Assembly: GCA_963768855.1 (NCBI GenBank)
Contig: CAVYJM010000012.1
Coordinates: 29,451-93,450 of the forward strand
Direction of reading: 5' to 3'
From: an uncultured Thermoplasmata archaeon
GTDB taxonomy: Archaea > Thermoplasmatota > Thermoplasmata > RBG-16-68-12
DNA length: 64,000 nt
The notes under the pieces are model-generated. The model worked only from the letters and a program-made list of their open reading frames with translations. It did not search any database and had not been told where the DNA came from. The position numbers and the translations under genes are program-made. Positions 1 to 64,000 of the stretch are shown here, in pieces (position 1 is the first letter of the stretch; each line of letters starts with the position of its first letter).

Positions 1-27
1 TCCCCCTAGACGGACTCGGGATGCGAT

Positions 28-540
28 ATGCAGGAGCGCACCGTCCTGATCCTCGTCGTGGTCCTCGTCGTGGCCACCGCGGGTGCGGGTGTGGCGGTGA
101 ACGCGCTCCGCGACAGCGGCTCGGGGACCTGGCACGCGTTCCTCCTGACCCTTGACTGGCACGGCACGCCGGCGGTCGGATCGGACCTCTCGATCACGGT
201 CAAGGTGCAGAAGGGCCAGCTCGACTCGCGTTCCCTCCCTGCGCTCTTCCTCTCGCTGGACGTCGGCGGCCTGGCCGTGGTCTCCGCGACTCCGGGCACG
301 AACCCCTGGGGATCGCCGACGGTCTGGAACCTCACGGGCCTCGACTTCTCCACGCCCCGCATGTACAACGTCACCGGTACGCTGACCGAGGCGGGATCCA
401 CGACGCTCTACGCGATGATCTGGGTCCCGCTCGGAGACTTGCGGTCCGTCGCCGTGGATGCCGTGGGCCACGTGAACCCCGCGGACGTCTCCCTCATGGC
501 GGCGGATTTCTCGACCTTCACGGTGACCGCGGCCGCCTGA
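28..540 (+). CDS. hypothetical membrane-anchored / exported protein
   Basis: 170-aa ORF with hydrophobic N-terminus (VLILVVVLVVATAGAGVAV) followed by a beta-rich Ser/Thr/Gly domain. Third codon positions are G/C-rich. No family motif recognised. Confidence 0.45.
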   Translation: MQERTVLILVVVLVVATAGAGVAVNALRDSGSGTWHAFLLTLDWHGTPAVGSDLSITVKVQKGQLDSRSLPALFLSLDVGGLAVVSATPGTNPWGSPTVWNLTGLDFSTPRMYNVTGTLTEAGSTTLYAMIWVPLGDLRSVAVDAVGHVNPADVSLMAADFSTFTVTAAA

Positions 541-547
541 TCGGTGC

Positions 548-1093
548 TCAGGACTCCAGGAGGTCCGAGTACGACGACGCCATCAGGTCGTCCGGGTCGA
601 TCTGGAAGTAGGCGACGAGGGACTCGAGCTGGGCCCGGCCCGCCGCCCGCTCGGTCTCTCCCGAGACGACCTTTTCGAACTCGATGAACTTCCCGAGGCC
701 GCGCACCGTGTCCAGGTGGACCTGCACCCCTTCCAGGCGGTAGATCTCCCGTGTCTTCCGCACCTCCGCCTTCACCGGGAACGTGCGGCGCAGGATGTCC
801 AGGACGCTGGCGGCGTCCGGGAGGTCCGCGAGAAGCACGAGGCTCTCCTTCACGCCGCCCTCGTCCGGCCGTTCGTAGTAGACCAGCTGTCCTTGCCGCT
901 GGCCGTCGACCGATCGGAGCTTGAGACGTCGCTCTCCCAGGGAGAAGTAGGTGTCCACCTGACGGAATCGTCCGATTCGCTCCGCACCCGACAGGAGGGC
1001 GCGGGCCTTCCCCAGGTCCTCGTAGCGGGCCTTGAGCTCGACGAGGTGCTTGCGTCCCGCCGTCACAGGAGGCGGGATGCGGCGAGGCCGCAA
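548..1093 (-). CDS. CYTH-domain protein (class IV adenylate cyclase / triphosphatase, CyaB-like)
   Basis: 181 aa. Starts with an ExExK-like strand (LVELKAR), then QVDTYF, RLKLR, YYER and GKFIEFE, the typical CYTH beta-barrel signature order. The start codon may be internal. Confidence 0.75.
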   Translation of the reverse strand: MRPRRIPPPVTAGRKHLVELKARYEDLGKARALLSGAERIGRFRQVDTYFSLGERRLKLRSVDGQRQGQLVYYERPDEGGVKESLVLLADLPDAASVLDILRRTFPVKAEVRKTREIYRLEGVQVHLDTVRGLGKFIEFEKVVSGETERAAGRAQLESLVAYFQIDPDDLMASSYSDLLES

Positions 1094-1108
1094 GAAGGTT
1101 CGGGTGGC

Positions 1109-1444
1109 CTAGAGCCGCTGCTCGGGAAGGAAGTCTTCGACCATCGCGTCGAGGCCCGTGGGGGGCGTCCGTGCGCGGACGGACGGGAGGCGCGAGAGCC
1201 CCTTCGCCGCGGCGAGGTGCGCCTTCGGGCTCGCGACCGCATCCTGGAGGAGTTCGCGGTGCACGCGCAGGGCCTGCTTCGCGTCGCGGAGGGCCTGGAG
1301 GTCCGCCTTGCCAGGTTCCTTCGCGGCTTGTTTCAGCCTGCGGGCGATCAGGAGCGTCCGGAGGATGAAGATCCCCAGGGCCGCCAGGAGCGCGAGCCAC
1401 ACGATGTCCACGGTATCACTTCGCTCCGGATTCTCCCGGAGCAA
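1109..1444 (-). CDS. small single-TM coiled-coil protein (paralog of 1960..2391)
   Basis: 111 aa. TM helix IVWLALLAALGIFILRTLLI, then ARRLKQAAKEPGKADLQALRDAKQALRVHRELLQDA, which aligns with AKRLKSASHAPLLADTRALEEAQRALNAHHDSLAQA of the 143-aa ORF. TATA-like box about 22 nt upstream. Confidence 0.6.
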   Translation of the reverse strand: MLRENPERSDTVDIVWLALLAALGIFILRTLLIARRLKQAAKEPGKADLQALRDAKQALRVHRELLQDAVASPKAHLAAAKGLSRLPSVRARTPPTGLDAMVEDFLPEQRL

Positions 1445-1465
1445 GTCGGCCTAAGGAGCGGGTCC

Positions 1466-1473
1466 TATTAAAG
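1466..1473 (-). promoter_or_regulatory. TATA-box-like element (CTTTAATA on the minus strand) for a near-leaderless transcript of 1109..1444
   Basis: An isolated A/T octamer in GC-rich DNA, 22-29 nt upstream of the ATG at 1444. Confidence 0.45.
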
Positions 1474-1564
1474 GTTCCTGTACACACGGCTGGAGGGGCC
1501 ATCCAGACCGGCCTGGAGCCGCATCCACCGGGAGACGCGTACCTACCAGTCGCCGCCCGTCCGC

Positions 1565-1948
1565 CTATCCGAGCCCCATCAGGACGACCGCGCCCGCGCC
1601 GGCTGCGCCGAGCGCGGCGCCCCCGAACAGGAGCGTCCGGGAGAGCTTCTCGAGACGGGCTTCGGTGCGGGGGAGGTCCGCCGATGGGAGCGCAAGTTGG
1701 GACTGGATCCCCTGCAGGGTCAGGAGGACCATCCCGTCCAGACATCCGAACGCGACGAGCATGGCCAGCAGGACGCCGAAGGCGAGGGTGAGCGTGAGGT
1801 GGGTCTCGTACAGCCCGGCGCCCACGAAGATCACGTACAGGGGTGCGGTCCACAGGATGAACGAACGCACTTCGTCGAGGCGATGGCGTATGTCCGTCAC
1901 GGCCTGGTCAACCGACGCGTCGCTCCCCTCGTCCGGACGGACCTGCAA
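1565..1948 (-). CDS. hypothetical multi-TM membrane protein
   Basis: 127 aa with about three hydrophobic helices (ILWTAPLYVIFVGAGLY, LTLAFGVLLAMLVAFGCL, LLFGGAALGAAGAGAVVLMGL). Lies between the two paralogous small TM proteins. Confidence 0.5.
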   Translation of the reverse strand: MQVRPDEGSDASVDQAVTDIRHRLDEVRSFILWTAPLYVIFVGAGLYETHLTLTLAFGVLLAMLVAFGCLDGMVLLTLQGIQSQLALPSADLPRTEARLEKLSRTLLFGGAALGAAGAGAVVLMGLG

Positions 1949-1959
1949 TCCGCCCGTGC

Positions 1960-2391
1960 CTAGATATCTTTTGGGGCGCGGTGGGGCTTGTGGGTCGAGC
2001 CGCCCCGGAGGAGCGTCTTCGCGTCCTTGAAGGCCTTCTGCGAGCGCAGCGCCTCGAACTCCTTACGGCTCCGTTCGCGGGACTTCATGCCGTACTCGAG
2101 CTCCCGCCGGCGGGTCTCAATGGACTGGTCCAAGGGGTGTTTGTAGTGGCGGAGCGTATCCCGGGCGTCGCCCAGGTTCCCGGACAGGGTCTCCGTCGCC
2201 TGGGCCAGCGAATCGTGATGCGCGTTCAGGGCCCTCTGCGCTTCCTCGAGCGCCCGCGTGTCCGCGAGAAGCGGCGCATGCGAAGCGGACTTCAATCGCT
2301 TAGCCAAGTAGACCACCCGACCGACGAACACGGCGACGGCGATGAGGATGACCATCCATGGCTGTGTGAGGAAGACTAGGATCGGGTCCAT
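1960..2391 (-). CDS. small single-TM coiled-coil protein (paralog of 1109..1444)
   Basis: 143 aa. N-terminal TM helix (WMVILIAVAVFVGRVVYL), then a charged helical region that aligns with the 111-aa ORF. Confidence 0.6.
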   Translation of the reverse strand: MDPILVFLTQPWMVILIAVAVFVGRVVYLAKRLKSASHAPLLADTRALEEAQRALNAHHDSLAQATETLSGNLGDARDTLRHYKHPLDQSIETRRRELEYGMKSRERSRKEFEALRSQKAFKDAKTLLRGGSTHKPHRAPKDI

Positions 2392-2643
2392 CGCAGTTAC
2401 GCCTCCTTGTGCACGTCTGTTTCGTGTACCGGCCTATCTTTACCTTGGCCATAGTCAGCATATACCGACCATAATGCCAGGCTGTAACACGGATGGTACG
2501 GATTTCGGGCGCGCCGTAGGGACGTGGCATGTACACGAGGCGGGTCTCGGGCGCCTCCGATTTTCGGTCATCCGAAAGGAGCCCGAGCACCTCCCTGGGT
2601 AGGCTCGCTCGAGGGCATAAGGCATTGCCTCCTGACTTGCTCC

Positions 2644-3321
2644 ATGGGGCGCAAAGACGGAATAGCGCCGCGATTCTCCGGGACACGAGGCGACAGCGTG
2701 ATCACGGTGTACGACGAGGTCTACAGCCCGTACTGCGGCAAAGTGAGGAAGATTCTCGAGTTCAAGGGACTCGCGTACCGCACGATTCCCGTCCCGTACC
2801 ACGACAAGTCTCGCCTCCTGAAGGAGACCCGCCAGGACTACGTGCCCTTCCTCCGGGACGGGCGCCGCGGCGTCCCGTGGACCGAGGCCGTTGATCACCT
2901 CGAGCGGGTCCGACCCGAGCCCACGGTCTATCCGCTCGGGTTGCGCGCGGCGACCAAGCTCCTCGAGGCCTGGGAATACGACTGGTTCGAGGACCGCTTC
3001 TGGGGCCTCGTCGCGCCGTTCCTGGAACGGAAGCTCACGGATCCGGTGGAGAGGTGGAACTTCACGGAAACCTGGGAGCGCGCGTACGGCCCGTTCGATG
3101 CGATCCGGAAGGACCCGCGTCCGGTGTGGGAGAGCCTCGCGCCCTCCCTGCGGACCCTTGAACGAGGTCTCTCGGACCACCCGTTCCTGATCGCGGCGGA
3201 GCCCACCGCGTTCGACTTCGCCATGTACGGCAACTTCGCGGCAGGAGCCTACGCGGACGTGAAGTGGCCGGCGTCGTATCCGAAGTTGCAGGCTTGGTAC
3301 CGCCGGATCGCTCGGCTGTGA
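2644..3321 (+). CDS. glutathione S-transferase / glutaredoxin-2-like thioredoxin-fold protein
   Basis: From the internal ATG at 2644. ITVYDEVYSPYCGKVRKILEFKGLAYRTIPV is a GST N-terminal (thioredoxin-like) domain with VPFL, followed by a helical C-terminal domain. The upstream 40 codons of ORF 2524..3321 look non-coding. Confidence 0.7.
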   Translation: MGRKDGIAPRFSGTRGDSVITVYDEVYSPYCGKVRKILEFKGLAYRTIPVPYHDKSRLLKETRQDYVPFLRDGRRGVPWTEAVDHLERVRPEPTVYPLGLRAATKLLEAWEYDWFEDRFWGLVAPFLERKLTDPVERWNFTETWERAYGPFDAIRKDPRPVWESLAPSLRTLERGLSDHPFLIAAEPTAFDFAMYGNFAAGAYADVKWPASYPKLQAWYRRIARL

Positions 3322-3432
3322 ACCCCGTAGGTCCTCCCGGAGGGGTGCGGGCTCGTATACCTCTACATAGAGGTACGCCGGTCAGCCCGGTGCGAGACCA
3401 CCGGGACGGCGTTTGCGCGGAAAGGGTCACGG

Positions 3433-4695
3433 TCATCCCACTCGGCCATAATCCGTGATGCGTCGCTGGCTGCGCAGGTACGCGCGGAGCACGCTGGCCC
3501 GCCACCAGTTCGCCAGGGGCAGCCTCAGCCGCCGGCCGAGCTCCTCCTCCGCCTCGTTGAGCGTGCGGCAAACGGCCGGAGGCTTGGCAAGCGCGGCCCG
3601 CGCGAGTTCGCGGTAGCGGAAGACGCCGAGCGGGATCCAGTCGTCGTAGACCTCCATGAGGACGATCGCCCCGGCCTGGCGCCGGCGGCGGGCGAGATGT
3701 TCCAGGACCGGGTTCTTCGTCGCGTGGTATGCGCCGCCGATCTCGTCGGGATAGGTCTTCCGGCCCCGCGTGAACTCGTGGTCGTGGATTGGCGTCGGAC
3801 CCGAGGACAGGTTCCACGCCTCGAGGCCCTCGAACATGAACGCCTGCGGGAAGAGCAGGATCGCGACCGTGTTCGCGAGACCCGTGGCGCTGTACACCTC
3901 GTACTCGGAGATCCAGGGATGGTCCCGCACCTCGTCGATCAGGCGCCGTCCCAGGATGTCGTCCACGGCAGTGATCGACCACTCCGTCGGCACGAGCCGG
4001 CGGCGCTCCTTCCCGCCCAGGAGGCCCACGGAGAAGATCCGCGTGATGTGGCTCTGCGTCACCCCGTGGGCATACAGGTCCGCGACGGCCTCGCCCGCCC
4101 CGACGTCCGTGTCGGAGACCAGGTCGTCCACGCGGCGCGGAACGGAAGGGTTCGACGCGAGCTCGACCTTCCGGATGTCCGCGCTCGGGCCGCTCGGCGG
4201 GGCGCGGGCGGAGAACGGGCTCACGAGGGTGGGCGTCTTCTCGAGCCACATCTCCGTGTCGACGGGCTTGGACGCCATCGCGCCCTCCTGGACGACGGAG
4301 AGGATGGTGTCCGGCTCCCGCGCCTCGATCACGCGCCGCGGTGCCTTCCCCCGCACGAGGCTCAGGCGGAACCGGAGGATTTCCGCCAGGTCGTACTGGA
4401 GCCACGTCTCCGAGGCGTCCAGGATGGACGTGTCCTGGTCCCGCAGCGGGGGCACGAGCGGCCCGACCAAGACCCGGGGGTAACCCCAGGAGCCGACGAA
4501 CGCGCTCGGTGGCGAGGCTCCGAAAAGGTCCGTGGACCGCAGGTCAGTCCGCTCCGTGAACCACTTGCGCACCTTGCCCAGGTACGGACAGACCGCGAGG
4601 CGACACCGCTTGATGTCGCCGCCGCACACGCGGCAGCCGATCTCGCGCTTGACCTCGGCGAGCGTCGCGCGGATTCCGTCCTCGGGGGAGGTCAT
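3433..4695 (-). CDS. archaeal Nre-family DNA repair protein (NreA-like, DUF650/DUF651 architecture)
   Basis: 420 aa. N-terminal Cys cluster (CRVCGGDIKRCRLAVCPY), FGASPPSAFVGSWGYPRV, and a conserved C-terminal half (HDHEF, GGAYHATK, WIPLGVFRYRE), as I remember for archaeal Nre proteins. Confidence 0.7.
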   Translation of the reverse strand: MTSPEDGIRATLAEVKREIGCRVCGGDIKRCRLAVCPYLGKVRKWFTERTDLRSTDLFGASPPSAFVGSWGYPRVLVGPLVPPLRDQDTSILDASETWLQYDLAEILRFRLSLVRGKAPRRVIEAREPDTILSVVQEGAMASKPVDTEMWLEKTPTLVSPFSARAPPSGPSADIRKVELASNPSVPRRVDDLVSDTDVGAGEAVADLYAHGVTQSHITRIFSVGLLGGKERRRLVPTEWSITAVDDILGRRLIDEVRDHPWISEYEVYSATGLANTVAILLFPQAFMFEGLEAWNLSSGPTPIHDHEFTRGRKTYPDEIGGAYHATKNPVLEHLARRRRQAGAIVLMEVYDDWIPLGVFRYRELARAALAKPPAVCRTLNEAEEELGRRLRLPLANWWRASVLRAYLRSQRRITDYGRVG

Positions 4696-4722
4696 GGCCC
4701 TCCGGGACGGCCGGGCGCCTCC

Positions 4723-5355
4723 TCAGGTCGCCGGGCTCGCGCGGGCCGCGGGCTGGGCGGGCGCGGGTGCCGCGGCGGGGATCAGCTCGCCCGTATCGGC
4801 GTACCACCTGTGGGCGCGGTATGTCTGGGAGTCGACGAGGACGAGCCGTCCCTGCACGATCTGGAAGTCGCTGGGCTCCGCCACGCCGTCGGACTGGCAG
4901 CTCGGGCAGCGCTTGACCTTCGCCCCCTGGAGGGCGTCCGCAAGGGTCTTCGCCGCGGCTGGCGTCGCAGCTGAGGTCGGTTTGGGAGTCGAGGTCGGGA
5001 TCGGCGGGGTCGCTGCAGACGGAGAAACCGGAGTCGGCGGAGGCCGGGGGGCGGCCGGCGTGGGAGTCGCCCCAACCCCGGTCGGCGCGGAAGGCGGGGA
5101 TGGCGCGGCGGGCTTCGCCGCGGGTGCCGGGCTCGGCGCCGGTGTGGGCGTTGCAGCGGCTGCCGGTTTCGGGGACGCCACCGCGGGCGGGGCCGGTTTC
5201 GGAACGCCCGGTGCGGCGGGCGGGGCGGGAACCGGGACGGGGACGGAGAGATCCTCCTCCCAGATCGCCGCGCACACGCCGCACGTGTGGATCTTGCTCG
5301 TGGAGGCGTTGCAGGTCTGAGGCCCGCAATTCGGGCAGTGGTGTTCCCTCGCCAT
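4723..5355 (-). CDS. zinc-ribbon protein with a long Pro/Ala/Thr-rich low-complexity linker
   Basis: 210 aa. N-terminal HHCPNCGPQTC...CGVC and C-terminal CPSC motifs are separated by about 120 residues of PAPP/PTP low complexity. Confidence 0.6.
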   Translation of the reverse strand: MAREHHCPNCGPQTCNASTSKIHTCGVCAAIWEEDLSVPVPVPAPPAAPGVPKPAPPAVASPKPAAAATPTPAPSPAPAAKPAAPSPPSAPTGVGATPTPAAPRPPPTPVSPSAATPPIPTSTPKPTSAATPAAAKTLADALQGAKVKRCPSCQSDGVAEPSDFQIVQGRLVLVDSQTYRAHRWYADTGELIPAAAPAPAQPAARASPAT

Positions 5356-5549
5356 GGCAGAACTCCGGAACCCCGAGGGCCACTTATCTCTTTCGGGATT
5401 CGGTCCTCCGGCATCCCGAGAGAGGCACGCTCCTCGAGGACCAGGGCGCGGCCATATGGAGTTCCCCCGCGACCTTTAAGGCCGAATCGGGCGTTCCTGC
5501 CGCGAGGAGGGATCGGACGACCGCTGCATTCCCCGACCAAACCCCGCCA

Positions 5550-7163
5550 ATGCGAACCGCCCTGGTGGGCTGCCTCGTCCTCGGACTGTCGCTCGCCCTG
5601 GTGCTCCTGGCCGCCGCTCCGGCGGTCGCGGGAGTGCCGCAGGTCGCGGACTTCTTCACCTTCGACTCGACCACGACCGTCGACCAGGGTCAGGGAGAGT
5701 ACTACGGCTACTCCGAGACCACCACGTCCCACTACCGCTACTCCGTGGAATCCGTCTCCGGCGCGGACGCGACCTTGTCGGGAGTCGGCTCGTGGACCTA
5801 CTCGAACACGAGCGGCGGTTTCGAGTCCGGGAGCAACCCGTACCACCCGACCTTCTCCCTCAACTCGCGAATGTACCTGTCCGGATACGACGGCCCCGCT
5901 CTCCGGGACACGCCCAACGCGACGGTCTGGTTCTGGATCCTCACCCCGGTCGTCGCGGGCCAGGTCATCCAGGTCCTCGACGAGCCTCTCAAGGTCGCTT
6001 CGACGAGCGCCACGTACTGGATCGGTGCCCTGCCACACCGCGCGATCCTCCTGGAGGGCTCCGGAGCATATACCCGGAACGATGTCTATGGCGTCTTCAG
6101 CGCGACCTACACGGACCGATACTACTTCGATGCGGACTCCGGGTTCATCGTCGCCGAGCAGTACACGGAGACCGATCAGAGCTCGACCGCATCCTTCGTG
6201 AACTCAACGATGCTGAGCGTGACCGCGAGCAGCTACGCGATCCCGCTCGACCTGGTGACCTTCTCCCTGCTCTACCTCGGGATCCCCGCCGCGGTCGTCC
6301 TCGTGATCGTCGGCGTGATCCTCGTCCGCCGCGGTCCGAGCCGCCTGCGCATCGGCTCGGGCAACCAGGCCACGTACGTGCGGATCCGCAAGGCGAAGCA
6401 ACCGGCCGACGCGACGGGGCTCATCCCGGACGGGTCGCCTTTCTTCGGCCCCTTCCTCCCGATCTTCGCGGAGCGGTCCATCGCCGAAGGCGATCCCGTC
6501 GTCCTCGCCCTGGACGAACGCAAGATTGTCGGCATGGCCCTCCTGGACCGGGAGTCGGGGATGGGCAGCCTCTTCGCCGCCGAGGAGACCGTGGCCCGGG
6601 CCCTCCTCAAGCGCGTGCGGATGACCGACTTCTTCGCGGACGCGAACATCCCCGGTCGCGTCCTCCGCGCAAACGAGATGGACCGCTTCACGATCCTCCA
6701 GCTCCGCAACCCGCAGCCCGTTGACTACGACTCGACGGTCGTGCGCCCGATGACCGCGGACGACCTGCCTATGGTCGCGGGGATCGCCCAGGAGACGTAC
6801 CGGAGCCGCGCGGCCCGGTTCATCGAATCGAGCTTCAAGGCAGGCGACCTCGGCTTCGTCGCGACCTCGGGCGGGCGCGTCGTGGGCTTCGGCTTCGCGA
6901 TGGTCGTCGGCAGCGTCGCCCGCCTCCACACGCTCACCGTGGCGGCGACCGAGCGCGCACGGGGCCTCGGCACGGAAATCACGAACGCGCGGCTCTCCAC
7001 CCTCGCGGCCCTCGGCGTGGACCGGGTCATCGTCGAGATCTCCCGCCAGAACGCTGCCTCCCTACGAATCGCCACGAAGGCAGGATTCACCCCGGTAGGG
7101 GAGACGATCTACTATTCGCGGAACCCGCCTTCCGCCCCCTCCGTCATCCAGAGGCAGACGTGA
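5550..7163 (+). CDS. membrane protein: signal peptide + extracellular domain + TM helix + cytoplasmic GNAT N-acetyltransferase domain
   Basis: Start taken at ATG 5550 (MRTALVGCLVLGLSLALVLLAAAPAVAG). TM helix LVTFSLLYLGIPAAVVLVIVGVILV. The C-terminus has a GNAT core (GRVVGFGFAMVVG..LHTLTVAATERARGLGTEI...IATKAGF). The upstream 150 codons of ORF 5100..7163 overlap the opposite-strand gene and look non-coding. Confidence 0.7.
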   Translation: MRTALVGCLVLGLSLALVLLAAAPAVAGVPQVADFFTFDSTTTVDQGQGEYYGYSETTTSHYRYSVESVSGADATLSGVGSWTYSNTSGGFESGSNPYHPTFSLNSRMYLSGYDGPALRDTPNATVWFWILTPVVAGQVIQVLDEPLKVASTSATYWIGALPHRAILLEGSGAYTRNDVYGVFSATYTDRYYFDADSGFIVAEQYTETDQSSTASFVNSTMLSVTASSYAIPLDLVTFSLLYLGIPAAVVLVIVGVILVRRGPSRLRIGSGNQATYVRIRKAKQPADATGLIPDGSPFFGPFLPIFAERSIAEGDPVVLALDERKIVGMALLDRESGMGSLFAAEETVARALLKRVRMTDFFADANIPGRVLRANEMDRFTILQLRNPQPVDYDSTVVRPMTADDLPMVAGIAQETYRSRAARFIESSFKAGDLGFVATSGGRVVGFGFAMVVGSVARLHTLTVAATERARGLGTEITNARLSTLAALGVDRVIVEISRQNAASLRIATKAGFTPVGETIYYSRNPPSAPSVIQRQT

Positions 7164-8374
7164 TGGTGCGCGAGGCCGTCTGGGTGCCGAACGATCCGGT
7201 GCACCTCGTTCGCCTCGAAGGGGGGGTGCAGACCGTGGGCGACCCGCGGTACCGGTCGTACTGGGAGAAGGAGCCGCCTGCAGGGTACGTCCCGGACCTC
7301 CTCTGGAAGCTCGCTGGGAAGCCGGAAGGCGTGCCCGTCTCCGGAATCCGCGACGACAACCGCTCCGCGCTCCTCCCTGAACGGCGCTTGGCGATCGGCG
7401 GCCAGGAATTCCTGGCTGCGGTCAAGGGCTGCGGCGCCGGCGTGGACGCCTTCGAGAACGCGCCGCTGACCGCGGAGCGCGTGCGGGCGATCGGCCGCGA
7501 TGGGGCCGCCCTCGAGAGGATCGCCTCGGAGAATGGCGCGAGCGAGGGCTTCATCACGGGCGAGCGGTGGTTCGGCAACACCCCTTACGGCGGCCAAGCA
7601 CCCGACAACGCGGCGATTGGTTTCCTGACGAGTCTGCGGGCGACAGACGCGCAGATCGCGGGGTTCCACGTGTGCCCGATCATCGGCCTGGTCCGGCTCC
7701 CGGACGCGCTGGCGGGGATCGCCTCCCGCTTCTTCTGGTACCGCCGGTACGAGGGAGAATTCTGGCAGGAGATCCGGCTCATGCCCTCGAACGTCCGCCT
7801 GTACTTCCACAGCCCGGTCACCTTCGGGATCGACACGTCGCGGGCCCTCTCCCTCTTCGGGGTCGCGTCGTTCGACGAGGCGGAACGGTTCCTCGAGAAC
7901 CTCGCCCGGTCCGCCCTCGCCGCGCTCACGCTCTACGCCCGCACCCTGCGGCACGACTCCGTGCGCGGGGGGTACCGGGGCCTCGGATACCACGACGTGT
8001 GGCTCGACAAGGACGCGGTGATCGCGCCGGACGGCACGATGCACTTCGCGGATCTCGAGGGGATCGAAGAGATCCCCGCACCAAACGAGGAGGCGGTCCG
8101 GGAGGAGATCGGGAAGCAGTTCCACCGCAACGTGTACGAGGCCACGTACGCCCTCGAGGCTCTCGCATGGGACGTGGATCGCCGGTGGCGTGCGTTCCGC
8201 TCCGCGCCGGAGCGCCGGCGCTGGATCCTCGAGGTCCTCGAACGCGCCTGCGTCGCGGACCCCTTCCTCTCCCTCGACCGTCGCGGCGCGAACCTGGTCC
8301 TCGGAGTGGAGCCCGCGGTCGAGCCGGAGACCTGTCGTGTGGAGATTGACCTCGCATCGGAGGTGGGGCGGTAG
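7160..8374 (+). CDS. hypothetical protein, possibly protein-kinase-like fold
   Basis: 404 aa. The GTG/ATG start overlaps the upstream stop (GTGATG), indicating translational coupling. YHDVWLDKDAVIAPDGTMHFADLEG resembles an HxD-x4-(N/D) catalytic loop followed by a DFG/DLE-type metal-binding strand. No firm family assignment. Confidence 0.55.
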   Translation: MMVREAVWVPNDPVHLVRLEGGVQTVGDPRYRSYWEKEPPAGYVPDLLWKLAGKPEGVPVSGIRDDNRSALLPERRLAIGGQEFLAAVKGCGAGVDAFENAPLTAERVRAIGRDGAALERIASENGASEGFITGERWFGNTPYGGQAPDNAAIGFLTSLRATDAQIAGFHVCPIIGLVRLPDALAGIASRFFWYRRYEGEFWQEIRLMPSNVRLYFHSPVTFGIDTSRALSLFGVASFDEAERFLENLARSALAALTLYARTLRHDSVRGGYRGLGYHDVWLDKDAVIAPDGTMHFADLEGIEEIPAPNEEAVREEIGKQFHRNVYEATYALEALAWDVDRRWRAFRSAPERRRWILEVLERACVADPFLSLDRRGANLVLGVEPAVEPETCRVEIDLASEVGR

Positions 8375-9830
8375 ATGGACAGCGGTCGAGTGCGCGCAAT
8401 CCTCGAAGGGATCGAAGGCCACCAGGAGGCGTCCATGTCCTCGGAGGAACGGGGTGTCCTCGTGACGCAAGGCCTGGTGAAGAGCGTGGACGCTCCCACG
8501 CGGGACCGGTGGACCGCGGGCGTCGCCAACCTCGTCGCCTTGCGGGACCGGGTCCGCGATCTGTCGCGGCAGGCGCTCGCGACTCCGGGACCGGACGCGC
8601 CGCCCGAGCTGCGGCAGATGATCGCCAGCCTCGAGGAACTCACCCGGGAGAAGTCGTCCCTCGGCGCCCTCGTCTGGAACGGGCCCACGCAGGAGTACGT
8701 CCAGGTGACGCTCGCGGGCCGGGGCGTCCTGGAGGACCTCAAGACCTGGGAGAAACGGCTCTCGGGTCGGGACTTCGCCCAGTTTCAGCAGGAGCTGGGG
8801 ACGTACCGCGCCGGGCTCGTCGACCTCGTGAACCGCGCCTCGCTCTTGAACCGCAGCCTGACCCTGGACGAGCAGAGCCGCCTGGACGACGAGTGGGCCG
8901 CCGCGCCCATGACGAACGTGGACGTCCGCTTTGCCTCGATGATCCTCGCGAAGCGTCCCGTGAACCCGGGGATGCTCGTCTCGGAGTTCCAGTGGTTCAA
9001 TCATGACACGAACTGGGGGACCTTCAGTCCCGAGGACCGCCTCGTCGCCTCCGCGATCCTGACCTCCCTTCCGTGGGACCCGGCGATCGTCCGGAGCACG
9101 TTCGAGCGGATCCGCATCGCGCTCCAGTACCACGGGATCTCTCCGGAGGACCGGGTCATCGTCGCCGCGTCCCTCGCGGACCTCCAGGAGGGCTGGTGGG
9201 AGCAGGTCTTCTCCCGGATTGACGAGGTCAAGAAGCAGCGTCCCGCTCTGAACTCCCTCCTCGATCTCCGCGCTCGCCCGCTCGCCCTACCCCGTCGCGG
9301 AAGCGCTCGGCCGCTTCGACGGCGCGTTGTCGGGCATGGCTGCGAAGGGCTTCAAGGATGGAATCCAGTTGGACATCGCGGCCTCCCTCCTTGCGTCATC
9401 CCAAGTCCCTCAGGAAGCCCTGGTCGACCGTTTCGCCTACACGTTGTCGAACGTGCAGGGCGCGTTCGATCCCCCGTTCGCGCCCGCCGCGATGCTCGCC
9501 ACGAACCCGCTCGAGCCGAACGAGGCGATCGACGTCTTCCGGGACTGCATCGGGGCCGTGACCCGGATGAGCTTCTTCGACCTCACCCTCGAGATCGAGG
9601 AGCTCGCCCTGATCATGAGCTACGGCGTCGCTCCCCTCGGGACGGGCTACCTGGGCGGGAACCTGCCCCCCGGGGCCGCGCTGCAACCGCCCGCCGCCGC
9701 AATGGCCGCAGCCGTGACGGGCCTCGGGACGTCGTGGTACGTCTGGCACAACTACTTCGTGTACCGCCCGATCGGCCGATACATCGCGACCCATCCGGTC
9801 CACGTGCACACCGTGGCGGCGTTCGGCTAG
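8375..9830 (+). CDS. hypothetical helical-repeat protein, reading frame interrupted by a +1 shift near 9252..9275
   Basis: The ATG at 8375 directly follows the upstream stop. Frame 2 looks coding up to ...KKQRPALNSLLDL, then turns Arg-rich and runs open to 10960 through two opposite-strand genes. Frame 0 is coding from 9252 (…SALARSPYPVAEALGRFDGALSGMAAKGF…) to the stop at 9830 (track ORF 9327..9830). Confidence 0.55.
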
Positions 9831-10693
9831 GCTTTCGGCTCGAACCCGTACAGGCGGTCGCGGTTCGCCTCGAGCTGGTCGACCGCGCGGCCTGCGTACT
9901 CGGCCGCAGTCTGGAGGCGGACGTCGTGTTCCTCGGCCGTGGCCCGGAGGGGCTCGAGCCGAGTCCGCCACTCACGGTCCCGGAGCAGGTGGTGATCGAG
10001 GAGGAGGGTGCGGACGTCCGTGCTCCGCAGGGTCCTCGCCAGGTTCGCGAGGGAATGCTTCGTGTGCTCCTCGGGATAGTTCTCCGGCATGTGGGTCATC
10101 GGACCGTCCACGTAGAGGATCGTCGGGTTCGCGTCCACGAGGAACCCGAGCTGCTCCTTGAGGGGCGGACCCTCCACGTCGCCCGTGTGGACGAAGACCT
10201 CGTCGCCCTCGGCGATGCGCGCCATGACGACATAGCCCAGGGCGTCGTCGTAGCCGTGGGGCACCGCCGGCGAGAACGTGAGCTCCGTCCCACCGAACTC
10301 GACATCGTTCCCGTCCGCGACCTGGATCTCCTTTGGGTACTTCTTGAGCGCCCGGACGAACGCGCTCGCGCGCTCCCGCTGGCTGCGGTTGATATGGAAC
10401 TTGCCGTCCTTGAGGAAGGCCACCTTGCCCTTGTAGATCGACGGGGCGTCCGGATTGTGGTGGTCGTAGTGGTAATGACTCACCGTCAGGACGTCCGCCC
10501 TCTTGGCTGCTTCCTTCACGCCCCGCCAGAGTTCCTTCTGCCGCTCGTCCTCCGTCGGGTGCGGCGGGAGGTCGTATCGCCAGGGAGCGAGCCGGACGCC
10601 CGGGTCCAGGAGGATCGTCACGTCCCGCGTCTCGACGAGGGTGGCCATGGACCGCGCGCCGAGGCTGTCCGCGGCGAGGGGCGTGACCTTCAT
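9827..10693 (-). CDS. metallo-beta-lactamase-fold protein, archaeal UPF0282-like
   Basis: Start at MKVTPLAADSLGARSMATLVET (an ATGA overlap with the upstream gene). HYHYDHH metal motif and VHTGD. About 290 aa, typical for the archaeal UPF0282 family. Confidence 0.7.
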   Translation of the reverse strand: MKVTPLAADSLGARSMATLVETRDVTILLDPGVRLAPWRYDLPPHPTEDERQKELWRGVKEAAKRADVLTVSHYHYDHHNPDAPSIYKGKVAFLKDGKFHINRSQRERASAFVRALKKYPKEIQVADGNDVEFGGTELTFSPAVPHGYDDALGYVVMARIAEGDEVFVHTGDVEGPPLKEQLGFLVDANPTILYVDGPMTHMPENYPEEHTKHSLANLARTLRSTDVRTLLLDHHLLRDREWRTRLEPLRATAEEHDVRLQTAAEYAGRAVDQLEANRDRLYGFEPKA

Positions 10694-11472
10694 CGGATCA
10701 CCGCTTCGCCCCACACTTGCTTCCGCACGCGGTGGAAGCCGAGCGACGCGGTGAGCTCGAGCGACGGCAGGTTGTCCGTCTTCACATGGAGCGCGGGGAT
10801 CTTGCCGCGGTCAAGAATATCCTTCGTGAGGGCCGAGGACACGGACCTCGCGTACCCCTTGCCCCGGTGGCCCTCGAGCACGTGCAGGAATCCCATCATG
10901 GACACCCGCGGCGTCTCGAGGTGGGTGAACGCCCACGCGACGGGCTTGCCCTCCTCGTAGACCGCATAGGCGTGGCCTGCCTGGATCCGCTCTCGGACGT
11001 ACTCCGCGGCCCGGTCCCAATCGGGGTCCCAGACCTTGCCGACGAGCTCGGCCCACTCCGGTCCCAGGGGCCGGACGTCATGCCGCACTGCGTCACGGAA
11101 GTCCTTCGGATCGAGTTCGAAGAGCCAGAAGACGCCGCCGTCCAATTCGGAGGCGCGGGGCTCCACCAGGGAGAGCATCCACTCCTCGCCCAGATGGAAG
11201 AAGCACGGCCCGGACGGCCAGGCGGGCAGGACCTCCTGGGCCGCCCTCGGGTCGGAGGCGTACAGGGCAATCCCCGCGGCGCCGGTGGCCCACTCCGGCC
11301 GGACCACACCGAGGACGGCCTGCGGCGGCTCTCCGTCGACGTAGACCTCCTTCTCGCCCTCCATCTCGAAGCTGCGATACCGGGCGACCGCCGACGACAC
11401 GGGGTCTTGGTCGAGGAACGCCTCGACCGCGGCGCGGTCCTTCGTCCGGTGTGGCGGCGTAGGGGGTGGCAT
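10690..11472 (-). CDS. GNAT-family N-acetyltransferase
   Basis: The C-terminal half has a GNAT core (AYAVYEEGKPVAWAF...GFLHVLEGHRGKGYARSVSSAL...ASLGF). ATG 11472 is preferred over TTG 11487. Its stop overlaps the start of the MBL gene. Confidence 0.7.
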   Translation of the reverse strand: MPPPTPPHRTKDRAAVEAFLDQDPVSSAVARYRSFEMEGEKEVYVDGEPPQAVLGVVRPEWATGAAGIALYASDPRAAQEVLPAWPSGPCFFHLGEEWMLSLVEPRASELDGGVFWLFELDPKDFRDAVRHDVRPLGPEWAELVGKVWDPDWDRAAEYVRERIQAGHAYAVYEEGKPVAWAFTHLETPRVSMMGFLHVLEGHRGKGYARSVSSALTKDILDRGKIPALHVKTDNLPSLELTASLGFHRVRKQVWGEAVIR

Positions 11473-11520
11473 GCCGACGCCCCTCAAAAACCTTCGACCT
11501 GCATCCCGTCCGGACGTCGC

Positions 11521-12162
11521 TCAGCGATTCCGGATCTCCGCCTCGATCTCGGCGGCCGCCTTCGCGGGATCCGCGGCTTCGTAGAGCGCGCGGCCCACGA
11601 TGACCGCGTCCGCTCCGGCCCGGATCGCATCCGCGGGCTTCCCGCCCTGCGCCCCGACCCCCGGGGACAGGATGACGCGGTTGCCCACGATGCCCCGGAG
11701 GACGCGCACGCGCTCCGGTCGCGTGGCCGGCGCGATGATGCCTGCGGCCCCCGCGCGGACCGCGAGCCGCGCGAACTCCTCGGCATGCTTCGCGGTGAAC
11801 TCCTGGCCGCCGGGGTGGCTCATCTCGGTCAGGACGAACACCTCGGCTTCCTTCGCCGCTTCGACGCAGGCCCGCACGGAATCCTCGCCCGCGAAGGCGT
11901 GGCAGATGACCCCGGACGCGCCGAGGGCGACGGCCTGCTCGACGATGAGCCGGTTCGTGTTGGGGATGTCCGCGATCTTGAAGTCGCACAGAACGTAGGC
12001 GGACGCTGCGAACTCTTTCACGATGCTCGGACCCGCGGCGAGCACGAGGGGCCAGTTCACCTTGAGGGCGTCCACGCGATCCGCCAAGGCCCTCCCGACG
12101 GAACGGGCGCGGGCCACGTCGGTTGCGTCGATCGCGGCGACGATCCGATGCTTCAGCCGCAT
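11521..12162 (-). CDS. pyrF: orotidine 5'-phosphate decarboxylase
   Basis: 213 aa from MRLKHRIVAAIDA. DFKIADIPNT, LTEMSHPG and SPGVGAQGG motifs. The remaining 5' part of ORF 11521..12945 is antisense to the GTPase gene. Confidence 0.85.
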   Translation of the reverse strand: MRLKHRIVAAIDATDVARARSVGRALADRVDALKVNWPLVLAAGPSIVKEFAASAYVLCDFKIADIPNTNRLIVEQAVALGASGVICHAFAGEDSVRACVEAAKEAEVFVLTEMSHPGGQEFTAKHAEEFARLAVRAGAAGIIAPATRPERVRVLRGIVGNRVILSPGVGAQGGKPADAIRAGADAVIVGRALYEAADPAKAAAEIEAEIRNR

Positions 12163-12235
12163 CGTCCCCCGACGGAGGGTCCTTTGACATAAACGTTCCC
12201 TCCTCCTCTGCGAAATCTGAATCGGGCTCCGCACG

Positions 12236-12243
12236 CTTAAGTA
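12236..12243 (+). promoter_or_regulatory. TATA-box-like element CTTAAGTA upstream of the first GTPase gene
   Basis: An isolated A/T-rich octamer 31-38 nt upstream of ATG 12274. Similar TTAAGT cores precede the next two genes. Confidence 0.4.
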
Positions 12244-12273
12244 GCGTCGCGCGCATCTCCGCGGGGCCCTTGC

Positions 12274-12837
12274 ATGACCCAAGTCCAGCGCATTAAGACG
12301 AAGGTCTGCCTCGTCGGGGAGGCCGCGGTCGGCAAGACGTCCCTCATCCGCCGCTATGTGCAGGACGAGTTCGACGACCGCTACATCACGACCCTCGGCG
12401 CGAAGGTCTCGAAGAAGGAGCTGGAGTTCGATCTCCCGGACAAGGACACGAAGGTCCAGATGGACATGACGATCTGGGACATCATGGGCGAGAAGGGCTT
12501 CCGGGACCTCCTGAAGGAGGCGTTCTTCCACGGCGCGAAGGGCACGATCGCGGTCTGCGACCTCACGCGCTACTCCACGCTCAAGGAGCTCGACGACTGG
12601 GTGCAGAGCGTCTTCAACGTGGTCGGGGAGATCCCGGTCGTCTTCGCGATCAACAAGATCGACCTGAAGGACGAGGTCATGATCCTCTACGGGGAGAAGG
12701 AGATCGGGCAGGCCGTGCGCGCGTTCGAGGCGCCGTATTTCTATACCTCGGCCAAGACCGGCGAGAACGTGGAGACGCTGTTCAAGCGACTGGGGTCGAT
12801 GGTCCTCGCGAAGGAGGGCATCGCGACCCCTTCGTGA
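12274..12837 (+). CDS. Ras-superfamily small GTPase (Rab/Ras-like)
   Basis: 187 aa. G1 GEAAVGKTS, switch I YITTLG, G3 WDIMGEKGF, G4 NKID, G5 TSAKTG. Confidence 0.85.
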   Translation: MTQVQRIKTKVCLVGEAAVGKTSLIRRYVQDEFDDRYITTLGAKVSKKELEFDLPDKDTKVQMDMTIWDIMGEKGFRDLLKEAFFHGAKGTIAVCDLTRYSTLKELDDWVQSVFNVVGEIPVVFAINKIDLKDEVMILYGEKEIGQAVRAFEAPYFYTSAKTGENVETLFKRLGSMVLAKEGIATPS

Positions 12838-12867
12838 TTCTCGCGGGCGGCAAACCGGGCCACAAGC

Positions 12868-12875
12868 GTTAAGTG
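12868..12875 (+). promoter_or_regulatory. TATA-box-like element GTTAAGTG upstream of the second GTPase gene
   Basis: An A/T-rich core in the GC-rich spacer, about 43 nt upstream of ATG 12917. A GGAGAGGT Shine-Dalgarno-like element lies just before the ATG. Confidence 0.35.
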
Positions 12876-12916
12876 CCCCACGGCCTCCCGTCGGGCGGTC
12901 GCAGCGGAGAGGTCGG

Positions 12917-13468
12917 ATGACGGAAACGAAGCACCTCAAGTCCAAGATCTGTCTCGTCGGGGAGAAGGCCGTCGGGAAGACGAGCCTGATCCGCCGCTAC
13001 GTCCTCGACATGTTTGACGATCAGTACATCACGACGATCGGGACGCGGGTCTCGAAGAAGGAGGCGCGGGTCTTCCTCCCCGAGCGCGACCTGCTCGTCG
13101 ACGTCGACATGCAGATCTGGGACATCATGGGCGAGAAGGGCTTCCGCGAGCTGCTCAAGGAGGCCTACTTCTACGGCGCCAACGGCATCCTGGCGGTCGC
13201 CGACCTGACACGCCGCAAGACGCTCGACGACCTCGACGACTGGATCGACGGGGTCGAGCAGATCGTGGGCAAGGTCCCGGTCCTGATCGCGGTCAACAAG
13301 AGCGACCTCGTGTCGAGCTCGCAGTACGGGGAGCGGGACATCGAACAGGTGGCCCGCGCGTTTGATTGCCCCTTCCTCCTGACGTCGGCGAAGTCCGGTT
13401 CGAACGTCGAAGAAGTGTTCCGGCGCATCGGCCAGCTGGTCACGGAATCCCAGCTCGCTCCGAAGTGA
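12917..13468 (+). CDS. Ras-superfamily small GTPase (paralog of 12274..12837)
   Basis: 183 aa. G1 GEKAVGKTS, YITTIG, WDIMGEKGF, NKSD, TSAKSG. Colinear with the upstream paralog. Confidence 0.85.
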   Translation: MTETKHLKSKICLVGEKAVGKTSLIRRYVLDMFDDQYITTIGTRVSKKEARVFLPERDLLVDVDMQIWDIMGEKGFRELLKEAYFYGANGILAVADLTRRKTLDDLDDWIDGVEQIVGKVPVLIAVNKSDLVSSSQYGERDIEQVARAFDCPFLLTSAKSGSNVEEVFRRIGQLVTESQLAPK

Positions 13469-13541
13469 GACCCGGGCGGCGCCGAGCAGTCGGTTCGAAC
13501 GACGTTCACTTGCGCCCCTCCTGACCCGGGTCCGCGAAATC

Positions 13542-13549
13542 ATTAAGTA
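13542..13549 (+). promoter_or_regulatory. TATA-box-like element ATTAAGTA upstream of the surface-protein gene
   Basis: Third copy of the TTAAGT core, about 105 nt upstream of ATG 13655. Confidence 0.3.
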
Positions 13550-13654
13550 CGCTCCGCTCGATGGACGCGCCCCCGAAGCCGGTGCCTGTGGGTTGCAGGC
13601 AATGGGGGAGGGGTCTCGGGCCGGGAGCGGGGACCAACCGGATTGGAAACACCC

Positions 13655-15777
13655 ATGCTCGCGCGAAGTCAGACTCGGACCGCAACGAGCCCGATACGGT
13701 GGCTCTTGTTGCTCTTCATCGTGTTCGTCCTGGCGCTCAGCGTAACACCTCCCTCTCGCGGGGAGATCCCAACCATGCAGCCGAATCCGGACGCATCGCG
13801 GACGGTCACATGGGTCATGAACGACTCGGCGGGGCTGAAGACCGCCCAGAACATCTCCTTCGTAGGCGGGAACGCCACGCTGGCCTGGACGCCGGTCCTA
13901 CTGAACTGGTCGCAGGGTTCGGATTTCGAGGCGAACGTGTCCGGGTCGCTCGATCCGAACGTGACCGCGGACGCGAGCGGGTTGGCCCTTGGGGCGAACC
14001 TCAGCAACCGCCTCATGGACGGGGACTTCGGGTCCTCCGGAGTCTGGGCCTACGCGAACGGAACCGCGAACAACACCACGGCTGAGTGGATCCCGTATCT
14101 TGGGATGGCGCGGCTCAACCACTCCTCGCCGACGACGCAGACTCTCTGGGACTCCTTTGCGAACATCGCCGCGAACTGGACACCGACTTCGTCGCTCCAG
14201 TCGACCAGCCACGTCTACCAGGCCGCGGGTGCGATGGGCGACTTCGTGAACGTAACGGCGGGGGTGGATCAGTTTGCCGGCGCCCTGAATGCGGGAATCA
14301 TAAACTGGTCTGGATACGATCAGCTGAGGATCATGATTCATCTCAACGCCTCCGCGCCGGCAGCGTTCAACATGTCGGCCCTGGACAGCGGCTTTCACAC
14401 CCAAACGACCCAGCCGGTTGCGTTGGCGGCCGATTGGAACACCGTCACGGTGGATCTCGACCAGCTCGGACCGAACCGGTCGGCGCTCGCCTTCCTGAGA
14501 TTCCGAATCGTCGGGCTTGGCGGCCAAGCGTTGCCGCCTCTCAACGTGCTCTTCCTAGATGCCGAGATCGGTCGGGCGAAGGTGGCTGACACGACGGCCA
14601 GCGTAAGCCAGATGTTCACCAAGACGTTCACGGCGCCTTCCGCGGGGAGTGCCTACTTGTCCTTCGACTGGACGATCGAGAACCAGACCGGCGTGGCCAG
14701 TTCCATCATGAGCGCGACTCTGGACGGCCCGTCGGGGCAGTTCAGTACGAGCCTCTTGTGGAGGTTCCCATCCGAGTGGCACCACCTCGTCGCGGACGTC
14801 TCGCCCCAGGTGGCCGAGGCCGGGCCCGTACAGCCTGAGCTTCAGCCTGCGGGTCGAGCTCGACAACATCACCCCTTCGAATGTGACGGCCTACGTCGAC
14901 AACGCGGCCTTCGTATACCCCGACCGCCACAACGGCACATACCTTTCCCAGCCCCTCAGCTTCGGCGCCGATTCGCGATATTTGCGTCTCACCTGGTTGG
15001 ATGTGCTGCCCTCGTCCGAGACGACGGCTCGCCTCGCGTTCCAGACAGGCAACACCACGTCCGCTTGGGGGAGCTGGCACGAGTTCGCGACCCCCGGGAC
15101 CTACGGCCTTGCGGAGGGAGCGGTCTGGTTCCGCGTTCGTGCGGATCTCAACACCACGAACGCCAGTGTCTCACCAATCCTGTCCGCGCTCTCCGTTTCA
15201 GCGGAGCACCGGATCGCACACGGGGTCATCGTATCGGAGACGTACTCCGCCGATCCGGACTTCCTCCGGTGGCGGAGCTTCAACGCCTCTTGGGAGGCCG
15301 GCCAGTTGAATTCGGTCAACTTTTGGGTCGGCAACGGGAGCTACTGGACCGCCGTCACGCCGGGCGCCGATCTGGGCTTCGTCACGGGCCCCCGGCTCGC
15401 ATGGAAGGCCGTCCTGACCACGTTCGACACCCTGCAGACTCCCGCGTTGGCGGACTTCGCGGTCACGTACGAATTCCTCGGCGCTCCGGTGTCGATCTCG
15501 ATTGTCGCCGGGTGGCCCGCTCAATGTCACGCAGGGCCAGAGCGTTGCGTTCTCCGCTCGAGTTCTCGATGCGGGGGCCCACGCGGTCCCCACCGCTTCC
15601 ATCGTTTGGTCGACGACAGATCCGATGGGTCACGTCTACAACAACGGTACGTACGTCGCCGGATCGATCGGTGACTTCTACGTGAACGCCACGGTCTCTG
15701 GACTCACGTCGGTGACCCAGTCGGTCGTCGTCCATGTCTCGGCAGGCAACATCCCCGTGGCGGGCTGGTTGGTGGGG
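13655..15777 (+). CDS. large extracellular sequon-rich (putatively N-glycosylated) surface protein with a C-terminal Ig-like domain; coding frame shifts +1 twice inside this span and once at its end
   Basis: Signal/anchor MLARSQTRTATSPIRWLLLLFIVFVLALSV (ATG 13655; TTG 13643 is an alternative start). By motif content and G/C third positions, coding is in frame 2 up to about 14825, frame 0 (track ORF 14883..15674) up to about 15503, and frame 1 (start of ORF 15502..16644) up to about 15777. SISISPGGPLNVTQGQSVAFSARVLDAG...VVVHV looks like a Big_2-type Ig domain. I counted 29 N-x-S/T sequons by hand. Confidence 0.6.
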
Positions 15778-16318
15778 AGTCTGGCCGTATGTCCTCCTGG
15801 TGGCCGCAGCCGCGATGGTCGGGTTCGCCCTGTACCAGCTCGCGATCGTTCGGGTCTACCCCATCGACGATGTCTTCCTGATCGCAAAGGACGGACGGCT
15901 GATCGTGCACAACACGCGACGCATGCGCGCCGACCGGGACGAGGACATCCTGTCCGGCATGCTCACCGCGATCATGTCGTTCCTTCGGGACCAGGATCCC
16001 GAGGAGAACGGGGAGCTGAAACGGTTCGAAGTCGGAGGCAAAACGACCTTGCTCGAGCGGGGTCCCCACGTCTACCTTACCGCCATCTACTCCGGGCGCG
16101 TCCCGCGCTGGGCCGGGAAGGACCTGCATCGCTTCATGGGGGACTTGGAGGATCATTTCGGCGACGCGTTCGCGAACTGGTCGGGCTCCCCGGAAGACCT
16201 CCATGGCCTCAAGGAGTTCATGGGCAGGTTCGTCTCCCACGTGAGGTATCGCGGCGACCCCCCGCTCGAGCCGACGCGCAAGCTGAACGCGGCTCAGCGC
16301 GGGACGAACAACAGGTAG
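15734..16318 (+). CDS. TM helix + cytoplasmic Roadblock/LC7-like domain; either the C-terminal part of the 13655 surface protein (preferred) or an independent 194-aa ORF
   Basis: WPYVLLVAAAAMVGFALYQLAIV is a TM helix. The pattern IDDVFLIAKDGRLIVH..DEDILSGMLTAIMSFLRD..LKRFEVGGKTTLLERGPHVYLTAIYSG matches the beta-beta-alpha-beta-beta pattern of Roadblock/MglB domains. G/C third-position bias becomes strong only from about 15778, which argues for a fusion with the upstream frame. Confidence 0.6.
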   Translation: MSRQATSPWRAGWWGVWPYVLLVAAAAMVGFALYQLAIVRVYPIDDVFLIAKDGRLIVHNTRRMRADRDEDILSGMLTAIMSFLRDQDPEENGELKRFEVGGKTTLLERGPHVYLTAIYSGRVPRWAGKDLHRFMGDLEDHFGDAFANWSGSPEDLHGLKEFMGRFVSHVRYRGDPPLEPTRKLNAAQRGTNNR

Positions 16319-16427
16319 AACATGACCGCGAATCCGAGGAGCATGAACCCCGTCGAGATGATCCACATCCACTTGAGGAGCCGCGACCGCTGCTCGGGGT
16401 TCTCCCACGCCCGCTCCAGGCGCTCCA

Positions 16428-17048
16428 TCACATGGCCTTGAACCGCTTGAGGCGCATGAAGTTGTCCCGCTCCATCTCCTCGAGCCGCTGGCGGATGAAG
16501 GCCTCCGTCGACTTCAGCTCCGGGATGACGCGGTACTCCAGCGCGTTCACGCGACGCTTCACCTTCTCGATCTCCTCGATCAGGCGGCGCATCGTCGTCT
16601 CGATCTCCGCGGCGACGACGATGTCCTCGACGAGGGCCTCGTAGGCCTCCGCGGCCTCGTCGATCCGCGCCGACGTGGTGATCACGCCGTACCCGCGGTC
16701 CTCGAGCTTCTTCCGGACGCTCTTCGCGTCAATCTTGGGGACGATGATTCCCATCACGTTCTTCGTTTTCAGGTCCAAGGTGGGCACCTCGCGGGACGCC
16801 AGTGCGGCCGAGCGCACGCCGAGGGATCCCTCGATGGCCCGGGCGATCACGATCCGCTGCTCCGCGGTCCGGTACTTCTCCGCGAGGTTGGATCGCAGGG
16901 TCTTCGCGCGGTCCAGGACGCGGAAGAACTCGACGATGAGCGCGTCTCGCTTCAGCTTCAGGAGGCGGTGGCCCCGCTCGGCCATCCGACGAGTCCGCCG
17001 CAGCTGGAGCAGCGCCGACCTCGTGGGCTTGTAGTTCTGGAGGACCAT
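16428..17048 (-). CDS. atpD: A-type ATP synthase subunit D
   Basis: 206 aa. KPTRSALLQLRRTRRMAERGHRLLKLKRDAL is typical of V/A-ATPase subunit D. Position after atpB. Confidence 0.9.
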   Translation of the reverse strand: MVLQNYKPTRSALLQLRRTRRMAERGHRLLKLKRDALIVEFFRVLDRAKTLRSNLAEKYRTAEQRIVIARAIEGSLGVRSAALASREVPTLDLKTKNVMGIIVPKIDAKSVRKKLEDRGYGVITTSARIDEAAEAYEALVEDIVVAAEIETTMRRLIEEIEKVKRRVNALEYRVIPELKSTEAFIRQRLEEMERDNFMRLKRFKAM

Positions 17049-17049
17049 C

Positions 17050-18450
17050 TTACGCCTTCACCTGGACTGTCTGGGCACCGCGGTACTTCGGGTGGTATCT
17101 CTCGAGCGTCTTCCGGTCGATCTTCGTGAGCCATGCCTCATCCACCGTCGCGAGGAGCTTCCAACCGATGTCGATCGTCTCCTGAATCGTCCGGTCCTCC
17201 TCCGAGCCCTGCTGGATGAATTCCTGCTCGAAGCGGTCCGCGAACTCGAGCATCTTCCGGTCGCGGTCCGAGAGGGCCTCCTTCCCGACGATGGCCACGA
17301 GCCCGCGGACGTCCTTCCCTTCCGCGTACGCGGCGTAGAGCTGGTCGGAGACCTGCTTGTGGTCCTCGCGCGTGCGGTCCTTCCCGATTCCCGCGTCCAT
17401 GAGCCGCGACAGGGAGGGGAGCGGGTCGATCGGCGGGTAGATGCCCTTTCGGTGGAGGTCGCGGGCGATCGCGATCTGGCCCTCCGTGATGTAGCCGGTC
17501 AGGTCGGCGATCGGGTGCGTCCAGTCGTCGTCGGGGATCGAGGCGATCGGGATCTGCGTGATGCTCCCGGGCCTCCCGTGGATGCGGCCCGCGCGCTCGT
17601 AGATCGTCGCGAGGTCCGTGTACATGTACCCGGGATAGCCGCGCCGGCCGGGCACTTCCTCCCGAGCGGCCCCGATCTGACGCAGGGCCTCCGCATAGTT
17701 CGTCATGTCCGTCAGGATGACGAGGATGTGCATGCCGACCTCGTACGCTAGGTACTCGGCGGCGGTCAGGGCCATGCGTGGCGTGATGAGGCGCTCGACC
17801 GCGGGATCGTCTGCGAGGTTGAGGAACAGGACCGCGCGCTTCAGGGCGCCCGTGCGCTCGAAGTCGTTCATGAAGACGCGGGCCTCCTCGTGGGTGATGC
17901 CCATCGCCGCGAACACGACGCCGAACGGCTCCTTCGAACCGAGGACCTTCGCCTGCCGCGCAATCTGGAGTGCGACTTCGTTGTGCGGCAGGCCGGCGCC
18001 GGAGAAGAGCGGAAGCTTCTGGCCCCGCACAAGCGTGTTCAGCCCGTCGATCGTCGAGATGCCCGTCTGGATGAACTCGGCCGGGTGCTCGCGGGAGTAC
18101 GGGTTGATCGCGGAGCCGCTGATGTCCACTCGCTTCTCGGGGAGGATCGGTGGCCCTCCGTCCGCGGGCTCCCCGGACCCGGTGAGGACGCGGCCGAGCA
18201 TCTCCTTCGACACGGAGAGCTTGATCGTCTCCCCGAGGAACTTGACGCTGGCGGAGCGGTCGATCCCCGCGGTTCCCTCGAAGATCTGCACGACGACGAC
18301 GTCCGTCGAGGAGTCGAGGACTTGCCCCCGCTTCCGCGTGCCGTCCGTGAGCTGGACCTCGACGAGCTCGTTGTAGCCCACGGGCTCCGTCTTCTCGACG
18401 AAGATGAGCGGTCCGGCGATCTCCGTGATCGTGCGGTATTCCTTGGCCAT
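17050..18450 (-). CDS. atpB: A-type ATP synthase subunit B
   Basis: 466 aa with strong subunit B signature ([37 protein letters not shown]). Confidence 0.95.
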
Positions 18451-18451
18451 G

Positions 18452-20216
18452 TCAGCGCGCCTCCAGCTTCTTGAAGTCCTCGTCCATCATCGTCAGCGTT
18501 TTCTCGAGCTCCTGGTCGAACTTCTCCTCGTACTTCACCCGGGTCAGGAGCTCCCGCGACTTGACGGAGGCGATGTCCTTGACCGGCACGTCCAGGGAGG
18601 CGGCTTTGCGGCCGAGGTCCGCGAACTTCTTGATCGAGGAGATCAGCTTGAACTGCCGCTCGGGAGGGCAGAACGTGTCCACGGGGTGGTACGCGTTCTG
18701 CTGCAGGAAGATCTCCCGGACCATCCGCGCCACCTCGAGGGTGAGTTGCTGCTCGGGGGGGAGCGCGTCCGCACCGACCAGCCGCACGATCTCCTCGAGC
18801 TCGGCCTCTTCTTGCAGGGTGCGCTGCGCCCACGAGCGCAGCTTGGGCCACTCCTCGTTGACCTTCGTCCGGAACCACTCCTCGAGCTGCGGACCGTACA
18901 GGCTGTAGGAGGTGAGCCAGTTGATCGCAGGGAAGTGCCTCCGCGCGCGAAGGGCCGTGTCGAGGGCCCAGAACACCTTGACGATGCGGAGCGTCCCCTG
19001 GGTCACCGGCTCGGAGAAGTCGCCTCCGCTCGGGGACACGGCCCCGACGACGCTGACGCTCCCTTCCCGGCCATTCAAGGTGGTCACGCGACCGGCTCGC
19101 TCGTAGAACTCGCTCAACCTGGCAGACAGATACGCCGGGAACCCTTCCTCGCCCGGCATCTCCTCGAGTCGGCTCGAGATCTCACGCATCGCCTCGGCCC
19201 ACCGCGAGGTGGAGTCGGCCATGAGTGCGACGTTGTAGCCCATATCGCGGTAGTATTCCGCCAGGGTCATGCCGGTGTACACGGACGCTTCCCGTGCGGC
19301 GACGGGCATGTTACTCGTGTTCGCGATGAGGGCCATGCGATCCATGAGCGGAGCCCCCGTATACGGGTCCTCGAGCTTGGGGAACGTGGTCAGGACCTCC
19401 GTCATCTCGTTGCCGCGCTCGCCGCAGCCGATGTAGATGACCACCTGGGCGTCGCACCACTTGCTCAGTTGCTGCTCGCTCACCGTCTTCCCCGTCCCGA
19501 AGCCGCCGGGGATTGCGGCCGTGCCGCCCTTCGCGAGCGGGAACAGGAAGTCCATGACCCGCTGTCCCGTGATGAGCGGCACGGTAGGCATGAGCCGCTC
19601 CTTCGAGGGCCGGGGCCGGCGCACGGGCCACTCCTGCATCATCATGATCTTGCGGCCGTCGCTCAGCTCGACGACCGTCTCGTCGACCTTCATCTTCCCG
19701 GAGCGCACCCGGATGACCTTGCCGGACACATCCGGAGGGACCATGATCCGGTGCTCGACGTTCTTGGCCTCCTGCACGGTCCCGAGGACCTGGCCGCCCC
19801 GCACCGCGTCGCCTTCCTTGGCGAGGGGCTTGAAGTCCCAGAGTTTCTCGCGGCTCAGGCCCGGGGCGCGCACGCCGCGCAAGATGAAGTCGCCCATGAC
19901 CTTCTGCAGGACGGGCAGCGGTCTCTGGACGCCGTCGTAGATGTTGCCGAGGAGCCCGGGTCCGAGCTCCACGGTCAGGGGCTTCCCGGAGTCCACCACG
20001 GGCTCGCCCGGGGCGGATGCCCGCGGTTTCCTCGTAGACCTGGATGACCGTCTTCTCGCCGCGGAGCTGGATGACCTCGCCCATCAGCTTCTCGGTGCCG
20101 ACGTACATCACGTCGTACATCCGGGGCCGCAGGCCCGTCGCGGTCACGACCGGACCCGCGACCCGCTGAATCTCCCCCGTCGCTTTCCCATGCTCCACCG
20201 TCGCGCTCAGCGCCAC
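18452..20216 (-). CDS. atpA: A-type ATP synthase catalytic subunit A, frame interrupted by one extra base at 20007..20013
   Basis: The C-terminal 515 codons (ORF 18452..19999) carry the Walker A motif GGFGTGKT. The N-terminal 70 codons ([24 protein letters not shown]...[11 protein letters not shown]) are in the frame of ORF 19311..20216. The junction reads ATC CGC CCC G|GGC GAG CCC GTG. Confidence 0.9.
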
Positions 20217-20225
20217 TTCCTCACC

Positions 20226-20528
20226 TCACTTGAACAGATCAACGCCAATGGCCCGTTTCACCTTCGTGCGGAGGTCCTCGTCCTCCGCCGCGCCGACCCC
20301 GATCACGACGGGCCTCGCGGCGGACTCGAGCCGCCGGCGCATCGTGTTGCTCAGGGTCTTCATGTCGGCCGTGTCGAGCACGAGGATGCCGACGTCCGCG
20401 TCGTCGAGGACCTGCCCGATCTTCTTCTCGAGGTCCTCCCTCGTGGCGGAGATGGCTTTCCGCACGCCGACGAGCTTGAACCCCTGGACGAAGTCGTCCC
20501 GGCCCACGGCGGCGATCTCCATCGTCAC
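20226..20528 (-). CDS. atpF: A-type ATP synthase subunit F
   Basis: 100 aa. IAAVGRDDFVQGFKLVG..VGILVLD is typical of subunit F. Operon position. Confidence 0.85.
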   Translation of the reverse strand: MTMEIAAVGRDDFVQGFKLVGVRKAISATREDLEKKIGQVLDDADVGILVLDTADMKTLSNTMRRRLESAARPVVIGVGAAEDEDLRTKVKRAIGVDLFK

Positions 20529-21646
20529 ACCACCAGGAGTTCGCGGATCGTCTCGGTTGGAAGCCCGCTTTCCTTGCCGCGGGCGATGAGCCGGATGTTC
20601 GTTGCCTCTCGGTCCTTGAGGACGATGTAGTCCAGGATCGGGAGGATGGAGAGGGGATGGAGGTGCGCGTACCGCGCGGCCTCGAGCAGGTGGACCTTCT
20701 CCACCCGCCGCACGAGGACGCCGATCCCGGTCTCCTCGACTTTCTCGAGGGCGCCTGCGATGTCCTCGTAGTACGAGTAATCCTGGAGCCGGCGGACGAG
20801 GTTCACCTTGTCGAGGGTGACGAGCTCATGCAGCTCGTCCACGGTCATCTCGTCGCCTCCGTCCAGGAAGATCTCCCGGCCGAACTGGGCCTTCGCGGCC
20901 CAGGCGCGCAGGAGCGTCTTCAGGTTGATGATGTCGATCTCCCGCTGCACGAACAGCCTCATCAGGCGGTTCGCGTCCGAGGACGGCGGGATCGACGCGA
21001 GGAGCTCGGCGTAATAGAGGCGCGACACGAGGTCCTCCCACTCGGACCAGTTCGCGACCTCGGATGGCTTCTTGCGCAGGATGGAGAGGGCCGCCGCGTA
21101 GATCGTCCCGTCGAGCGCCTTGAAGACGGCGTCGAGGCTCGGGGCCGCGACGAGTTCGTCGAGGAACTCCGAACTGAAGCTCCCGGCGGGGACGAGGTCC
21201 TCCTCGACGTCCTCGGCGGACGCGCCGTACGTCCGTGCGCGCACGATCGTCTTGACGTTCTCCAGGTCGAAGCGGTCCAGGTAGCGGCCCACCATGGCCC
21301 GGAGGCTCCCCTCGGAGAAGTCGAAGATCCGGTTGTAGGTCTCGGCGAGGTTCTGCGAGACGGCCTTCTCAATCAGGTCCACACCGGAGTACTTCGCTCC
21401 GAGTGCGAGCATCTCCGCCTTGTACTCCCGCTCCCCGAGGAACCGTGCGATCTCCGGCACTTCCATGAGCAGCAGCCGGTCGTACGTCTCCTTCGGCAGG
21501 AGATGGGCGCGTTTCGCCTTCACCCGTGCGGTCACGTACGGGTAGTTGCCCGATTCGATCGGAAGCCGGTCCCGGATCCAGCGGTACCGCCGGATCGCGC
21601 GGTCCCGGACGTCCTCCGTCACGCCTTGGAGACCCTCGAAGGCCAT
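20525..21646 (-). CDS. atpC: A-type ATP synthase subunit C
   Basis: 373 aa. NYPYVTARVKAKRAHLL is the start of the subunit C (d-like) family. Operon position. Confidence 0.85.
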   Translation of the reverse strand: MAFEGLQGVTEDVRDRAIRRYRWIRDRLPIESGNYPYVTARVKAKRAHLLPKETYDRLLLMEVPEIARFLGEREYKAEMLALGAKYSGVDLIEKAVSQNLAETYNRIFDFSEGSLRAMVGRYLDRFDLENVKTIVRARTYGASAEDVEEDLVPAGSFSSEFLDELVAAPSLDAVFKALDGTIYAAALSILRKKPSEVANWSEWEDLVSRLYYAELLASIPPSSDANRLMRLFVQREIDIINLKTLLRAWAAKAQFGREIFLDGGDEMTVDELHELVTLDKVNLVRRLQDYSYYEDIAGALEKVEETGIGVLVRRVEKVHLLEAARYAHLHPLSILPILDYIVLKDREATNIRLIARGKESGLPTETIRELLVV

Positions 21647-22191
21647 AGGATCTCGGCCACCTCACGCACGGAGTCGTTCCAAACATCTCGCAGGATCGAT
21701 TCGTACCGCAGGTCGACGCGGCGCGTCCCGTCCGCGTTCTCGATAAGGATGCCGCCTGCACACTCGATCGTCCCGGCGAAGGACCGCCCGGCCAGCTGCT
21801 TGACGAGCGCCTGGTCGTTCGCGTTGCAGTAGACCCGGCCGCCTGCTTTCCAGTCCTCCTCGTTCGCCTTCAGGAGGACGCGGAGGAAGTCCGCGTTCTC
21901 CCTCAGGGAGGAGAGGCGGGCCAGGGCGCGCTGGTACACCTCGTCGAGGGCTTCCTTCTGGGCCGTGAGCACGCTCTTCCGGGCCTCCAGCTCGGCGCGG
22001 GCGAGGTCCTGCACCTTCTTGCGCTGGGCCGCTTCCTCCCCCCTCTGGGAGGCCTCGCGGAGCATCTGGTCGCCTTCGGTGCGAATCTCCGAGAGCATGC
22101 GCTCTGCCTCGGCCCTTGCCTGGGCGAGAATCTCGCCCGCTTCGGTCTTCCCTTTGTCCAGGATGACCTGGACGAAGGTGTCCAGGGACAT
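21619..22191 (-). CDS. atpE: A-type ATP synthase subunit E
   Basis: 190 aa. A long charged N-terminal helix followed by a globular C-terminus. Operon position. Confidence 0.8.
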   Translation of the reverse strand: MSLDTFVQVILDKGKTEAGEILAQARAEAERMLSEIRTEGDQMLREASQRGEEAAQRKKVQDLARAELEARKSVLTAQKEALDEVYQRALARLSSLRENADFLRVLLKANEEDWKAGGRVYCNANDQALVKQLAGRSFAGTIECAGGILIENADGTRRVDLRYESILRDVWNDSVREVAEILWPSRVSKA

Positions 22192-22206
22192 CGCTCACCT
22201 AGCCGC

Positions 22207-22440
22207 TCAGCCCAATTGTCCGAGAAGCAGGAAGGCGATGACGAGGCCGAAGACGACAATGGTCTCAGGGATGACGACGAGCGGGAGAACCCGACCGAAG
22301 AGTTCGGGCTTCTCAGCGATCGCACCCACCGATGCCGCTCCAATCACTTTCTCGGCCCACGCTGTCGCCAATCCCGTCCCAAAGACGGTCAGGGCGGCAG
22401 CCATGGCCACCAGTCCTTGCGCTTCCGCTGCTACTGTCAT
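22207..22440 (-). CDS. atpK: A-type ATP synthase proteolipid subunit K (c)
   Basis: 77 aa, a two-helix hairpin with the carboxylate motif VIPETIVVFGLV. Confidence 0.9.
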   Translation of the reverse strand: MTVAAEAQGLVAMAAALTVFGTGLATAWAEKVIGAASVGAIAEKPELFGRVLPLVVIPETIVVFGLVIAFLLLGQLG

Positions 22441-22446
22441 GTGGTT

Positions 22447-24477
22447 TCACACCTCCGATTTCATTCTCTCGCCAAAGGGTCGGAACAACGTCCCGGTGCC
22501 CTTGTAAAACTTCAGGAAGAACTCCACGTAGTTGAGACGGATGGATTGGATCGTCCCGGAGATCGTGCTGAGGAGGAAGATGAGCAGGTTCGACAGGGCC
22601 ATGAGCACGATTCCGATGATGATGCCCACGATCGATCCCGGGATGATGAAGTAGTCCAGGGCGATCACATTGAGCGCGAAGATGACCGCCTCCTCCGCGA
22701 CCCCGATGCCGGCGAGACGCGCATACGAGATCACGTTGGCCAGGAGGCCGAAGACCTCCATGAGATGCAGGCCGCCCTCCGTAACGAGGACGAGCCCAAT
22801 TCCCGCGACGAGGAGGCCGATCGCCACATTCGGGATCTCGTTCGCGGCGGTGAATCCCATGCCGGACTCCAGGATCCCTCCCCGCGGAAACCACCCAAGG
22901 GGCCCGTTCCAGATCAGGTATCCCCACGTCCCCGGCCAGCGCGCGGCGCGGACGATGAGGACGACGTACAGGCCGAACAGGACGAGGAACCAGCCGAACT
23001 TGCCCACCGCGTGCTTGATGCTGTGGCGGATGTCGTCGAAGACGCCGATGATGAAACCCGTGCCCAGGTGAAGGAAGGCCACGGACACGGACATGATGAT
23101 GAAGTCGGGGACCTGGTGCAGCTTCTCGATGATGGGCGTGATCGGGAGGTTGAGGTGGAGGACGTTGTCGGACCAGTTGAAGAACTCCGCGGACCCGGCG
23201 ACCGATCCGATGGGTGCGTGGAACGGGATGCCGAAGGCCTCCGCGAACACGAAGGTCCCGAAGACCGTTGCCCAGAATCCGCCCCAGATGAACGCGACGA
23301 GAAGGTTCTTCCAGAAGTCCCACGGCCGGTTCTTCCAACGGCGGAGGAGCCAGATTCCGTAGGCCATCCAGATGATTCCATACCCGGCGTCGCCGACCAT
23401 GATCCCGAACATCATCGGGAACGCGAGGGAGAACACGAGAGTCGGATCGATCTCGCGGTAGCTAGGCGTGCCGAACATGTTCACGAGCATCTCGAACGGC
23501 TTCATCGGCTTCGGGTTCTTCAGCAGGACCGGGGGCTCCTGCGCCGCCTCTTCATGCTTGGCGGCCTTGTGGCCTTCTGCCTCGTCGAGTTCGGATACGA
23601 ACGTGTCCGGGATCTTGCCGATCTCTTCCTTCAGCCGGGGGAAGGTCTCCTCGGGGACCCAGCCCTCCACGATGAAGGTGTGTTCCGTGACCGCGAACCG
23701 GAGGGGAGCCTCCGCCTTCTCGACCTCAATCTCGAGGTGTGCCTTCGCCGCAGCCAGGAACGCCGAGTACCGCTCGCGCAACGTGCCGAGGCTCTCGTCG
23801 ATCTCGCTGAGGCGCTTCTCCCACCGCGCCCGCTCCGCGAGGGTTTCCGCGAGCGCGTCCCGGGGATGACCGCGGCCCTCCGGGATCGGCACGCTCGTGA
23901 AGCCCTGCTGGCCGAGGAAGTCGCGCACGGCGGCTGCGCCGGCCTTCGGTACGAACAGGGCGATGAACCCGGGCACGGAGAACAGCTCGAACTCGGGCGT
24001 CACCTTGTCCAGCCCTGCAATCTCGCGCGGGGCCTTCCCAACGAGCACTTCGATGCTGTCATAGCCGGCATAGTCCTCGAAGGCGAGGGGGAGCTGCGCG
24101 AACGGGGTCAGCTCCTCGACCTTGTGACTCAATTCCTGCAGGAGGGCCTGGACCTTCTTCCGCGTCGCGTCCTGCTCGGAGATATTCAGCTCCAGGGAGA
24201 GGATCTTCTCGCGGATGTCGCCCGTGACCGGCTCGAGCGGCGCGGTCGTCTTCGGTTCCTGGACCTGGAGAACGTTCGCGATCGACCGGAGCTTCACGAG
24301 GACTTCGGAGGCCTCCGCGGCACGGGCGAGCGGCTTGCCGATCTCGAGGTCTTCGTGTCCGGCCGTGTGGTCGACGATGTGGAGAAGCTTGAGATCGTAC
24401 AGGATCGTCACGGTCTTGTCAAGCGCGTCGCGCGGGCCCACGATCAGAGTCCGGGCCATCGGGGCGGGTCTAAGCAT
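22447..24477 (-). CDS. atpI: A-type ATP synthase subunit I (a)
   Basis: 676 aa. A soluble N-terminal half plus a polytopic C-terminus with the conserved SYARLAGIG (Arg) motif. Confidence 0.9.
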   Translation of the reverse strand: MLRPAPMARTLIVGPRDALDKTVTILYDLKLLHIVDHTAGHEDLEIGKPLARAAEASEVLVKLRSIANVLQVQEPKTTAPLEPVTGDIREKILSLELNISEQDATRKKVQALLQELSHKVEELTPFAQLPLAFEDYAGYDSIEVLVGKAPREIAGLDKVTPEFELFSVPGFIALFVPKAGAAAVRDFLGQQGFTSVPIPEGRGHPRDALAETLAERARWEKRLSEIDESLGTLRERYSAFLAAAKAHLEIEVEKAEAPLRFAVTEHTFIVEGWVPEETFPRLKEEIGKIPDTFVSELDEAEGHKAAKHEEAAQEPPVLLKNPKPMKPFEMLVNMFGTPSYREIDPTLVFSLAFPMMFGIMVGDAGYGIIWMAYGIWLLRRWKNRPWDFWKNLLVAFIWGGFWATVFGTFVFAEAFGIPFHAPIGSVAGSAEFFNWSDNVLHLNLPITPIIEKLHQVPDFIIMSVSVAFLHLGTGFIIGVFDDIRHSIKHAVGKFGWFLVLFGLYVVLIVRAARWPGTWGYLIWNGPLGWFPRGGILESGMGFTAANEIPNVAIGLLVAGIGLVLVTEGGLHLMEVFGLLANVISYARLAGIGVAEEAVIFALNVIALDYFIIPGSIVGIIIGIVLMALSNLLIFLLSTISGTIQSIRLNYVEFFLKFYKGTGTLFRPFGERMKSEV

Positions 24478-24796
24478 TCACCGCACCCTTGAACTTCTCG
24501 ATCAACCGGTCGACGGCGCGCTCGACGTTGGCCTCGGCCTCCTTCCGGAGCACCTCCGCCTCCTTCCGGCCTCCCGCCAGGACGCGCTCGCGCTCGCTCG
24601 CCGTGGATGCGTCGACCTTGCGGACGATCTCGTCCTGCTTCTGCTCCGCGGTCTTGCGGAGTGATTCCCGGAGTTCGAACCCCTGCCGACGGGCCTCGCG
24701 GAGGATTCGTTCCCTCTTCTCGACGGCTGCCGCTTTCTCGCGGCGGACCTGCTCCTCCGTCTCCTTGATTTTATGGAGAGTTTCCTCTTTCTGCAT
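24470..24796 (-). CDS. atpH: A-type ATP synthase subunit H
   Basis: A charged helical protein of about 108 aa, first gene of the operon. ATG 24796 is preferred; TTG 24805 is the alternative in the track. Confidence 0.75.
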   Translation of the reverse strand: MQKEETLHKIKETEEQVRREKAAAVEKRERILREARRQGFELRESLRKTAEQKQDEIVRKVDASTASERERVLAGGRKEAEVLRKEAEANVERAVDRLIEKFKGAVNA

Positions 24797-24825
24797 GGAG
24801 TCCAAGCCGCCGTAAACCCGGGCAC

Positions 24826-24832
24826 TTTATAA
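24826..24832 (-). promoter_or_regulatory. TATA box (TTATAAA) of the ATP synthase operon, near-leaderless
   Basis: The only A/T heptamer in the region. Its centre is about 33 nt upstream of ATG 24796, so the predicted leader is only a few nt long. Confidence 0.55.
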
Positions 24833-25158
24833 GCGTTTGGTAGGTGTCCCGGAGTGCGTCGTCGCGGGCCCGTTGAGGCGGGCCGAACCGCCTCCCGCGA
24901 GCTATTTTTATCCAGCTTGGATTATGGAAATCCTGCCGCATCGATGCCTCGGTCGCAAGCCGCGCCGGACTCAACTCCGGGACGAATCCATGGCACGGAG
25001 AGGACGGCGGATGACGGCTCCATGAGCGCTCGCCGAATCGTGTTTGAGGAACGCCGAAATCCGGAGACGCGGCGCGGTCGTAGCGCCGCGCCTTCGCGCT
25101 CGCCCAGCACAAGGTTTAAGTCTAATCCTTCTTTGTCGCAAACACCCGGAGACGCTCC

Positions 25159-25812
25159 ATGGCGGCCCGGGCCCAAGAGGGTCGTGGGATGAGGACCTTT
25201 GTACTGCTCGTAGCGGCAGTGATATTGAGCGTTTCCGCTCTTCCGATGACTGCGACCCCGGCCACGGCAGCCTCAACGATCCCCGAACTCAAACTGACTA
25301 TCCTCGGGGAGCAGAACGGGACCACGTACCAGTTCAGCCCGAGTCGGATCCTCCTGCCGCAGGTCCCGATCCTCATGAACATCACCTTCATCAACAACCA
25401 AACCGCCGGGAGCACGGTCCGGCACACCTTCTCGATCGACAGCTCGGGCGGGAAGACCATCCTCGACTACGACCTCGTCGCCCAGCAGAACGTGACGTTC
25501 GACATTCTGGTCAACTCGATGACGAACATCACGTGGAACGGGACTTCCTTCACGCCGGCCGTCGGGCCGACGGGCGGCATCAAGTTCTACTGCGTCTACC
25601 ACCTCCCGGGCATGGTCGGTGAGCTGACCCTGGCGGGCGCCCCGTCCACGACCGGCACGGAACAGAACGGCGTCTTCCTGCGGGCGTACTGGATCGGGAT
25701 GATCGGGATCGCCGCGATGCTCGTGTGGATCGGCATCAGCTACTACATCATCAAGGCCTCGACTCCCCGCTTCAAGGACAACCGCGAACACCTGAGGAAG
25801 GGTCTTCCGTGA
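25159..25812 (+). CDS. membrane-anchored type-1 (blue) copper protein, sulfocyanin/halocyanin-like cupredoxin
   Basis: Signal peptide (MRTFVLLVAAVILSVSALP; ATG 25189 is an alternative start). Candidate Cu ligands are H in VRHTF and C, H, M in FYCVYHLPGM. C-terminal TM helix YWIGMIGIAAMLVWIGISYYII. Confidence 0.75.
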   Translation: MAARAQEGRGMRTFVLLVAAVILSVSALPMTATPATAASTIPELKLTILGEQNGTTYQFSPSRILLPQVPILMNITFINNQTAGSTVRHTFSIDSSGGKTILDYDLVAQQNVTFDILVNSMTNITWNGTSFTPAVGPTGGIKFYCVYHLPGMVGELTLAGAPSTTGTEQNGVFLRAYWIGMIGIAAMLVWIGISYYIIKASTPRFKDNREHLRKGLP

Positions 25813-26102
25813 CCACGCTGATCCGGAGCGACGCGCCGCGACGGAGCGCCATGGCGGCCGTCGCCATCGCGGGCCTCGTGATCGGCAGCCTCTGGTTCAG
25901 CGCCCTCAGCATCTTCCTCGCCCTCCAGGCCGCCAGCGGGGTCTACCCGAACGACGTGAACGTCTACATGTCCCTCTTCCTCGGCATGGTCTTCGTCTGC
26001 GCGACGGTGGCCGTGGACATCTATCGCAGAGAGTTCATGCCCGACGAGCTCATCCATAAGATCCGGCGGCCCAAGCTGGTCCCGCCGAGGATGTTCCGCT
26101 GA
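25809..26102 (+). CDS. small two-TM membrane protein of the Rieske/cyt b cluster
   Basis: The GTG at 25809 overlaps the upstream stop (GTGA). 97 aa with two hydrophobic helices. No family recognised. Confidence 0.5.
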   Translation: MTTLIRSDAPRRSAMAAVAIAGLVIGSLWFSALSIFLALQAASGVYPNDVNVYMSLFLGMVFVCATVAVDIYRREFMPDELIHKIRRPKLVPPRMFR

Positions 26103-26110
26103 GGTGGTCC

Positions 26111-26893
26111 ATGAGCTGGGAGCAGGAGGAGAAGCAGAAGCGGTTCACCCGGCGCGAGTGGGTGAAGCTCAGCATGACCCTGGGCACGGTCGGTGCCCTG
26201 GGCGGCCTCGGCGGGCTCCTGAACGGGCAGCTCCTGCCGCCCCCGATCCAGCTCAGCGGCGAGGTCCGCGAGGGCCTGTACTACACGAAGTTCCCGACCC
26301 CGCAGTGGTGGAACGACAAGGACGGCACCCCGGTCAAGGCCGCGGACTTCAAGATCTGGGATGGGTCCACGGCGGTCTGGCGCGGGCTCTACCAGAACAA
26401 CCAGCTCCTGCCGGGGACGGGCTTTCCATGCATCGTGATCCGGATTCCCATCGACGCCCCGGAGTTCACCTTCCCGGATGCAGCGACCCTCACCGCCAAC
26501 AGCATCGCGCCGCCGCCCGCGGGATTCGAGTACTATTACGAGGACAAGACGACGGACACCCGCATCGTCGTGTGCTACGACCGTTGCGTCCACCTGTGCT
26601 GCTACCCGGGATGGCACGTCGTGACGAACCCGCCTCCTGGCCGGGACTATGCGGTGCCCCCGCCGACCTACGATGTCTATCACGAGGACCCGATCTACTG
26701 CATCTGCCACGGATCGCAGTACGACCCGCTCCTCCTCACCGTGAACTTCAATCCGCACAGCAACGTGAACTACATCGGGGCCGAGCGGGTCCACGGACCC
26801 GCCCCGCGGGCCCTCGTGGTGATCCCGGTGAAGAACGTGGGCGGCGCCCTGGTCGGGGGCATGCCGAACCCGAACTGGTACGTCTACTGTTGA
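26111..26893 (+). CDS. Rieske [2Fe-2S] protein with twin-arginine signal
   Basis: RFTRREWVKL twin-Arg signal followed by an h-region. Cluster boxes CVHLCC and CICHGSQYD. Confidence 0.85.
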   Translation: MSWEQEEKQKRFTRREWVKLSMTLGTVGALGGLGGLLNGQLLPPPIQLSGEVREGLYYTKFPTPQWWNDKDGTPVKAADFKIWDGSTAVWRGLYQNNQLLPGTGFPCIVIRIPIDAPEFTFPDAATLTANSIAPPPAGFEYYYEDKTTDTRIVVCYDRCVHLCCYPGWHVVTNPPPGRDYAVPPPTYDVYHEDPIYCICHGSQYDPLLLTVNFNPHSNVNYIGAERVHGPAPRALVVIPVKNVGGALVGGMPNPNWYVYC

Positions 26894-26902
26894 GGTGGTG
26901 CG

Positions 26903-27679
26903 ATGGCGTCAGGAGCGTCCGGATCGTTGCGGGAGGACGGCCAGCGCACGGTCTTCGGCTGGTTCAAGACCCGCTTCCCGACCGTGCCGTGGGCCGACCT
27001 GACCCGGAAGGCGCTCGAGACGGACCAGCGGCAGATGCCGCGCAGCCACGCGGAGAAGTACGAGCTCAAGACGATCTGGTACTGGTACCCCCTCTACTGC
27101 CTCGGGGGCATCTCGTTCGTCGCGTTCATCATCCTCACCCTGACGGGGATTATCCTGGGCTTCTTCTACGTCCCGAACGGCGCTTACGTGTACTCGGCGA
27201 CGGGCGGGCTCACGAACGCCGCCTACGACTCGATGACGCGGATCATGACCCAGGTGCCCTTCGGCTACATCGTCCGGGGAATGCACCACTGGGCCGCGCA
27301 CGTGATGATCGCGGCCGTCTTCCTGCACATGTGCCGCGTCTACTTCACGGGCGCGTACAAGAAGCCGAGGGAGCTGAACTGGCTCATCGGCGTCGTCCTT
27401 CTCCTGCTCACAATCCTGTTCGGGTACTCCGGCTACCTGCTCCCGGCCAATGACCTGAGCGAGGGCGCCGCGAACATCGGGATCGAGATGACGCGGGCCT
27501 CCCCGCTCATCGGGGACCAGCTCGCGACGCTCCTCTGGGGCAGCACGAGCACGCTCTCCGGCTACTACATCCTGCGGTGGTACTGGATCCACGTGTTCAT
27601 CTTGCCGTTCGTCGGCGTGGGCCTGATGGTCGTCCACATGGCCCTCGTCTGGATCCAGGGCGTCGCGGAGCCGCACTGA
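26903..27679 (+). CDS. cytochrome b, N-terminal (b6-like) four-helix subunit
   Basis: 258 aa. His pairs HHWAAHVMIAAVFLH and HVFILPFVGVGLMVVH are spaced for two b hemes. YKKPRELNWLIGV motif. Confidence 0.85.
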   Translation: MASGASGSLREDGQRTVFGWFKTRFPTVPWADLTRKALETDQRQMPRSHAEKYELKTIWYWYPLYCLGGISFVAFIILTLTGIILGFFYVPNGAYVYSATGGLTNAAYDSMTRIMTQVPFGYIVRGMHHWAAHVMIAAVFLHMCRVYFTGAYKKPRELNWLIGVVLLLLTILFGYSGYLLPANDLSEGAANIGIEMTRASPLIGDQLATLLWGSTSTLSGYYILRWYWIHVFILPFVGVGLMVVHMALVWIQGVAEPH

Positions 27680-27687
27680 GGTGGGTC

Positions 27688-28998
27688 ATGGAAATCGAGA
27701 AGGTCAAGGAGAAGGTGATGGAGGGCCGGCCGGGCTTCACCCGGCAGTACGGGCCGTCCCGCTCGGACCACCAGCCGGGAATCCCCTTCTTCCCCCAGGA
27801 GATCACCCGCGACGTGGTCGTCTCCTTCCTGCTCATCGCGATCCTCTTCTTCCTGACGGCCGCCGTCGTGCCCGCCCTGGGGCCGCCGCGGGCGGAGAAC
27901 CTCTCCGAGCTCATCGTGCCGGACTGGTACCTCCTGTTCTCCTGGGGCCTCCTGAAGATCGGCGACATCTTCCCGAGCTTCATCCTCGGAGCGGGGACGC
28001 CCCTCGAGACCCAGTTCAACGCGGCGTTCTGGGGGGACATCCTCAGCGGCATCCCGGTCATCTTCCTCCTGGTCCTGCCGTTCCTGGATCGCGGCCGCGA
28101 GGCGCGTCCCGCGAAGGCACCGTTCCGGTCCGCCCTCGGGATCTCCTTCCTGCTCGTCTGGACGTTCTCCGCCTCCCTGTACGCAATCCGCGAGGTCATC
28201 GAGCAGCGGTGGCAGAGCCCGAACGGGGCGACCCTGTTCCCGGACGACGCCCTGAAATGGCTCTTCGTCCTGCCCGCCGTCCTGGCCTTCTTCGCGACCT
28301 ACATCGCGCTGCGGCGCCTCGGGTTCCAGCCGATGCGCAAGTGGCTTGTGCCTGCGACGGTCCTGCCTTTCCTGGTCGTGGCGGCGCAGTCCCTCCTCAT
28401 CCTGTTCGTGCCCGGCTGGCTCGGCCCGGAGGTCATGCCGTACTGGCTTCAGCTCGCGATCGGCCTGCTCATCCTGTGCGCCGCGACCGGGGCGACCGCC
28501 CTTGCGGTCCTCGTCCTCCCCGAATCGACCGCGCGGCGCGTCGTGCATTGGGTCGGCGGGCTGACCCTGCTGGCCTTCGTCGGCTATCTGGTCGGCCTCT
28601 ACTACACGAGCTACCTCGGATACATGTGGGTCGCCACGGTCCTCGACCCGAACTTCAACACGCTCATCCTGCTCCCCGGGTTCGCGGTCGTCACGGCGTG
28701 GTTCGGCCTGCGGCGGCCGTACAGCTCCTACGAGTACCTGCTCAATGAGTGCTACCAGTGCGGCAAGTGCCACACGGTCTGCCCCGTCACGAAGGTGGAG
28801 GACGACGCACTCGGCGGCCTGAACCTCGTCTACAACAGCTTCAAGAAGCAGCACGACGGCGTCCCACTCTGGACGTGCCTCGCGTGCGACGCGTGTAGCG
28901 CGGTGTGCCCGCTCGACATCAAGTACAGCGACTACATCCTCGAGGAACGTTCGAAGGTCCACGCCCGGGCGGCGGCGGACGGAGGTGAACCGAAATGA
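27688..28998 (+). CDS. fusion protein: cytochrome b C-terminal (subunit IV-like) region + additional TM helices + C-terminal 2x[4Fe-4S] ferredoxin domain
   Basis: From ATG 27688. PDWYLLFSWGLLK is the PDWY-type motif of cyt b C-terminal domains. More hydrophobic helices follow, then CYQCGKCHTVCPV ... CLACDACSAVCPLDIK. Confidence 0.7.
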   Translation: MEIEKVKEKVMEGRPGFTRQYGPSRSDHQPGIPFFPQEITRDVVVSFLLIAILFFLTAAVVPALGPPRAENLSELIVPDWYLLFSWGLLKIGDIFPSFILGAGTPLETQFNAAFWGDILSGIPVIFLLVLPFLDRGREARPAKAPFRSALGISFLLVWTFSASLYAIREVIEQRWQSPNGATLFPDDALKWLFVLPAVLAFFATYIALRRLGFQPMRKWLVPATVLPFLVVAAQSLLILFVPGWLGPEVMPYWLQLAIGLLILCAATGATALAVLVLPESTARRVVHWVGGLTLLAFVGYLVGLYYTSYLGYMWVATVLDPNFNTLILLPGFAVVTAWFGLRRPYSSYEYLLNECYQCGKCHTVCPVTKVEDDALGGLNLVYNSFKKQHDGVPLWTCLACDACSAVCPLDIKYSDYILEERSKVHARAAADGGEPK

Positions 28999-29969
28999 TG
29001 ACCACCGACGAGACGGAGTACGGGCCGGGGCGGACGATCCCCCACCCGATGCTCTTCCGCGTGCTGGACAGCGAGGCGGAGGACACGACGGTCCCGGAGA
29101 TCAAGGTCGAGCACAAGTCCGAGTTCGCGTACTACCCGGGCTGCGTCGACTACTACGACATGGAGATGCAGTTCTCCCACGCAAACTACGGGGACACGAA
29201 CCACGGGATCATCTTCGACTCCTCGATCAAGCTCCTGCGCGCGGTCGGGATCGAGCCGATGATCCTGGACCGGTCCTTCATGAAGTGCTGCGGCCACGAC
29301 CAGCTGTGGCAGGGCAAGGTCGACGTCTTCGAGCGGATGCGGGACTACAACACGAAGATCATCCAGATGCTCGGCGTGAAGACCTTCATCACCTCCTGCG
29401 CGGAGGGCTACCGGACGTTCAAGCTCGACTACAAGCTGCCCGGCGTCCGGGTGGTGCACATCACCCAGATCCTCTACGAGCGCGGCCTGCGCGTGCCGCC
29501 CCAGGGGGACAACGCCAAGAAGATCCGTGTGGCCTACCAGGACCCGTGCCGATCCTGCCGCCAGATGCCCGTGGACCCCGTCTACGAGGAGCCGCGGGAA
29601 CTCATCAAACGCGTCGACAACGCGGAGCTCGTCGAGCTCAAGACGTTCCGCGCGGACGCCCAGTGCTGCGGCGTCGCGCAGATGATGTACTGCAACGACA
29701 AGACGAAGGGCCTGACCCGCAAGCGGATGGACGAGGCCGACGAGGTCGGGGCGGACTACCTGCTGACGGCCTGTCCGAAATGCCTCACGCACTTCGGCTG
29801 CCTCCACCACGAGAACAAGTGGAAGCCCGGCGAGGAGCGCCAGAACTACCGGGTGATGGACATCACCCAGTTCCTCGCGGAGCGCCTCCCCGGCGACTAC
29901 CCGTCCGGCAGCAACGTCGACGCGAAGCGCAAGGAGCCGCCGCTTCCGGGCCGGAAGGGAGGCTGGTGA
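28995..29969 (+). CDS. CCG-domain (cysteine-rich) Fe-S protein, HdrB / HdrD C-terminal / GlcF C-terminal-like
   Basis: 324 aa. Two Cys-rich repeats with YPGC...CCGH and DPC..C...CCGV...CPKC. Its start overlaps the upstream stop (ATGA). Confidence 0.75.
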   Translation: MMTTDETEYGPGRTIPHPMLFRVLDSEAEDTTVPEIKVEHKSEFAYYPGCVDYYDMEMQFSHANYGDTNHGIIFDSSIKLLRAVGIEPMILDRSFMKCCGHDQLWQGKVDVFERMRDYNTKIIQMLGVKTFITSCAEGYRTFKLDYKLPGVRVVHITQILYERGLRVPPQGDNAKKIRVAYQDPCRSCRQMPVDPVYEEPRELIKRVDNAELVELKTFRADAQCCGVAQMMYCNDKTKGLTRKRMDEADEVGADYLLTACPKCLTHFGCLHHENKWKPGEERQNYRVMDITQFLAERLPGDYPSGSNVDAKRKEPPLPGRKGGW

Positions 29970-30580
29970 TGGCCGCTCCGGCCGCAACCGCCAACCCACC
30001 CCCCGCGACGCCTCCGCAGCCGGCGCCTCCGTCCAAGCCGGCGACACCCGCCCCCGCGGCGCCCCCGGCTCCTTCCGATCCGCTCGTGGCCTACTACCGT
30101 TCCGTGCGGCAGATGAACTGGGATCTCGCCAAGCAGCGTTTCAAGGACCTCGGCGTCAAGGCGCGGACCCAGGAGTACATCCGCGGCCGCGGCACGACCG
30201 CGATCGTGGACGACGAGGTCTGCATGGGCTGCATGCACTGCTTCGACAACTGCGCCTTCGAGGCGATCAGCGCGCTCGACCGGAAGTTCTCCCTGCCCGA
30301 CTACACGTACACGTCGCGCAAGGCGACGATCATCGTGGAGAACTGCGTCGGGTGCGAGAAATGCGCGATCGTCTGCCCCGTCGACGCGATCAACATGATC
30401 ACGAAGTTCGGCTTCGAGAGCCGCGAGGGCAAGGTCGTCGAGATCGAGAAGCCCGCTCCGCCGAAGCCCCTCGCGCCCCCCGCGCCGCCCGCCGCGCCCC
30501 CGGCGAAGCCCGCGGGCCCCCCGCAGGCCCCGCCCAAGCCCGCCCCGCCGCCGACCCCCGCCCCGAAGGGAGGCGCCTAG
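29969..30580 (+). CDS. 2x[4Fe-4S] ferredoxin-domain protein with Pro/Ala-rich N- and C-terminal tails
   Basis: The ATG at 29969 overlaps the upstream TGA by one base. CMGCMHCFDNC and CVGCEKCAIVCPVDAI. Tails consist of PPPATPPQPAPP and PAPPKPLAPPAPPAAPP. Confidence 0.7.
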   Translation: MAAPAATANPPPATPPQPAPPSKPATPAPAAPPAPSDPLVAYYRSVRQMNWDLAKQRFKDLGVKARTQEYIRGRGTTAIVDDEVCMGCMHCFDNCAFEAISALDRKFSLPDYTYTSRKATIIVENCVGCEKCAIVCPVDAINMITKFGFESREGKVVEIEKPAPPKPLAPPAPPAAPPAKPAGPPQAPPKPAPPPTPAPKGGA

Positions 30581-30916
30581 GTGGCCTCCGCGGCCGAGGG
30601 ATCCGGGACGAGCCCGGTCGTCAAGGCCCGGAAGGCGCCCCGCCTCACGTACAAGCAGGAGATCCAGACGATCCAGAACATGCCGCGGGTCCAGCGCTTC
30701 ATCGTCGTCATGAAGATCGCGGGCGTCTTCCTCGTCGCGATCGGCATTGAGGGGATCGTGACGGCCACGTGGTGGATGGCGGTCCTCTTCATCCCGCTCG
30801 GGGTGGTCGTGTCCATGATGCCCATCAAGATCCGCACGGACCGCTGCATCGCCTGCCGGACGCCTCTGGCGCCGGGGGCGTCGATTTGTCCCGCTTGCGG
30901 AGCTCCTCAGATGTAG
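30581..30916 (+). CDS. small membrane protein with C-terminal zinc-ribbon
   Basis: GTG start directly after the upstream stop. Two TM helices, then CIACRTPLAPGASICPACG. Confidence 0.5.
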   Translation: MASAAEGSGTSPVVKARKAPRLTYKQEIQTIQNMPRVQRFIVVMKIAGVFLVAIGIEGIVTATWWMAVLFIPLGVVVSMMPIKIRTDRCIACRTPLAPGASICPACGAPQM

Positions 30917-31028
30917 GCGGGGTTCCGCAAACCTTGAAGTACCCGACGGCGATGACCGTCCGCTTCCCGGCGGATATCGCCATCGCCACGACTCGGCCCT
31001 ACGCCCGTCGGGAGGAGGGCCGGCCCCC

Positions 31029-31541
31029 TTGACCACTGATACGTCGGACGCCATTCATCTCGCCGAACGGTGGAAGGGACTCGACCTCCGGTTGCTGCCG
31101 ATCGACGAGGTGGACGTCCGGATCCTCAGCCGCCTCCGCGAGAACGCACGCCTCTCGAATGTGGAAATCGCCCGCGAGCTGGCGATTTCCGAAGCCACGA
31201 TTCGCCGGCGGATCAAGGCCCTCGAGGAGAAGGGGATCATCCAGGGCTACTCCTGCTACCTGAACTACCAGCTCATCGAGAATCCGGTCAAGGCGTACGT
31301 GAACCTGGCCCTGGAGCCTGGGCAGCGCGAGAGCGTCGTCGCGAAGGTGACCGCCCACCCGCGTGCGGTCGCGGTCTACCGCGTCACGGGGGAGCACGAC
31401 GTGCTGTGCGTCATGTTCTTCATCGACATGTCCGAGCTCCACGAGTTCCTGGACCGGTACCTGCAGATGCCGGGCATCCGCCACGTGGAGACCCAGATCG
31501 TCCTGAGCCCGTACAAGGGCGTCCCCTGGACCGGCGTTTGA
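31029..31541 (+). CDS. Lrp/AsnC-family transcriptional regulator
   Basis: The HTH region DVRILSRLRENARLSNVEIARELAISEATIRRRIKALEEKGII plus a C-terminal RAM/ACT-like domain. The start is uncertain (TTG 31029 or TTG 31092). Confidence 0.8.
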   Translation: MTTDTSDAIHLAERWKGLDLRLLPIDEVDVRILSRLRENARLSNVEIARELAISEATIRRRIKALEEKGIIQGYSCYLNYQLIENPVKAYVNLALEPGQRESVVAKVTAHPRAVAVYRVTGEHDVLCVMFFIDMSELHEFLDRYLQMPGIRHVETQIVLSPYKGVPWTGV

Positions 31542-31544
31542 ACC

Positions 31545-32975
31545 TCACGGCCGGACGAGCGGTTCGAGGACGTGCGCGGAGTCGAACCGCAGCTTGATCT
31601 CCCGCAGGAACCGCATCCGTTCGAGGTAGGCGGGATCCTCATTCCAGAGGTGCGCCAGGCGAGAGACGAGGACCGCTCCGGGGATCTTCTCGACGACCCG
31701 CACCACGCCCTTCGAGAGGTCGTACATGTGCGACCGGTCCTTGGGATGGTCGAAGAAGGGGAACGCGGAGAAGGTGCCGGACGCACGGAGGGTGCCGTAG
31801 AATCCGACCTTCGAGGCGACCTGCTGGCCGAGCGCCTTCAGGCGCGTCGCGAGGTCTCCCGCCGAGGCGGTCGGGAGTCGGACCTCCCCGACGAACAGGC
31901 TCCGCTCCGCGCGCTTCGCTGCCTTGTCGTACTCCGTCGCGGGGACGTCGAACGGGTTCGGGACCTCCGCGGACTTGACCTTGAAGCCGGCCAGCGCCGC
32001 GTCGAGCGCCTTCTCCCGGCCGGGGAGGCCCGAGGCGGTGCCCGCCAGGGCCACTTGGACCGTGAACGGGTCCGGGACGATTCCGGGCCGCAGAACGCCC
32101 GCCGCCACGGCGTCCGTGACGTGGACCCACGGGACGCGCTGTCCCGTCCGGGAGAGCTTGTCGAGTGCCGCGGAGAGCTTCGCCGGGTCATCGAAGGTGT
32201 AGGTGAGCGTCTTGCGGGCGGGAGGCTTCGGCGCCAGCCGCAGGGCCACCTCCACGGGCACGTAGAACTCCGCGGCGAGCGGGAGGGTCGCGTGGAGGAC
32301 GTCGTATCCGGTCCCGTTGTTCGAGGCTGCCTCGAACCCGACCCGCGTCCGGTGGCCGTAGGCGGAGATCGTCCGCAGGGCGTTCACGTAGGCGCCGAAC
32401 TCCCCGTCGAAGGCGGCGAGGGGCGCGTCCCCCCAGACCGCGTCGCCGATTGCGAAGCCGAGCGGGACGGTCGGCACCACCGGAAGGAGGTGCCCCTTCG
32501 CGAGGGCTTCGTCGTACAGGCGCTTCCAAGGGAGGCCGACCTGCGCGATCGCCGCGTGTCCCTTCTCGGTGAGCTCGAGCCCGGTGTACGCAGAGAAGTC
32601 GACCTGCACGCCGCGTTGCTCGGGGACGAGCCAGTCGAACGTCAGGAGGGTGTGCGGCTTCACCGTGAGTCCGATCTCGCGGTCCTTCCCGACGCCGAGC
32701 TGCGTGCGGAAGTAGTTGTAGTCCGCGGCGTCGAGCCCGAGGTTCAGCGTGCTCTCGGAGCCGTTCAGGACCTGGATCAGCTTCCGCAGGTCCGCGTCGT
32801 CCTTGACCTTGACCGTAACCGCGGGCGTGCGCGTCAGGTCGGCGATGATCTCCCGCGGCAGGACCCGGTCGTTCCGAACGAACAGGGCGTGGATGAGCGC
32901 CTCGCGGATCATCTCCGAAAGGGCGGGGATCTCCGTGGCGGCCTCGATGTAGTTCCAGTCGCGCAGGAGTCCCAT
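31545..32975 (-). CDS. FAD-linked-oxidase-like protein (GlcE-like partner subunit, degenerate FAD motif)
   Basis: 476 aa, immediately downstream of and co-oriented with the FAD oxidase gene. The overall PCMH-type layout appears to lack the GGGT-type motif. The assignment is weak. Confidence 0.5.
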   Translation of the reverse strand: MGLLRDWNYIEAATEIPALSEMIREALIHALFVRNDRVLPREIIADLTRTPAVTVKVKDDADLRKLIQVLNGSESTLNLGLDAADYNYFRTQLGVGKDREIGLTVKPHTLLTFDWLVPEQRGVQVDFSAYTGLELTEKGHAAIAQVGLPWKRLYDEALAKGHLLPVVPTVPLGFAIGDAVWGDAPLAAFDGEFGAYVNALRTISAYGHRTRVGFEAASNNGTGYDVLHATLPLAAEFYVPVEVALRLAPKPPARKTLTYTFDDPAKLSAALDKLSRTGQRVPWVHVTDAVAAGVLRPGIVPDPFTVQVALAGTASGLPGREKALDAALAGFKVKSAEVPNPFDVPATEYDKAAKRAERSLFVGEVRLPTASAGDLATRLKALGQQVASKVGFYGTLRASGTFSAFPFFDHPKDRSHMYDLSKGVVRVVEKIPGAVLVSRLAHLWNEDPAYLERMRFLREIKLRFDSAHVLEPLVRP

Positions 32976-32976
32976 C

Positions 32977-34467
32977 CTAATCCGCCTCCTTGCCCCGCTC
33001 GTACGATCGCACGAACTTGTCCTGGGTCGGCTTGATCCTCCGCAAGAACGCGGCGAGGTCGAGACCGATTCGCATCGCCGGCGGCGGGATGGCCCGGATC
33101 CCCGGGAACTGGTACTTCGTCCACACCTCGATCGTCTTCCCCGGGTTCACCTTCCGCTTCGGGTCGAAGACATCCTTGACGTACGCGGTGTAAAGGGCCG
33201 CGCGGCCGTGCATCGTCCGGAGGTTGAAGACCATGAAGAGGCCGAGCCCCATCGGGTGGCCGCCGAGCTCGAAGGCGGCGTCCCCCATCTTCTTCACGTA
33301 TCCGAGGGCCGTGCCGCCGCTGGGCACCGTGTCGTCCATCAGGACGTAGGGCGCGAGGATCACGGAGGTCGCGTCGATGGGGTGCGCCTGGACCGCGCCG
33401 TTGAGCTTCATCTTGCGGATCAGCTCCCGCGCTGTGTCGCAGGCCTCCGGGAGCTTCGCGAGCGGGACCACGTTGTTCGCGACGATCAGGCCGCGGCTCA
33501 TCCGCCGCGCGCTGTACATCCGGAACCGGTGCTCCCAGAGCGCGTCGGGCTCCGCCTGGGGGCGCTTCGTCCCCTGGTTCTTCGGCGCGAGAGCGTCGAG
33601 GGTCTTCTCCTGGTCCGCGACGTCGTCCTTCGGCCCGGCGAGGCACACGAGGACCAGGTCGGCCGGCTCGGGCGTGTCCGTGCGCAGCGCCCTCTCGAAC
33701 ACGAAGTGATCCTTGTCGAGCAGGGAGATGTGGTACGCCTGGATCCCTGAGTCGACGACCGCCTGGAGGAAGGTCGCGGCCGCCTTCAGGGTCGGGAAGG
33801 CGTACGCGACGGGTTTCATCAGATCGGGTTTCGGGTCCAGCCGGAGGGTCGCGGCGGTCAGGACGCCGAGCGTCCCCTCCGCCCCGAAGAAGAGCGGCGT
33901 CAGGTCCGCGAACTGGCCCCCCGCGTCGCGCGCGAGCGCGGTGCGGAGGACCCGGTTGTCCGGCAGGACGACCTCGAGGTCGCGGACGACCTGGCGGAGC
34001 GCTCCGTTGCGGAAGGCGCCGAAGCCGACCACGTCGCTGTTGATCGCGCCTCCCACCGTGCTCGCCATCGCGTTCGTCGGCATGGAGGGGAGGGTGAGTC
34101 CGCGCGCCTCGACGTACTCGGCGACGTCCTGCCAGGTCGCACCCGCCTCGACGGTCACCGTGCGCGCCTGCGGGTCGAAGGCGCGGATCTTGTTCATCTT
34201 GCGGAGGTCGATCAGGACGCCGCCCCGGTTCGGGACCGATCCGCCGTACCAGCCCGTCCCGCCGCCCCGCGGGACGATCGGGAGGCCCGACTCGTCGCTG
34301 AGCTTCACGATCGCCGCGACCTCTTCCGTGGTCTGCGGCAGGACGACGAAGTCCGGGTAGAGGCGCCACTGCAGGAGCGCAATCTTGGGGAGGGAGGCGA
34401 AGTCGTGGCTGTAGACCATCCGGTCAAACTCGGTCCGGGAGACGCGCTCGGGACCGAGGGTGTTCAC
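32977..34467 (-). CDS. FAD-binding oxidoreductase (GlcD / D-lactate dehydrogenase / FAD-linked oxidase family)
   Basis: 496 aa. LPIVPRGGGTGWYGGSVP is the FAD-binding PCMH motif. The C-terminal FAD-oxidase domain is present. Confidence 0.8.
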   Translation of the reverse strand: MNTLGPERVSRTEFDRMVYSHDFASLPKIALLQWRLYPDFVVLPQTTEEVAAIVKLSDESGLPIVPRGGGTGWYGGSVPNRGGVLIDLRKMNKIRAFDPQARTVTVEAGATWQDVAEYVEARGLTLPSMPTNAMASTVGGAINSDVVGFGAFRNGALRQVVRDLEVVLPDNRVLRTALARDAGGQFADLTPLFFGAEGTLGVLTAATLRLDPKPDLMKPVAYAFPTLKAAATFLQAVVDSGIQAYHISLLDKDHFVFERALRTDTPEPADLVLVCLAGPKDDVADQEKTLDALAPKNQGTKRPQAEPDALWEHRFRMYSARRMSRGLIVANNVVPLAKLPEACDTARELIRKMKLNGAVQAHPIDATSVILAPYVLMDDTVPSGGTALGYVKKMGDAAFELGGHPMGLGLFMVFNLRTMHGRAALYTAYVKDVFDPKRKVNPGKTIEVWTKYQFPGIRAIPPPAMRIGLDLAAFLRRIKPTQDKFVRSYERGKEAD

Positions 34468-34590
34468 GAGGCGGCGGTATGCGTAATCGGTGTTCGCCAG
34501 ACTCCCATCTCCAAGCCGCGGGCGTCCGTAACCCCATGGCCCTGATAAAGGTAACGCGGAAGGACCGCGCGGTACTGGAGAGCCGGGCGT

Positions 34591-35031
34591 TCAGACGTTG
34601 AGCGCCTTGATCACGAGCTCGCGGAGCCGCTTCGCATCCACCGAGGCATCGTACACGCCGAGGCTCTGCGCGGCGGAGATGACCTGGTTGTCCGGTGCCC
34701 CATCAACCGCACGCGCGATGTCGAGCTTGACCTGGAGGTCCGACTTCCCCACCGTCGAGATCCCGAGGGAGCTCGCGGCGCGGTCCACCTTGACCCGCGG
34801 TTCCTCCTGCGTGAACTGCTGGTTGATCTCCCGTTCGATTTCCATCCGACCGCGGCGGAACTCCCCCATCGCCCGGCCGAACCCGCGGGCGAGCTCGGGC
34901 AGTTTCGACGGACCGAACAGGAAGAGCGCCGCGACGATGACGAGAAGGATGATCCACTCGATGCCCTCGATCTGCGCGGTGAGGTCGATGAAGGAGAACG
35001 CGGACACGCCCTGTACCTCGACGCTGACCAA
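34591..35031 (-). CDS. tatA: twin-arginine translocase subunit TatA/E
   Basis: IILLVIVAALFLFGPSKLPELARGFGRAMGEFRRG is the TatA TM and amphipathic helix signature. The start is uncertain (TTG 35031 or GTG 35007). Confidence 0.8.
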   Translation of the reverse strand: MVSVEVQGVSAFSFIDLTAQIEGIEWIILLVIVAALFLFGPSKLPELARGFGRAMGEFRRGRMEIEREINQQFTQEEPRVKVDRAASSLGISTVGKSDLQVKLDIARAVDGAPDNQVISAAQSLGVYDASVDAKRLRELVIKALNV

Positions 35032-35043
35032 CCGGTTCGAGGA

Positions 35044-35862
35044 TTAAGAGCTTTTCGGACGTGTCGACCGCCGTTTCTGCGCCCGCCACGAGAACGCGTA
35101 GCCCACCACGTACAGGAAAAGCATCGGCAGGGCGACGAAGAGCATCGTGACGCCGCTGCCGTCCGGGGTGATCAGGGCGCCGAAGACGAAGATGCCCGCG
35201 GTGGCGATGCGCCAGTGGCGCTTCCAGAAGTCCGCGGACACGATCCCCAGCGCGGACAGCCCGTACATCAGGACGGGGAGCTGGAACGCCAGGCCGAAGG
35301 CCAGGCTGAAGAGGAGGACGAAGTCGATGAAGTTGTCCCCGTACAGGACGAGGAAATTGGCCCCCATGATGTTCTGCACGGAGAAGAGGAGGTTGAACGT
35401 GAAGGGCAGCACGATGACGAAGCACATCATCACCCCCGCCAGGAACAGGACCACGACGGGCAGGGTGGCCCGCACGAGGAGCCGCTTCTCCGAGGGCCTC
35501 AGCGCGGGGGCGACGAACTGCCCCAGCTCGTACACGATGACCGGCGATCCGATGACGACGGCCAGGAAGAAGGCGACCTTGAACATGACGACGTAAGCGT
35601 CCCAGGGTTGCTGGAAACTGAAGTTCAGCGGGAGCCCGCCGACCCGGTCCGGGACGAGGTAGGTCTTCATCGCCAGGAAGAACCACGTGGCGACGTTCGG
35701 GCTCGTCGGGCCGAGGGCCGGCACGAGCATCGGGATCTGGGTTCCGCCGAGCGACACACTCCCGATGCCCGTCGTGAGGAAGAGGGCAAACAGGATGAGC
35801 ACGGCGATGATGATGACCTTGAGTCGTCGGCGGAGCTCTTCGATGTGGTCCCAGAAGCTCAT
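35044..35862 (-). CDS. tatC: twin-arginine translocase subunit TatC
   Basis: From ATG 35862. MSFWDHIEELRRRL is the canonical TatC N-terminus, followed by six TM helices. Confidence 0.85.
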   Translation of the reverse strand: MSFWDHIEELRRRLKVIIIAVLILFALFLTTGIGSVSLGGTQIPMLVPALGPTSPNVATWFFLAMKTYLVPDRVGGLPLNFSFQQPWDAYVVMFKVAFFLAVVIGSPVIVYELGQFVAPALRPSEKRLLVRATLPVVVLFLAGVMMCFVIVLPFTFNLLFSVQNIMGANFLVLYGDNFIDFVLLFSLAFGLAFQLPVLMYGLSALGIVSADFWKRHWRIATAGIFVFGALITPDGSGVTMLFVALPMLFLYVVGYAFSWRAQKRRSTRPKSS

Positions 35863-35965
35863 CTGCCCCTGGTCCTCGAGGTCCTTCTTCGCCGGGCTCG
35901 CGCTCACGTCCTTCGGCGCGCTCAAGGGGTCGGAGCTTATAGCCGTTTGCGGTGGACGGAGCCCA

Positions 35966-36532
35966 TCAGAAGGAGTACCGGTCCTCGGTCCAGGGGTCCG
36001 CCGTGTTGCTGTAGCCGCGGACCTCCCAGTAGCCCAGCTGGTCCTCTTTGGTGAATGTGATTTGCCGCACCCACTTCGCACTCTTCCAGGCATATCGCTT
36101 AGGCACGAGGAGCCGCACCGGGCCGCCGTGCTCGATGGGGAGCGGGTTCCCGTCCCAGCGGTACGTCATGAGGACGTCGGAATCGTAGAGCACACTCAGC
36201 GGATGTGACGTCGTATAGCCGTCCCCGCAGGTGAAGATCGCGTACTTCGCGGCGGGACGGACGCGGGCCCGCGATGCAAGCTCCCGGACTGTGACGCCAT
36301 CCCACGTGTTGTCGAAGGTCGTCCAGCCTGTGACACAGTGGAAGTCCGAGGTCACAGCCGCACTCGGCAGGGCGAGGAACTCCTCGTAGGTCAGGCGCAG
36401 CGGTGCATCGACCTCACCGTCCACTCGGAAGTCCCAGGTCTTCGGGTCGAACCGCGGGACGACGCCGAGGTCGAGGCGCGGCCACTTCCGGACCGTGTGC
36501 TGCCCCGGCGGGAGCCGCCTCGGATCGGCCAT
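35966..36532 (-). CDS. molybdopterin-binding oxidoreductase domain protein (sulfite-oxidase/YedY-like, short archaeal form)
   Basis: From [20 protein letters not shown] (Moco Cys motif), [16 protein letters not shown]. Confidence 0.75.
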
Positions 36533-36648
36533 CTGGGAAATCCAATGGAACCCCCGAATATAAATGGTTGCAGACTCCCGTCCGGGGTGGTGCACAAGGC
36601 CTGTTTCTAGGGAGAAACGGGGCCGCTCCTTACCGTGCGCGCCAAAGG

Positions 36649-36655
36649 TTTAATA
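36649..36655 (+). promoter_or_regulatory. TATA box (TTTAATA) of the nuo operon, leaderless geometry
   Basis: An A/T heptamer 25-31 nt upstream of the nuoA ATG at 36680. Confidence 0.5.
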
Positions 36656-36679
36656 GGCTAACCTTTTTTCCTGCGCCGG

Positions 36680-37057
36680 ATGGCACTCCTCGACACCTAC
36701 GGACCAATCGTCATTTTCGCCATCGTGGCTATCCTCTTCCCGCTGGGCACCTTCTTCGCGACCCGCCTGTTCCGCCCGACGAACCCGACCCCGCTCAAGG
36801 ACCTCGTGTACGAGTGCGGCGAGGTGCCGGAGGGCGAGGCCCAGATCGAGTTCCACTTCCAGTACTACATGTTCGCCTTGATCTTCCTGGTCTTCGACGT
36901 CGCAGCGATCTTCCTTCTTCTGTGGGCGTTCGCGTGGGGTGGGCTCCTCGATCCGGCCACCCCTCCCATCGCGCGGTATTCCCCGATCATGTTCCTGATC
37001 ATCATGTTCGTCGCCACGCAGTACGCGCTGAAGAAGGAAGAGGTCATCCACATATGA
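36680..37057 (+). CDS. nuoA: NADH-quinone oxidoreductase-like complex subunit A
   Basis: 125 aa. YECGE and [12 protein letters not shown] motifs. Confidence 0.9.
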
Positions 37058-37590
37058 GCACGGCCCCCGCGCGCGCTCCGGAGATGAACGACCGGCCCGT
37101 GGCGGGCATCGAGGTCGAGGTCCTCGCGGACCTGAAGCGGCAGTTCGGCGCCAAGCTGCTCGAGGCCCGCGTCGTGCGGCCGCTCGTCGTCGAGGTGGCG
37201 ATCGACCGGGCGGACCTCGTCGCCGTGTGCCAGCATCTCAAGGAGGCCGCGCACTTCGAGCACCTCGGATGCATCAGCGCGGTGGACTGGAAGGACCACT
37301 ACGAGAGCGTCTACCACCTGGAGAACTACTACAACGGGTGCGTCGTCCAGATCAACGCGCGGATCCCGCACGACGACCCGAAGATCGCCACGGTGTGTCC
37401 CCTCTGGAACGCCGCGAACTACCACGAGCGGGAGGCCTGGGACCTCATGGGCATCGTGTATGTGGGCCACCCGGACCTGAGGCGCATCTTGCTCCCGGAC
37501 GACTTCAAGTTCCACCCGCTGCGAAAGGACTTCCCTCAGGAGGTCGACCGGCAGTACATCAGCCGCCGCAAGCTCAAGGGAGGGAAGTGA
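37054..37590 (+). CDS. nuoC: Nuo-like complex subunit C
   Basis: From ATG 37054 (ATGA overlap with nuoA). [14 protein letters not shown] and HPLRKDFP motifs. No nuoB lies between A and C. Confidence 0.85.
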
Positions 37591-38685
37591 GTGCCCGAGT
37601 TCTGGATTAACATGGGGCCGCAGCACCCCATGACCCACGGGCTCTGGAATATGAAGGTCAAGGTCGACGGGGAGACGATCACGGACGCGAAACCGGAGAT
37701 CGGATACCTGCACCGCGGCGTCGAGAAGATCGCGGAGGTGCGGGAGTTCCAGAAGGTCATCGTGCTCACGGACCGCCTGTGCTACGTGTCCTCGATCACC
37801 TGGTCCCACGCGTACTGCCTGGCCGTAGAGAAGATGATGGGCGTGGAGGTGCCTGAACGGGGCCAGTACCTCCGGGTGATCTCCCTGGAGTTGCAGCGGA
37901 TCGCCTCGCACCTGATGTGGCTCGCGGCGTACGGCCCGGACCTCGGCCTGCTGACCGTCCTCCTCTGGTCCCTCCGCGAGCGGGAGCTGTTCCTCGACCT
38001 GATCCAGCTCATGTCCGGGATGCGCATGAACCAGAACTACCCGCGGATCGGCGGCGTGCGCAACGACATCCCGGACAACTTCGAGGCGATGTGCAAGCGC
38101 AGCATCACCCACTTCCTCGGGAAGCTGGACAAGGAGTACTCGGCGATGCTCCATGAGTCCAAGATCTTCCACATGCGCACGCAGGGCGTGGGGATGATCT
38201 CCGCCGCGGAGGCGATCAACTGGGGGGTCACGGGTCCGAACCTCCGTGCGTGCGGCGTGAATGTGGACGTGAGGCGCCTGGACCCCTACGAGGTCTACGA
38301 GGAGATGGACTTCGAGCCCCAGGTCTGGAAGGGACCCGACGCCGGCGACTCGTACTCCCGGTTCATCTGCCGGTTCAACGAGATGCGGGAATCGTGCAAG
38401 ATCGTCCTCCAGGCCCTCGCGAAGATGCCGAAGGAGGGTGCCTATCGGACCAAACCGCCGCGCCGCGCGGAGGGCGAGGGCTACGTCCGCACGGAGGATT
38501 CCCGCGGCGAGGCCCTATTTTACGTCCTGGGCGATGGCGACGACCGGCCGTACCGCGTCAAGATCCGCAGCCCGATCTTCTGCACGATGGCCGCGACGCC
38601 AATCATGCTCCGCGGTAACAAGCTCGCGGACAGCGTGGCGATCCTCGGGTCCATCGACGTCTGTGTGGGGGAGATCGACAAGTGA
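37591..38685 (+). CDS. nuoD: Nuo-like complex subunit D
   Basis: 364 aa. MGPQHPMTHG, GYLHRGVEK, RIASHLMWL and a C-terminal GEIDK. Confidence 0.9.
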   Translation: MPEFWINMGPQHPMTHGLWNMKVKVDGETITDAKPEIGYLHRGVEKIAEVREFQKVIVLTDRLCYVSSITWSHAYCLAVEKMMGVEVPERGQYLRVISLELQRIASHLMWLAAYGPDLGLLTVLLWSLRERELFLDLIQLMSGMRMNQNYPRIGGVRNDIPDNFEAMCKRSITHFLGKLDKEYSAMLHESKIFHMRTQGVGMISAAEAINWGVTGPNLRACGVNVDVRRLDPYEVYEEMDFEPQVWKGPDAGDSYSRFICRFNEMRESCKIVLQALAKMPKEGAYRTKPPRRAEGEGYVRTEDSRGEALFYVLGDGDDRPYRVKIRSPIFCTMAATPIMLRGNKLADSVAILGSIDVCVGEIDK

Positions 38686-39935
38686 GCGCCGCCCTGGTCC
38701 CGAGCCTCTTCGGGTCGTGCTACATCCTCACCGGGGCGATCATCTGGATCGTAGACCAGATTCTGTACGCGATCGGCGCCATCATTCCCCCGATCAACGA
38801 CCCGCTCCATGCGCTCGGTGGATGGCTCGCCTCGCCCGGGGTCCTGACGTTCCTGACGTGGTTCGTCATGGTCCTCGTGATGACGATCTGGGCCGTGCTC
38901 CTCAACCTGCTCACGATGATGTGGGTCGAACGCAAGGTGTACAGCCGGCTCCAGGACCGCTATGGGATCATGATCTCGATCTGGTCCCTTCCCCTGTGGC
39001 CCTTCAGCCGCCGCAAGGACCGGCCGACCCACAAGGGCTGGGGCTACCTGCAGAATGTCGCGGATGGGATGAAGCTCCTCCAGAAGGAGAACCTCGTGCC
39101 CGCCACCGCCGACTCGATGATGTTCAACGCGGCGCCTGCGTGGATCGCGGGGACCACACTCATGGTCTTCGCAGCCCTCCCCTGGTCGAGCGGGCTGTAC
39201 GTCGCGAACCTCGATCTGGGCATCCTCTTCATCCTCGCCGCGTTCTCCCTCGCCCCGCTCGGGATTCTGATCGCGGGATGGTCCGCGAACAATAAGTACA
39301 CCCTCGTCGGCGGTCTCCGGTCCGCCGCGATGCTCATGGCGTACGAGATCCCCCTTATCCTCGTCGTCATCGCGCTCGTCTTCACGACGGGCTCCCTCGA
39401 CCCGCAGGTGCTCGTCGCGCAGCAGGAGCGCGCCCTGGTGATCAACGGGGTGACGACGCCGCTGCCGGCGTGGAACCTGTTCGGGCCGCAGATTCTCGGG
39501 TTCCTCGTCTTCATGGTCGCCATCGTCGCCGAGATGGAACGGATCCCGTTCGACCTCCCTGAAGCGGATGCCGAGCTCGTCGAGGGCTGGACGACGGAGC
39601 TCAGCGGGATGCGCTTTGGTCTCGTCTTCGGCTTCAAGTGGCTGCGCATGATTGCCGGGGCGGGACTGATCTCGATCCTGTACCTCGGCGGCTGGAGCGG
39701 GCCCGTGTTCTACACCTTCTACATCGGGAACGTACCGATCCCGATCATCCCGGAGGAGGTCTGGTTCATGCTCCGCATCTACCTCCTTGGGATCTTCTTC
39801 GTCCTCCTCTCATGGTCGGTCCCGCGAGTCCGGATCGACCAGATCCTCGACATCGGATGGAAGCGGCTGATTCCCTTCGCCCTCCTCGCAATCATCGTCG
39901 CCGCCGCGGCGCGCGTCTTCGGCTACATGGGGTGA
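38682..39935 (+). CDS. nuoH: Nuo-like complex subunit H (with an insertion in the first loop)
   Basis: 417 aa. WVERKVYSRLQDRYG ... LQNVADGMKLLQKE, GWSANNKY, RSAAMLMAYE and PFDLPEADAELV motifs. Confidence 0.9.
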   Translation: MSAALVPSLFGSCYILTGAIIWIVDQILYAIGAIIPPINDPLHALGGWLASPGVLTFLTWFVMVLVMTIWAVLLNLLTMMWVERKVYSRLQDRYGIMISIWSLPLWPFSRRKDRPTHKGWGYLQNVADGMKLLQKENLVPATADSMMFNAAPAWIAGTTLMVFAALPWSSGLYVANLDLGILFILAAFSLAPLGILIAGWSANNKYTLVGGLRSAAMLMAYEIPLILVVIALVFTTGSLDPQVLVAQQERALVINGVTTPLPAWNLFGPQILGFLVFMVAIVAEMERIPFDLPEADAELVEGWTTELSGMRFGLVFGFKWLRMIAGAGLISILYLGGWSGPVFYTFYIGNVPIPIIPEEVWFMLRIYLLGIFFVLLSWSVPRVRIDQILDIGWKRLIPFALLAIIVAAAARVFGYMG

Positions 39936-39977
39936 TCCTCGTGAGAAAGTCTGCGAGCGCGGTGCTGGAGGGGTACG

Positions 39978-40259
39978 ATGGCGGTTGACTGGGAGGCCGT
40001 CGCCTTCGTCGTCCTGAGTGGGTTCGAGATCCTCTTCTCGATCCTCCTCGTTACGAGCAAGCGGCTGGTCCGTGCGGCTTTCTGGCTCGCGGCGACCCTG
40101 ATCACGATCGGCGGGATCTACCTCCTGTTCCGCGCCGAATTCGTCTTCCTGATCCAAATCCTCGTCTACGCCGGGGCCGTCCCTCTCCTGTTCGCTTTCG
40201 GTATCATGCTCACGCGCCGCAAGATCATGGAGGAGCCGGGTATGGAGGGGAATCAGTGA
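39978..40259 (+). CDS. nuoJ: Nuo-like complex subunit J, N-terminal part (split nuoJ)
   Basis: 93 aa. AEFVFLIQILVYAGAVPLLFAFGIML is the NuoJ core. Confidence 0.8.
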   Translation: MAVDWEAVAFVVLSGFEILFSILLVTSKRLVRAAFWLAATLITIGGIYLLFRAEFVFLIQILVYAGAVPLLFAFGIMLTRRKIMEEPGMEGNQ

Positions 40260-40522
40260 TTACACAGCGACAGGCGCTCGCCGTCGCCGCGGTCGCGGCC
40301 CTCTTCCTCGTCATGGCAGTCTCCTTCGTCGGCGTGCCCTGGCCGACGACACAGCATGAGATTCCGATCGTCAACACGACATCGCCCTCGGGGAACGCCC
40401 TTGCGAACAATCTCTTCCAATCCTACGCCGTCGCGCTGATCCTGATCGGCATCATCCTCGCCGCCGCGATGGTCGGAGGCGTGTACCTCGCGAAGATGGA
40501 AGGAGGGAAGCTGGGTCCATGA
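40256..40522 (+). CDS. Nuo-like complex subunit J, C-terminal part (split nuoJ)
   Basis: 88 aa. Its start overlaps the upstream stop. The C-terminal helix ILIGIILAAAMVGGVYLAK is typical of the NuoJ end. Confidence 0.65.
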   Translation: MITQRQALAVAAVAALFLVMAVSFVGVPWPTTQHEIPIVNTTSPSGNALANNLFQSYAVALILIGIILAAAMVGGVYLAKMEGGKLGP

Positions 40523-40821
40523 TCCCGCTCGAGTGGGAGCTCGTCCTGTCCGCGCTCCTGTTCAGCATCGGCCTCTACGGGGTCCTCGCCCGGAAGAACG
40601 CGATCATGGTCCTCATGTCCCTGGAAATCGTGATCAACGCGGCGCTCCTGAACTTCGTCGCGTTCAGCTCCTACTCGAACGACGCGAGCGGCCAGGTCTT
40701 CGCCCTCCTGGGCATCGCGGTCGCCGCGGCGGACGCCGCGATCGGCCTCGCGATTTTCCTCTCCATCTACCAGACGCACGGGACCGTCGACATGGACCGC
40801 GTGAGGTTCTTGAGGTGGTAG
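40519..40821 (+). CDS. nuoK: Nuo-like complex subunit K
   Basis: 100 aa. LFSIGLYGVLARKNAIMVLMSLEI and the conserved Glu residues. Confidence 0.9.
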   Translation: MIPLEWELVLSALLFSIGLYGVLARKNAIMVLMSLEIVINAALLNFVAFSSYSNDASGQVFALLGIAVAAADAAIGLAIFLSIYQTHGTVDMDRVRFLRW

Positions 40822-40981
40822 GACGGCGGACTTCTCCTATGTCTGGATCATCCTACTGGCACCGTTCGTCTCGTTCTTCCTCTCGGGTCTGATCGGCCGC
40901 CGGACCCCGCAGGGCGGCGGGTACATCGCGGTCGGCGGCATCCTCGTCTCCTTCGTCGTCTCCCTCATCCTGTTCGTCCAG

Positions 40982-42943
40982 GTGCTCCTGGCGGGCGCCC
41001 TCGGCGGCAACTTCACCCCCGTGACGGTCGACGGCTACGTGTGGCTCCCCGGTTTCAACGCCGCCACCGGGTTCGCGTCCACGAACATCCACATCTCGCT
41101 CCTTATCGACGATCTGAGCGCGCTGATGCTCGTCCTGGTCTCCTTCCTGTGCCTTCTGATCTTCATCTACTCCCTCGGCTACATGCACGCCGAGGAGGGC
41201 AAGCCGCGCTACTACGCGGAGGTCAGCCTGTTCTCCATGGGCATGCTGGGGACGGTCAGCGCGGACAACTTCCTCCAGCTCCTGGTCTTCTGGGAGATCA
41301 TGGGCCTGTGTTCGTACCTCCTCATCGGCTTCTGGTACCACAAGCCCGAGGCGGCGAAGGCCGCGAAGAAGGCCTTCCTCGTCACCCGCGTGGGCGACGT
41401 CCTGTTCCTGATTGGAGTCCTCGTCATCTGGAACGTCTTCGGCACCCTGAGCTTCCTGGACATCCAGCAGAAGATCCCGAGCCTTTGGCAGAGCGGCGTG
41501 CTGTCGCCCCAGCTGCTTACGCTCATCCCCCTCCTCCTTTTCGGCGGCGCGGTCGGGAAGTCCGCCCAGTTCCCGCTGCATGCCTGGCTGCCCGATGCGA
41601 TGGAGGGCCCCACCACGGTGAGCGCCCTCATCCACGCCGCGACGATGGTCAAGGCGGGCGTCTACCTGACCGCCCGGGCGTTCATCTTCCTGGTCCCTCT
41701 CTCGACCGCCACGATCCACGTCACGCCACCGTGGACGGCGATCTACGTGATCGCCGGGATCGGCGGCTTCACCGCCATCTTCGCCGCGACGATGGCCGTG
41801 GTCAACTATGACATCAAGCGCGTCCTCGCGTTCTCGACGATCTCCCAGCTCGCCTACATGTTCCTGGGGCTTGGGGCGGGCGCGTACATCCTGAACGTGA
41901 GCCTCGCGCAGGGCGAGGCGGATTCGGTCGGGTACAGTGCGGCGCTATACCATCTCTTCAACCATGCGTTCTTCAAGGCGCTCCTCTTCCTCTGCGCGGG
42001 CAGCGTGATCCATGCGGTCGGGACGAACGATCTGCGGAAGATGGGTGGCCTCCGGAAGCACATGCCCATCACCTCCTGGACCATGCTCTTCGGCTGCCTC
42101 GCGCTCGCGGGGATCGTCCCGTTCAGCGGGTTCTTCTCGAAGGGGGAGATCCTCTCCGCGACCTTCGAGGCGGGCTCAACCAACTTCCTGTTCCTGGTCC
42201 TCTGGATCTTCGGGACGATCACCGCCTTCCTGACTGCCTTCTACGCGTTCCGTCTGTGGTTCATGACCTTCCGCGGGGAGTACCGCGGCGAAGGCCACCC
42301 GCACGAGTCCCCGCGGACGATGACGGTCCCGCTGATCATCCTCGGCGGCTTCACGCTCATCTCCGGGCTCTCCGCGTACGCGATGGGCGGGTTCGGCAAC
42401 CTCATCTTCTTCGACACGCCGCACTCCCAGCTCCCGCTCGTTGGCGTGCCCCTGCTCGACTACGCCCTCGAGGGGATTTCCCTCGGCGCCGCGCTCGCGG
42501 GGGTCGCGCTCGCGTGGGCCGTGTACGACACGAAGCGGATTCCCGCGGAGCGGTTCACCGCCTCCCGCGGCGGCGCGTTCATCCACAAGATGCTTTCGAA
42601 CCGCTATTGGATCGACAACGTCTACGATGCCTTCGGCGCCAAGGCGTACTGGGGCTTCGCGAAGGCGTTCGACTGGTTCGACCGGCGCGTGATCGACGGC
42701 ATCGTGAACGCGGTCGGGAGGGGAGGCCTAGCGGCCGCCGCGGGATCGGACTACTTCGACCGCAAGGTCGTCGACGGGGCCGTCAACCTGGTGAGCAAGG
42801 AGACCATCCGCTCCGGGATGCGGCTCCGCCAGAGGCAGACGGGCCAGGTGCAGAGCTACGCGTGGGTCGTCGTGTTCGGGATCGCTCTCGTGATCGCGCT
42901 CATCTTCGGGGTCGGCTGGTACCTCCGGCTGAGGGGGGGATGA
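40982..42943 (+). CDS. nuoL: Nuo-like complex subunit L (5' end probably extends to about 40826; lateral helix carries a 26-residue duplication)
   Basis: QFPLHAWLPDAMEGPTTVSALIHAATMVKAGVYL. The same frame upstream of GTG 40982 encodes a typical NuoL first helix (ADFSYVWIILLAPFVSFFLSGLIGRR) but has no ATG/GTG/TTG. Confidence 0.85.
   Translation: MLLAGALGGNFTPVTVDGYVWLPGFNAATGFASTNIHISLLIDDLSALMLVLVSFLCLLIFIYSLGYMHAEEGKPRYYAEVSLFSMGMLGTVSADNFLQLLVFWEIMGLCSYLLIGFWYHKPEAAKAAKKAFLVTRVGDVLFLIGVLVIWNVFGTLSFLDIQQKIPSLWQSGVLSPQLLTLIPLLLFGGAVGKSAQFPLHAWLPDAMEGPTTVSALIHAATMVKAGVYLTARAFIFLVPLSTATIHVTPPWTAIYVIAGIGGFTAIFAATMAVVNYDIKRVLAFSTISQLAYMFLGLGAGAYILNVSLAQGEADSVGYSAALYHLFNHAFFKALLFLCAGSVIHAVGTNDLRKMGGLRKHMPITSWTMLFGCLALAGIVPFSGFFSKGEILSATFEAGSTNFLFLVLWIFGTITAFLTAFYAFRLWFMTFRGEYRGEGHPHESPRTMTVPLIILGGFTLISGLSAYAMGGFGNLIFFDTPHSQLPLVGVPLLDYALEGISLGAALAGVALAWAVYDTKRIPAERFTASRGGAFIHKMLSNRYWIDNVYDAFGAKAYWGFAKAFDWFDRRVIDGIVNAVGRGGLAAAAGSDYFDRKVVDGAVNLVSKETIRSGMRLRQRQTGQVQSYAWVVVFGIALVIALIFGVGWYLRLRGG
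42671..42826 (+). repeat. in-frame tandem duplication within the NuoL lateral helix (period 78 nt / 26 aa)
   Basis: DWFDRRVIDGIVNAV(GRGGLAAAAGS) is followed by DYFDRKVVDGAVNLV(SKETIRSG...). Other NuoL sequences I recall carry a single D..IDG.VN unit. Confidence 0.6.
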
Positions 42944-42944
42944 G

Positions 42945-44561
42945 ATGAGCTACTGGCTCACGATCCTCCTGCTCATCCCGTTCATCGGGTTCATCGTCAC
43001 CTGGGCCGTCGGCAGGACCCAGCGGATCTCCAAGTGGGTCGCGCTCGCGTTCAGCTTGGCGCAGCTCACTCTGCTCACGCTCATCCTCGTGTCCTTCTGG
43101 ACGCCGGCCAGCTCGTGGATCGAGATGCTCCTAGGCCCGAGGATTGCCGACCCCACGAATGGGATCCCGGGAGGCACCCAGTCGGCGTTCTCCTACTTCG
43201 AGAAGGCGAACTGGGTGCCGCAGATCGGGATGAACTACATCCTGGGGTTCGACGGGCTGAGCGTGCCGCTCGCCTGGCTCACGCCGTTGCTGACCACCCT
43301 GGCGATCGTCTTCCACTGGGACGAGGAGCACCGCCCGCGGGAGTTCTTCGCGCTCCTCCTCTTCCTGGAGATGTCCCTCACGGGGGTCTTCATGGCCCTC
43401 GACTTCTTCCTGTTCTTCATCTTCTGGGAGCTCGTCCTGATCCCGATGTTCTTCCTGATCGGGATCTGGGGCGGGCCGAATCGCCGGTACGCCGCCCTGA
43501 AGTTCCTCGTGTACACCCACGTGGCTAGCGTGATCATGCTCCTCTCCATCTTCGCTCTGTACTGGACGTACAGCGGCACGGCGAACGCGGCCGTCTACGG
43601 GACGAGCACGAACACGTTCGACATGACGGTCTTCCTCGAGGCCGCACGGCGCCACGCCGTGAATGGCGCGCTCGCCTACATCCCCCTTGCCACGCAGATC
43701 CCCGTCATGCTCGGGTTCCTCTTCGGGTTCATCGTCAAGCTTCCCTCCTTCCCGTTTCACACCTGGCTGCCGGACGCCCACGTCGAGGCGCCCACGGGCG
43801 GGTCCGTCCTCCTGGCGGGCGTCCTCCTGAAGATGGGCGGCTACGGGATCTTCCGGATCGACCTGGGGATGTTCCCGGATGCGATGCGGGAACTGTGGTG
43901 GGTCCTCGCGGCGCTCGGCATCATCTCGATGGTCTACGCGGCGTTCGTCTGCCTGCACCAGACCGACCTGAAACGACTCATCGCATACTCGTCCGTGGGC
44001 CACATGGGCTTCGTGACCTTGGGCGCCGCCACGCTGACGACGATCGGCGTGGAGGGTGGCATCTTCCAGATGTTCAACCACGGACTGATCACCGCAGTCC
44101 TGTTCATGCTCGCGGGGTCCGTGAAGCACGCGACGGGCACGCGGGAGATTCCGAAGCTGCAAGGCCTCTCGAAGGTGATGCCCCAGTTCTCGCTCATCCT
44201 GATGATTGGGTTCTTCGCCTCTCTGGGCCTGCCGGGACTGAACTCCTTCTGGTCCGAGTTCATGGTCTTCCTCGGGACGTACAGCTCGCAGTCGATGGGG
44301 GCGACGAGGGCCCTCGTCCTCGTGCCCATGGTCTCGATCGTGGTGACCGCGGCTTATTACGTCTACGCGATGCAGCGGATCCTGTTCGGGGACGCGCCGA
44401 AGGAGTTCGAGCACGTCCACGACCTGATGCCGTGGGAGCGCTTTTCCTACGTCATCCTGGTGCTGCTCATCTTCGCGGTCGGCCTCCTGCCGTTTGCGTT
44501 CCTCTCCCTCATTCAGGACTATGCGATCCATGGCCTCCCGTGGCTGATGGGGGCGGTGTGA
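42945..44561 (+). CDS. nuoM: Nuo-like complex subunit M (copy 1)
   Basis: 538 aa. FPFHTWLPDAHVEAPTGGSVLLAGVLLKMGGYG. Confidence 0.9.
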   Translation: MSYWLTILLLIPFIGFIVTWAVGRTQRISKWVALAFSLAQLTLLTLILVSFWTPASSWIEMLLGPRIADPTNGIPGGTQSAFSYFEKANWVPQIGMNYILGFDGLSVPLAWLTPLLTTLAIVFHWDEEHRPREFFALLLFLEMSLTGVFMALDFFLFFIFWELVLIPMFFLIGIWGGPNRRYAALKFLVYTHVASVIMLLSIFALYWTYSGTANAAVYGTSTNTFDMTVFLEAARRHAVNGALAYIPLATQIPVMLGFLFGFIVKLPSFPFHTWLPDAHVEAPTGGSVLLAGVLLKMGGYGIFRIDLGMFPDAMRELWWVLAALGIISMVYAAFVCLHQTDLKRLIAYSSVGHMGFVTLGAATLTTIGVEGGIFQMFNHGLITAVLFMLAGSVKHATGTREIPKLQGLSKVMPQFSLILMIGFFASLGLPGLNSFWSEFMVFLGTYSSQSMGATRALVLVPMVSIVVTAAYYVYAMQRILFGDAPKEFEHVHDLMPWERFSYVILVLLIFAVGLLPFAFLSLIQDYAIHGLPWLMGAV

Positions 44562-44562
44562 G

Positions 44563-46101
44563 ATGGAGATCACATTCCCCCTCCTGACATACATCATCTT
44601 CATCCCCCTGGTGGGCGCCGTCCTGACCTACGCCCTGGGGCTCTCTGTGCGGGTGGCGAAATGGATTGCCCTCGCCTCGAGCCTGGTCACGCTCGCCTTC
44701 GGATCGTTGCTCCTGGCCGGATTCGTGCTCCCGTCCGACGTGGTGCTCAGCCAGCAGACGATCGGCGGGCAGTCGTACTTCGCGGGGGAGCAGCTCGTAT
44801 GGGTCCCCCAGCTCAACGTGCACTACATCGTGGGCGCCGACGAGCTGTCCGCGGTCCTCATCTTCCTGAACACGCTCCTGACGCCCCTCGCGCTCGCCTT
44901 CAGCTGGGACGAGCGCCACCGCGTCCCGGAGTTCTACGCGATGTTCCTCCTCCTGGAGTGCACGGTGAACGGGATCTTCCTCTCCCTCGACCTGTTCCAG
45001 TTCATTGTCTTCTGGGAGGTCCAGCTCGTCCCGATGTACTTCATCATCGCGGTCTGGGGCGGCCCGCGCCGCAAGTACGCGGCGATGAAGTTCTTCATGT
45101 ACACGTTCCTCGCCAGTCTCCCGCTCCTCGTGTCCATCTTCGCATTTTACTTCTACAGCGGCACGTTCGACATGCGGCAGATCATCGCGACGAGCCCCAT
45201 CCCGCCCGGGACGATTGGCGACCTGATGTTCGTCGCGATGCTCGTGGCCTTCGGCACGAAGCTGCCGACGTTCCCGCTGCACACCTGGCTCCCGGACGCC
45301 CACGTCGAGGCGCCGACCGGCGGCTCCGTGATCCTGGCGGGGATCCTGCTGAAACTCGGAGGCTACGGGCTCATCCGCTTTAACGTCGAGATGATCCCGA
45401 AGGCCGCCGCGGACATGTGGTGGCTCCTCGCCGCGGTCGGGGTGATCTCGATCCTCTACGGGGCCATCGTGTGCCTCGTCCAGAACGACCTCAAACGGAT
45501 GGTCGCGTTCTCGAGCGTGAGCCACATGGGCTTCGTGACGCTCGGGATCGCCGCGGGCGTCTACGGTTTCGCCTACGGCCCCGCGAACCTCCAGGCGGGG
45601 GCCGCCCTGGGTTTCAGCGGCGCGGTCTTCCAGCTCTTCGCCCACGGCCTCGTGTCGGCGGCCCTCTTCATGGTCGCCGGGTCCATCGGCCACAAGATCG
45701 GGACCCGGAACATCTCGGAGCTCGGCGGCATCGCGAAGGTCGCGCCGCGAACGGCGACGTTCATGATGGTGGCCTTCATGGCCTCCCTGGGACTGCCAGG
45801 GCTCGTCGGATTCGCCGCGGAGTACGGCGTGTTCGTCGGCGTCTACGCGGCGTTCGGCCTCTGGGTGTTCGTCCCGATCCTGACCGTCGTGTTCACGGCC
45901 GCGTACTACATCTTCGCGATGCAGCGCAGCCTCTTCGGCCCCCTGAACCCGAAGTGGGAGAAGTATCCTGACATGGAGAAGCACGAGACCCTCCCGCTCT
46001 CCGTCCTCGCCGTGACGTTCGCGATCTTCGGCATCGTCCCGATCGTCATCTACCAGCTCATCACGCCGTGGGCCACGCATCTGCTGGCAGGGCTGTTCTA
46101 G
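44563..46101 (+). CDS. nuoM: Nuo-like complex subunit M (copy 2)
   Basis: 512 aa. FPLHTWLPDAHVEAPTGGSVILAGILLKLGGYG, an M-type rather than N-type signature. Confidence 0.85.
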   Translation: MEITFPLLTYIIFIPLVGAVLTYALGLSVRVAKWIALASSLVTLAFGSLLLAGFVLPSDVVLSQQTIGGQSYFAGEQLVWVPQLNVHYIVGADELSAVLIFLNTLLTPLALAFSWDERHRVPEFYAMFLLLECTVNGIFLSLDLFQFIVFWEVQLVPMYFIIAVWGGPRRKYAAMKFFMYTFLASLPLLVSIFAFYFYSGTFDMRQIIATSPIPPGTIGDLMFVAMLVAFGTKLPTFPLHTWLPDAHVEAPTGGSVILAGILLKLGGYGLIRFNVEMIPKAAADMWWLLAAVGVISILYGAIVCLVQNDLKRMVAFSSVSHMGFVTLGIAAGVYGFAYGPANLQAGAALGFSGAVFQLFAHGLVSAALFMVAGSIGHKIGTRNISELGGIAKVAPRTATFMMVAFMASLGLPGLVGFAAEYGVFVGVYAAFGLWVFVPILTVVFTAAYYIFAMQRSLFGPLNPKWEKYPDMEKHETLPLSVLAVTFAIFGIVPIVIYQLITPWATHLLAGLF

Positions 46102-46112
46102 GGGGCGAGAAG

Positions 46113-47702
46113 ATGGGGAACTATCTGGTCTTCCTGCCCGAGACGATCCTTGTGGTCGTCGGCTTCGCATCGATCGTCCTCGGTTTCGCATGGGGGAAGC
46201 GCCCCGTGTACCTCTGGGCGATGGCCCTCGCCGGGACCCTCGTCTCCCTCGTGATTACGCTCGACATGATGGGCGTCGGGCTCTCCGGTCTGCTCGGCCT
46301 TCAGCTCTGGCCGGCGCCGATCGGGCTGCAAGGGGACTTCACGGGGGAGCTCAAGCTCCGGGTCGACGCGTTCGCTCTCCTGTTCCACCTGGTCTTCCTG
46401 CTGATTGGGTTCCTGGCCATCCTGGCCTCCCGGGGCTTCATCCACGCAGACGAGCCGCACCAGGGCGAGTACTACGGGCTCATGCTCCTCGCGATCGTCG
46501 GCATGATGTTCACGGCCGCGGCGACCGACCTGTTCGTCCTCTTCCTCGCGTTCGAGACCTCGAGCATGAGCACCTTCGCGCTCGTGGCCTTCCGCAAGAA
46601 GGACAAGGAGTCCACGGAGGCCGCGGTGAAGTTCTTCATCATCGGGGCGATCAGTTCGTCGATCATCCTCTTCGGGATCTCCCTGATCTACGGCGTCTCG
46701 GGCTCGACCGCGATCGGACCTACTCTCGACCTCACGAAGCTCCAGATGGGACTCACGATCTCCGCGAATCCCGGGATGGAGCCGCCCCTCATCGTTGCGC
46801 TCGTCCTGCTCGTCGCGGGCTTCGGCTTCAAGGCCGCGGTGGTCCCCTTCCACATGTGGGCGCCCGACGTGTACCAGGGCTCGCCCACCACGATCAGCAC
46901 CTTCCTGGCCGCGGGCTCGAAGATGGTCGGCGTCGTCGCCCTCTTCCGGGTCTTCCTCATCGGGCTCCTGTCGATCCAGATCGACTGGGTGATCGCGATC
47001 GCGGTCCTGGCCATCGCCACGCAGACCGTCGGCAACGTGCTCGCGATCCCGCAGCGGAGCGTGAAGCGCATGCTCGCGTACTCGAGCATCGCCCAGGTGG
47101 GGTACATCCTCATCGCGATCCCGGTCGGGGCCGTCGCGCTGAGCGCGGGCAGCTCGGACCCGGCCGTCTCGGCGGCAGCCATCACCGTGGCGACCGCCGC
47201 CCTCATCGGCGCGGGCTTCCACGTGCTGACGTACGCCGCGATGAAGGGGGGCGCCTTCCTCGTCGTCGCGGGGACCCAGTCGCGCGGCATCGCGGACGAC
47301 ATGGACGCCTACCGCGGTCTGAGCCGCCGCATGCCCTTCATGGCCGCTGCGATGACCATCTTCCTGCTGAGCCTAGCGGGCATCCCGCCGCTCGCGGGAT
47401 TCTTCAGCAAGTTCTTCCTCTTCTCGAGTGCGATCAGCGCGATGCAGTTCAGCCCGTGGTACGTCGTGCTGGCGATCTCCGGGGTCCTGAACAGCGCGCT
47501 CTCCATGTACTACTACGCGCGGGTCATCTGGTACATGTACATCCTGGAGCCTGAGGGGGAGGTCGTCAAGATGGAGGCACCGCGGTCGATCTCGGCGGGC
47601 GTCTTCATCTCTTTGGGGATCGTGTTCCTGACCGCTCCGCTCGCGTTCTGGATCCTGAACTTCCTGAACATCGCCGCGCGGTCGTTCTTCGGCTTCCCGT
47701 GA
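46113..47702 (+). CDS. nuoN: Nuo-like complex subunit N
   Basis: From ATG 46113. PFHMWAPDVYQGSPTTISTFLAAGSKMVG is the N-type signature. Confidence 0.9.
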   Translation: MGNYLVFLPETILVVVGFASIVLGFAWGKRPVYLWAMALAGTLVSLVITLDMMGVGLSGLLGLQLWPAPIGLQGDFTGELKLRVDAFALLFHLVFLLIGFLAILASRGFIHADEPHQGEYYGLMLLAIVGMMFTAAATDLFVLFLAFETSSMSTFALVAFRKKDKESTEAAVKFFIIGAISSSIILFGISLIYGVSGSTAIGPTLDLTKLQMGLTISANPGMEPPLIVALVLLVAGFGFKAAVVPFHMWAPDVYQGSPTTISTFLAAGSKMVGVVALFRVFLIGLLSIQIDWVIAIAVLAIATQTVGNVLAIPQRSVKRMLAYSSIAQVGYILIAIPVGAVALSAGSSDPAVSAAAITVATAALIGAGFHVLTYAAMKGGAFLVVAGTQSRGIADDMDAYRGLSRRMPFMAAAMTIFLLSLAGIPPLAGFFSKFFLFSSAISAMQFSPWYVVLAISGVLNSALSMYYYARVIWYMYILEPEGEVVKMEAPRSISAGVFISLGIVFLTAPLAFWILNFLNIAARSFFGFP

Positions 47703-47760
47703 GCCGTGCGGGGACCCCCCGAGAAGGCTTTTACGTCCCGTCGACCCATGCCTGCATCGG

Positions 47761-48888
47761 ATGCCGCCCGAGCCCGAGGCGAGCCGCCACGTGGTCCTCC
47801 ATGTGGACATGGACGCCTTCTACGCCGCAGTGGAGATCCGGGAACACCCGGATCTCGCGGGGAAGCCCGTGGTCGTCGGCGCGGACCCGCGGGACGGCCA
47901 CACCCGCGGCGTCGTCCTCACGGCGAGCTACGAGGCGCGCCGGTTCGGCGTGCACTCCGCGATGCCCTGCACCCAGGCGCTCCGCCTCTGCCCCGAGGCC
48001 GTGTTCGTCATGCCCCACCACGGCCTGTACGGGCGGGTTTCCCAGGAGATCATGGCCACATTGCACCGGTACGCGGACCGCCTCGAGCCCTCGGGGATCG
48101 AGGAGGGCTACCTCGACCTCACCGCGCGGTCCGGCGGGGATTTCCTCCGCGCAACGGAGGTCGCGAAAGAGGTGAAGGCCGCCATCCGGACGGAGCACCG
48201 GCTGAGTTGCTCGATCGGCATCGCGCCGAGCAAGGCCGTCGCGAAGATCGCCTCGGACTTCCAGAAGCCAGACGGCCTGACGGTCGTCCTGCCGGACCAC
48301 GTCGTCGAGTTCCTCGCGCCGATCTCGATTCGCAAGGTGTACGGCGTCGGCCCGAAGACGGCGGAGCGGCTCCGGGAGATGGGGCTCGAGTCGATCGGGG
48401 ACGTCCAGGCGATGCCCCGCGAAGACCTCGTGGAAACGCTGGGCGGGTTCGGCGAGTACCTGCACGACGTGGCGTTCGGCCGGGATGCTGGAGAGGTCGT
48501 CGAGCCCACCGGTCCCCCCGAGTCGATCAGCACGGAGACCACGTTCTCGCGGGACCTCGCGAGCTACGAAGAGGTCTGGCCCGAACTGGAGGACCTCGCC
48601 CGCTCGCTGCACGCCCAGCTCCTCGAGGAGCACTACTCCTACCGGACCGTGTCGCTCAAGGTGAAGTACTCCAATTTCGAGGTCCACACGCGCTCTCGCA
48701 GCCTCAAGGTGTACACCGCCGATCTGGAGCCGATTCTGGTCCTGTGCCAGGTCCTGCTCAAGGAGGTCCTCCTTTCCGAACGCAAGGTGCGGCTCATCGG
48801 CGTGCGGCTGTCGAACCTCACGGAGCACCCGGCGCCTCAGGCCACCCTCGCCCGCTGGTCGCCCGTCGCCGCGGCTAGAGGACCTTGA
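47761..48888 (+). CDS. dinB: Y-family DNA polymerase IV (Dpo4/DinB)
   Basis: VVLHVDMDAFYAAVE, SIGIAPSK and KVYGVGPKT motifs. Confidence 0.9.
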   Translation: MPPEPEASRHVVLHVDMDAFYAAVEIREHPDLAGKPVVVGADPRDGHTRGVVLTASYEARRFGVHSAMPCTQALRLCPEAVFVMPHHGLYGRVSQEIMATLHRYADRLEPSGIEEGYLDLTARSGGDFLRATEVAKEVKAAIRTEHRLSCSIGIAPSKAVAKIASDFQKPDGLTVVLPDHVVEFLAPISIRKVYGVGPKTAERLREMGLESIGDVQAMPREDLVETLGGFGEYLHDVAFGRDAGEVVEPTGPPESISTETTFSRDLASYEEVWPELEDLARSLHAQLLEEHYSYRTVSLKVKYSNFEVHTRSRSLKVYTADLEPILVLCQVLLKEVLLSERKVRLIGVRLSNLTEHPAPQATLARWSPVAAARGP

Positions 48889-49804
48889 CGCTCAGCGCGC
48901 TCTGCACGTTGTCGATCTTGTTCGCCACGGTGAAGAAAGGCGAACCGGCGAAGAGCAGGCCGACCGCGTTCCCCTGGAAGTCCATGATCAGCGCGCCGGA
49001 ATCCCCGCCGGCGCTGAAGGAGCCTTTGTCTCCCCGCACGATCATCTGGTCGCTGAAGAGGTACGAGCCCGTCGCGTAGCCGACCCGGAGGGTCGCGCTG
49101 ACGTCCTGGACCACGCCGTTCGTGACCCGCGTGGTCCGGCCGCTCTTCATCACCTTCTCCTCCAGGTCGACCGCCCGCGTGCCGCGCACTCGGCCGATGT
49201 TGAGGATGTCCGGCGAAACGTCGCGCGCGTCGAACGGCAGCGCGAGCGCGGCGTCGACCGTGTTCGTCTCCTGCGTCTCGACCTTGACGAAGGCGTCGAG
49301 CCTCGCGATGACGTCCTTGTCCTCCTTGCCCCCGTCGAACCGACCGGGCTGGAGGATCGGGTCGCCCTCCACCCCGCGGTTCTCGTTCGCCAAGACGTGG
49401 TTGTTGCTGAGGATGCAGACGTCCTGCCCACGCTTCACGAGGCAGCCGAGGGTCCCGGCCGTGATCGCGTAATGCCCGATCGACAGCCCGCCCATCGCGG
49501 GGCGCACCTTGCGGTGGTAGATTGGGGGGATGGGCCGCCAGATTGAGAACTCCCCCGCCTGCTCGATGTCCGTGGGCACGCCCTCGATCTCGTCGGGGAT
49601 GACCTCCCCGTCCTTCACGAGGAGCGGGTGCAGTTTCTCCTTGACATACACCTTGACCGCGACGTCTTCTGTGAGCAGGCCGTGGGTGCGCTTCTTGCCC
49701 AGGCCCACGCCGACGACGTTCGGGTTGAGGTTTGACGTCACGCCCTCCATCTCGACCCCGAGGTACTGGGCCTCGCAGACCTGCCTCGCCTCTTCCGGTT
49801 TCAT
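48875..49804 (-). CDS. chymotrypsin-fold (S1-like) serine protease with N-terminal pro-domain-like region
   Basis: 309 aa. Catalytic triad candidates are H in SNNHVLA, D in VDAALA and S in GGDSGALI. Confidence 0.7.
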   Translation of the reverse strand: MKPEEARQVCEAQYLGVEMEGVTSNLNPNVVGVGLGKKRTHGLLTEDVAVKVYVKEKLHPLLVKDGEVIPDEIEGVPTDIEQAGEFSIWRPIPPIYHRKVRPAMGGLSIGHYAITAGTLGCLVKRGQDVCILSNNHVLANENRGVEGDPILQPGRFDGGKEDKDVIARLDAFVKVETQETNTVDAALALPFDARDVSPDILNIGRVRGTRAVDLEEKVMKSGRTTRVTNGVVQDVSATLRVGYATGSYLFSDQMIVRGDKGSFSAGGDSGALIMDFQGNAVGLLFAGSPFFTVANKIDNVQSALSVKVL

Positions 49805-49814
49805 CGCATCCCTC

Positions 49815-50027
49815 CTAGAGCGCCTTGAACGGTCCCGAGACGACGATCTCCACGGGCACGTCCTCGAGGGCGTCGGGCACGGCCTTGCGGACCTTCGGGG
49901 TGTCCTTGTCGACGTACACGCGGATGACCGGCTTCCCTCCGGACCGCCCGATGCCGACGCCGACGACGCCCGGCGTCCTCATCAGTCGGGCTTCGTGGCG
50001 ATTCTTGACCTCCTCCACTGAGGCCAT
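49815..50027 (-). CDS. small protein homologous to the N-terminal domain of the adjacent protease
   Basis: 70 aa from ATG 50027. TPGVVGVGIGRSGGKPVIRVYVDKD...VPDALEDVPVEIVVSGPF aligns with NPNVVGVGLGKK...VKVYVKEK...IPDEIEGVPTDIEQAGEF of the protease. The stop lies 10 nt before the protease ATG. Confidence 0.55.
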   Translation of the reverse strand: MASVEEVKNRHEARLMRTPGVVGVGIGRSGGKPVIRVYVDKDTPKVRKAVPDALEDVPVEIVVSGPFKAL

Positions 50028-50289
50028 GCAGACGGCATGGAGCGCGTGCGGCATAAACCCACTGAGGGGATGCCGGTATGGGGGAACCGCAGCTCTCCTT
50101 CCGCACCTCCGGTCTGGGGACGAGGTGGGTGCACCCCCGCCACTGCGGGACGGCAAAGGGGCGTCGTTCGCGGCCGCGCTTGGCCGGGTCGTATATACAC
50201 ATCGGAGCCGTGGTTAGGAACGCTTAAATCGTCGGGACAGGCCATCCCTGCAAAACCTCATCGAGGTCCTTTCCAGGGAGGCGGGGACG

Positions 50290-51516
50290 ATGGCTTTTGA
50301 TACAGGCGACATCGCCTGGGTGTTGGCGGCGACCGGTCTCGTCATGCTCATGACACCGGCCTTGGGGTTCTTCTACGGCGGTCTGGTCCGAAGGAAGAAT
50401 CTCGTGTCCACGATCGTGCAGTGTATGATTGTCTTCGCGGTCGTGAGCCTCGTTTGGGCCCTGTGGGGCTACAGCCTGGCCTTCGGCCCGAACGTCGGAG
50501 GGGTCATCGGAAACCTCAACAACGCCGTGCTCATCGGAGTCGATGCGAAGACGCCCTCCTTCTACGCCGCGACCATCCCAGCCCTCCTTTACTTTGCGTT
50601 CCAACTCAAGTTCGCGGCGATCACTCCCGCCCTCATCATCGGGGCCTTCGCGGAGCGGATCCGGTTCAAGGCCCTCCTCATCTTCATCGTGCTCTGGGCC
50701 ACGCTCATCTACGCCCCGATCGCGCATTGGGTCTGGGGCGACGGCGGATGGCTGCGGGCCCTGGGCGTGCTCGACTTCGCGGGCGGTCTCGTCGTCCACG
50801 TCTCCGCGGGCCTCTCGGCGGTGGCTGCGGCGTTGGTCATCGGCCGGCGCAAGGACCTGGATGGGAACCACAACCCCCGGCCCAACAACATCCCCTTCGT
50901 GATTCTTGGTGCAGCGATCCTGTGGTTCGGTTGGTTCGGGTTCAACGGCGGGAGCGCGCTCCGGGCGGACGATGTGGCGGTCAACGCGCTCGTGGTGACG
51001 AACCTGTCGGCCTCCGCATCCGCGGTCAGCTGGATGCTCGTCGACTGGATCTGGAAGGGGAAGCCCTCGGCCGTCGGCATCTCAATCGGAGCGGTCGCCG
51101 GGATGGTGGCCATCACGCCCGCGGCCGGATTCGTCGGACCCGCCGCCAGCTTGGTGATCGGAGTCGGGGCTGGGATCGCTTCGAACCTCGTCTCGAACTG
51201 GCGCGCTCGAACCCACCTGGACGACTCCCTGGATGTCTTCGCCTGTCACGGGATGGGCGCCATCTGGGGGATGATTGCCACGGGGATCTTCGCCGATGTC
51301 GCGATCAATTCGGCCGGGGGGAACGGGATCCTCAATGGGAACTTCGGACTCATTGGAGTCCAGGCGCTTGGAGTGGCCGTCGTCGCGGCGTTCTCGTTCT
51401 TCGGGTCGTTCGGCCTCCTGAAGCTGATCAACCTCTTCACCCCGGTGCGCGTCAGCCCTGCGGAAGAGGAGGCAGGCCTCGACCTGAGCCAGCACGGCGA
51501 GGAAGCCTACACTTGA
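50290..51516 (+). CDS. amt: ammonium transporter
   Basis: 408 aa. FFYGGLVRRKN, DFAGGLVVH and FGFNGGS motifs. Confidence 0.9.
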   Translation: MAFDTGDIAWVLAATGLVMLMTPALGFFYGGLVRRKNLVSTIVQCMIVFAVVSLVWALWGYSLAFGPNVGGVIGNLNNAVLIGVDAKTPSFYAATIPALLYFAFQLKFAAITPALIIGAFAERIRFKALLIFIVLWATLIYAPIAHWVWGDGGWLRALGVLDFAGGLVVHVSAGLSAVAAALVIGRRKDLDGNHNPRPNNIPFVILGAAILWFGWFGFNGGSALRADDVAVNALVVTNLSASASAVSWMLVDWIWKGKPSAVGISIGAVAGMVAITPAAGFVGPAASLVIGVGAGIASNLVSNWRARTHLDDSLDVFACHGMGAIWGMIATGIFADVAINSAGGNGILNGNFGLIGVQALGVAVVAAFSFFGSFGLLKLINLFTPVRVSPAEEEAGLDLSQHGEEAYT

Positions 51517-51739
51517 AGGGCGTGCAGAAGGACACAAGGATGAGGGCCCGCGAGATCAGCGCGGCCCAGCCGTGAAACCGAATACGGCCTCCGGCCAAGC
51601 CGTGGAGGCGGCGGCACCAGATCGTCGGGACCGGCACCTACGGCACTGCCGCGGGTGCCCCATCGCCCCCGGGTGAGGGGCGGGGAGGACGCATGGGTGC
51701 CCCTGGACCCAGCGCCTCGTCAGATTGTGCGAGGGCACT

Positions 51740-53134
51740 TCACGGCGGCGGGGGTCGGATGTAGCCGTCCTGCATCAGGGTGCGGGTCAGGTCATGGGCC
51801 CGCTTGATCTGAGCGTACGCGGTGTCGTGCAGGTCTTGGCGGGTGCGCTTCACGCGGGCGATACCCTGCTCCTGGGCCTTCATCGCGACCGCGACGGCCT
51901 CGCTCACGAAGACCTCGAGGTCGTCCATCGTCGGCACGATGTGCTCCTCGTCGAGCCCACGCTCCTCCTGGAAGCGCGCGAGCTCCGTTGCCGCGGCGAT
52001 GCACATCTCGTCCGTGATCGTCTTCGCGCGCACGTCCAGGGTGCCGCGGAAGATCCCGGGGAAGCCGAGGCTGTTGTTGACTTGGTTCGGGAAGTCGCTG
52101 CGGCCCGTCGCGATGACGCGCGCTCCGGCCTCCTGGGCCTCCCAGGGCCAGATTTCCGGCACCGGGTTCGCGATGGCGAAGATGATCGAGTCGTCCGCCA
52201 TGCCCGCGACCCATTCCTTCTTGATTGTGCCGGGCCCGGGCTTGGACGCCGCGATGACGACGTCGGCACCCTTCATGCCCTCCGGGATGCCTCCGTGCCG
52301 GTCCTCGATGTTCGTGGTCTGGGCGAGCTCCCACTTCTCGACGTACTCCTTGGCCTGCGCCTCGAGGTCCTTGCGGTGCTTGCAGATGATGCCTTTCGAG
52401 TCGACGAGGATGAGGTTCTTCGCGCTCGCGCCGGCGTCGAGGAGGACCTTCGCGGTCCGGATGTTCGACGCCCCGGAGCCCACGAGGGTGATCGTGGCCT
52501 CGGACATCTTCTTCCCGACGACCTTGAGGGCGTTGATCACGCCCGCGGTGTTGATCGTCGCGGTCCCTTGCTGGTCGTCGTGCCAGACCGCGATCTCGCA
52601 CTCCTTGCGGAGGCGCTGCAGGATGTAGAAGCACTTGGGCTGGGAGATGTCCTCGAGGTTGATCCCGCCGAAGTTGGGCGTGATCAGCTTGACCGTCTCG
52701 ATGATCTTCTCCGGGTCCTTCGTCGCGAGCGGGATGGGGACTGCGTCGATGCCACCCAGGTACTTGAACAGGAGTCCCTTGCCCTCCATGACCGGGAGAC
52801 CCGCCTCCGGGCCGATGTCGCCGAGGCCGAGGACCCGCGTCCCGTCCGTCACGACGGCCACGTTGTTCCACTTGTTCGTCAAGGACCAGACCTTGAGCGG
52901 ATCCGCCTTGATCTCCAGACACGGCTGCGCCACGCCGGGGGTGTACCAGATTCCGAAGTCGCTCAGGCTCCGGACGGGCACGCGCGGCACGACCTCGATC
53001 TTGCCTTGGTAGAAGGGATGATACTTCGCGCTGAGTTCCTTGGGCAGGTTCGCCTTCTTGAGGTTTTCCTCGACTTCCTGCGGGGTCGGGGCCTTGATAG
53101 CCTTTCCGGCCGGTCGCTTCTTCTGTGCGAGCAT
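51740..53134 (-). CDS. NAD(P)-dependent malic enzyme
   Basis: 464 aa. VVTDGTRVLGLGDIG, GINLEDI, WHDDQQGTA and GSGASN motifs. Confidence 0.9.
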   Translation of the reverse strand: MLAQKKRPAGKAIKAPTPQEVEENLKKANLPKELSAKYHPFYQGKIEVVPRVPVRSLSDFGIWYTPGVAQPCLEIKADPLKVWSLTNKWNNVAVVTDGTRVLGLGDIGPEAGLPVMEGKGLLFKYLGGIDAVPIPLATKDPEKIIETVKLITPNFGGINLEDISQPKCFYILQRLRKECEIAVWHDDQQGTATINTAGVINALKVVGKKMSEATITLVGSGASNIRTAKVLLDAGASAKNLILVDSKGIICKHRKDLEAQAKEYVEKWELAQTTNIEDRHGGIPEGMKGADVVIAASKPGPGTIKKEWVAGMADDSIIFAIANPVPEIWPWEAQEAGARVIATGRSDFPNQVNNSLGFPGIFRGTLDVRAKTITDEMCIAAATELARFQEERGLDEEHIVPTMDDLEVFVSEAVAVAMKAQEQGIARVKRTRQDLHDTAYAQIKRAHDLTRTLMQDGYIRPPPP

Positions 53135-53308
53135 GATCTCACCCGAGAACGATATTGCGCGACACCCCTGGGACGCCGTTTAAACCTTTCTCCCGGAACG
53201 TATGTTCCATGGGTACGGAATCGTCACGTAACGAAGACGCGGGAGGCCCCTTCACGATCCGCGCCGTCGGGGCCCAGGTTTATCCGAGGCGGCGTTCGTG
53301 GAAGGCGT

Positions 53309-54043
53309 GTGCTCACCACGGTAGTCGATCGAACGCATCGCGCGGACGTCGCGGCTGTTCGTTCCACGTTTCAGGATGTCGAGCGCAGGCTCGCGGAGCA
53401 CGACTTGCGGGTCGCGTGGCCCGTCGCGGTCGAGGTCGTCTCGATGCCGATTATGGGCGCCACGAAGTCCGTCAAGGGCCACCACACCCTCTTCGCCTCG
53501 CTCGACGCCGTACGCTCCAATGCGCTCGACGGGCTCCTCGCGCACGAGATGGGCCACATGATCCGGACCGAGGCCCGCCACCCCTCTCACGATCCCGTGA
53601 TCTACGAGGCGATGGGCAAGGCGGTGCACGTTCCCCGCGCGGGGCTGCACGCCCTCGGGGAGGCCTTCAACCACGTCCAGGACATCTACGCTGACGATCT
53701 TGCGTTCCTATCCGGCTTCGAGGACCGCGCGCACGAGTTCTTCCGAGTGTGGATCGAGGGCAACTCCCGAAGGCGGAGCAAGGACCGCTGGCAGAACGTG
53801 AGTCACAGCGTGACGAACGGCTTTGCCCTCGGGAACCTCCGGCGTCACGGGTTACTGGAGCCGGACGATCCGCTCTGGCTCCCGGCCCACAGTTACGACC
53901 AGCGGTCCGGTTTCAAGGCCGTCGACGGATTCGCGGAGTACTTCGCGACCCTCCCCCCGGATCCGACACCCCCGGCCTTCGTGGAGCGCGTGAAGTTCCT
54001 GGCGGATTCCATGTCGCGGACCGCCGACTCGCGCAGCCTTTAA
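53309..54043 (+). CDS. putative zinc metallopeptidase (HExxH motif)
   Basis: The last 244 codons of ORF 51725..54043, from GTG 53309. LLAHEMGHMIR. The upstream part of that ORF is antisense to the malic enzyme gene. Confidence 0.5.
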   Translation: MLTTVVDRTHRADVAAVRSTFQDVERRLAEHDLRVAWPVAVEVVSMPIMGATKSVKGHHTLFASLDAVRSNALDGLLAHEMGHMIRTEARHPSHDPVIYEAMGKAVHVPRAGLHALGEAFNHVQDIYADDLAFLSGFEDRAHEFFRVWIEGNSRRRSKDRWQNVSHSVTNGFALGNLRRHGLLEPDDPLWLPAHSYDQRSGFKAVDGFAEYFATLPPDPTPPAFVERVKFLADSMSRTADSRSL

Positions 54044-54084
54044 TAGGAAGGGGAAGGTGAACCCGCGTCACGCGAGGTGACCGT

Positions 54085-54972
54085 GTGCCCGAGGAGCTAG
54101 ACACGACCCAGGTCCCGCCCCACATCATGGCGGCCATGCGCGAGCGCATGAAGATGGCGCAGCGCATGGGGAAGATCAAGCACAAGATCGTGGTCATGTC
54201 CGGGAAGGGCGGCGTTGGAAAATCGACCTGTGCAGCGAACTTGGCGTGTGTTCTCGCGACAGAAGGCAGAGTCGGCCTCGTCGACGCCGACGTCACGGGC
54301 CCGGACATCGCCATGATCATGGGCGTCGAGGACGCCGAGGTCGTCTCGAAGCAGGTCGGCAGTGAGACCCTCATGGAGCCCGTCGTCGGACCCAAAGGCG
54401 TCAAGGTCATCTCGATGGCCCACCTGATCGACCGCGACACGGCGGTCGTATGGCGCGGGCCGCTCAAGATCAAGGCGCTCAAACAAATGCTCTCGGACGT
54501 GAACTGGGGAGAGCTCGACTACCTGGTCATCGACCTGCCGCCGGGGACGAGCGACGAGCCGCTGAGCATCGCGCAGGAGATTCCCGACGCGGACGGAGCC
54601 GTCGTCGTCACGACGCCGCAGGAGGTCTCCCTCCTAGACGTCCGCAAGAGCATCAGCTTCGCGAAGGCCGTCAACCTCCCGATCCTCGGGGTCGTCGAGA
54701 ACATGAGCGGCCTCGTGTGCCCGCACTGCGGCAAGGAGATCGATGTGTTCAAGATCGGCGGCGGCGAGGCGGCCGCGAAGGAGCTCGGCCTCCCCTTCCT
54801 GGGGCGGATCCCGCTCGATCCTCGGATCGTCGTGGGCGGGGATGCCGGGAAGCCGTTCGTCCTCGAGCATCCTGATTCGCCGGCGGCGAAGGCTTTCCAG
54901 TCCGTGGTCGCAAGCCTGACGGCGCAGCTCAAGGAGCCCAAGCCGCGTCCGAGCGGCCCGCTCGCGAAGTGA
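54085..54972 (+). CDS. Mrp/NBP35-family Fe-S cluster carrier ATPase (ApbC-like)
   Basis: Deviant Walker A SGKGGVGKST, DLPPGTSD and a CPHCG motif. Confidence 0.9.
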   Translation: MPEELDTTQVPPHIMAAMRERMKMAQRMGKIKHKIVVMSGKGGVGKSTCAANLACVLATEGRVGLVDADVTGPDIAMIMGVEDAEVVSKQVGSETLMEPVVGPKGVKVISMAHLIDRDTAVVWRGPLKIKALKQMLSDVNWGELDYLVIDLPPGTSDEPLSIAQEIPDADGAVVVTTPQEVSLLDVRKSISFAKAVNLPILGVVENMSGLVCPHCGKEIDVFKIGGGEAAAKELGLPFLGRIPLDPRIVVGGDAGKPFVLEHPDSPAAKAFQSVVASLTAQLKEPKPRPSGPLAK

Positions 54973-55395
54973 TCAGGTCCAGCGCTTGAGGACGGCCTCA
55001 ATCTGGGGACGCGGGAGCGCGCCCACGATCCCGTCCACGAGCTTCCCGTCCTTGAACACGAGCATCGTGGGGATCGACATGACCCCGTACCGCTCCGAGG
55101 TCCGGGCGTTCTCGTCCACGTTCAGCTTCCCGAGTCGCATCTTGCCCGCCTGGTCCTTCGCGATCGCCTCGAGGGTCGGGGAGACGCGCAGGCACGGGCC
55201 GCACCACGCGGCCCAGAAGTCGACGAGGATCACTCCGGCCTTCCGGACTTCTGCATCGAACGTCGCGTCCGTCAGGAGGACGGGCTTGCCCCCCGCGGGG
55301 GTGGGCGCGGCGACCCCGGGGGTCTTCGCGCCGCCCATGAGCTCCTGCAGCCGCCGTGCGCGAATCGCCTCGAGTTCCGCGTCAGGTTCGGCCAT
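54973..55395 (-). CDS. trxA: thioredoxin
   Basis: WAAWCGPC active site. 140 aa with an N-terminal extension. Confidence 0.85.
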   Translation of the reverse strand: MAEPDAELEAIRARRLQELMGGAKTPGVAAPTPAGGKPVLLTDATFDAEVRKAGVILVDFWAAWCGPCLRVSPTLEAIAKDQAGKMRLGKLNVDENARTSERYGVMSIPTMLVFKDGKLVDGIVGALPRPQIEAVLKRWT

Positions 55396-55442
55396 GATGA
55401 ATCGAGCCGGGCCGCGGAATAAAAGGGTTTGGTTCGCACGGC

Positions 55443-56603
55443 CTAAGCGGTGACCCGCGCGAAGTCCGGGAGCTCGGGCGCCATGGGTCCGAGGAGGGCA
55501 ACCTCTCGCCGGATCATGGAGAACTCTCGCTGCTGGAACGCGGAGGGATCCATCGGGATCAGGAGGATCGCGTCATGCAGGGCGACGATCTCGTTGAGGT
55601 CGTGGAGCAGCGCGAGGACGGAGCTGAAGTCGTTGTGCGCGATGAGGTACTCGAACCCGTCAAGGAGGACGACCGCGCTCTCTCCGACGGAGATGAAGTG
55701 CTCAATGGCCAGGGCGACCTTCTCGGGCGGTGAGGGCCGCACGGAGTTCTTCTCCGTGGCCACGCGGCTGAGCCACAGGATCGGCGTCTTCTCAAGGCCG
55801 TAGTCCTGCATGATCGTCTTGGGAGACCGGCGGCTGATGCACAGCCCCTGCGCCCCGTGCGTCACGAGGTCCCGGAAGATCTCGAAGCTCTGGGCCCCGT
55901 CTCGCTCGAGGATCGCATACGTCCGCGCGCGCTCGAGCTGGTAGGTCGGCGTGGTCTGGGACTGGGTCTCCGCCGCGGGGACGATGAGCTCCTGGAGGAA
56001 CGACTTCTCGCGGATGGCGAACGCGATGAGCCCGATCAGGGCCATCTCGACCACGAAGCCGGGCGCCCGCAGGTCGATCCCGTAGTTGGGCAGGACGATC
56101 TCGAACAGCAGCTCCCCGATTGCGAAGCCGCTGATCCCGAGGATGATCAGGTACGTGTCCCGCCGCACCTCAGGTCCCGCGTTCGTGCGCCGCATGTGCG
56201 TGATGAAGCGATAGGGGGCGTAGAGCGTCAGCGTCGCGACCGCCACGCCGTTGACGAAGAGGAAGTAGGGTTCGAAGCGGATCGTGATCAGCGGGTAGCT
56301 GGTCAGGTCGACCGTCTCCGGAGAAATGTAGATGGCCACAACGGCGAGGACCATGATGAAGACATAGAAGACGTAGGAGTTCGGGAACTCATCCGTCATG
56401 TACCTCATGAAGTCCCGGCGGGTCGTGATCTCCGGCGTCGTCGCGACGACGATGAACGCCCCGATCGTGATGCTGAACGCGTAGTCGAAGGTCGCCTGGA
56501 CCTTCTTGGAGAGCAGGATGCTGTTCGTCAGAGCGTTTGGATCGGCGATGCTCGGCTGGGTCAGATAGATCGAGATGAGTGTGTTCGAGATCACCGCGCA
56601 CAT
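55443..56603 (-). CDS. polytopic membrane protein with C-terminal DUF835-like cytoplasmic domain (5' end probably extends to about 56747)
   Basis: Several TM helices, then GLCISRRSP...ILWLSRV...AVVLLDGFEYLIAHNDF, as I remember for archaeal DUF835. In-frame TM-like sequence (NIVGYLSAISALFLSLLVVIAIL) lies upstream of ATG 56603 and is preceded by AGGAGG, but no canonical start is present. Confidence 0.55.
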   Translation of the reverse strand: MCAVISNTLISIYLTQPSIADPNALTNSILLSKKVQATFDYAFSITIGAFIVVATTPEITTRRDFMRYMTDEFPNSYVFYVFIMVLAVVAIYISPETVDLTSYPLITIRFEPYFLFVNGVAVATLTLYAPYRFITHMRRTNAGPEVRRDTYLIILGISGFAIGELLFEIVLPNYGIDLRAPGFVVEMALIGLIAFAIREKSFLQELIVPAAETQSQTTPTYQLERARTYAILERDGAQSFEIFRDLVTHGAQGLCISRRSPKTIMQDYGLEKTPILWLSRVATEKNSVRPSPPEKVALAIEHFISVGESAVVLLDGFEYLIAHNDFSSVLALLHDLNEIVALHDAILLIPMDPSAFQQREFSMIRREVALLGPMAPELPDFARVTA

Positions 56604-56929
56604 CAGGAGGAACGTCGCGAAGAGCAGGACGTGCTTCTGGAAGTCCTTGTGCGTCTTCTGCCGCAGGATTGCGATTACGACGAGCAGGGAGAGGAAGAGA
56701 GCGCTGATCGCGCTCAGGTACCCGACGATGTTGGGCTCACCGGCCAGAGGGTTACCTCCTCGATGTCTTCGACGCGTTCCCGGTGGGGTCCCTTGCTATT
56801 TAAGCGGTCTTCGCTTGTTATCAGTCGAGATTCCAGCCCCGCCATCCTAGCGTTCTCATGATTGAGAATCGGAATGGATAACCTCACGGTGGTCCTTCAT
56901 ACCCTTGAACTCCAAGGCCGGTAGAGGTT

Positions 56930-58231
56930 GTGGCCTTGACGGTCCAAGCCTATCAGGTTCTTGGGATCAACCGCGAGGATGTGGAGCTTCTCTCGCACAC
57001 GGTCCTTCGGCTCGGCGGCTACGCCGAAGGTCTCTTCGACTTCCATGACTTCGGGTTCGAGAAGTCGATCCTGCGGCAGCACGTGTCGAACGTCTATGAG
57101 ATGCTCCTTCACATGAAGGAGCGCTCCACGAGCTTCGGCCTCCCGCTGCGGCCGCCGAATCTCCCGCCGAGCGCTTTCTGGGAGGACCAGGGAGAAACCT
57201 GGAACTACCTGCAGACCCTCCGCTTCGCAGCCGGCTCGATCATGATGTCGGAGGACTACCGGCGCTATATGACCGCGGACAACCTGTACAACGCAATGAC
57301 CGCGAAAGTCCTCCACAAGTGTATGATCGGCATCCTCGACGACCTGATCGACAAGGGCACCTACTCGTACCTCGAGGCCAAGGACCTACATCACGTGGTC
57401 CTCAGCTCCATGGTGGACCCGGACTTCGACGAGACGGTCTACGTGAAGCGACTCATCTCGATGCTGAAGCAGGAGCACGTCCCGCTGTTCGACCTGATGA
57501 ACAGCATCACGAAAGGATTCAACGCTCTCTGGAATCACTCCCCTCACGGGGCCGACTACTTCTACCAGATGGAGGTCCTCGACGAGCGCGTGGCGCTCGG
57601 TCAGGCCCTCACGATGTTCCAGAAGGAGCCGAACTTCAGTATCAACAAGATGCACAAGGTCGCCAGCGCGTTCTACGAGCCCCAGGGTGACATGACCTGG
57701 TGGGAGAAGCTCGGAGCTCACGTCTCCGCGACGGTCCGGTACAACTTCATCGACATGGCCTTTGCGGACCGTGTGTACGACCTCAAGCGGCTCGAGAACT
57801 TCCTCGCCGGATGGTACTACTACGATACCGCGATCATCCTCATGGACCACGTCACGAGCATCCACCAGGACCTCCGCAACGGGATCGGGAACCTCTCCCT
57901 GATCGCGATGCGGACGAAGGAGCTCGAGAGCACCTCGAGCCTCCGCGCCTACAACCCCGCGCTCACCGTCGAGGACTACGACGGGCACCTGCGCCGGATT
58001 GCCGCCCTGACTTCGAAGGCCCTCGAGCTCGTGGATCACGACTTCCACGACGAGAATCTGTTCTACCCCTTCCTCACGATCATGATGCCCGTCGTCATGA
58101 TGGCGGACTGGATCGGGAAGCGGGACGACATGATCCACACGTTCCTGGACGCCATCGCGCCCGCGATCCGGCGGGTGTCCGCGGTCGCCGCCGAGGTCCC
58201 CGAGATCGCGTCGACCCGCCAGCCTGCGTAG
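56930..58231 (+). CDS. all-helical protein with DDxxD and NSE/DTE-like motifs (class I terpenoid synthase-like)
   Basis: 433 aa with a GTG start after GTAGAGGT. ILDDLIDKG (DDxxD), and about 150 residues later LMDHVTSIHQDL (approximating (N/D)Dxx(S/T)xxxE). No TM helices. Immediately upstream of GGPP synthase. Confidence 0.5.
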   Translation: MALTVQAYQVLGINREDVELLSHTVLRLGGYAEGLFDFHDFGFEKSILRQHVSNVYEMLLHMKERSTSFGLPLRPPNLPPSAFWEDQGETWNYLQTLRFAAGSIMMSEDYRRYMTADNLYNAMTAKVLHKCMIGILDDLIDKGTYSYLEAKDLHHVVLSSMVDPDFDETVYVKRLISMLKQEHVPLFDLMNSITKGFNALWNHSPHGADYFYQMEVLDERVALGQALTMFQKEPNFSINKMHKVASAFYEPQGDMTWWEKLGAHVSATVRYNFIDMAFADRVYDLKRLENFLAGWYYYDTAIILMDHVTSIHQDLRNGIGNLSLIAMRTKELESTSSLRAYNPALTVEDYDGHLRRIAALTSKALELVDHDFHDENLFYPFLTIMMPVVMMADWIGKRDDMIHTFLDAIAPAIRRVSAVAAEVPEIASTRQPA

Positions 58232-58366
58232 TCCCACGACTTGGAGGTACCGCCCCTCCCGGTAGGGACACGTAGGTCCCGGACGACTAGGTACCGTCGC
58301 GTTAATAAACCGTTATATATGCCCCAATCCTAGTCGAAATTGCACGCGCGTGGGGAGTGGGGCCCG

Positions 58367-59338
58367 ATGACGATCTCGTGGGATTTCGGCGTTCTCAAGG
58401 AATTGGCCTTGGTGGAACAGAAGATCCGCGAGAGCGTCGTCTCCGAGGAGCCGCTCCTCACGGACATCGCGACCTATGTGATCGCGGCGGGAGGCAAGCG
58501 GATCCGGCCCACGGTCACGATCCTCTCCTTCAAATCCCTCGGCGGAAAGGACATCCAGCAAGCCGTCGACTTGGCCGCAGCCCTCGAGCTGATTCATTCG
58601 GCCACCCTCATCCACGACGACATCAACGACGGCGGGGAGATGCGCCGCGGCCGCCCCGCGGCGTACAAGAAGTACGGCCTCCAGAACGCGCTCGTGACGG
58701 GGGACTTCCTGTTCGTCAAGGCGTTCGGCATCGGAGGCAAGTTCGACTCGGACATCGTCGAGCTGACCGCGAACGCCTGCGCTGCGCTCGCCGAGGGCGA
58801 GATCCGCCAGAAGCGCCACGCCTTCGACACCGCGGTCACGCGGGACGAGTACGTCGACATCATCCGCCGCAAGACCGCGCTCCCGATCATGGCCGGCGCG
58901 AAGATCGCCGGCCTCCTCGCGGGAGCCCGGCTCGAGGACGTTGAGGCGGTGGGCGACTACGGGCTCTATCTCGGCATCGCCTTCCAGATCGTCGACGACA
59001 TCCTCGACGTGATCGGGGACGACGCACGCCTCGGCAAGCCCGCCGGGACGGACATCAAGGAGGGCAACGTCACCCTCCCGGCGATCCACGCACTGAACGA
59101 CGGCCTCCGGGTCGACAAGGTCGAGCTCGGCCGCATCCTCCGCAAGACGCACAAGGAAAACGGGGAGCTCGAGAGCGCGCTGACCATGCTGCGCACCTCG
59201 GGAGCGGTGGACCGGGCGTGGTCCGACGCGCGCCACTACGGCGACTTGGCGAAGCAGGCGACCGCGCTGCTCCCTCCGAGCGAGGCGAAGGTCAACATGC
59301 TCCGCCTCGTGGACTTCGTCCTGACGCGGGACACGTGA
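58367..59338 (+). CDS. idsA: (E)-polyprenyl diphosphate synthase, GGPP synthase-like
   Basis: FARM LIHDDINDGGEMRRGRP and SARM FQIVDDILDV. ATG 58367 is preferred; TTG 58340 is possible if the transcript is leaderless (TATA-like TTATATAT at 58313..58320). Confidence 0.9.
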   Translation: MTISWDFGVLKELALVEQKIRESVVSEEPLLTDIATYVIAAGGKRIRPTVTILSFKSLGGKDIQQAVDLAAALELIHSATLIHDDINDGGEMRRGRPAAYKKYGLQNALVTGDFLFVKAFGIGGKFDSDIVELTANACAALAEGEIRQKRHAFDTAVTRDEYVDIIRRKTALPIMAGAKIAGLLAGARLEDVEAVGDYGLYLGIAFQIVDDILDVIGDDARLGKPAGTDIKEGNVTLPAIHALNDGLRVDKVELGRILRKTHKENGELESALTMLRTSGAVDRAWSDARHYGDLAKQATALLPPSEAKVNMLRLVDFVLTRDT

Positions 59339-59339
59339 G

Positions 59340-60440
59340 GTGGCCGTCGTGGCCTACGACGCGATCGTGGTGGGCTCGGGCCCTGCCGGCGGCTCCGCCG
59401 CGCGATATGCCGCGCGCCGCGGGCTCAAGGTCCTCCTGCTCGACAAGCGCAAGGAGATCGGCGTGCCGGTCCAGTGCGGCGAGTACGTCGCCTCGGACGA
59501 GGAGGTCCGCGTGATCTTCCCCACGGTCACGGACCTGGAGGACCTCATGGAGGTCCCCCACCGCGTGAAGCAGCTCGACACCCCGATCATCCGAATCTGG
59601 TCTCCGCACGGGCGTGCGTACGACCTCCCGTTCAAGGGCTACACGGTCCGGCGGGACAAGATGGACCAGGGGATCGCCGACCAGGCGGTCGAGGAAGGCG
59701 CTGAGCTGCTCAAGGAGACCCTGGTCACCCGCGTCCAGGGGACGCAGGTCCACACGAACCGCGGCGTCTTCGAGGGAAAGGTGATCATCGGATGCGACGG
59801 ACCGAGGTCCACGGTGGCGCAGAGCGCCGGCCTTCCCTGGCCCGTTTCCGCACCGGCGATGAGCGCGACCGCGGAGGGTGACTTCAGCGACGCGACGGAG
59901 ATGTTCTTCGGAAACCTCGCACCGGGCGGCTACGCGTGGATCATCCCGAAGGCACACTGCGCGAACGTCGGCCTCGGCACCTGGGAGCAGTTCCATGGGA
60001 ACCTCCGCGTGCTCTATGACAAGTTCCTCGACGGCCGCGGGATCCGCGGGGGGAAGGCGACGGGAGGCTACGTCCCCGTCCTAGGCCCGATCGACCGGAC
60101 GGTCGCGGGGAATGTCCTCCTCGCGGGCGATGCGGCGGGCATGGTCATGGCCACGAACGGTGGCGGCATCAACGTCTCCATGCTGGCGGGGCGCATCGCC
60201 GGCATGACGGCGGCAGACCACGTCCTCGGCGGCGTCCCGCTGGAGGAGTACGAGCGCCGCTGGCGCGCCGCGCTGTACCCGCCCCTCGCGGAAGGCGTCC
60301 GAATTAAGCACCTTGCGGACCGGTTCTTCGGGAGCGACCGCCTCCTCGAGGCGTCGATGATCCTGCTGGGCCGCAGGCGGATGGGCCGCGCGATTCGGTG
60401 CCAGCATCTCTTCCGCCCTGGCGTCGCCAAAGCCTTATAG
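59340..60440 (+). CDS. geranylgeranyl reductase family flavoprotein (digeranylgeranylglycerophospholipid reductase-like)
   Basis: YDAIVVGSGPAGGSAARYAARRGLKVLLLDKR is a Rossmann FAD motif. CGE and GDAAG motifs. Confidence 0.85.
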   Translation: MAVVAYDAIVVGSGPAGGSAARYAARRGLKVLLLDKRKEIGVPVQCGEYVASDEEVRVIFPTVTDLEDLMEVPHRVKQLDTPIIRIWSPHGRAYDLPFKGYTVRRDKMDQGIADQAVEEGAELLKETLVTRVQGTQVHTNRGVFEGKVIIGCDGPRSTVAQSAGLPWPVSAPAMSATAEGDFSDATEMFFGNLAPGGYAWIIPKAHCANVGLGTWEQFHGNLRVLYDKFLDGRGIRGGKATGGYVPVLGPIDRTVAGNVLLAGDAAGMVMATNGGGINVSMLAGRIAGMTAADHVLGGVPLEEYERRWRAALYPPLAEGVRIKHLADRFFGSDRLLEASMILLGRRRMGRAIRCQHLFRPGVAKAL

Positions 60441-60465
60441 ACCCGCTACCTTCGGCAACGGAATC

Positions 60466-61690
60466 ATGGAGTTCCAGTTTCTCGGCGGAGCCTCCGAGGT
60501 CGGCCGCCTGGGCATGGTCCTGAAGACCGGGCCGACGTCGACCCTGTTCGACTACGGGTTGCTGCCCGAAGGATCCGCCCCAGTATCCAATCCCCGCCCC
60601 TCCCGTCGACGGGATGTTCGTGAGCCACGCCCACCTGGACCACACGGGTATGATCCCGTGGATCACCCGCCGTCAGGATGTCGACGTCGTCCTGACCCCG
60701 CCCACTGCGGACGTCGCGGACCTGCTCCTCCAGGACAGCCTCAAGATCGCGGACGCGGAGGGCTTCGACGCCCCCTTCAACGACCAGGACCTGCGCACGG
60801 CGCGCCGTCGGTTCCGCACGATCGACTTCGGCGACAATGTGGACATGGGCGAGCTGGAGGTCACCGCCCACCCGGCCGGCCACATCCCCGGCGCCACGAT
60901 GTACGAGGTCAACGGGAACCAGACGATGCTCTTCACGGGCGACCTTCACACCCTGACGACGGACCTCGTATGGGGGGCGAAGCCGGTGAAGTGCGACACC
61001 CTGTTCGTCGAATCCACGTACGCCGGACGCCAGCACCCCGAGCGGCTCAAGTCGGAGCACGCGTTCCTCAAGAAGGTCGAGCAGGTCGTGAACCGGGGCG
61101 GGATCGCGCTCGTCCCCTCGTTTGCGGTCGGCCGCACGCAGGACATCATCCTCGCCCTGGCCAAGGCCCGCCACGAGGTCTGGCTGGACGGGATGGGGAA
61201 GAAGGTGAACTCGATCTACCTCGATCATCCGGAGTACGTCCGGTCCGCGAAGCAGCTCCGCCAGGCGATGCACAAGGTCAACGTCGTCGATGGTCCGAGG
61301 ACGCGGCAGCTCGCCGTCCGGGGGGAGGTCATTGTCTGCACGAGCGGGATGCTCGACGGCGGACCGGTGCTCCACTACCTCGACGCGATCCGCGACGACC
61401 CGAAGAGCGCGATCCTGCTCACCGGATACCAGGTCGAAGGGACGAACGGGCGGCAGCTCGTGGACAACGGCTCGATCGAGATGTACGGGGTGAACGTCGA
61501 CATCAAGATCGAGTGGCAGAAGTTCGACTTCTCCGCGCATGCGGGCCACGACGAGCTCGTCCGGTTCATCGAGGCCTGCGACCCGAGCCGGGTCGTCCTG
61601 ATGCACGGCGACCAGCGCGAGCTGCTCGCGGAGGCGCTCGAAGGACGCGAGGTCCTCCTTCCCATGGAAGGCAACTGGTACTCCCTGTAG
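60466..61690 (+). CDS. beta-CASP / metallo-beta-lactamase-fold ribonuclease-like protein, frame interrupted by one extra base near 60570..60585
   Basis: The N-terminus MEFQFLGGASEVGRLGMVLKTGPTSTLFDYGLLPEG is in frame 1. Frame 2 continues ...PPQYPIPAPPVDGMFVSHAHLDHTG (track ORF 60614..61690), with later motifs HPAGHIPGA, ESTY and SAHAGHDEL. Confidence 0.8.
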
Positions 61691-61715
61691 GCAGGGCCCG
61701 GCTTGCGACGCCTCT

Positions 61716-62897
61716 CTAGAAGGTGAGGATCCCGAGGAGTCCGCCGCCGACGACAACCCCGCATGCGGCCCAGAAGGCGATCTGCTCGGCGCGGCGGAAC
61801 GGCTGGCCCCGCATCGTCGCCCGGTCGGACACGAGCTTCCCGAGGAAGTAGAGGGACGGGATGATGATGATCGTGAAGGACACCATCAGCTCGAGGATCA
61901 GGGGCACGTAGCTCGTCGTCAGGGCTACGAGGAGCAAGGCCGGAGAGCTCTCGCCGACGTAGATGGCGAGGAAGGACCGCCGGGAAGACGTTCCGACCGC
62001 TTCCATGACTCCCCACGCCGACCCCATCGAGACCACGACGAGCGCAAGGAACCCGGCCGCGATGAACCCGATGCCCACCAGGGTTGCGGCGTATGGGCTC
62101 ACGAGTGCGAGCACGTCGGAGATGGACTGGACTCCCACCGCGCCGCCGAGCGCCGGGAGTTGCATCCCGACGACGACGATCGCCGCCATCACGATCTCCG
62201 ACACAATCGCGCTCCCGAGCGTGGTCCACCGCTCCCGGCGCACGGTTCCCGTCTTGGGTCCCCTGCGTGAATCCGCCCCGGAATGGAAGTAGAGCATCCA
62301 GGGCATGACGACCGCCCCGATGCTCGCCGCCGCCAGATAGCGGAACGACGGGTCCCCGTACGGCTGCAGGGGTGAGAGGCCCTCCCGGGCCACCTGGGCC
62401 AGGTCGATATGGAACAGGAGGACGGAGGCGGTGAGGCTGAGGACGAGCGCGAAGCTGATGGGGAGGAGGAAGACCTCCGCCTGGCGGTAGGTGCGACCGA
62501 CGACGATTGCCAGGTGAACGACGTAGGCCACGAGCAGACCCGCGAGGATCGGGAGTCCCAGGAGGGCTAGGCCGATCGCGATCCCGGCGTACTCCGCCAC
62601 GTACTCCAGGAAGTCGGTCACCGCCATGGGGAGCGCGGCCACCAGCGCAGTCCGACGGCCATAGCGGCGGCCGATGGCTTCCCCGAGGCCGACCTGTCCT
62701 ACGGTCCCCAGGCGGCCCGCCGCGTCCTGGATGATGAAGAGGGGGATCGTCAGGGCGAGCATGACAAAGATGAGGTGGTATCCCCAGGACGCTCCCGCCT
62801 GGAGGCCGGTGATGATGCTCGCGACGTCGACGTCGGCGATCATCACGAGCCAAGCCGGGCCGAGCCCGGCAATCGTCTCCCGCACGTGGAGGTTCAT
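61716..62897 (-). CDS. mntH: NRAMP-family divalent metal transporter
   Basis: 393 aa. GPAWLVMIADVDVASIITGLQAGA and about 11 TM helices. Confidence 0.75.
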   Translation of the reverse strand: MNLHVRETIAGLGPAWLVMIADVDVASIITGLQAGASWGYHLIFVMLALTIPLFIIQDAAGRLGTVGQVGLGEAIGRRYGRRTALVAALPMAVTDFLEYVAEYAGIAIGLALLGLPILAGLLVAYVVHLAIVVGRTYRQAEVFLLPISFALVLSLTASVLLFHIDLAQVAREGLSPLQPYGDPSFRYLAAASIGAVVMPWMLYFHSGADSRRGPKTGTVRRERWTTLGSAIVSEIVMAAIVVVGMQLPALGGAVGVQSISDVLALVSPYAATLVGIGFIAAGFLALVVVSMGSAWGVMEAVGTSSRRSFLAIYVGESSPALLLVALTTSYVPLILELMVSFTIIIIPSLYFLGKLVSDRATMRGQPFRRAEQIAFWAACGVVVGGGLLGILTF

Positions 62898-62998
62898 CGT
62901 TTCGGTCGGCCGAAATCGTTCCGGGGGCTCCTGAAGGCTCGGTACATAGAGTAAGGGTTCCCCGGTGCGGGGAAGCTATCTCCGGAGGTTCGGGGCCC

Positions 62999-64000
62999 CT
63001 AAATCCCGACGTTTTTCGCAATCATCGGCCGGAGCGCCTTCCCCACGTACTTCAGGATGCGCGGGTCCTTCCGGATCAGCGCCCACCCGATCTTGGAGGG
63101 GAAGTCGATGTCCGCGGTGGTCTCGATCAACCGCAGGATCTCTGGATCGTCGAAGATCTCGAAGAGCTCCTCGAACTGGGCGTCCGTGAGCCTCTCGAAG
63201 CTCTCGTGGATGGCCAGGTCCTTCCGTAGCTCCTTGCCGATGGATTTCGTCCAGGCCTTGTGGTAGCGGTGCATCATCCGAGACGAGTAGTCACCCTTCT
63301 CCAGCGCCTGGATCGCCGTCTCCGCCGCGAGACTCGCGCAGTGTAGGCTCGTGAAGATCCCCCCACCGCTCGTGGCCTTGGCCTGGCACGCGGCATCGCC
63401 CACGACCAACACGTTGTCTGCATACGTGCGGCGCGGGAACCCGATCGGGATGCCCCCGACGATGTAGAGGATCGGCTGCGCGCCCTTCGTGTACTGCTGG
63501 ACCTCGGGTCGCTTCAGCATCTTCTCGAGGTAGGCGTAGGCGTTCCCCTCGCCGACGCAAAGCCCCACGCGGGCCGTGTCCCCGCTCGGGATGATCCAGC
63601 CGAAGAACCCCGGCGCGATCTCGTTGCCCACGAAGAGCTTCACGAACCCCGGGTCGCCCCGGACGCCCGCCAGCTCGACCTCGAAGCCCGGGAGGATCCG
63701 CTTCGGGCGGAGGATATGGAACCACTTCGCGACGTTGGAGCGGACGCCGTCGCAGCCGATGAGGATCTTGGCCCGAATCCGGGCCGAATGCCCGTCCCGG
63801 TCCACGAGGACCTCGACCCCGCCGTCCTTGCGGGTCGCAGCCTGGGCCTGGGTCCCGAGGAAGGTGTGGGCCCCCGCCCGGACCGCCTCCGTCACGATGG
63901 CCCGGTCGAACATGGCGCGGTCCACGACGACCGCCTCGGTCTCATGCCCGTCGATCCGGAGGCAGCGGCCCTTCGGCGAGAAGATCTCGGCTCCGTGGAT
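62999..64000 (-). CDS. second geranylgeranyl reductase family flavoprotein (5' end beyond the window)
   Basis: GCDGVRS and VVGDAACQAKATSGGGI motifs. The frame stays open upstream of Met 63925 to the window edge (…IHGAEIFSPKGRCLRIDGHE…), so the N-terminal FAD motif lies outside the window. Confidence 0.8.
   Translation of the reverse strand: MHGAEIFSPKGRCLRIDGHETEAVVVDRAMFDRAIVTEAVRAGAHTFLGTQAQAATRKDGGVEVLVDRDGHSARIRAKILIGCDGVRSNVAKWFHILRPKRILPGFEVELAGVRGDPGFVKLFVGNEIAPGFFGWIIPSGDTARVGLCVGEGNAYAYLEKMLKRPEVQQYTKGAQPILYIVGGIPIGFPRRTYADNVLVVGDAACQAKATSGGGIFTSLHCASLAAETAIQALEKGDYSSRMMHRYHKAWTKSIGKELRKDLAIHESFERLTDAQFEELFEIFDDPEILRLIETTADIDFPSKIGWALIRKDPRILKYVGKALRPMIAKNVGI

Follow-up and report, generated by a model that had tools for sequence, protein, structure and literature searches.

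The complex I-like operon in the 64-kb stretch of DNA analyzed here (the window), which comes from a member of the Ca. Angelarchaeales (RBG-16-68-12) group of Thermoplasmata archaea, contains neither nuoB nor nuoI. We observed directly that this gene order is conserved throughout the clade, that genomes of the same clade carry an unlinked nuoB-nuoI pair, and that catalytic residues of the encoded proteins are retained. It is very probable that these features reflect a change in gene order rather than a new kind of enzyme, such that NuoB and NuoI were relocated together as an unlinked pair, are still assembled into a normal complex, and are encoded by such a pair in the genome from which the window derives.

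Open reading frames and their Pfam and NCBIfam matches reveal the order nuoA-C-D-H-J(N)-J(C)-K-L-M-M-N on the forward strand between window positions 36680 and 47702:

36680-37057, forward strand: nuoA, 125 aa; Pfam Oxidored_q4, E=2e-21
37054-37590, forward strand: nuoC, 178 aa; Pfam Complex1_30kDa, E=1e-40
37591-38685, forward strand: nuoD, 364 aa; Pfam Complex1_49kDa, E=2e-82; NCBIfam NF004739 NuoD, 420 bits (cut-off 360)
38682-39935, forward strand: nuoH, 417 aa; Pfam NADHdh, E=9e-89
39978-40259, forward strand: nuoJ N-terminal half, 93 aa; Pfam Oxidored_q3, profile positions 2-67
40256-40522, forward strand: nuoJ C-terminal half, 88 aa; Pfam Oxidored_q3, profile positions 74-146
40519-40821, forward strand: nuoK, 100 aa; Pfam Oxidored_q2, E=3e-29
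40823-42943, forward strand: nuoL, ~706 aa; Pfam Proton_antipo_N and Proton_antipo_M; probable start at 40823
42945-44561, forward strand: nuoM copy 1, 538 aa; best BLASTP match NuoM of the related locus L006, 47% identity (24-27% to NuoL and NuoN)
44563-46101, forward strand: nuoM copy 2, 512 aa; best BLASTP match L006 NuoM, 46% identity; 44% identity to copy 1
46113-47702, forward strand: nuoN, 529 aa from ATG 46113; Pfam Proton_antipo_M; best match L006 NuoN, 47% identity

Homologs of NuoA, C, D, H, J, K, L, M and N are encoded together, with nearly all matches exceeding curated Pfam or NCBIfam cut-offs. Two scores fall slightly below, those of the nuoC product on NCBIfam NuoC_fam (118.9 bits, cut-off 122.45) and of the C-terminal half of NuoJ (31.7 bits, cut-off 33.2). 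The split nuoJ is also present in relatives with a canonical operon, as seen in L006. A comparison of the upstream reading frame and of the start codons of homologs indicates that nuoL most likely begins at a near-cognate ACG at 40823 and not at 40982, the first ATG, GTG or TTG. The start of nuoN is probably ATG 46113 instead of GTG 46068 in the ORF list. An earlier note on this DNA had described the same gene order, and the spacings on which it drew, a 4-nt overlap of nuoA and nuoC (37054-37057) and a 42-nt gap between nuoH and nuoJ (39936-39977), are exact.

These spacings leave no place for the two genes at their canonical positions. No nuoB lies between nuoA and nuoC because the nuoC ATG overlaps the nuoA stop codon by 4 nt, and no nuoI lies between nuoH and nuoJ because only 42 nt separate them. 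A tblastn search with L006 NuoB yielded no match anywhere in the 64 kb, and with L006 NuoI as the query, the matches, at 28.7-30.4 kb, were all to generic 4Fe-4S ferredoxins. Likewise, a Pfam scan of ~60 window ORFs gave no match to Oxidored_q6 or to the NuoE, NuoF and NuoG families, and no FpoF among those adjoining the operon. The contention of the earlier note that no ORF in the window is of the NuoB or TYKY type is therefore borne out by both approaches. Canonical NuoB and NuoI were also used as tblastn queries against the flanking DNA of every clade locus; NuoB had no match there, and nothing beyond generic ferredoxins was recovered.

Several candidates for the missing components were considered and rejected. 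An ORF with two [4Fe-4S] motifs (29969-30580) reaches 33.6 bits on TIGR01971, the NuoI model, whose cut-off is 113. This ferredoxin-type gene and an HdrD-like gene are located 6-9 kb upstream of the operon, where they adjoin cytochrome b, and the ORF is part of this cytochrome b/HdrD-like cluster instead. A complex III-like cluster to which the nearby ferredoxin is assigned has been described for Angelarchaeales (Diamond et al. 2022, PMC9038741). As canonical relatives have the N-terminal extension of NuoH as well, it was discarded as a NuoB surrogate. Finally, a location of the pair just beyond the window is ruled out by the lack of shared synteny: between the nuoB-nuoI neighborhood described below and the window or the flanks of the clade operons, only paralogous HdrD-like matches (27-30% identity) were found.

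The NuoD sequence bears on the type of enzyme encoded. In an ungapped HMMER alignment with chain 4 of the Thermus thermophilus structures 2fug and 4hea, in which query residue 5 pairs with chain residue 27, window residues His16 and Tyr65 correspond to Nqo4 His38 and Tyr87. Examination of these quinone-site residues, which the earlier note had proposed, reveals that both are invariant in 15 sequences drawn from the groups with and without operonic nuoB and nuoI. A Group 4 membrane-bound [NiFe] hydrogenase of the Mbh/Ech type was rejected, as NuoD does not carry the paired NiFe ligands RxCGxC (N-terminal) and DPCxxC (C-terminal); the window protein instead reads DRLCYVSS and IDVCVGEIDK at these positions, with one Cys each. 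Its match to NiFeSe_Hases is weak (29.9 bits) and limited to the N terminus. Similarly, an Mrp-type cation/proton antiporter, for which only antiporter-like and small membrane subunits (MrpA-G) are expected, is incompatible with the presence of NuoA, C, D and H.

The unusual operon is not peculiar to the window. The order A-C-D-H-J-J-K without nuoB or nuoI recurs in all 27 species-representative loci whose NuoD is at least 62% identical to that of the window (27/27), so that the comparison across relatives suggested in the earlier note reveals a lineage-wide arrangement. The canonical order A-B-C-D-H-I is found in L035 and ~45 more distant loci, with A-B-C-D-H-I-J-J-K-L-M-N as the full order in more distant relatives. 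The split of nuoB and nuoI is unusual within Thermoplasmata. Loci lacking both genes form one clade in the NuoD tree, which, like the NuoB tree discussed below, was built by quick neighbor-joining without support values. Among the loci closest to that of the window are those of EA_ isolates from Angelo soil, and the nearest species representatives are JBGPGA01 and CAZJIP01. An identical NuoD was found on one other contig, of 5 kb, and occurs in run ERR12035932.

A search with the nearest operonic NuoB uncovered a separate clade of NuoB proteins (212-225 aa) that are only ~62% identical to any operonic NuoB. On 11 contigs (L088-L098), the gene forms a pair with nuoI and has no other nuo gene nearby; these contigs are up to 63 kb long, and the flanks fetched, up to 10 kb on each side, contain no further nuo genes. 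Both proteins exceed the cut-offs for their families, with 209 bits on NCBIfam NF005012 for NuoB (cut-off 116) and 148 bits on TIGR01971 for NuoI (cut-off 113). The unlinked NuoB retains the CCxxE, GECxxCGG and PGCP motifs, and with them all four cysteines of cluster N2, while the unlinked NuoI carries four 4Fe-4S motifs. A divergent TrmB-family regulator gene is located upstream of the pair, and downstream are genes for Fe-S assembly that encode a DUF59/FeS_assembly_P protein, an A-type carrier and SufCBD. A rubrerythrin-like protein and an HdrD-like Fer4+CCG protein are also encoded in the neighborhood. In L098, the distances between the genes suggest a single transcript from nuoB to sufD. 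The G+C content of the pair loci is 62-67%, and that of the window is 66%. The sister group of the unlinked clade in the NuoB tree comprises NuoB of L035 and of L036-L042. This mirrors the NuoD tree and therefore argues for vertical inheritance; the agreement between these sequence-based trees points to one ancestral relocation.

Ten links connect the unlinked pair with an operon lacking nuoB and nuoI in the same metagenome-assembled genome (MAG). Two are evident from contig prefixes, with the pair on JAIBJG010000076 and the operon on JAIBJG010000029 in one case, and the pair on CAYOUM010000010 and the operon on CAYOUM010000139 in the other. At least eight are evident from neighboring NCBI protein accessions of NuoD and the unlinked NuoI:

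NuoD HEY7588546 and NuoI HEY7587243 (DATBLI01; NuoD 90% identical to that of the window)
NuoD HYS71719 and NuoI HYS71453
NuoD MFQ5920094 and NuoI MFQ5920174
NuoD MFQ5908349 and NuoI MFQ5908754
NuoD MEE8198408 and NuoI MEE8199400
NuoD MEE8233044 and NuoI MEE8232589
NuoD MEE9163918 and NuoI MEE9164108
NuoD MCJ2532233 and NuoI MCJ2532091

Together, the two kinds of links span all four subclades. Eight of the ten assume that NCBI accessions lying no more than ~1,500 apart stem from a single submission or genome, and MAG membership depends on binning, with none of the links being a physical linkage on one contig. Two unlinked NuoB proteins from NCBI (P0148 and P0134) reside on short contigs with WGS accessions (JAZHCF and JBFONG) that match none of the MAGs of the clade and provide no MAG link. 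Two others (P0270 and P0261) are in MAGs JBHHZZ and CDLUQU, and a link to a nuo operon contig is not among the ten.

The earlier note had weighed two readings, an operon split with nuoB and nuoI encoded elsewhere and the use of a different electron-input partner, and had held that finding both genes elsewhere in a context common to the lineage would reduce the case to a rearrangement. This is the situation in the MAGs of the relatives. The first reading is favored by the unlinked pairs in the same MAGs, and the second is countered by the invariant NuoD residues and the retained N2 cysteines of NuoB; a substitute partner is not needed and gains no support. In its broader form, the second reading holds that NuoB and NuoI are dispensable, and that the membrane arm together with NuoC, D and H either works with a non-homologous electron-input or partner module or serves as a redox-independent ion translocator. 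Although neither gene is found in the operon or the 64 kb around it, and ferredoxin-type and HdrD-like genes are close by next to cytochrome b, we consider this most improbable: genuine nuoB-nuoI pairs accompany the operon in MAGs of all subclades and have no other obvious partner operon, the quinone-site His and Tyr of NuoD do not vary, and the nearby ferredoxin, a member of the complex III-like cluster, does not come close to the NuoI cut-off.

The origin of the pair could also be foreign, if a horizontally acquired nuoB-nuoI unit replaced operonic copies that were later deleted, with no relocation taking place. As nuoB and nuoI are non-adjacent in the ancestral order A-B-C-D-H-I, joining them requires more than one rearrangement, and a ready-made pair is simpler. 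Transfer is nonetheless very unlikely, given that the NuoB tree, in agreement with the NuoD tree, groups the unlinked clade as sister to the closest relatives with a canonical or an inverted-AB order, that the divergence of the unlinked NuoB from that of L035 (~62-64% identity) matches that of NuoD (~63%), and that a four-motif NuoI is common to neighboring Thermoplasmata such as L006. Since every link is made through MAG bins or accession blocks and none on a single contig, the pair contigs might instead derive from other organisms that co-occur with Angelarchaeales and were binned with them. Such an artifact is extremely unlikely. It would have to account for ten MAG-level links across several WGS or accession series and sample types, for matching G+C content, and for congruent NuoB and NuoD phylogenies. 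Moreover, with no other nuo genes in the fetched flanks of the pair contigs, their owner must have an operon without nuoB and nuoI elsewhere, and operons of this kind were found in the Angelarchaeales clade alone.

Under the favored interpretation of relocation, NuoB, with cluster N2, and NuoI would have been removed from the main operon in the ancestor of the clade, and would now form one unlinked two-gene unit with the TrmB-family gene upstream and Fe-S assembly genes downstream. The window operon would be the main operon of an 11-subunit-type, Nuo/Fpo-like enzyme without NuoEFG, and the assembled enzyme is predicted to be a normal A-B-C-D-H-I-J-K-L-M-M-N complex. Its electron donor is probably reduced ferredoxin, as proposed for Angelarchaeales, from which electrons would travel via NuoI and cluster N2 of NuoB to the NuoD/NuoB/NuoH site, where quinone would be reduced; the proton pumping driven in this way would involve one additional antiporter-like subunit. 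It is conceivable, albeit unlikely, that the placement of the pair near Fe-S biogenesis genes under a TrmB-family regulator is functional and not neutral. The B-I module might then be made or attached conditionally, depending on iron or oxygen, or the HdrD-like protein might dock on the extended NuoI as a partner for electron input or output. If so, the membrane module would exist in more than one functional state. The docking idea echoes one involving an Fpo-like complex and HdrD for Methanomassiliicoccales.

The extra subunit corresponds to the second nuoM. Both copies lie between nuoL and nuoN, both match L006 NuoM best (46-47% identity), and the order L-M-M-N is present in every complete clade locus. 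Alignments reveal that the lateral helix of NuoL in two-nuoM loci carries a 26-aa insertion duplicating the FDRRVIDGxVN motif. Relatives with a single nuoM, such as L006, L040, L046 and L059, lack the insertion, but L052, for which only one nuoM was detected, has it. Judged by these features, the predicted complex of the window is of the two-nuoM (“2M”) kind.

Angelarchaeales are widespread soil and sediment archaea, and operon-based completeness calls would wrongly score their complex I as lacking the quinone-reducing Fe-S subunits. The present assignment fixes the gene inventory of their respiratory chain, which bears on whether these CuMMO-carrying archaea respire like ammonia oxidizers. 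The consistent location of the unlinked genes beside SUF and Fe-S carrier genes is also a small hint at co-regulation of the complex I Fe-S subunits with cluster biogenesis. A complex without NuoE, F and G and with duplicated M is already known from this same lineage (Diamond et al. 2022, ISME J, PMC9038741). The main text and supplements of that study that were searched make no mention of nuoB or nuoI missing from the operon and being sited elsewhere, the searched supplements have no nuoB or nuoI entries, and a literature search for such operons in Thermoplasmatota found nothing relevant. This arrangement appears to be unreported.

Two adjacent nuoM paralogs and a ~26-aa insertion in the NuoL lateral helix are likewise features of the 2M complex I of Nitrospira and ammonia-oxidizing archaea, whose operons reportedly keep nuoB and nuoI in place, unlike those of the window clade; this form was described by Chadwick et al. 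(2018, ISME J), a study cited in PMC9038741. Fpo-like or Nuo-like 11-subunit complexes of Methanomassiliicoccales and other Thermoplasmata (e.g., L006 and L040-L087) have a NuoD of the same family (56-60% identity); in them, too, nuoJ is split, NuoI carries four CxxCxxCxxxCP motifs, and NuoEFG are missing. However, they differ in having the canonical order A-B-C-D-H-I-J-J-K-L-M-N, only one nuoM and a NuoL without the helix insertion. Among solved structures, NdhH, a subunit of NDH-1, scores best against the window NuoD. NDH-1 genes include no B-I pair and are not known to be associated with SUF genes; K(B) is grouped with C(A) and J(C), and I with A(H). Nevertheless, the cyanobacterial and chloroplast NDH-1 also has an 11-subunit core without NuoEFG, and its genes are distributed among several transcription units (ndhCKJ, ndhAIGE, ndhH and others), demonstrating that a normal complex does not require its core genes to be linked.

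Pfam and NCBIfam place 11 tightly packed genes on the plus strand at 36680-47702.

Genes of the nuo operon
36680-37057, plus strand, nuoA
37054-37590, plus strand, nuoC
37591-38685, plus strand, nuoD
38682-39935, plus strand, nuoH
39978-40259, plus strand, N-terminal half of the split nuoJ
40256-40522, plus strand, C-terminal half of the split nuoJ
40519-40821, plus strand, nuoK
ending at 42943, plus strand, nuoL
42945-44561, plus strand, nuoM copy 1
44563-46101, plus strand, nuoM copy 2
ending at 47702, plus strand, nuoN

The overlap of 4 nt between nuoA and nuoC and the gap of 42 nt between nuoH and nuoJ are exactly as an earlier note had reported, and thus neither nuoB nor nuoI can fit in the operon. 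A tblastn search of the 64-kb window with NuoB from a relative whose operon is canonical (L006; A-B-C-D-H-I-J-J-K-L-M-N) gives zero matches, and with L006 NuoI the only matches are to generic ferredoxin motifs, at 28.7-30.4 kb. The NuoI model has a cut-off of 113 bits, and the ferredoxin ORF (29969-30580), which scores 33.6, was rejected as NuoI. Among the remaining window ORFs, Pfam scans reveal no member of the Oxidored_q6, NuoE, NuoF or NuoG families. Gene spacing, tblastn and Pfam scans of the window therefore bear out the earlier description of a nuo operon without nuoB, nuoI and nuoEFG.

The window NuoD aligns without gaps to Thermus thermophilus Nqo4 (query residue 5 matching chain residue 27), so that its His16 and Tyr65 fall on His38 and Tyr87, which bind quinone. 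These two residues, whose conservation the earlier note had marked for checking, and the GPQHPMTHG loop are invariant among 15 NuoD sequences from relatives with canonical operons and from those without nuoB and nuoI (B/I-less), which argues for an intact quinone site, and such a site needs NuoB. A NiFe hydrogenase was rejected on direct reading of the window NuoD, which carries no paired cysteine motifs, and an Mrp antiporter is excluded because the operon encodes NuoA, C, D and H.

We scanned NuoD alignments of relatives, one genome per GTDB species, and mapped Nuo proteins to loci by tblastn. The order A-C-D-H-J-J-K without nuoB and nuoI occurs in all 27 loci L008-L034 (NuoD 62-96% identical to that of the window) and in locus L004. 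Canonical A-B-C-D-H-I-J order is found in the closest canonical relative, L035 (NuoD 63% identity), and in about 45 more distant Thermoplasmata loci. The comparison with related genomes that had been proposed thus finds the B/I-less order clade-wide and the canonical order farther away. In a sister group (L036-L042) nuoI remains part of the operon, but nuoA-nuoB is inverted and divergent, ∼1 kb upstream of nuoC, which is a second, independent operon break in the lineage. In these loci nuoA-nuoB diverges from nuoC-D-H-I-J-J-K-L-M-M-N; in L038 it lies at 7882-8813 on the minus strand with nuoC starting at 9553, and L037 and L038 have a small HTH gene in between. In a neighbor-joining tree of NuoD, the B/I-less loci form one clade, with the inverted group as sister and L035 next. 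From this tree and the operon orders, the arrangement of nuo genes is fluid among these Thermoplasmata, and nuoB and nuoI left the operon in a single event.

A protein database search with L035 NuoB recovers, beside the operonic NuoBs, a distinct set of 212-225 aa that is only ∼62% identical to any operonic NuoB compared. On 11 contigs (L088-L098; pair loci 62-67% G+C) its gene is followed by a NuoI gene (248-300 aa) close by, overlapping in most loci, with no other nuo genes near the pair. The unlinked NuoB scores 209 bits on NF005012 (cut-off 116) and retains the CCxxE, GECxxCGG and PGCP motifs, ligands of cluster N2. The unlinked NuoI scores 148 bits on TIGR01971 (cut-off 113) and has four CxxCxxCxxxCP (4Fe-4S) motifs, as does operonic NuoI of L006 and neighboring Thermoplasmata. 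In the NuoB tree, the unlinked NuoBs form one monophyletic group, whose sister comprises the NuoBs of L035 and the inverted group. Because this tree mirrors the NuoD tree, it points to vertical inheritance and relocation of the two genes and not to their import from elsewhere.

The neighborhood of the pair recurs in independent samples. Upstream are a TFIIB gene and, in divergent orientation, a gene for a TrmB-family regulator; downstream are two MetE-like genes (or a luciferase-like gene), a DUF2203 gene and FeS_assembly_P (DUF59), and then rubrerythrin-like, HdrD-like Fer4+CCG and A-type Fe-S carrier genes, followed by sufC-sufB-sufD. The FeS_assembly_P, rubrerythrin-like and HdrD-like genes are always downstream (L088 10001-19298; L098 5349-11372; L093, L096, L097). 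The carrier and/or sufCBD come next where the fetched flank extends that far, the carrier in L088, L089, L093, L094 and L096, and sufCB(D) in L088 and L098. Since the L098 genes are co-directional with gaps below 140 nt, nuoB-nuoI and the Fe-S genes may form one transcription unit there. The unlinked NuoB also has a C-terminal extension of ∼30 aa (RGWI..TRGQLA..YTYE; L088 10001-11438; L089 1167-2658) that operonic relatives lack.

Pair and operon are tied to one genome by WGS contig prefix in two MAGs: JAIBJG01 (operon on contig 29, L020; pair on contig 76, L095) and CAYOUM01 (operon on contig 139, L023; pair on contig 10, L096). For eight further links, NuoD and unlinked NuoI have NCBI accessions 80 to ∼1,300 apart in the same series, taken as the same annotated MAG.

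Accession links between operonic NuoD and unlinked NuoI
HEY7588546 and HEY7587243 (DATBLI01; NuoD 90% identical to that of the window)
HYS71719 and HYS71453
MFQ5920094 (contig L031) and MFQ5920174
MFQ5908349 (contig L029) and MFQ5908754
MEE8198408 and MEE8199400
MEE8233044 and MEE8232589
MEE9163918 and MEE9164108
MCJ2532233 and MCJ2532091

The 10 links cover all four B/I-less subclades, that of the window included. The pair is absent from the 64-kb window, and no shared synteny hints at a location just outside it. The earlier suggestion that nuoB and nuoI are encoded elsewhere, as an operon split, thus holds in MAGs of relatives. Because their neighborhood there is shared across the lineage, the B/I-less locus is, on sequence grounds, an operon rearrangement.

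Both nuoM copies are nearest to the single NuoM of L006 (46-47% identity) and are 44% identical to each other. L-M-M-N order is present in every complete clade locus and in L037 and L038, and L-M-N in canonical relatives. NuoL of two-nuoM loci carries a 26-aa insertion duplicating the lateral-helix FDRRVIDGxVN segment, and so does that of L052, a locus with a single detected nuoM. This insertion is reportedly the signature of two-nuoM complex I (Chadwick et al. 2018, as cited in PMC9038741).

For nuoL, no ATG, GTG or TTG occurs from the nuoK stop codon (TAG, 40819-40821) to 40982 (window 40814-40990), and the frame upstream of 40982 still encodes the conserved first transmembrane helices. At the position where relatives have GTG, ATG or CTG, the codon is ACG (40823) in the window and in loci L002/L010, L023 and L025; with the frame conserved, nuoL may use a near-cognate start or be translationally coupled to nuoK. 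NuoH (38682-39935) of the window's subclades has an insertion of ∼20 aa (IMISIWSLPLWPFSRRKDRPTHKGWG) at residues about 90-125, between the ERK..R.G and Q..ADG.KL motifs; the deepest B/I-less subclade and the sister groups have a shorter version of this insertion, and L006 has none.

The window is 66% G+C, homologs of its NuoD are Thermoplasmata MAG proteins, and the closest species-level genomes include Angelo soil 'EA_' isolates and RBG_16_68_12-type genomes. Its order is the Ca. Angelarchaeales of Diamond et al. 2022 (PMC9038741), who report a complex I without E, F and G and with M duplicated, co-located with the ATPase and a complex III accompanied by hdrD-like and rnfB-like genes. The window agrees with that complex I and co-location, and its complex III-like cluster (26903-30580) with those hdrD-like and rnfB-like genes.

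Other genes of the window
16.4-24.8 kb, minus strand, archaeal A-type ATPase operon
26.9-30.6 kb, cytochrome b cluster with HdrD-like (Fer4+CCG) and ferredoxin genes, comprising:
26903-27679, cytochrome b N-terminal part
27577-28998, cytochrome b C-terminal domain plus 4Fe-4S dicluster
28995-29969, CCG-domain protein
29969-30580, 2x[4Fe-4S] ferredoxin
divergent from nuoA, TatA, TatC and molybdopterin oxidoreductase
elsewhere in the window, ammonium transporter

Two ORFs directly upstream of cytochrome b (25159-25812 and 26111-26893) have no Pfam match at E≤0.01 and, by position, may encode the plastocyanin-like and Rieske-like proteins that have been described at this locus in the order. The interval 12241-13468 contains two small GTPase genes of the Ras/Roc family in tandem, which match Pfam Ras at E=4e-30 and 8e-32. 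At 54061-54972, a gene for an Fe-S P-loop NTPase of the NUBPL/Mrp type (Pfam ParA PF10609, E=1e-95) adjoins a thioredoxin gene (54973-55572), and in L004 both are within ∼8 kb upstream of nuoA. The eukaryotic homolog of this NTPase, Ind1/NUBPL, acts as an Fe-S assembly factor for complex I. Polyprenyl synthetase and geranylgeranyl-reductase (GGR)-family genes lie ∼10 kb downstream of nuoN (58334-60440, 62999-64000); in L006, polyprenyl synthetase, UbiE-like methyltransferase and GGR-family genes lie within ∼0.5 kb downstream of nuoN, with one CBS-domain gene between. The recurrence of prenyl and GGR genes downstream of nuoN suggests a conserved tie of the nuo locus to quinone or lipid synthesis.

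The best-supported reading of these genomes is an ordinary 11-subunit-type, two-nuoM complex I-like enzyme with its genes in two places. The window operon would supply the membrane arm and NuoC, D and H, the unlinked pair would supply the Fe-S subunits NuoB and NuoI, and the products would assemble into one complex. As in the family generally, NuoI and N2 would carry electrons from a donor to quinone; the second NuoM would be an extra pumping subunit. Reduced ferredoxin is the donor proposed for Ca. Angelarchaeales by Diamond et al. (PMC9038741). A complex of this kind has already been described in the order; the literature searched, PMC9038741 included, makes no mention of the B/I unlinking or of its constant Fe-S-biogenesis neighborhood. 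The unlinked genes beside Fe-S biogenesis genes are a minor organizational novelty. That grouping the Fe-S subunits with SUF and HdrD-like genes serves conditional production or brings in an extra partner seems to us quite improbable.

Cyanobacteria and plastids offer precedents for scattered complex I genes, and in this respect the clade resembles them. With two-nuoM complex I the window has in common both L-M-M-N order and the NuoL lateral-helix insertion.

What the first reader, a model, noticed from the sequence alone, without database searches (positions are those of the whole stretch)
42671..46101. Two tandem nuoM genes plus a 26-residue duplication in the NuoL lateral helix ('2M'-type complex I)
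Seen: 42945..44561 and 44563..46101 both carry the M-type HTWLPDAHVEAPTGGSV signature, and a separate N-type subunit follows. In NuoL, the amphipathic lateral-helix segment DWFDRRVIDGIVNAV… is repeated exactly 26 residues later as DYFDRKVVDGAVNLV…. Established (from my recollection of Chadwick et al., ISME J 2018): some bacterial complex I clusters have a second nuoM and a NuoL lateral helix lengthened by roughly this amount to span the additional antiporter-like subunit, implying an extra proton channel. Inference: this archaeal operon appears to have the same solution, and the helix extension is visibly generated by internal duplication.
Basis: partly seen in the sequence, partly recalled or inferred. 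Interest (0 to 1): 0.7.

Follow-up and report, generated by a model that had tools for sequence, protein, structure and literature searches.

The report
Archaeal complex I with extra NuoM
This soil archaeon's respiratory complex I operon has a second proton-channel subunit (NuoM) and a NuoL clamp helix lengthened by a 26-residue internal repeat, a design already described as "2M complex I"; a close relative lost both additions together.

Summary
nuoL (40823-42943) is followed by two intact nuoM genes, Ma (42945-44561) and Mb (44563-46101), which are 44% identical. Both score far above the NCBIfam NuoM cut-off. nuoN follows.

The NuoL lateral helix carries DWFDRRVIDGIVNAV and DYFDRKVVDGAVNLV exactly 26 residues apart (z about 10 against shuffles). 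With one copy removed, the C-terminus aligns without gaps to solved NuoL/NdhF chains.

The interpretation (2M-type complex I) is supported but not new. The type is published for Nitrospira, Chloroflexi and Thaumarchaeota. It is also published for Ca. Angelarchaeales (Thermoplasmata), whose respiratory gene cluster this window matches.

- The arrangement is fixed in more than 45 related loci.
- In every separate lineage I sampled with a lengthened helix, the extension is a second copy of the same FDxxV(I/V)DGxVN module.
- One soil sublineage nested inside the 2M clade reverted to one M. Its single M is an Ma/Mb hybrid, and its NuoL lost exactly one repeat.

The reversion is strong comparative evidence that helix length and M copy number are coupled. 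Assembly of four antiporter-like subunits and a fifth pumped proton remain untested.

The parts
36680..37057 (+). nuoA
   Evidence: Pfam Oxidored_q4, 76 bits
37054..37590 (+). nuoC (30 kDa subunit). nuoB is absent between A and C.
   Evidence: Pfam Complex1_30kDa, 137 bits. ATG at 37054 overlaps the nuoA stop. Same gene order in L082-L084.
37591..38685 (+). nuoD (49 kDa subunit)
   Evidence: Pfam Complex1_49kDa, 277 bits
38682..39935 (+). nuoH. No nuoI follows it.
   Evidence: Pfam NADHdh, 298 bits. No NuoI or NuoB homologue anywhere in the window.
39978..40522 (+). nuoJ split into two genes (39978-40259 and 40256-40522)
   Evidence: Pfam Oxidored_q3: N-terminal half and C-terminal half on separate ORFs. 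Same split in L001, L082-L084 and L165.
40519..40821 (+). nuoK
   Evidence: Pfam Oxidored_q2, 101 bits
40823..42943 (+). nuoL, 706 codons, with an extended lateral helix. It starts at a non-canonical ACG one base after the nuoK stop; the first canonical start is GTG at 40982.
   Evidence: TIGR01974 NDH_I_L, 545 bits against a cut-off of 407.5. Solved NuoL/NdhF chains are the best sequence and fold matches. N-terminus and start codon.
42671..42748 (+). Lateral-helix repeat unit 1 (NuoL residues 617-642, DWFDRRVIDGIVNAVGRGGLAAAAGS)
42749..42826 (+). Lateral-helix repeat unit 2 (NuoL residues 643-668, DYFDRKVVDGAVNLVSKETIRSGMRL), followed by RQRQTGQVQSY and TM16
   Evidence: With one unit removed, the C-terminus aligns without gaps to solved chains.
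42945..44561 (+). nuoM copy a (Ma), 538 aa
   Evidence: TIGR01972, 504 bits. The Ma orthologue clade has 99% bootstrap.
44563..46101 (+). nuoM copy b (Mb), 512 aa
   Evidence: TIGR01972, 484 bits. The Mb orthologue clade has 100% bootstrap. Best solved match is Paracoccus Nqo13.
46113..47702 (+). nuoN
   Evidence: TIGR01770 NDH_I_N is the best family, 326 bits against a cut-off of 332.6. ATG at 46113.

Best explanation
The window carries the membrane-arm operon (nuoA-C-D-H-J1-J2-K-L-Ma-Mb-N) of a '2M-type' complex I from a Thermoplasmata archaeon. Its gene neighbourhood matches the respiratory cluster described for Ca. Angelarchaeales.

The proposed history is as follows. An ancestral nuoM duplicated in tandem within this archaeal lineage, and both copies kept the channel residues. 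A 26-residue module of the NuoL lateral helix (core FDxxV(I/V)DGxVN) also duplicated in tandem. This lengthened the helix by about 39 A if it is helical (26 x 1.5 A). That is roughly the width of one antiporter-like subunit (from my recollection of solved structures), so the helix and its TM16 anchor could still span L-M-M-N.

Shown here: gene content, family assignment, the exact size and repeat nature of the extension, its conservation, and the joint loss of one M and one repeat in a derived sublineage.

Inferred: that all four antiporter-like subunits sit in one complex, their order, and that a fifth proton is moved per two electrons (Chadwick's hypothesis). The electron donor is unknown. 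nuoEFG is absent, and nuoB and nuoI are encoded outside the window.
For: - **Two genuine NuoM genes.** They sit 1 nt apart, in operon order L-Ma-Mb-N.
- **Channel residues.** The TM5 Glu (FWE), TM7 Lys (KLP..P.HTWLPDAH), TM8 Lys (LLKxGGYG) and TM12 Glu (GLPG..F..E) motifs are present in both copies and align to solved Nqo13.
- **NuoL extension.** NuoL is 26 residues longer in the lateral helix only. There is one clean 26-column gap against P0068, which is 73% identical. The version with one repeat removed is collinear with solved chains 6hum_F, 9grx_F, 6tjv_F and 8e9g_L.
- **Repeat significance.** z is about 10.
- **Conservation.** 119 of 120 closest NuoL homologues keep both units. 81 of 83 related loci (80 metagenome loci plus L082-L084) have an identical-length helix, with both units more than 90% conserved at most core positions. 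43 of 49 loci that reach nuoN show L-Ma-Mb-N cleanly; five of the other six have an M split or missed in my ORF scan, and in L153 only one M was listed. L082-L084 are also 2M.
- **Wider sample of GTDB genomes.** The helix span is bimodal (51-53 against 77-80 residues). All 7 loci with two M genes have the long form, and 0 of 26 short-form loci have two M (Fisher p = 5e-4).
- **Natural reversal.** L001 and L165 nest with 100% bootstrap inside the duplicated-helix clade in a tree that excludes the helix. They have L-M-N in the same synteny. Their M is Ma-like to about residue 260 and Mb-like from about residue 320. Their NuoL lacks exactly one repeat. All three genes show mostly synonymous differences between the two contigs.
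- **Literature.** The second NuoM and the lengthened NuoL define the 2M type (PMC6606698, PMC9040806). Angelarchaeales complex I has an extra M and lacks EFG (PMC9038741).
Against: - No structural evidence. AlphaFold2 single-chain models give pLDDT below 50 across the lateral helix in both the long and the short NuoL. No solved complex with four antiporter-like subunits turned up among the NuoL sequence and fold matches.
- The coupling is not one-to-one in other lineages. L014 (second operon), L015, L021, L031, L049, L053 and L059 have a duplicated helix module but only one nuoM in cis. PMC9040806 reports the same for Manganitrophaceae.
- nuoB and nuoI are missing from the 64 kb window, so the operon alone does not encode a working enzyme.
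- nuoL has no canonical start codon at its conserved N-terminus.
- The sister relationship of Ma and Mb has only 56-87% bootstrap in simple NJ trees.
Confidence: 0.82

Rival explanations
1. The two M proteins are alternative isoforms, with one M per complex swapped by condition. In this reading the longer helix serves another purpose, such as binding a lineage-specific partner.
For: Several lineages carry the duplicated helix module with only one nuoM in cis. Ma and Mb have diverged strongly (44% identity) and each has its own insertion.
Against: The genes are 1 nt apart in one operon. Every sampled locus with two M genes has the long helix, and no short-helix locus has two M. The revertant lost one M and one repeat together. 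Both paralogue clades have been retained since before the split from L002 and L019.
Confidence: 0.08
2. The 26 extra residues are an unrelated insertion that merely resembles the neighbouring motif. In this reading it is convergence on an amphipathic pattern, not a duplication.
For: Only 15-21 of the 26 positions are similar. The 11-residue linker has no counterpart, and DNA identity is 53%.
Against: The self-match is 10 SD above shuffles and is the best in the whole protein. At family consensus level 12 of the 15 core positions are identical. The same module is doubled at a 26-27 residue spacing in Deltaproteobacteria, Chloroflexota, Bacillota, Njordarchaeota and other lineages. The revertant's junction is a hybrid of the two units, as expected from recombination between homologous repeats.
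Confidence: 0.05
3. The locus is decaying or is an assembly artefact. In this reading nuoL is a pseudogene, or the tandem M arose from mis-assembly.
For: nuoL has no canonical start codon before residue 54. nuoB and nuoI are missing from the window.
Against: All ORFs are intact. The same ACG or CTG codon recurs in 11 independent assemblies. The architecture recurs in more than 45 independent contigs. The two M copies are too divergent to be collapsed or duplicated by an assembler.
Confidence: 0.03

Closest known systems
Complex I of Ca. Angelarchaeales (GTDB order RBG-16-68-12, Thermoplasmatota), Diamond et al. 2022 (PMC9038741)
   Same: The paper describes complex I lacking NuoEFG with an additional M subunit. 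It places this next to a V/A-type ATPase and a cytochrome-b complex III-like locus with hdrD-like and rnfB-like genes. It also lists an ammonium transporter among the conserved genes. The window holds all of these. The closest named NuoL hits are soil 'Thermoplasmata archaeon' MAGs.
   Different: In the passages my term searches returned, the paper does not mention the NuoL helix extension, its repeat nature, the split nuoJ, the absence of nuoB and nuoI from the cluster, or 1M revertants. I did not place the window phylogenomically, so membership of the order is inferred from gene context and G+C content (about 66%).
2M complex I of Chadwick et al. 2018 (Nitrospira clade 3; Thaumarchaeota clade 2; Chloroflexi), as summarised in PMC6606698, PMC7300363, PMC7117926 and PMC9040806
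   Same: A second NuoM plus a lengthened NuoL, with an insertion of about 26 aa in the lateral helix. The 2M clusters of Thaumarchaeota lack NuoEFG and that of Nitrospira lacks NuoE and NuoF. Part of the peripheral-arm genes lie elsewhere, as nuoBCDI do in Chloroflexi.
   Different: The M duplication here is specific to Thermoplasmata. The nearest outgroups are single-copy euryarchaeal NuoM/FpoM (other Thermoplasmata, Syntropharchaeum, Methanohalophilus), not bacterial or thaumarchaeal M.
Complex_I_3 of Ca. Manganitrophaceae (PMC9040806)
   Same: A conserved 26-aa insertion in the C-terminal amphipathic helix goes with an extra NuoM.
   Different: There the helix belongs to an MrpD-like subunit that replaces NuoL, and the complex has five pumping subunits.
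Canonical complex I and NDH-1 with three antiporter-like subunits (solved structures such as 4he8, 3rko, 6hum, 8qby, 8e9g)
   Same: NuoL, M and N are clear homologues. NuoL matches at E 1e-115 to 1e-79 by sequence and at TM-score 0.66-0.70 by fold. After one repeat is removed, the helix and TM16 are collinear.
   Different: The window has one more M, 26 more helix residues, no NuoEFG, a split NuoJ, and NuoB and NuoI encoded elsewhere.

Membership tests
2M-type complex I | Two NuoM-family genes within one nuo gene cluster, beside a single NuoL and a single NuoN | tested here: met
   TIGR01972 scores 504 and 484 bits (cut-off 263.8). TIGR01974 for L scores 545 bits. N's best family is TIGR01770 at 326 bits (cut-off 332.6)..
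2M-type complex I | NuoL lateral helix lengthened by about 26 residues | tested here: met
   A single 26-column gap against the 1M relative. Helix span is 77 residues against 51-53 in 1M loci. The version with one repeat removed aligns without gaps to solved chains.
2M-type complex I | Both M copies keep the conserved charged channel residues (TM5 Glu, TM7 Lys, TM8 Lys, TM12 Glu) | tested here: met
   The motifs are present in both copies and align to Paracoccus Nqo13. Assigning the motifs to numbered residues rests on my knowledge of the E. coli and T. thermophilus enzymes.
2M-type complex I | Four antiporter-like subunits assembled in one complex under the extended helix | not testable with these tools
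   Only single-chain AlphaFold2 was available, and the helix region has pLDDT below 50.
2M-type complex I | Higher H+/2e- stoichiometry | not testable with these tools
   This is a hypothesis in the literature (PMC6606698, PMC7419157). It needs biochemistry.
2M-type complex I | Assignment to one of the published 2M clades | not tested
   Chadwick et al. 2018 is not in the held library. No thaumarchaeal or Nitrospira reference sequences were retrieved.
   Mrp models score 153-207 bits against cut-offs of 542-662 for Mb. NuoM models are the best matches. The nearest relatives in a 1.8-billion-protein library are NuoM/FpoM.
Ca. Angelarchaeales respiratory gene cluster | Complex I (no EFG, extra M) next to a V/A-ATPase and a cytochrome-b complex III-like locus with hdrD-like and ferredoxin-type genes | tested here: met
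   ATPase subunits at 16428-24477, cytochrome b at 26894-28998 with a Fer4 fusion, and a CCG-domain protein at 28989-29969. Description in PMC9038741.
Ca. Angelarchaeales respiratory gene cluster | Phylogenomic placement in GTDB order RBG-16-68-12 | not tested
   No marker-gene analysis was done. The closest proteins are labelled only 'Thermoplasmata archaeon'.

The most novel reading that the evidence does not exclude
The NuoL lateral helix may act as a modular ruler. One module of about 26 residues (FDxxV(I/V)DGxVN plus a linker) would be added or removed by unequal recombination in step with nuoM copy number.

Two results support this. Every separate lineage I sampled with a long helix gained it by doubling the same module: Thermoplasmata, Njordarchaeota, Chloroflexota, Deltaproteobacteria/Acidobacteria-type and Bacillota. 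One soil Thermoplasmata sublineage (L001, L165) later reversed the change. It fused Ma and Mb at the conserved HTWLPDAHVEAPTGGSV box and deleted exactly one helix module, and it still evolves under purifying selection.

That pair of sister lineages (2M and 1M, 70-84% identical in the other subunits compared, L, N and H) would be a natural experiment for testing whether the extra M adds a pumped proton. I could not check whether Chadwick et al. already described the repeat nature of the insertion. I found no mention of it, or of revertants, in the held literature.
Probability: 0.6. Interest if true: 0.5.

Novelty: already known. Interest (0 to 1): 0.35.

Why it matters
The 2M design is the leading example of a respiratory enzyme raising its proton-pumping capacity by adding a module. 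It is invoked for slow-growing or energy-limited organisms and for reverse electron flow to ferredoxin.

This window adds no new kind of system. The family around it does offer clean comparative evidence that helix length and subunit number are mechanically linked, because they were lost together. It also offers two closely related natural variants (2M and 1M) in which the extra-proton hypothesis could be tested directly.

Tried and rejected
- **Chadwick et al. 2018.** It is not in the held library, by PMC id or by DOI. Everything about it is second-hand from citing papers or from my memory.
- **GTDB genome scan with a NuoL alignment.** It still gave a useful broad sample of L-M-N loci.
- **First helix-span regexes.** They were too strict and were corrected. 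A first count of M genes wrongly dropped Ma because stop-to-stop ORFs overlapped nuoL; this was corrected.
- **AlphaFold2 of the long and short NuoL.** The cores are acceptable (mean pLDDT about 72), but the lateral helix is below 50 in both. The models say nothing reliable about helix continuity across the Gly/Ala-rich linker. The fold search only confirmed NuoL/NdhF/ND5.
- **nuoB and nuoI.** I searched by Fe-S motifs and by tblastn with NuoB/NuoI/FpoB taken from other loci. Neither is in the window, L001, L002 or L019.
- **Asp563 of E. coli NuoL.** I tried to link the duplicated Asp-containing motif to this published residue, but found no usable source, so I dropped it.
- **Thaumarchaeal 2M.** I did not test the relationship directly. 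No thaumarchaeal protein appeared among the ten nearest representative clusters I named.
- **First M tree.** It included the hybrid L001 M, which depressed support for the Ma clade to 51%. Removing the hybrid gave 99% for Ma and 100% for Mb.
Full report
**What is in the window**

The window has about 66% G+C. Its NuoL is 100% identical to a public MAG protein, and the nearest named relatives are 'MAG TPA: Thermoplasmata archaeon'. On the + strand lies a tightly packed operon:

| Gene | Coordinates |
|---|---|
| nuoA | 36680-37057 |
| nuoC | 37054-37590 |
| nuoD | 37591-38685 |
| nuoH | 38682-39935 |
| nuoJ (two genes) | 39978-40259 and 40256-40522 |
| nuoK | 40519-40821 |
| nuoL | 40823-42943 |
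| nuoM copy a (Ma) | 42945-44561 |
| nuoM copy b (Mb) | 44563-46101 |
| nuoN | 46113-47702 |

Upstream are a V/A-type ATPase, a cytochrome-b locus with a ferredoxin-type fusion and an HdrD-like CCG protein, FAD oxidases, TatA/TatC and a molybdopterin oxidoreductase. Downstream are a Y-family polymerase, an ammonium transporter and malic enzyme. This is the layout Diamond et al. describe for Ca. Angelarchaeales (GTDB RBG-16-68-12). They also report complex I without NuoEFG and with an extra M (PMC9038741).

**Checking the observation**

Both M ORFs carry HTWLPDAHVEAPTGGSV. They are 44% identical. They score 504 and 484 bits on TIGR01972 (cut-off 263.8), while Mrp/Mnh models fall far below their cut-offs.

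The two NuoL motifs start at residues 617 and 643, exactly 26 apart. This pair is the best self-match in the whole protein. Its BLOSUM62 score is 61, against 21.4 +/- 4.0 and a maximum of 42 in 2000 shuffles. Only the first 15-21 residues of each unit are alike. The 11-residue tail differs, and DNA identity is 41/78, so the event is old.

**Sizing the insertion**

Three comparisons agree.
- Local alignments to T. elongatus NdhF1, T. thermophilus Nqo12 and M. smegmatis NuoL leave about 30-35 unmatched residues in the helix region.
- A 73%-identical relative (P0068, locus L001) shows one clean 26-column gap.
- I made a version with one repeat removed. It aligns without any gap across the helix and TM16 to 6hum_F, 9grx_F, 6tjv_F and 8e9g_L.

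Twenty-six helical residues correspond to 39 A. From my recollection of solved structures, that is about the width of one antiporter-like subunit.

**Conservation**

119 of the 120 closest NuoL homologues keep both units. Of 83 related loci (80 from the metagenome scan plus L082-L084), 81 have a helix segment of identical length. These give 52 distinct sequences, and both units are over 90% conserved at most core positions. Of the 49 metagenome loci that reach nuoN, 43 show L-Ma-Mb-N cleanly. Five of the other six have an M split or missed in my ORF scan, and in L153 only one M was listed. Three further contigs show the whole A-C-D-H-J-J-K-L-M-M-N cluster in the same synteny.

**Origin of the two M copies**

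With the hybrid removed, the Ma orthologues (window, L082-L084, L002, L019) form a clade at 99% bootstrap and the Mb orthologues at 100%. The duplication therefore predates the split from lineages whose NuoL is only about 55% identical. Ma and Mb together are sisters at 56-87% bootstrap. They stay sisters when 75 representatives from a 1.8-billion-protein library are added. The nearest outgroups are other Thermoplasmata, Syntropharchaeum and Methanohalophilus FpoM. This points to duplication within the lineage, independent of the bacterial 2M pairs. Those pairs sit elsewhere in the tree.

**The same module is doubled in other lineages**

Among 80 loci from GTDB species genomes, the span from the Y-x-D-x-x-Y motif to the QTGxxQxY motif is bimodal: 51-53 or 77-80 residues. 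Every long form contains two copies of FDxxV(I/V)DGxVN, 26-27 residues apart. The long forms occur in Thermoplasmata (L002, L019), Deltaproteobacteria (L024), Thermoflexus and other Chloroflexota (L029, L042, L067, L015, L026), Bacillota (L033), Njordarchaeota (L059) and other bacterial lineages. In an NJ tree of the NuoL core these groups are separated by short-helix lineages, though the deep nodes are not robust.

All 7 loci with two M genes have the long form, and none of 26 complete short-form loci has two M (Fisher p = 5e-4). The reverse does not hold. Seven long-form loci have only one nuoM in cis, as was also noted for Manganitrophaceae (PMC9040806).

**A natural reversal**

L001 and L165 are two contigs from different samples of soil project PRJEB21930. 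Two further protein variants of their NuoL exist. Both contigs carry L-M-N in exactly the family's synteny.

- **Position in the tree.** Their NuoL core nests with 100% bootstrap inside the duplicated-helix clade, closer to the window than the 2M loci L002 and L019. The 1M state is therefore derived.
- **Hybrid M.** Residues 1-330 are 62-66% identical to Ma and 47-51% to Mb. Residues 385-536 are 66-71% identical to Mb and 37-39% to Ma. Sixty-four paralogue-diagnostic columns switch from Ma-type to Mb-type across the conserved HTWLPDAHVEAPTGGSV...LLKMGGYG box. This is the signature of unequal crossing-over between the tandem genes.
- **Shortened NuoL.** It lacks exactly one repeat, and the junction mixes features of both units.
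- **Selection.** Between the two contigs, codon differences are mostly synonymous: L 129:23, M 89:20, N 83:27. The shortened enzyme is under purifying selection and is not an assembly artefact.

One M and one helix module were lost together. This is the strongest evidence available here that the two features are functionally coupled.

**What remains inference**

No tool here could model the multi-subunit arm. Single-chain AlphaFold2 models have pLDDT below 50 over the helix. Among the solved NuoL-type chains matched by sequence or fold, all come from complexes with three or fewer antiporter-like subunits. Assembly of L-M-M-N, the order of Ma and Mb, and a 5 H+/2e- stoichiometry are hypotheses. 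nuoB and nuoI are not in the 64 kb window or in the syntenic clusters, and nuoEFG is absent, so the electron-input side is unknown.

**Comparison with what is known**

The defining features of 2M complex I are a second NuoM and a lengthened NuoL (PMC6606698), with an insertion of about 26 aa (PMC9040806). Both are met. The type is already reported for Thaumarchaeota (PMC7300363) and for Angelarchaeales (PMC9038741). The finding is therefore a correct recognition of a known system.

I could not find three things in the held literature. These are the explicit reading of the extension as a tandem repeat of one module, its recurrence in independent lineages, and the revertant lineage. I could not read the founding paper, so I do not claim that these are new.

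Noticed in passing
window 40811-40990 (nuoK stop to nuoL start): nuoL has no ATG, GTG or TTG at its conserved N-terminus. The codon after the nuoK stop (TAG plus one base) is ACG. The first canonical start (GTG at 40982, used by the public annotation, 653 aa) would delete TM1 and most of TM2. The same ACG occurs in 4 other assemblies and CTG in 6, while 45 relatives have a canonical start at or before this position. This points to a near-cognate start or coupled re-initiation, not a sequencing error.
   Followed up: partly
window 36680-47702; L082, L083, L084, L165: nuoB and nuoI, as well as nuoEFG, are absent from the operon and from the whole 64 kb window. The cluster is consistently A-C-D-H-J-J-K-L-M-M-N in relatives. 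The N2-cluster subunit must be encoded elsewhere.
   Followed up: partly
window 39978-40522: nuoJ is split into two adjacent, overlapping genes (93 and 88 aa) that cover the N- and C-terminal halves of the Pfam model. The split is conserved in all relatives examined.
   Followed up: partly
L001 5255-6865; L165 10865-12475: The single nuoM of a soil sublineage is an Ma/Mb hybrid with its crossover at the conserved HTWLPDAH box. It co-occurs with the loss of exactly one NuoL helix repeat, and it is under purifying selection.
   Followed up: yes
L014 (second operon), L015, L021, L031, L049, L053, L059: These bacterial and Njordarchaeota NuoL genes have a duplicated helix module (span of about 77 residues in six of them; in L053 my span estimate was mis-set but two copies lie 26 residues apart) but only one nuoM in the local cluster. 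Either a second M is encoded elsewhere, or the long helix has another role.
   Followed up: no
window 16428-29969: This stretch is a respiratory supercluster. It holds V/A-type ATPase subunits on the - strand, cytochrome b (26894-27679), a cytochrome-b C-terminal part fused to a 4Fe-4S dicluster domain (27454-28998), and an HdrD-like CCG-domain protein (28989-29969). It matches the unusual complex III neighbourhood described for Angelarchaeales.
   Followed up: partly
window 47761-48888: A Y-family (DinB/IMS) DNA polymerase gene lies directly downstream of nuoN on the same strand. This position is syntenic in every relative examined.
   Followed up: no
window 44563-46101 (Mb) and 42945-44561 (Ma): Each paralogue has its own insertion. 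Mb has about 14 extra residues (VYGFAYGPANLQAG) between the SSVSHMGF motif and the next helix, relative to Ma and to solved Nqo13. Ma has a longer loop at about residues 212-250.
   Followed up: no
L019 6824-8898: nuoL of this Methanomassiliicoccales-labelled MAG is split into two ORFs. This is an apparent frameshift or assembly error.
   Followed up: no
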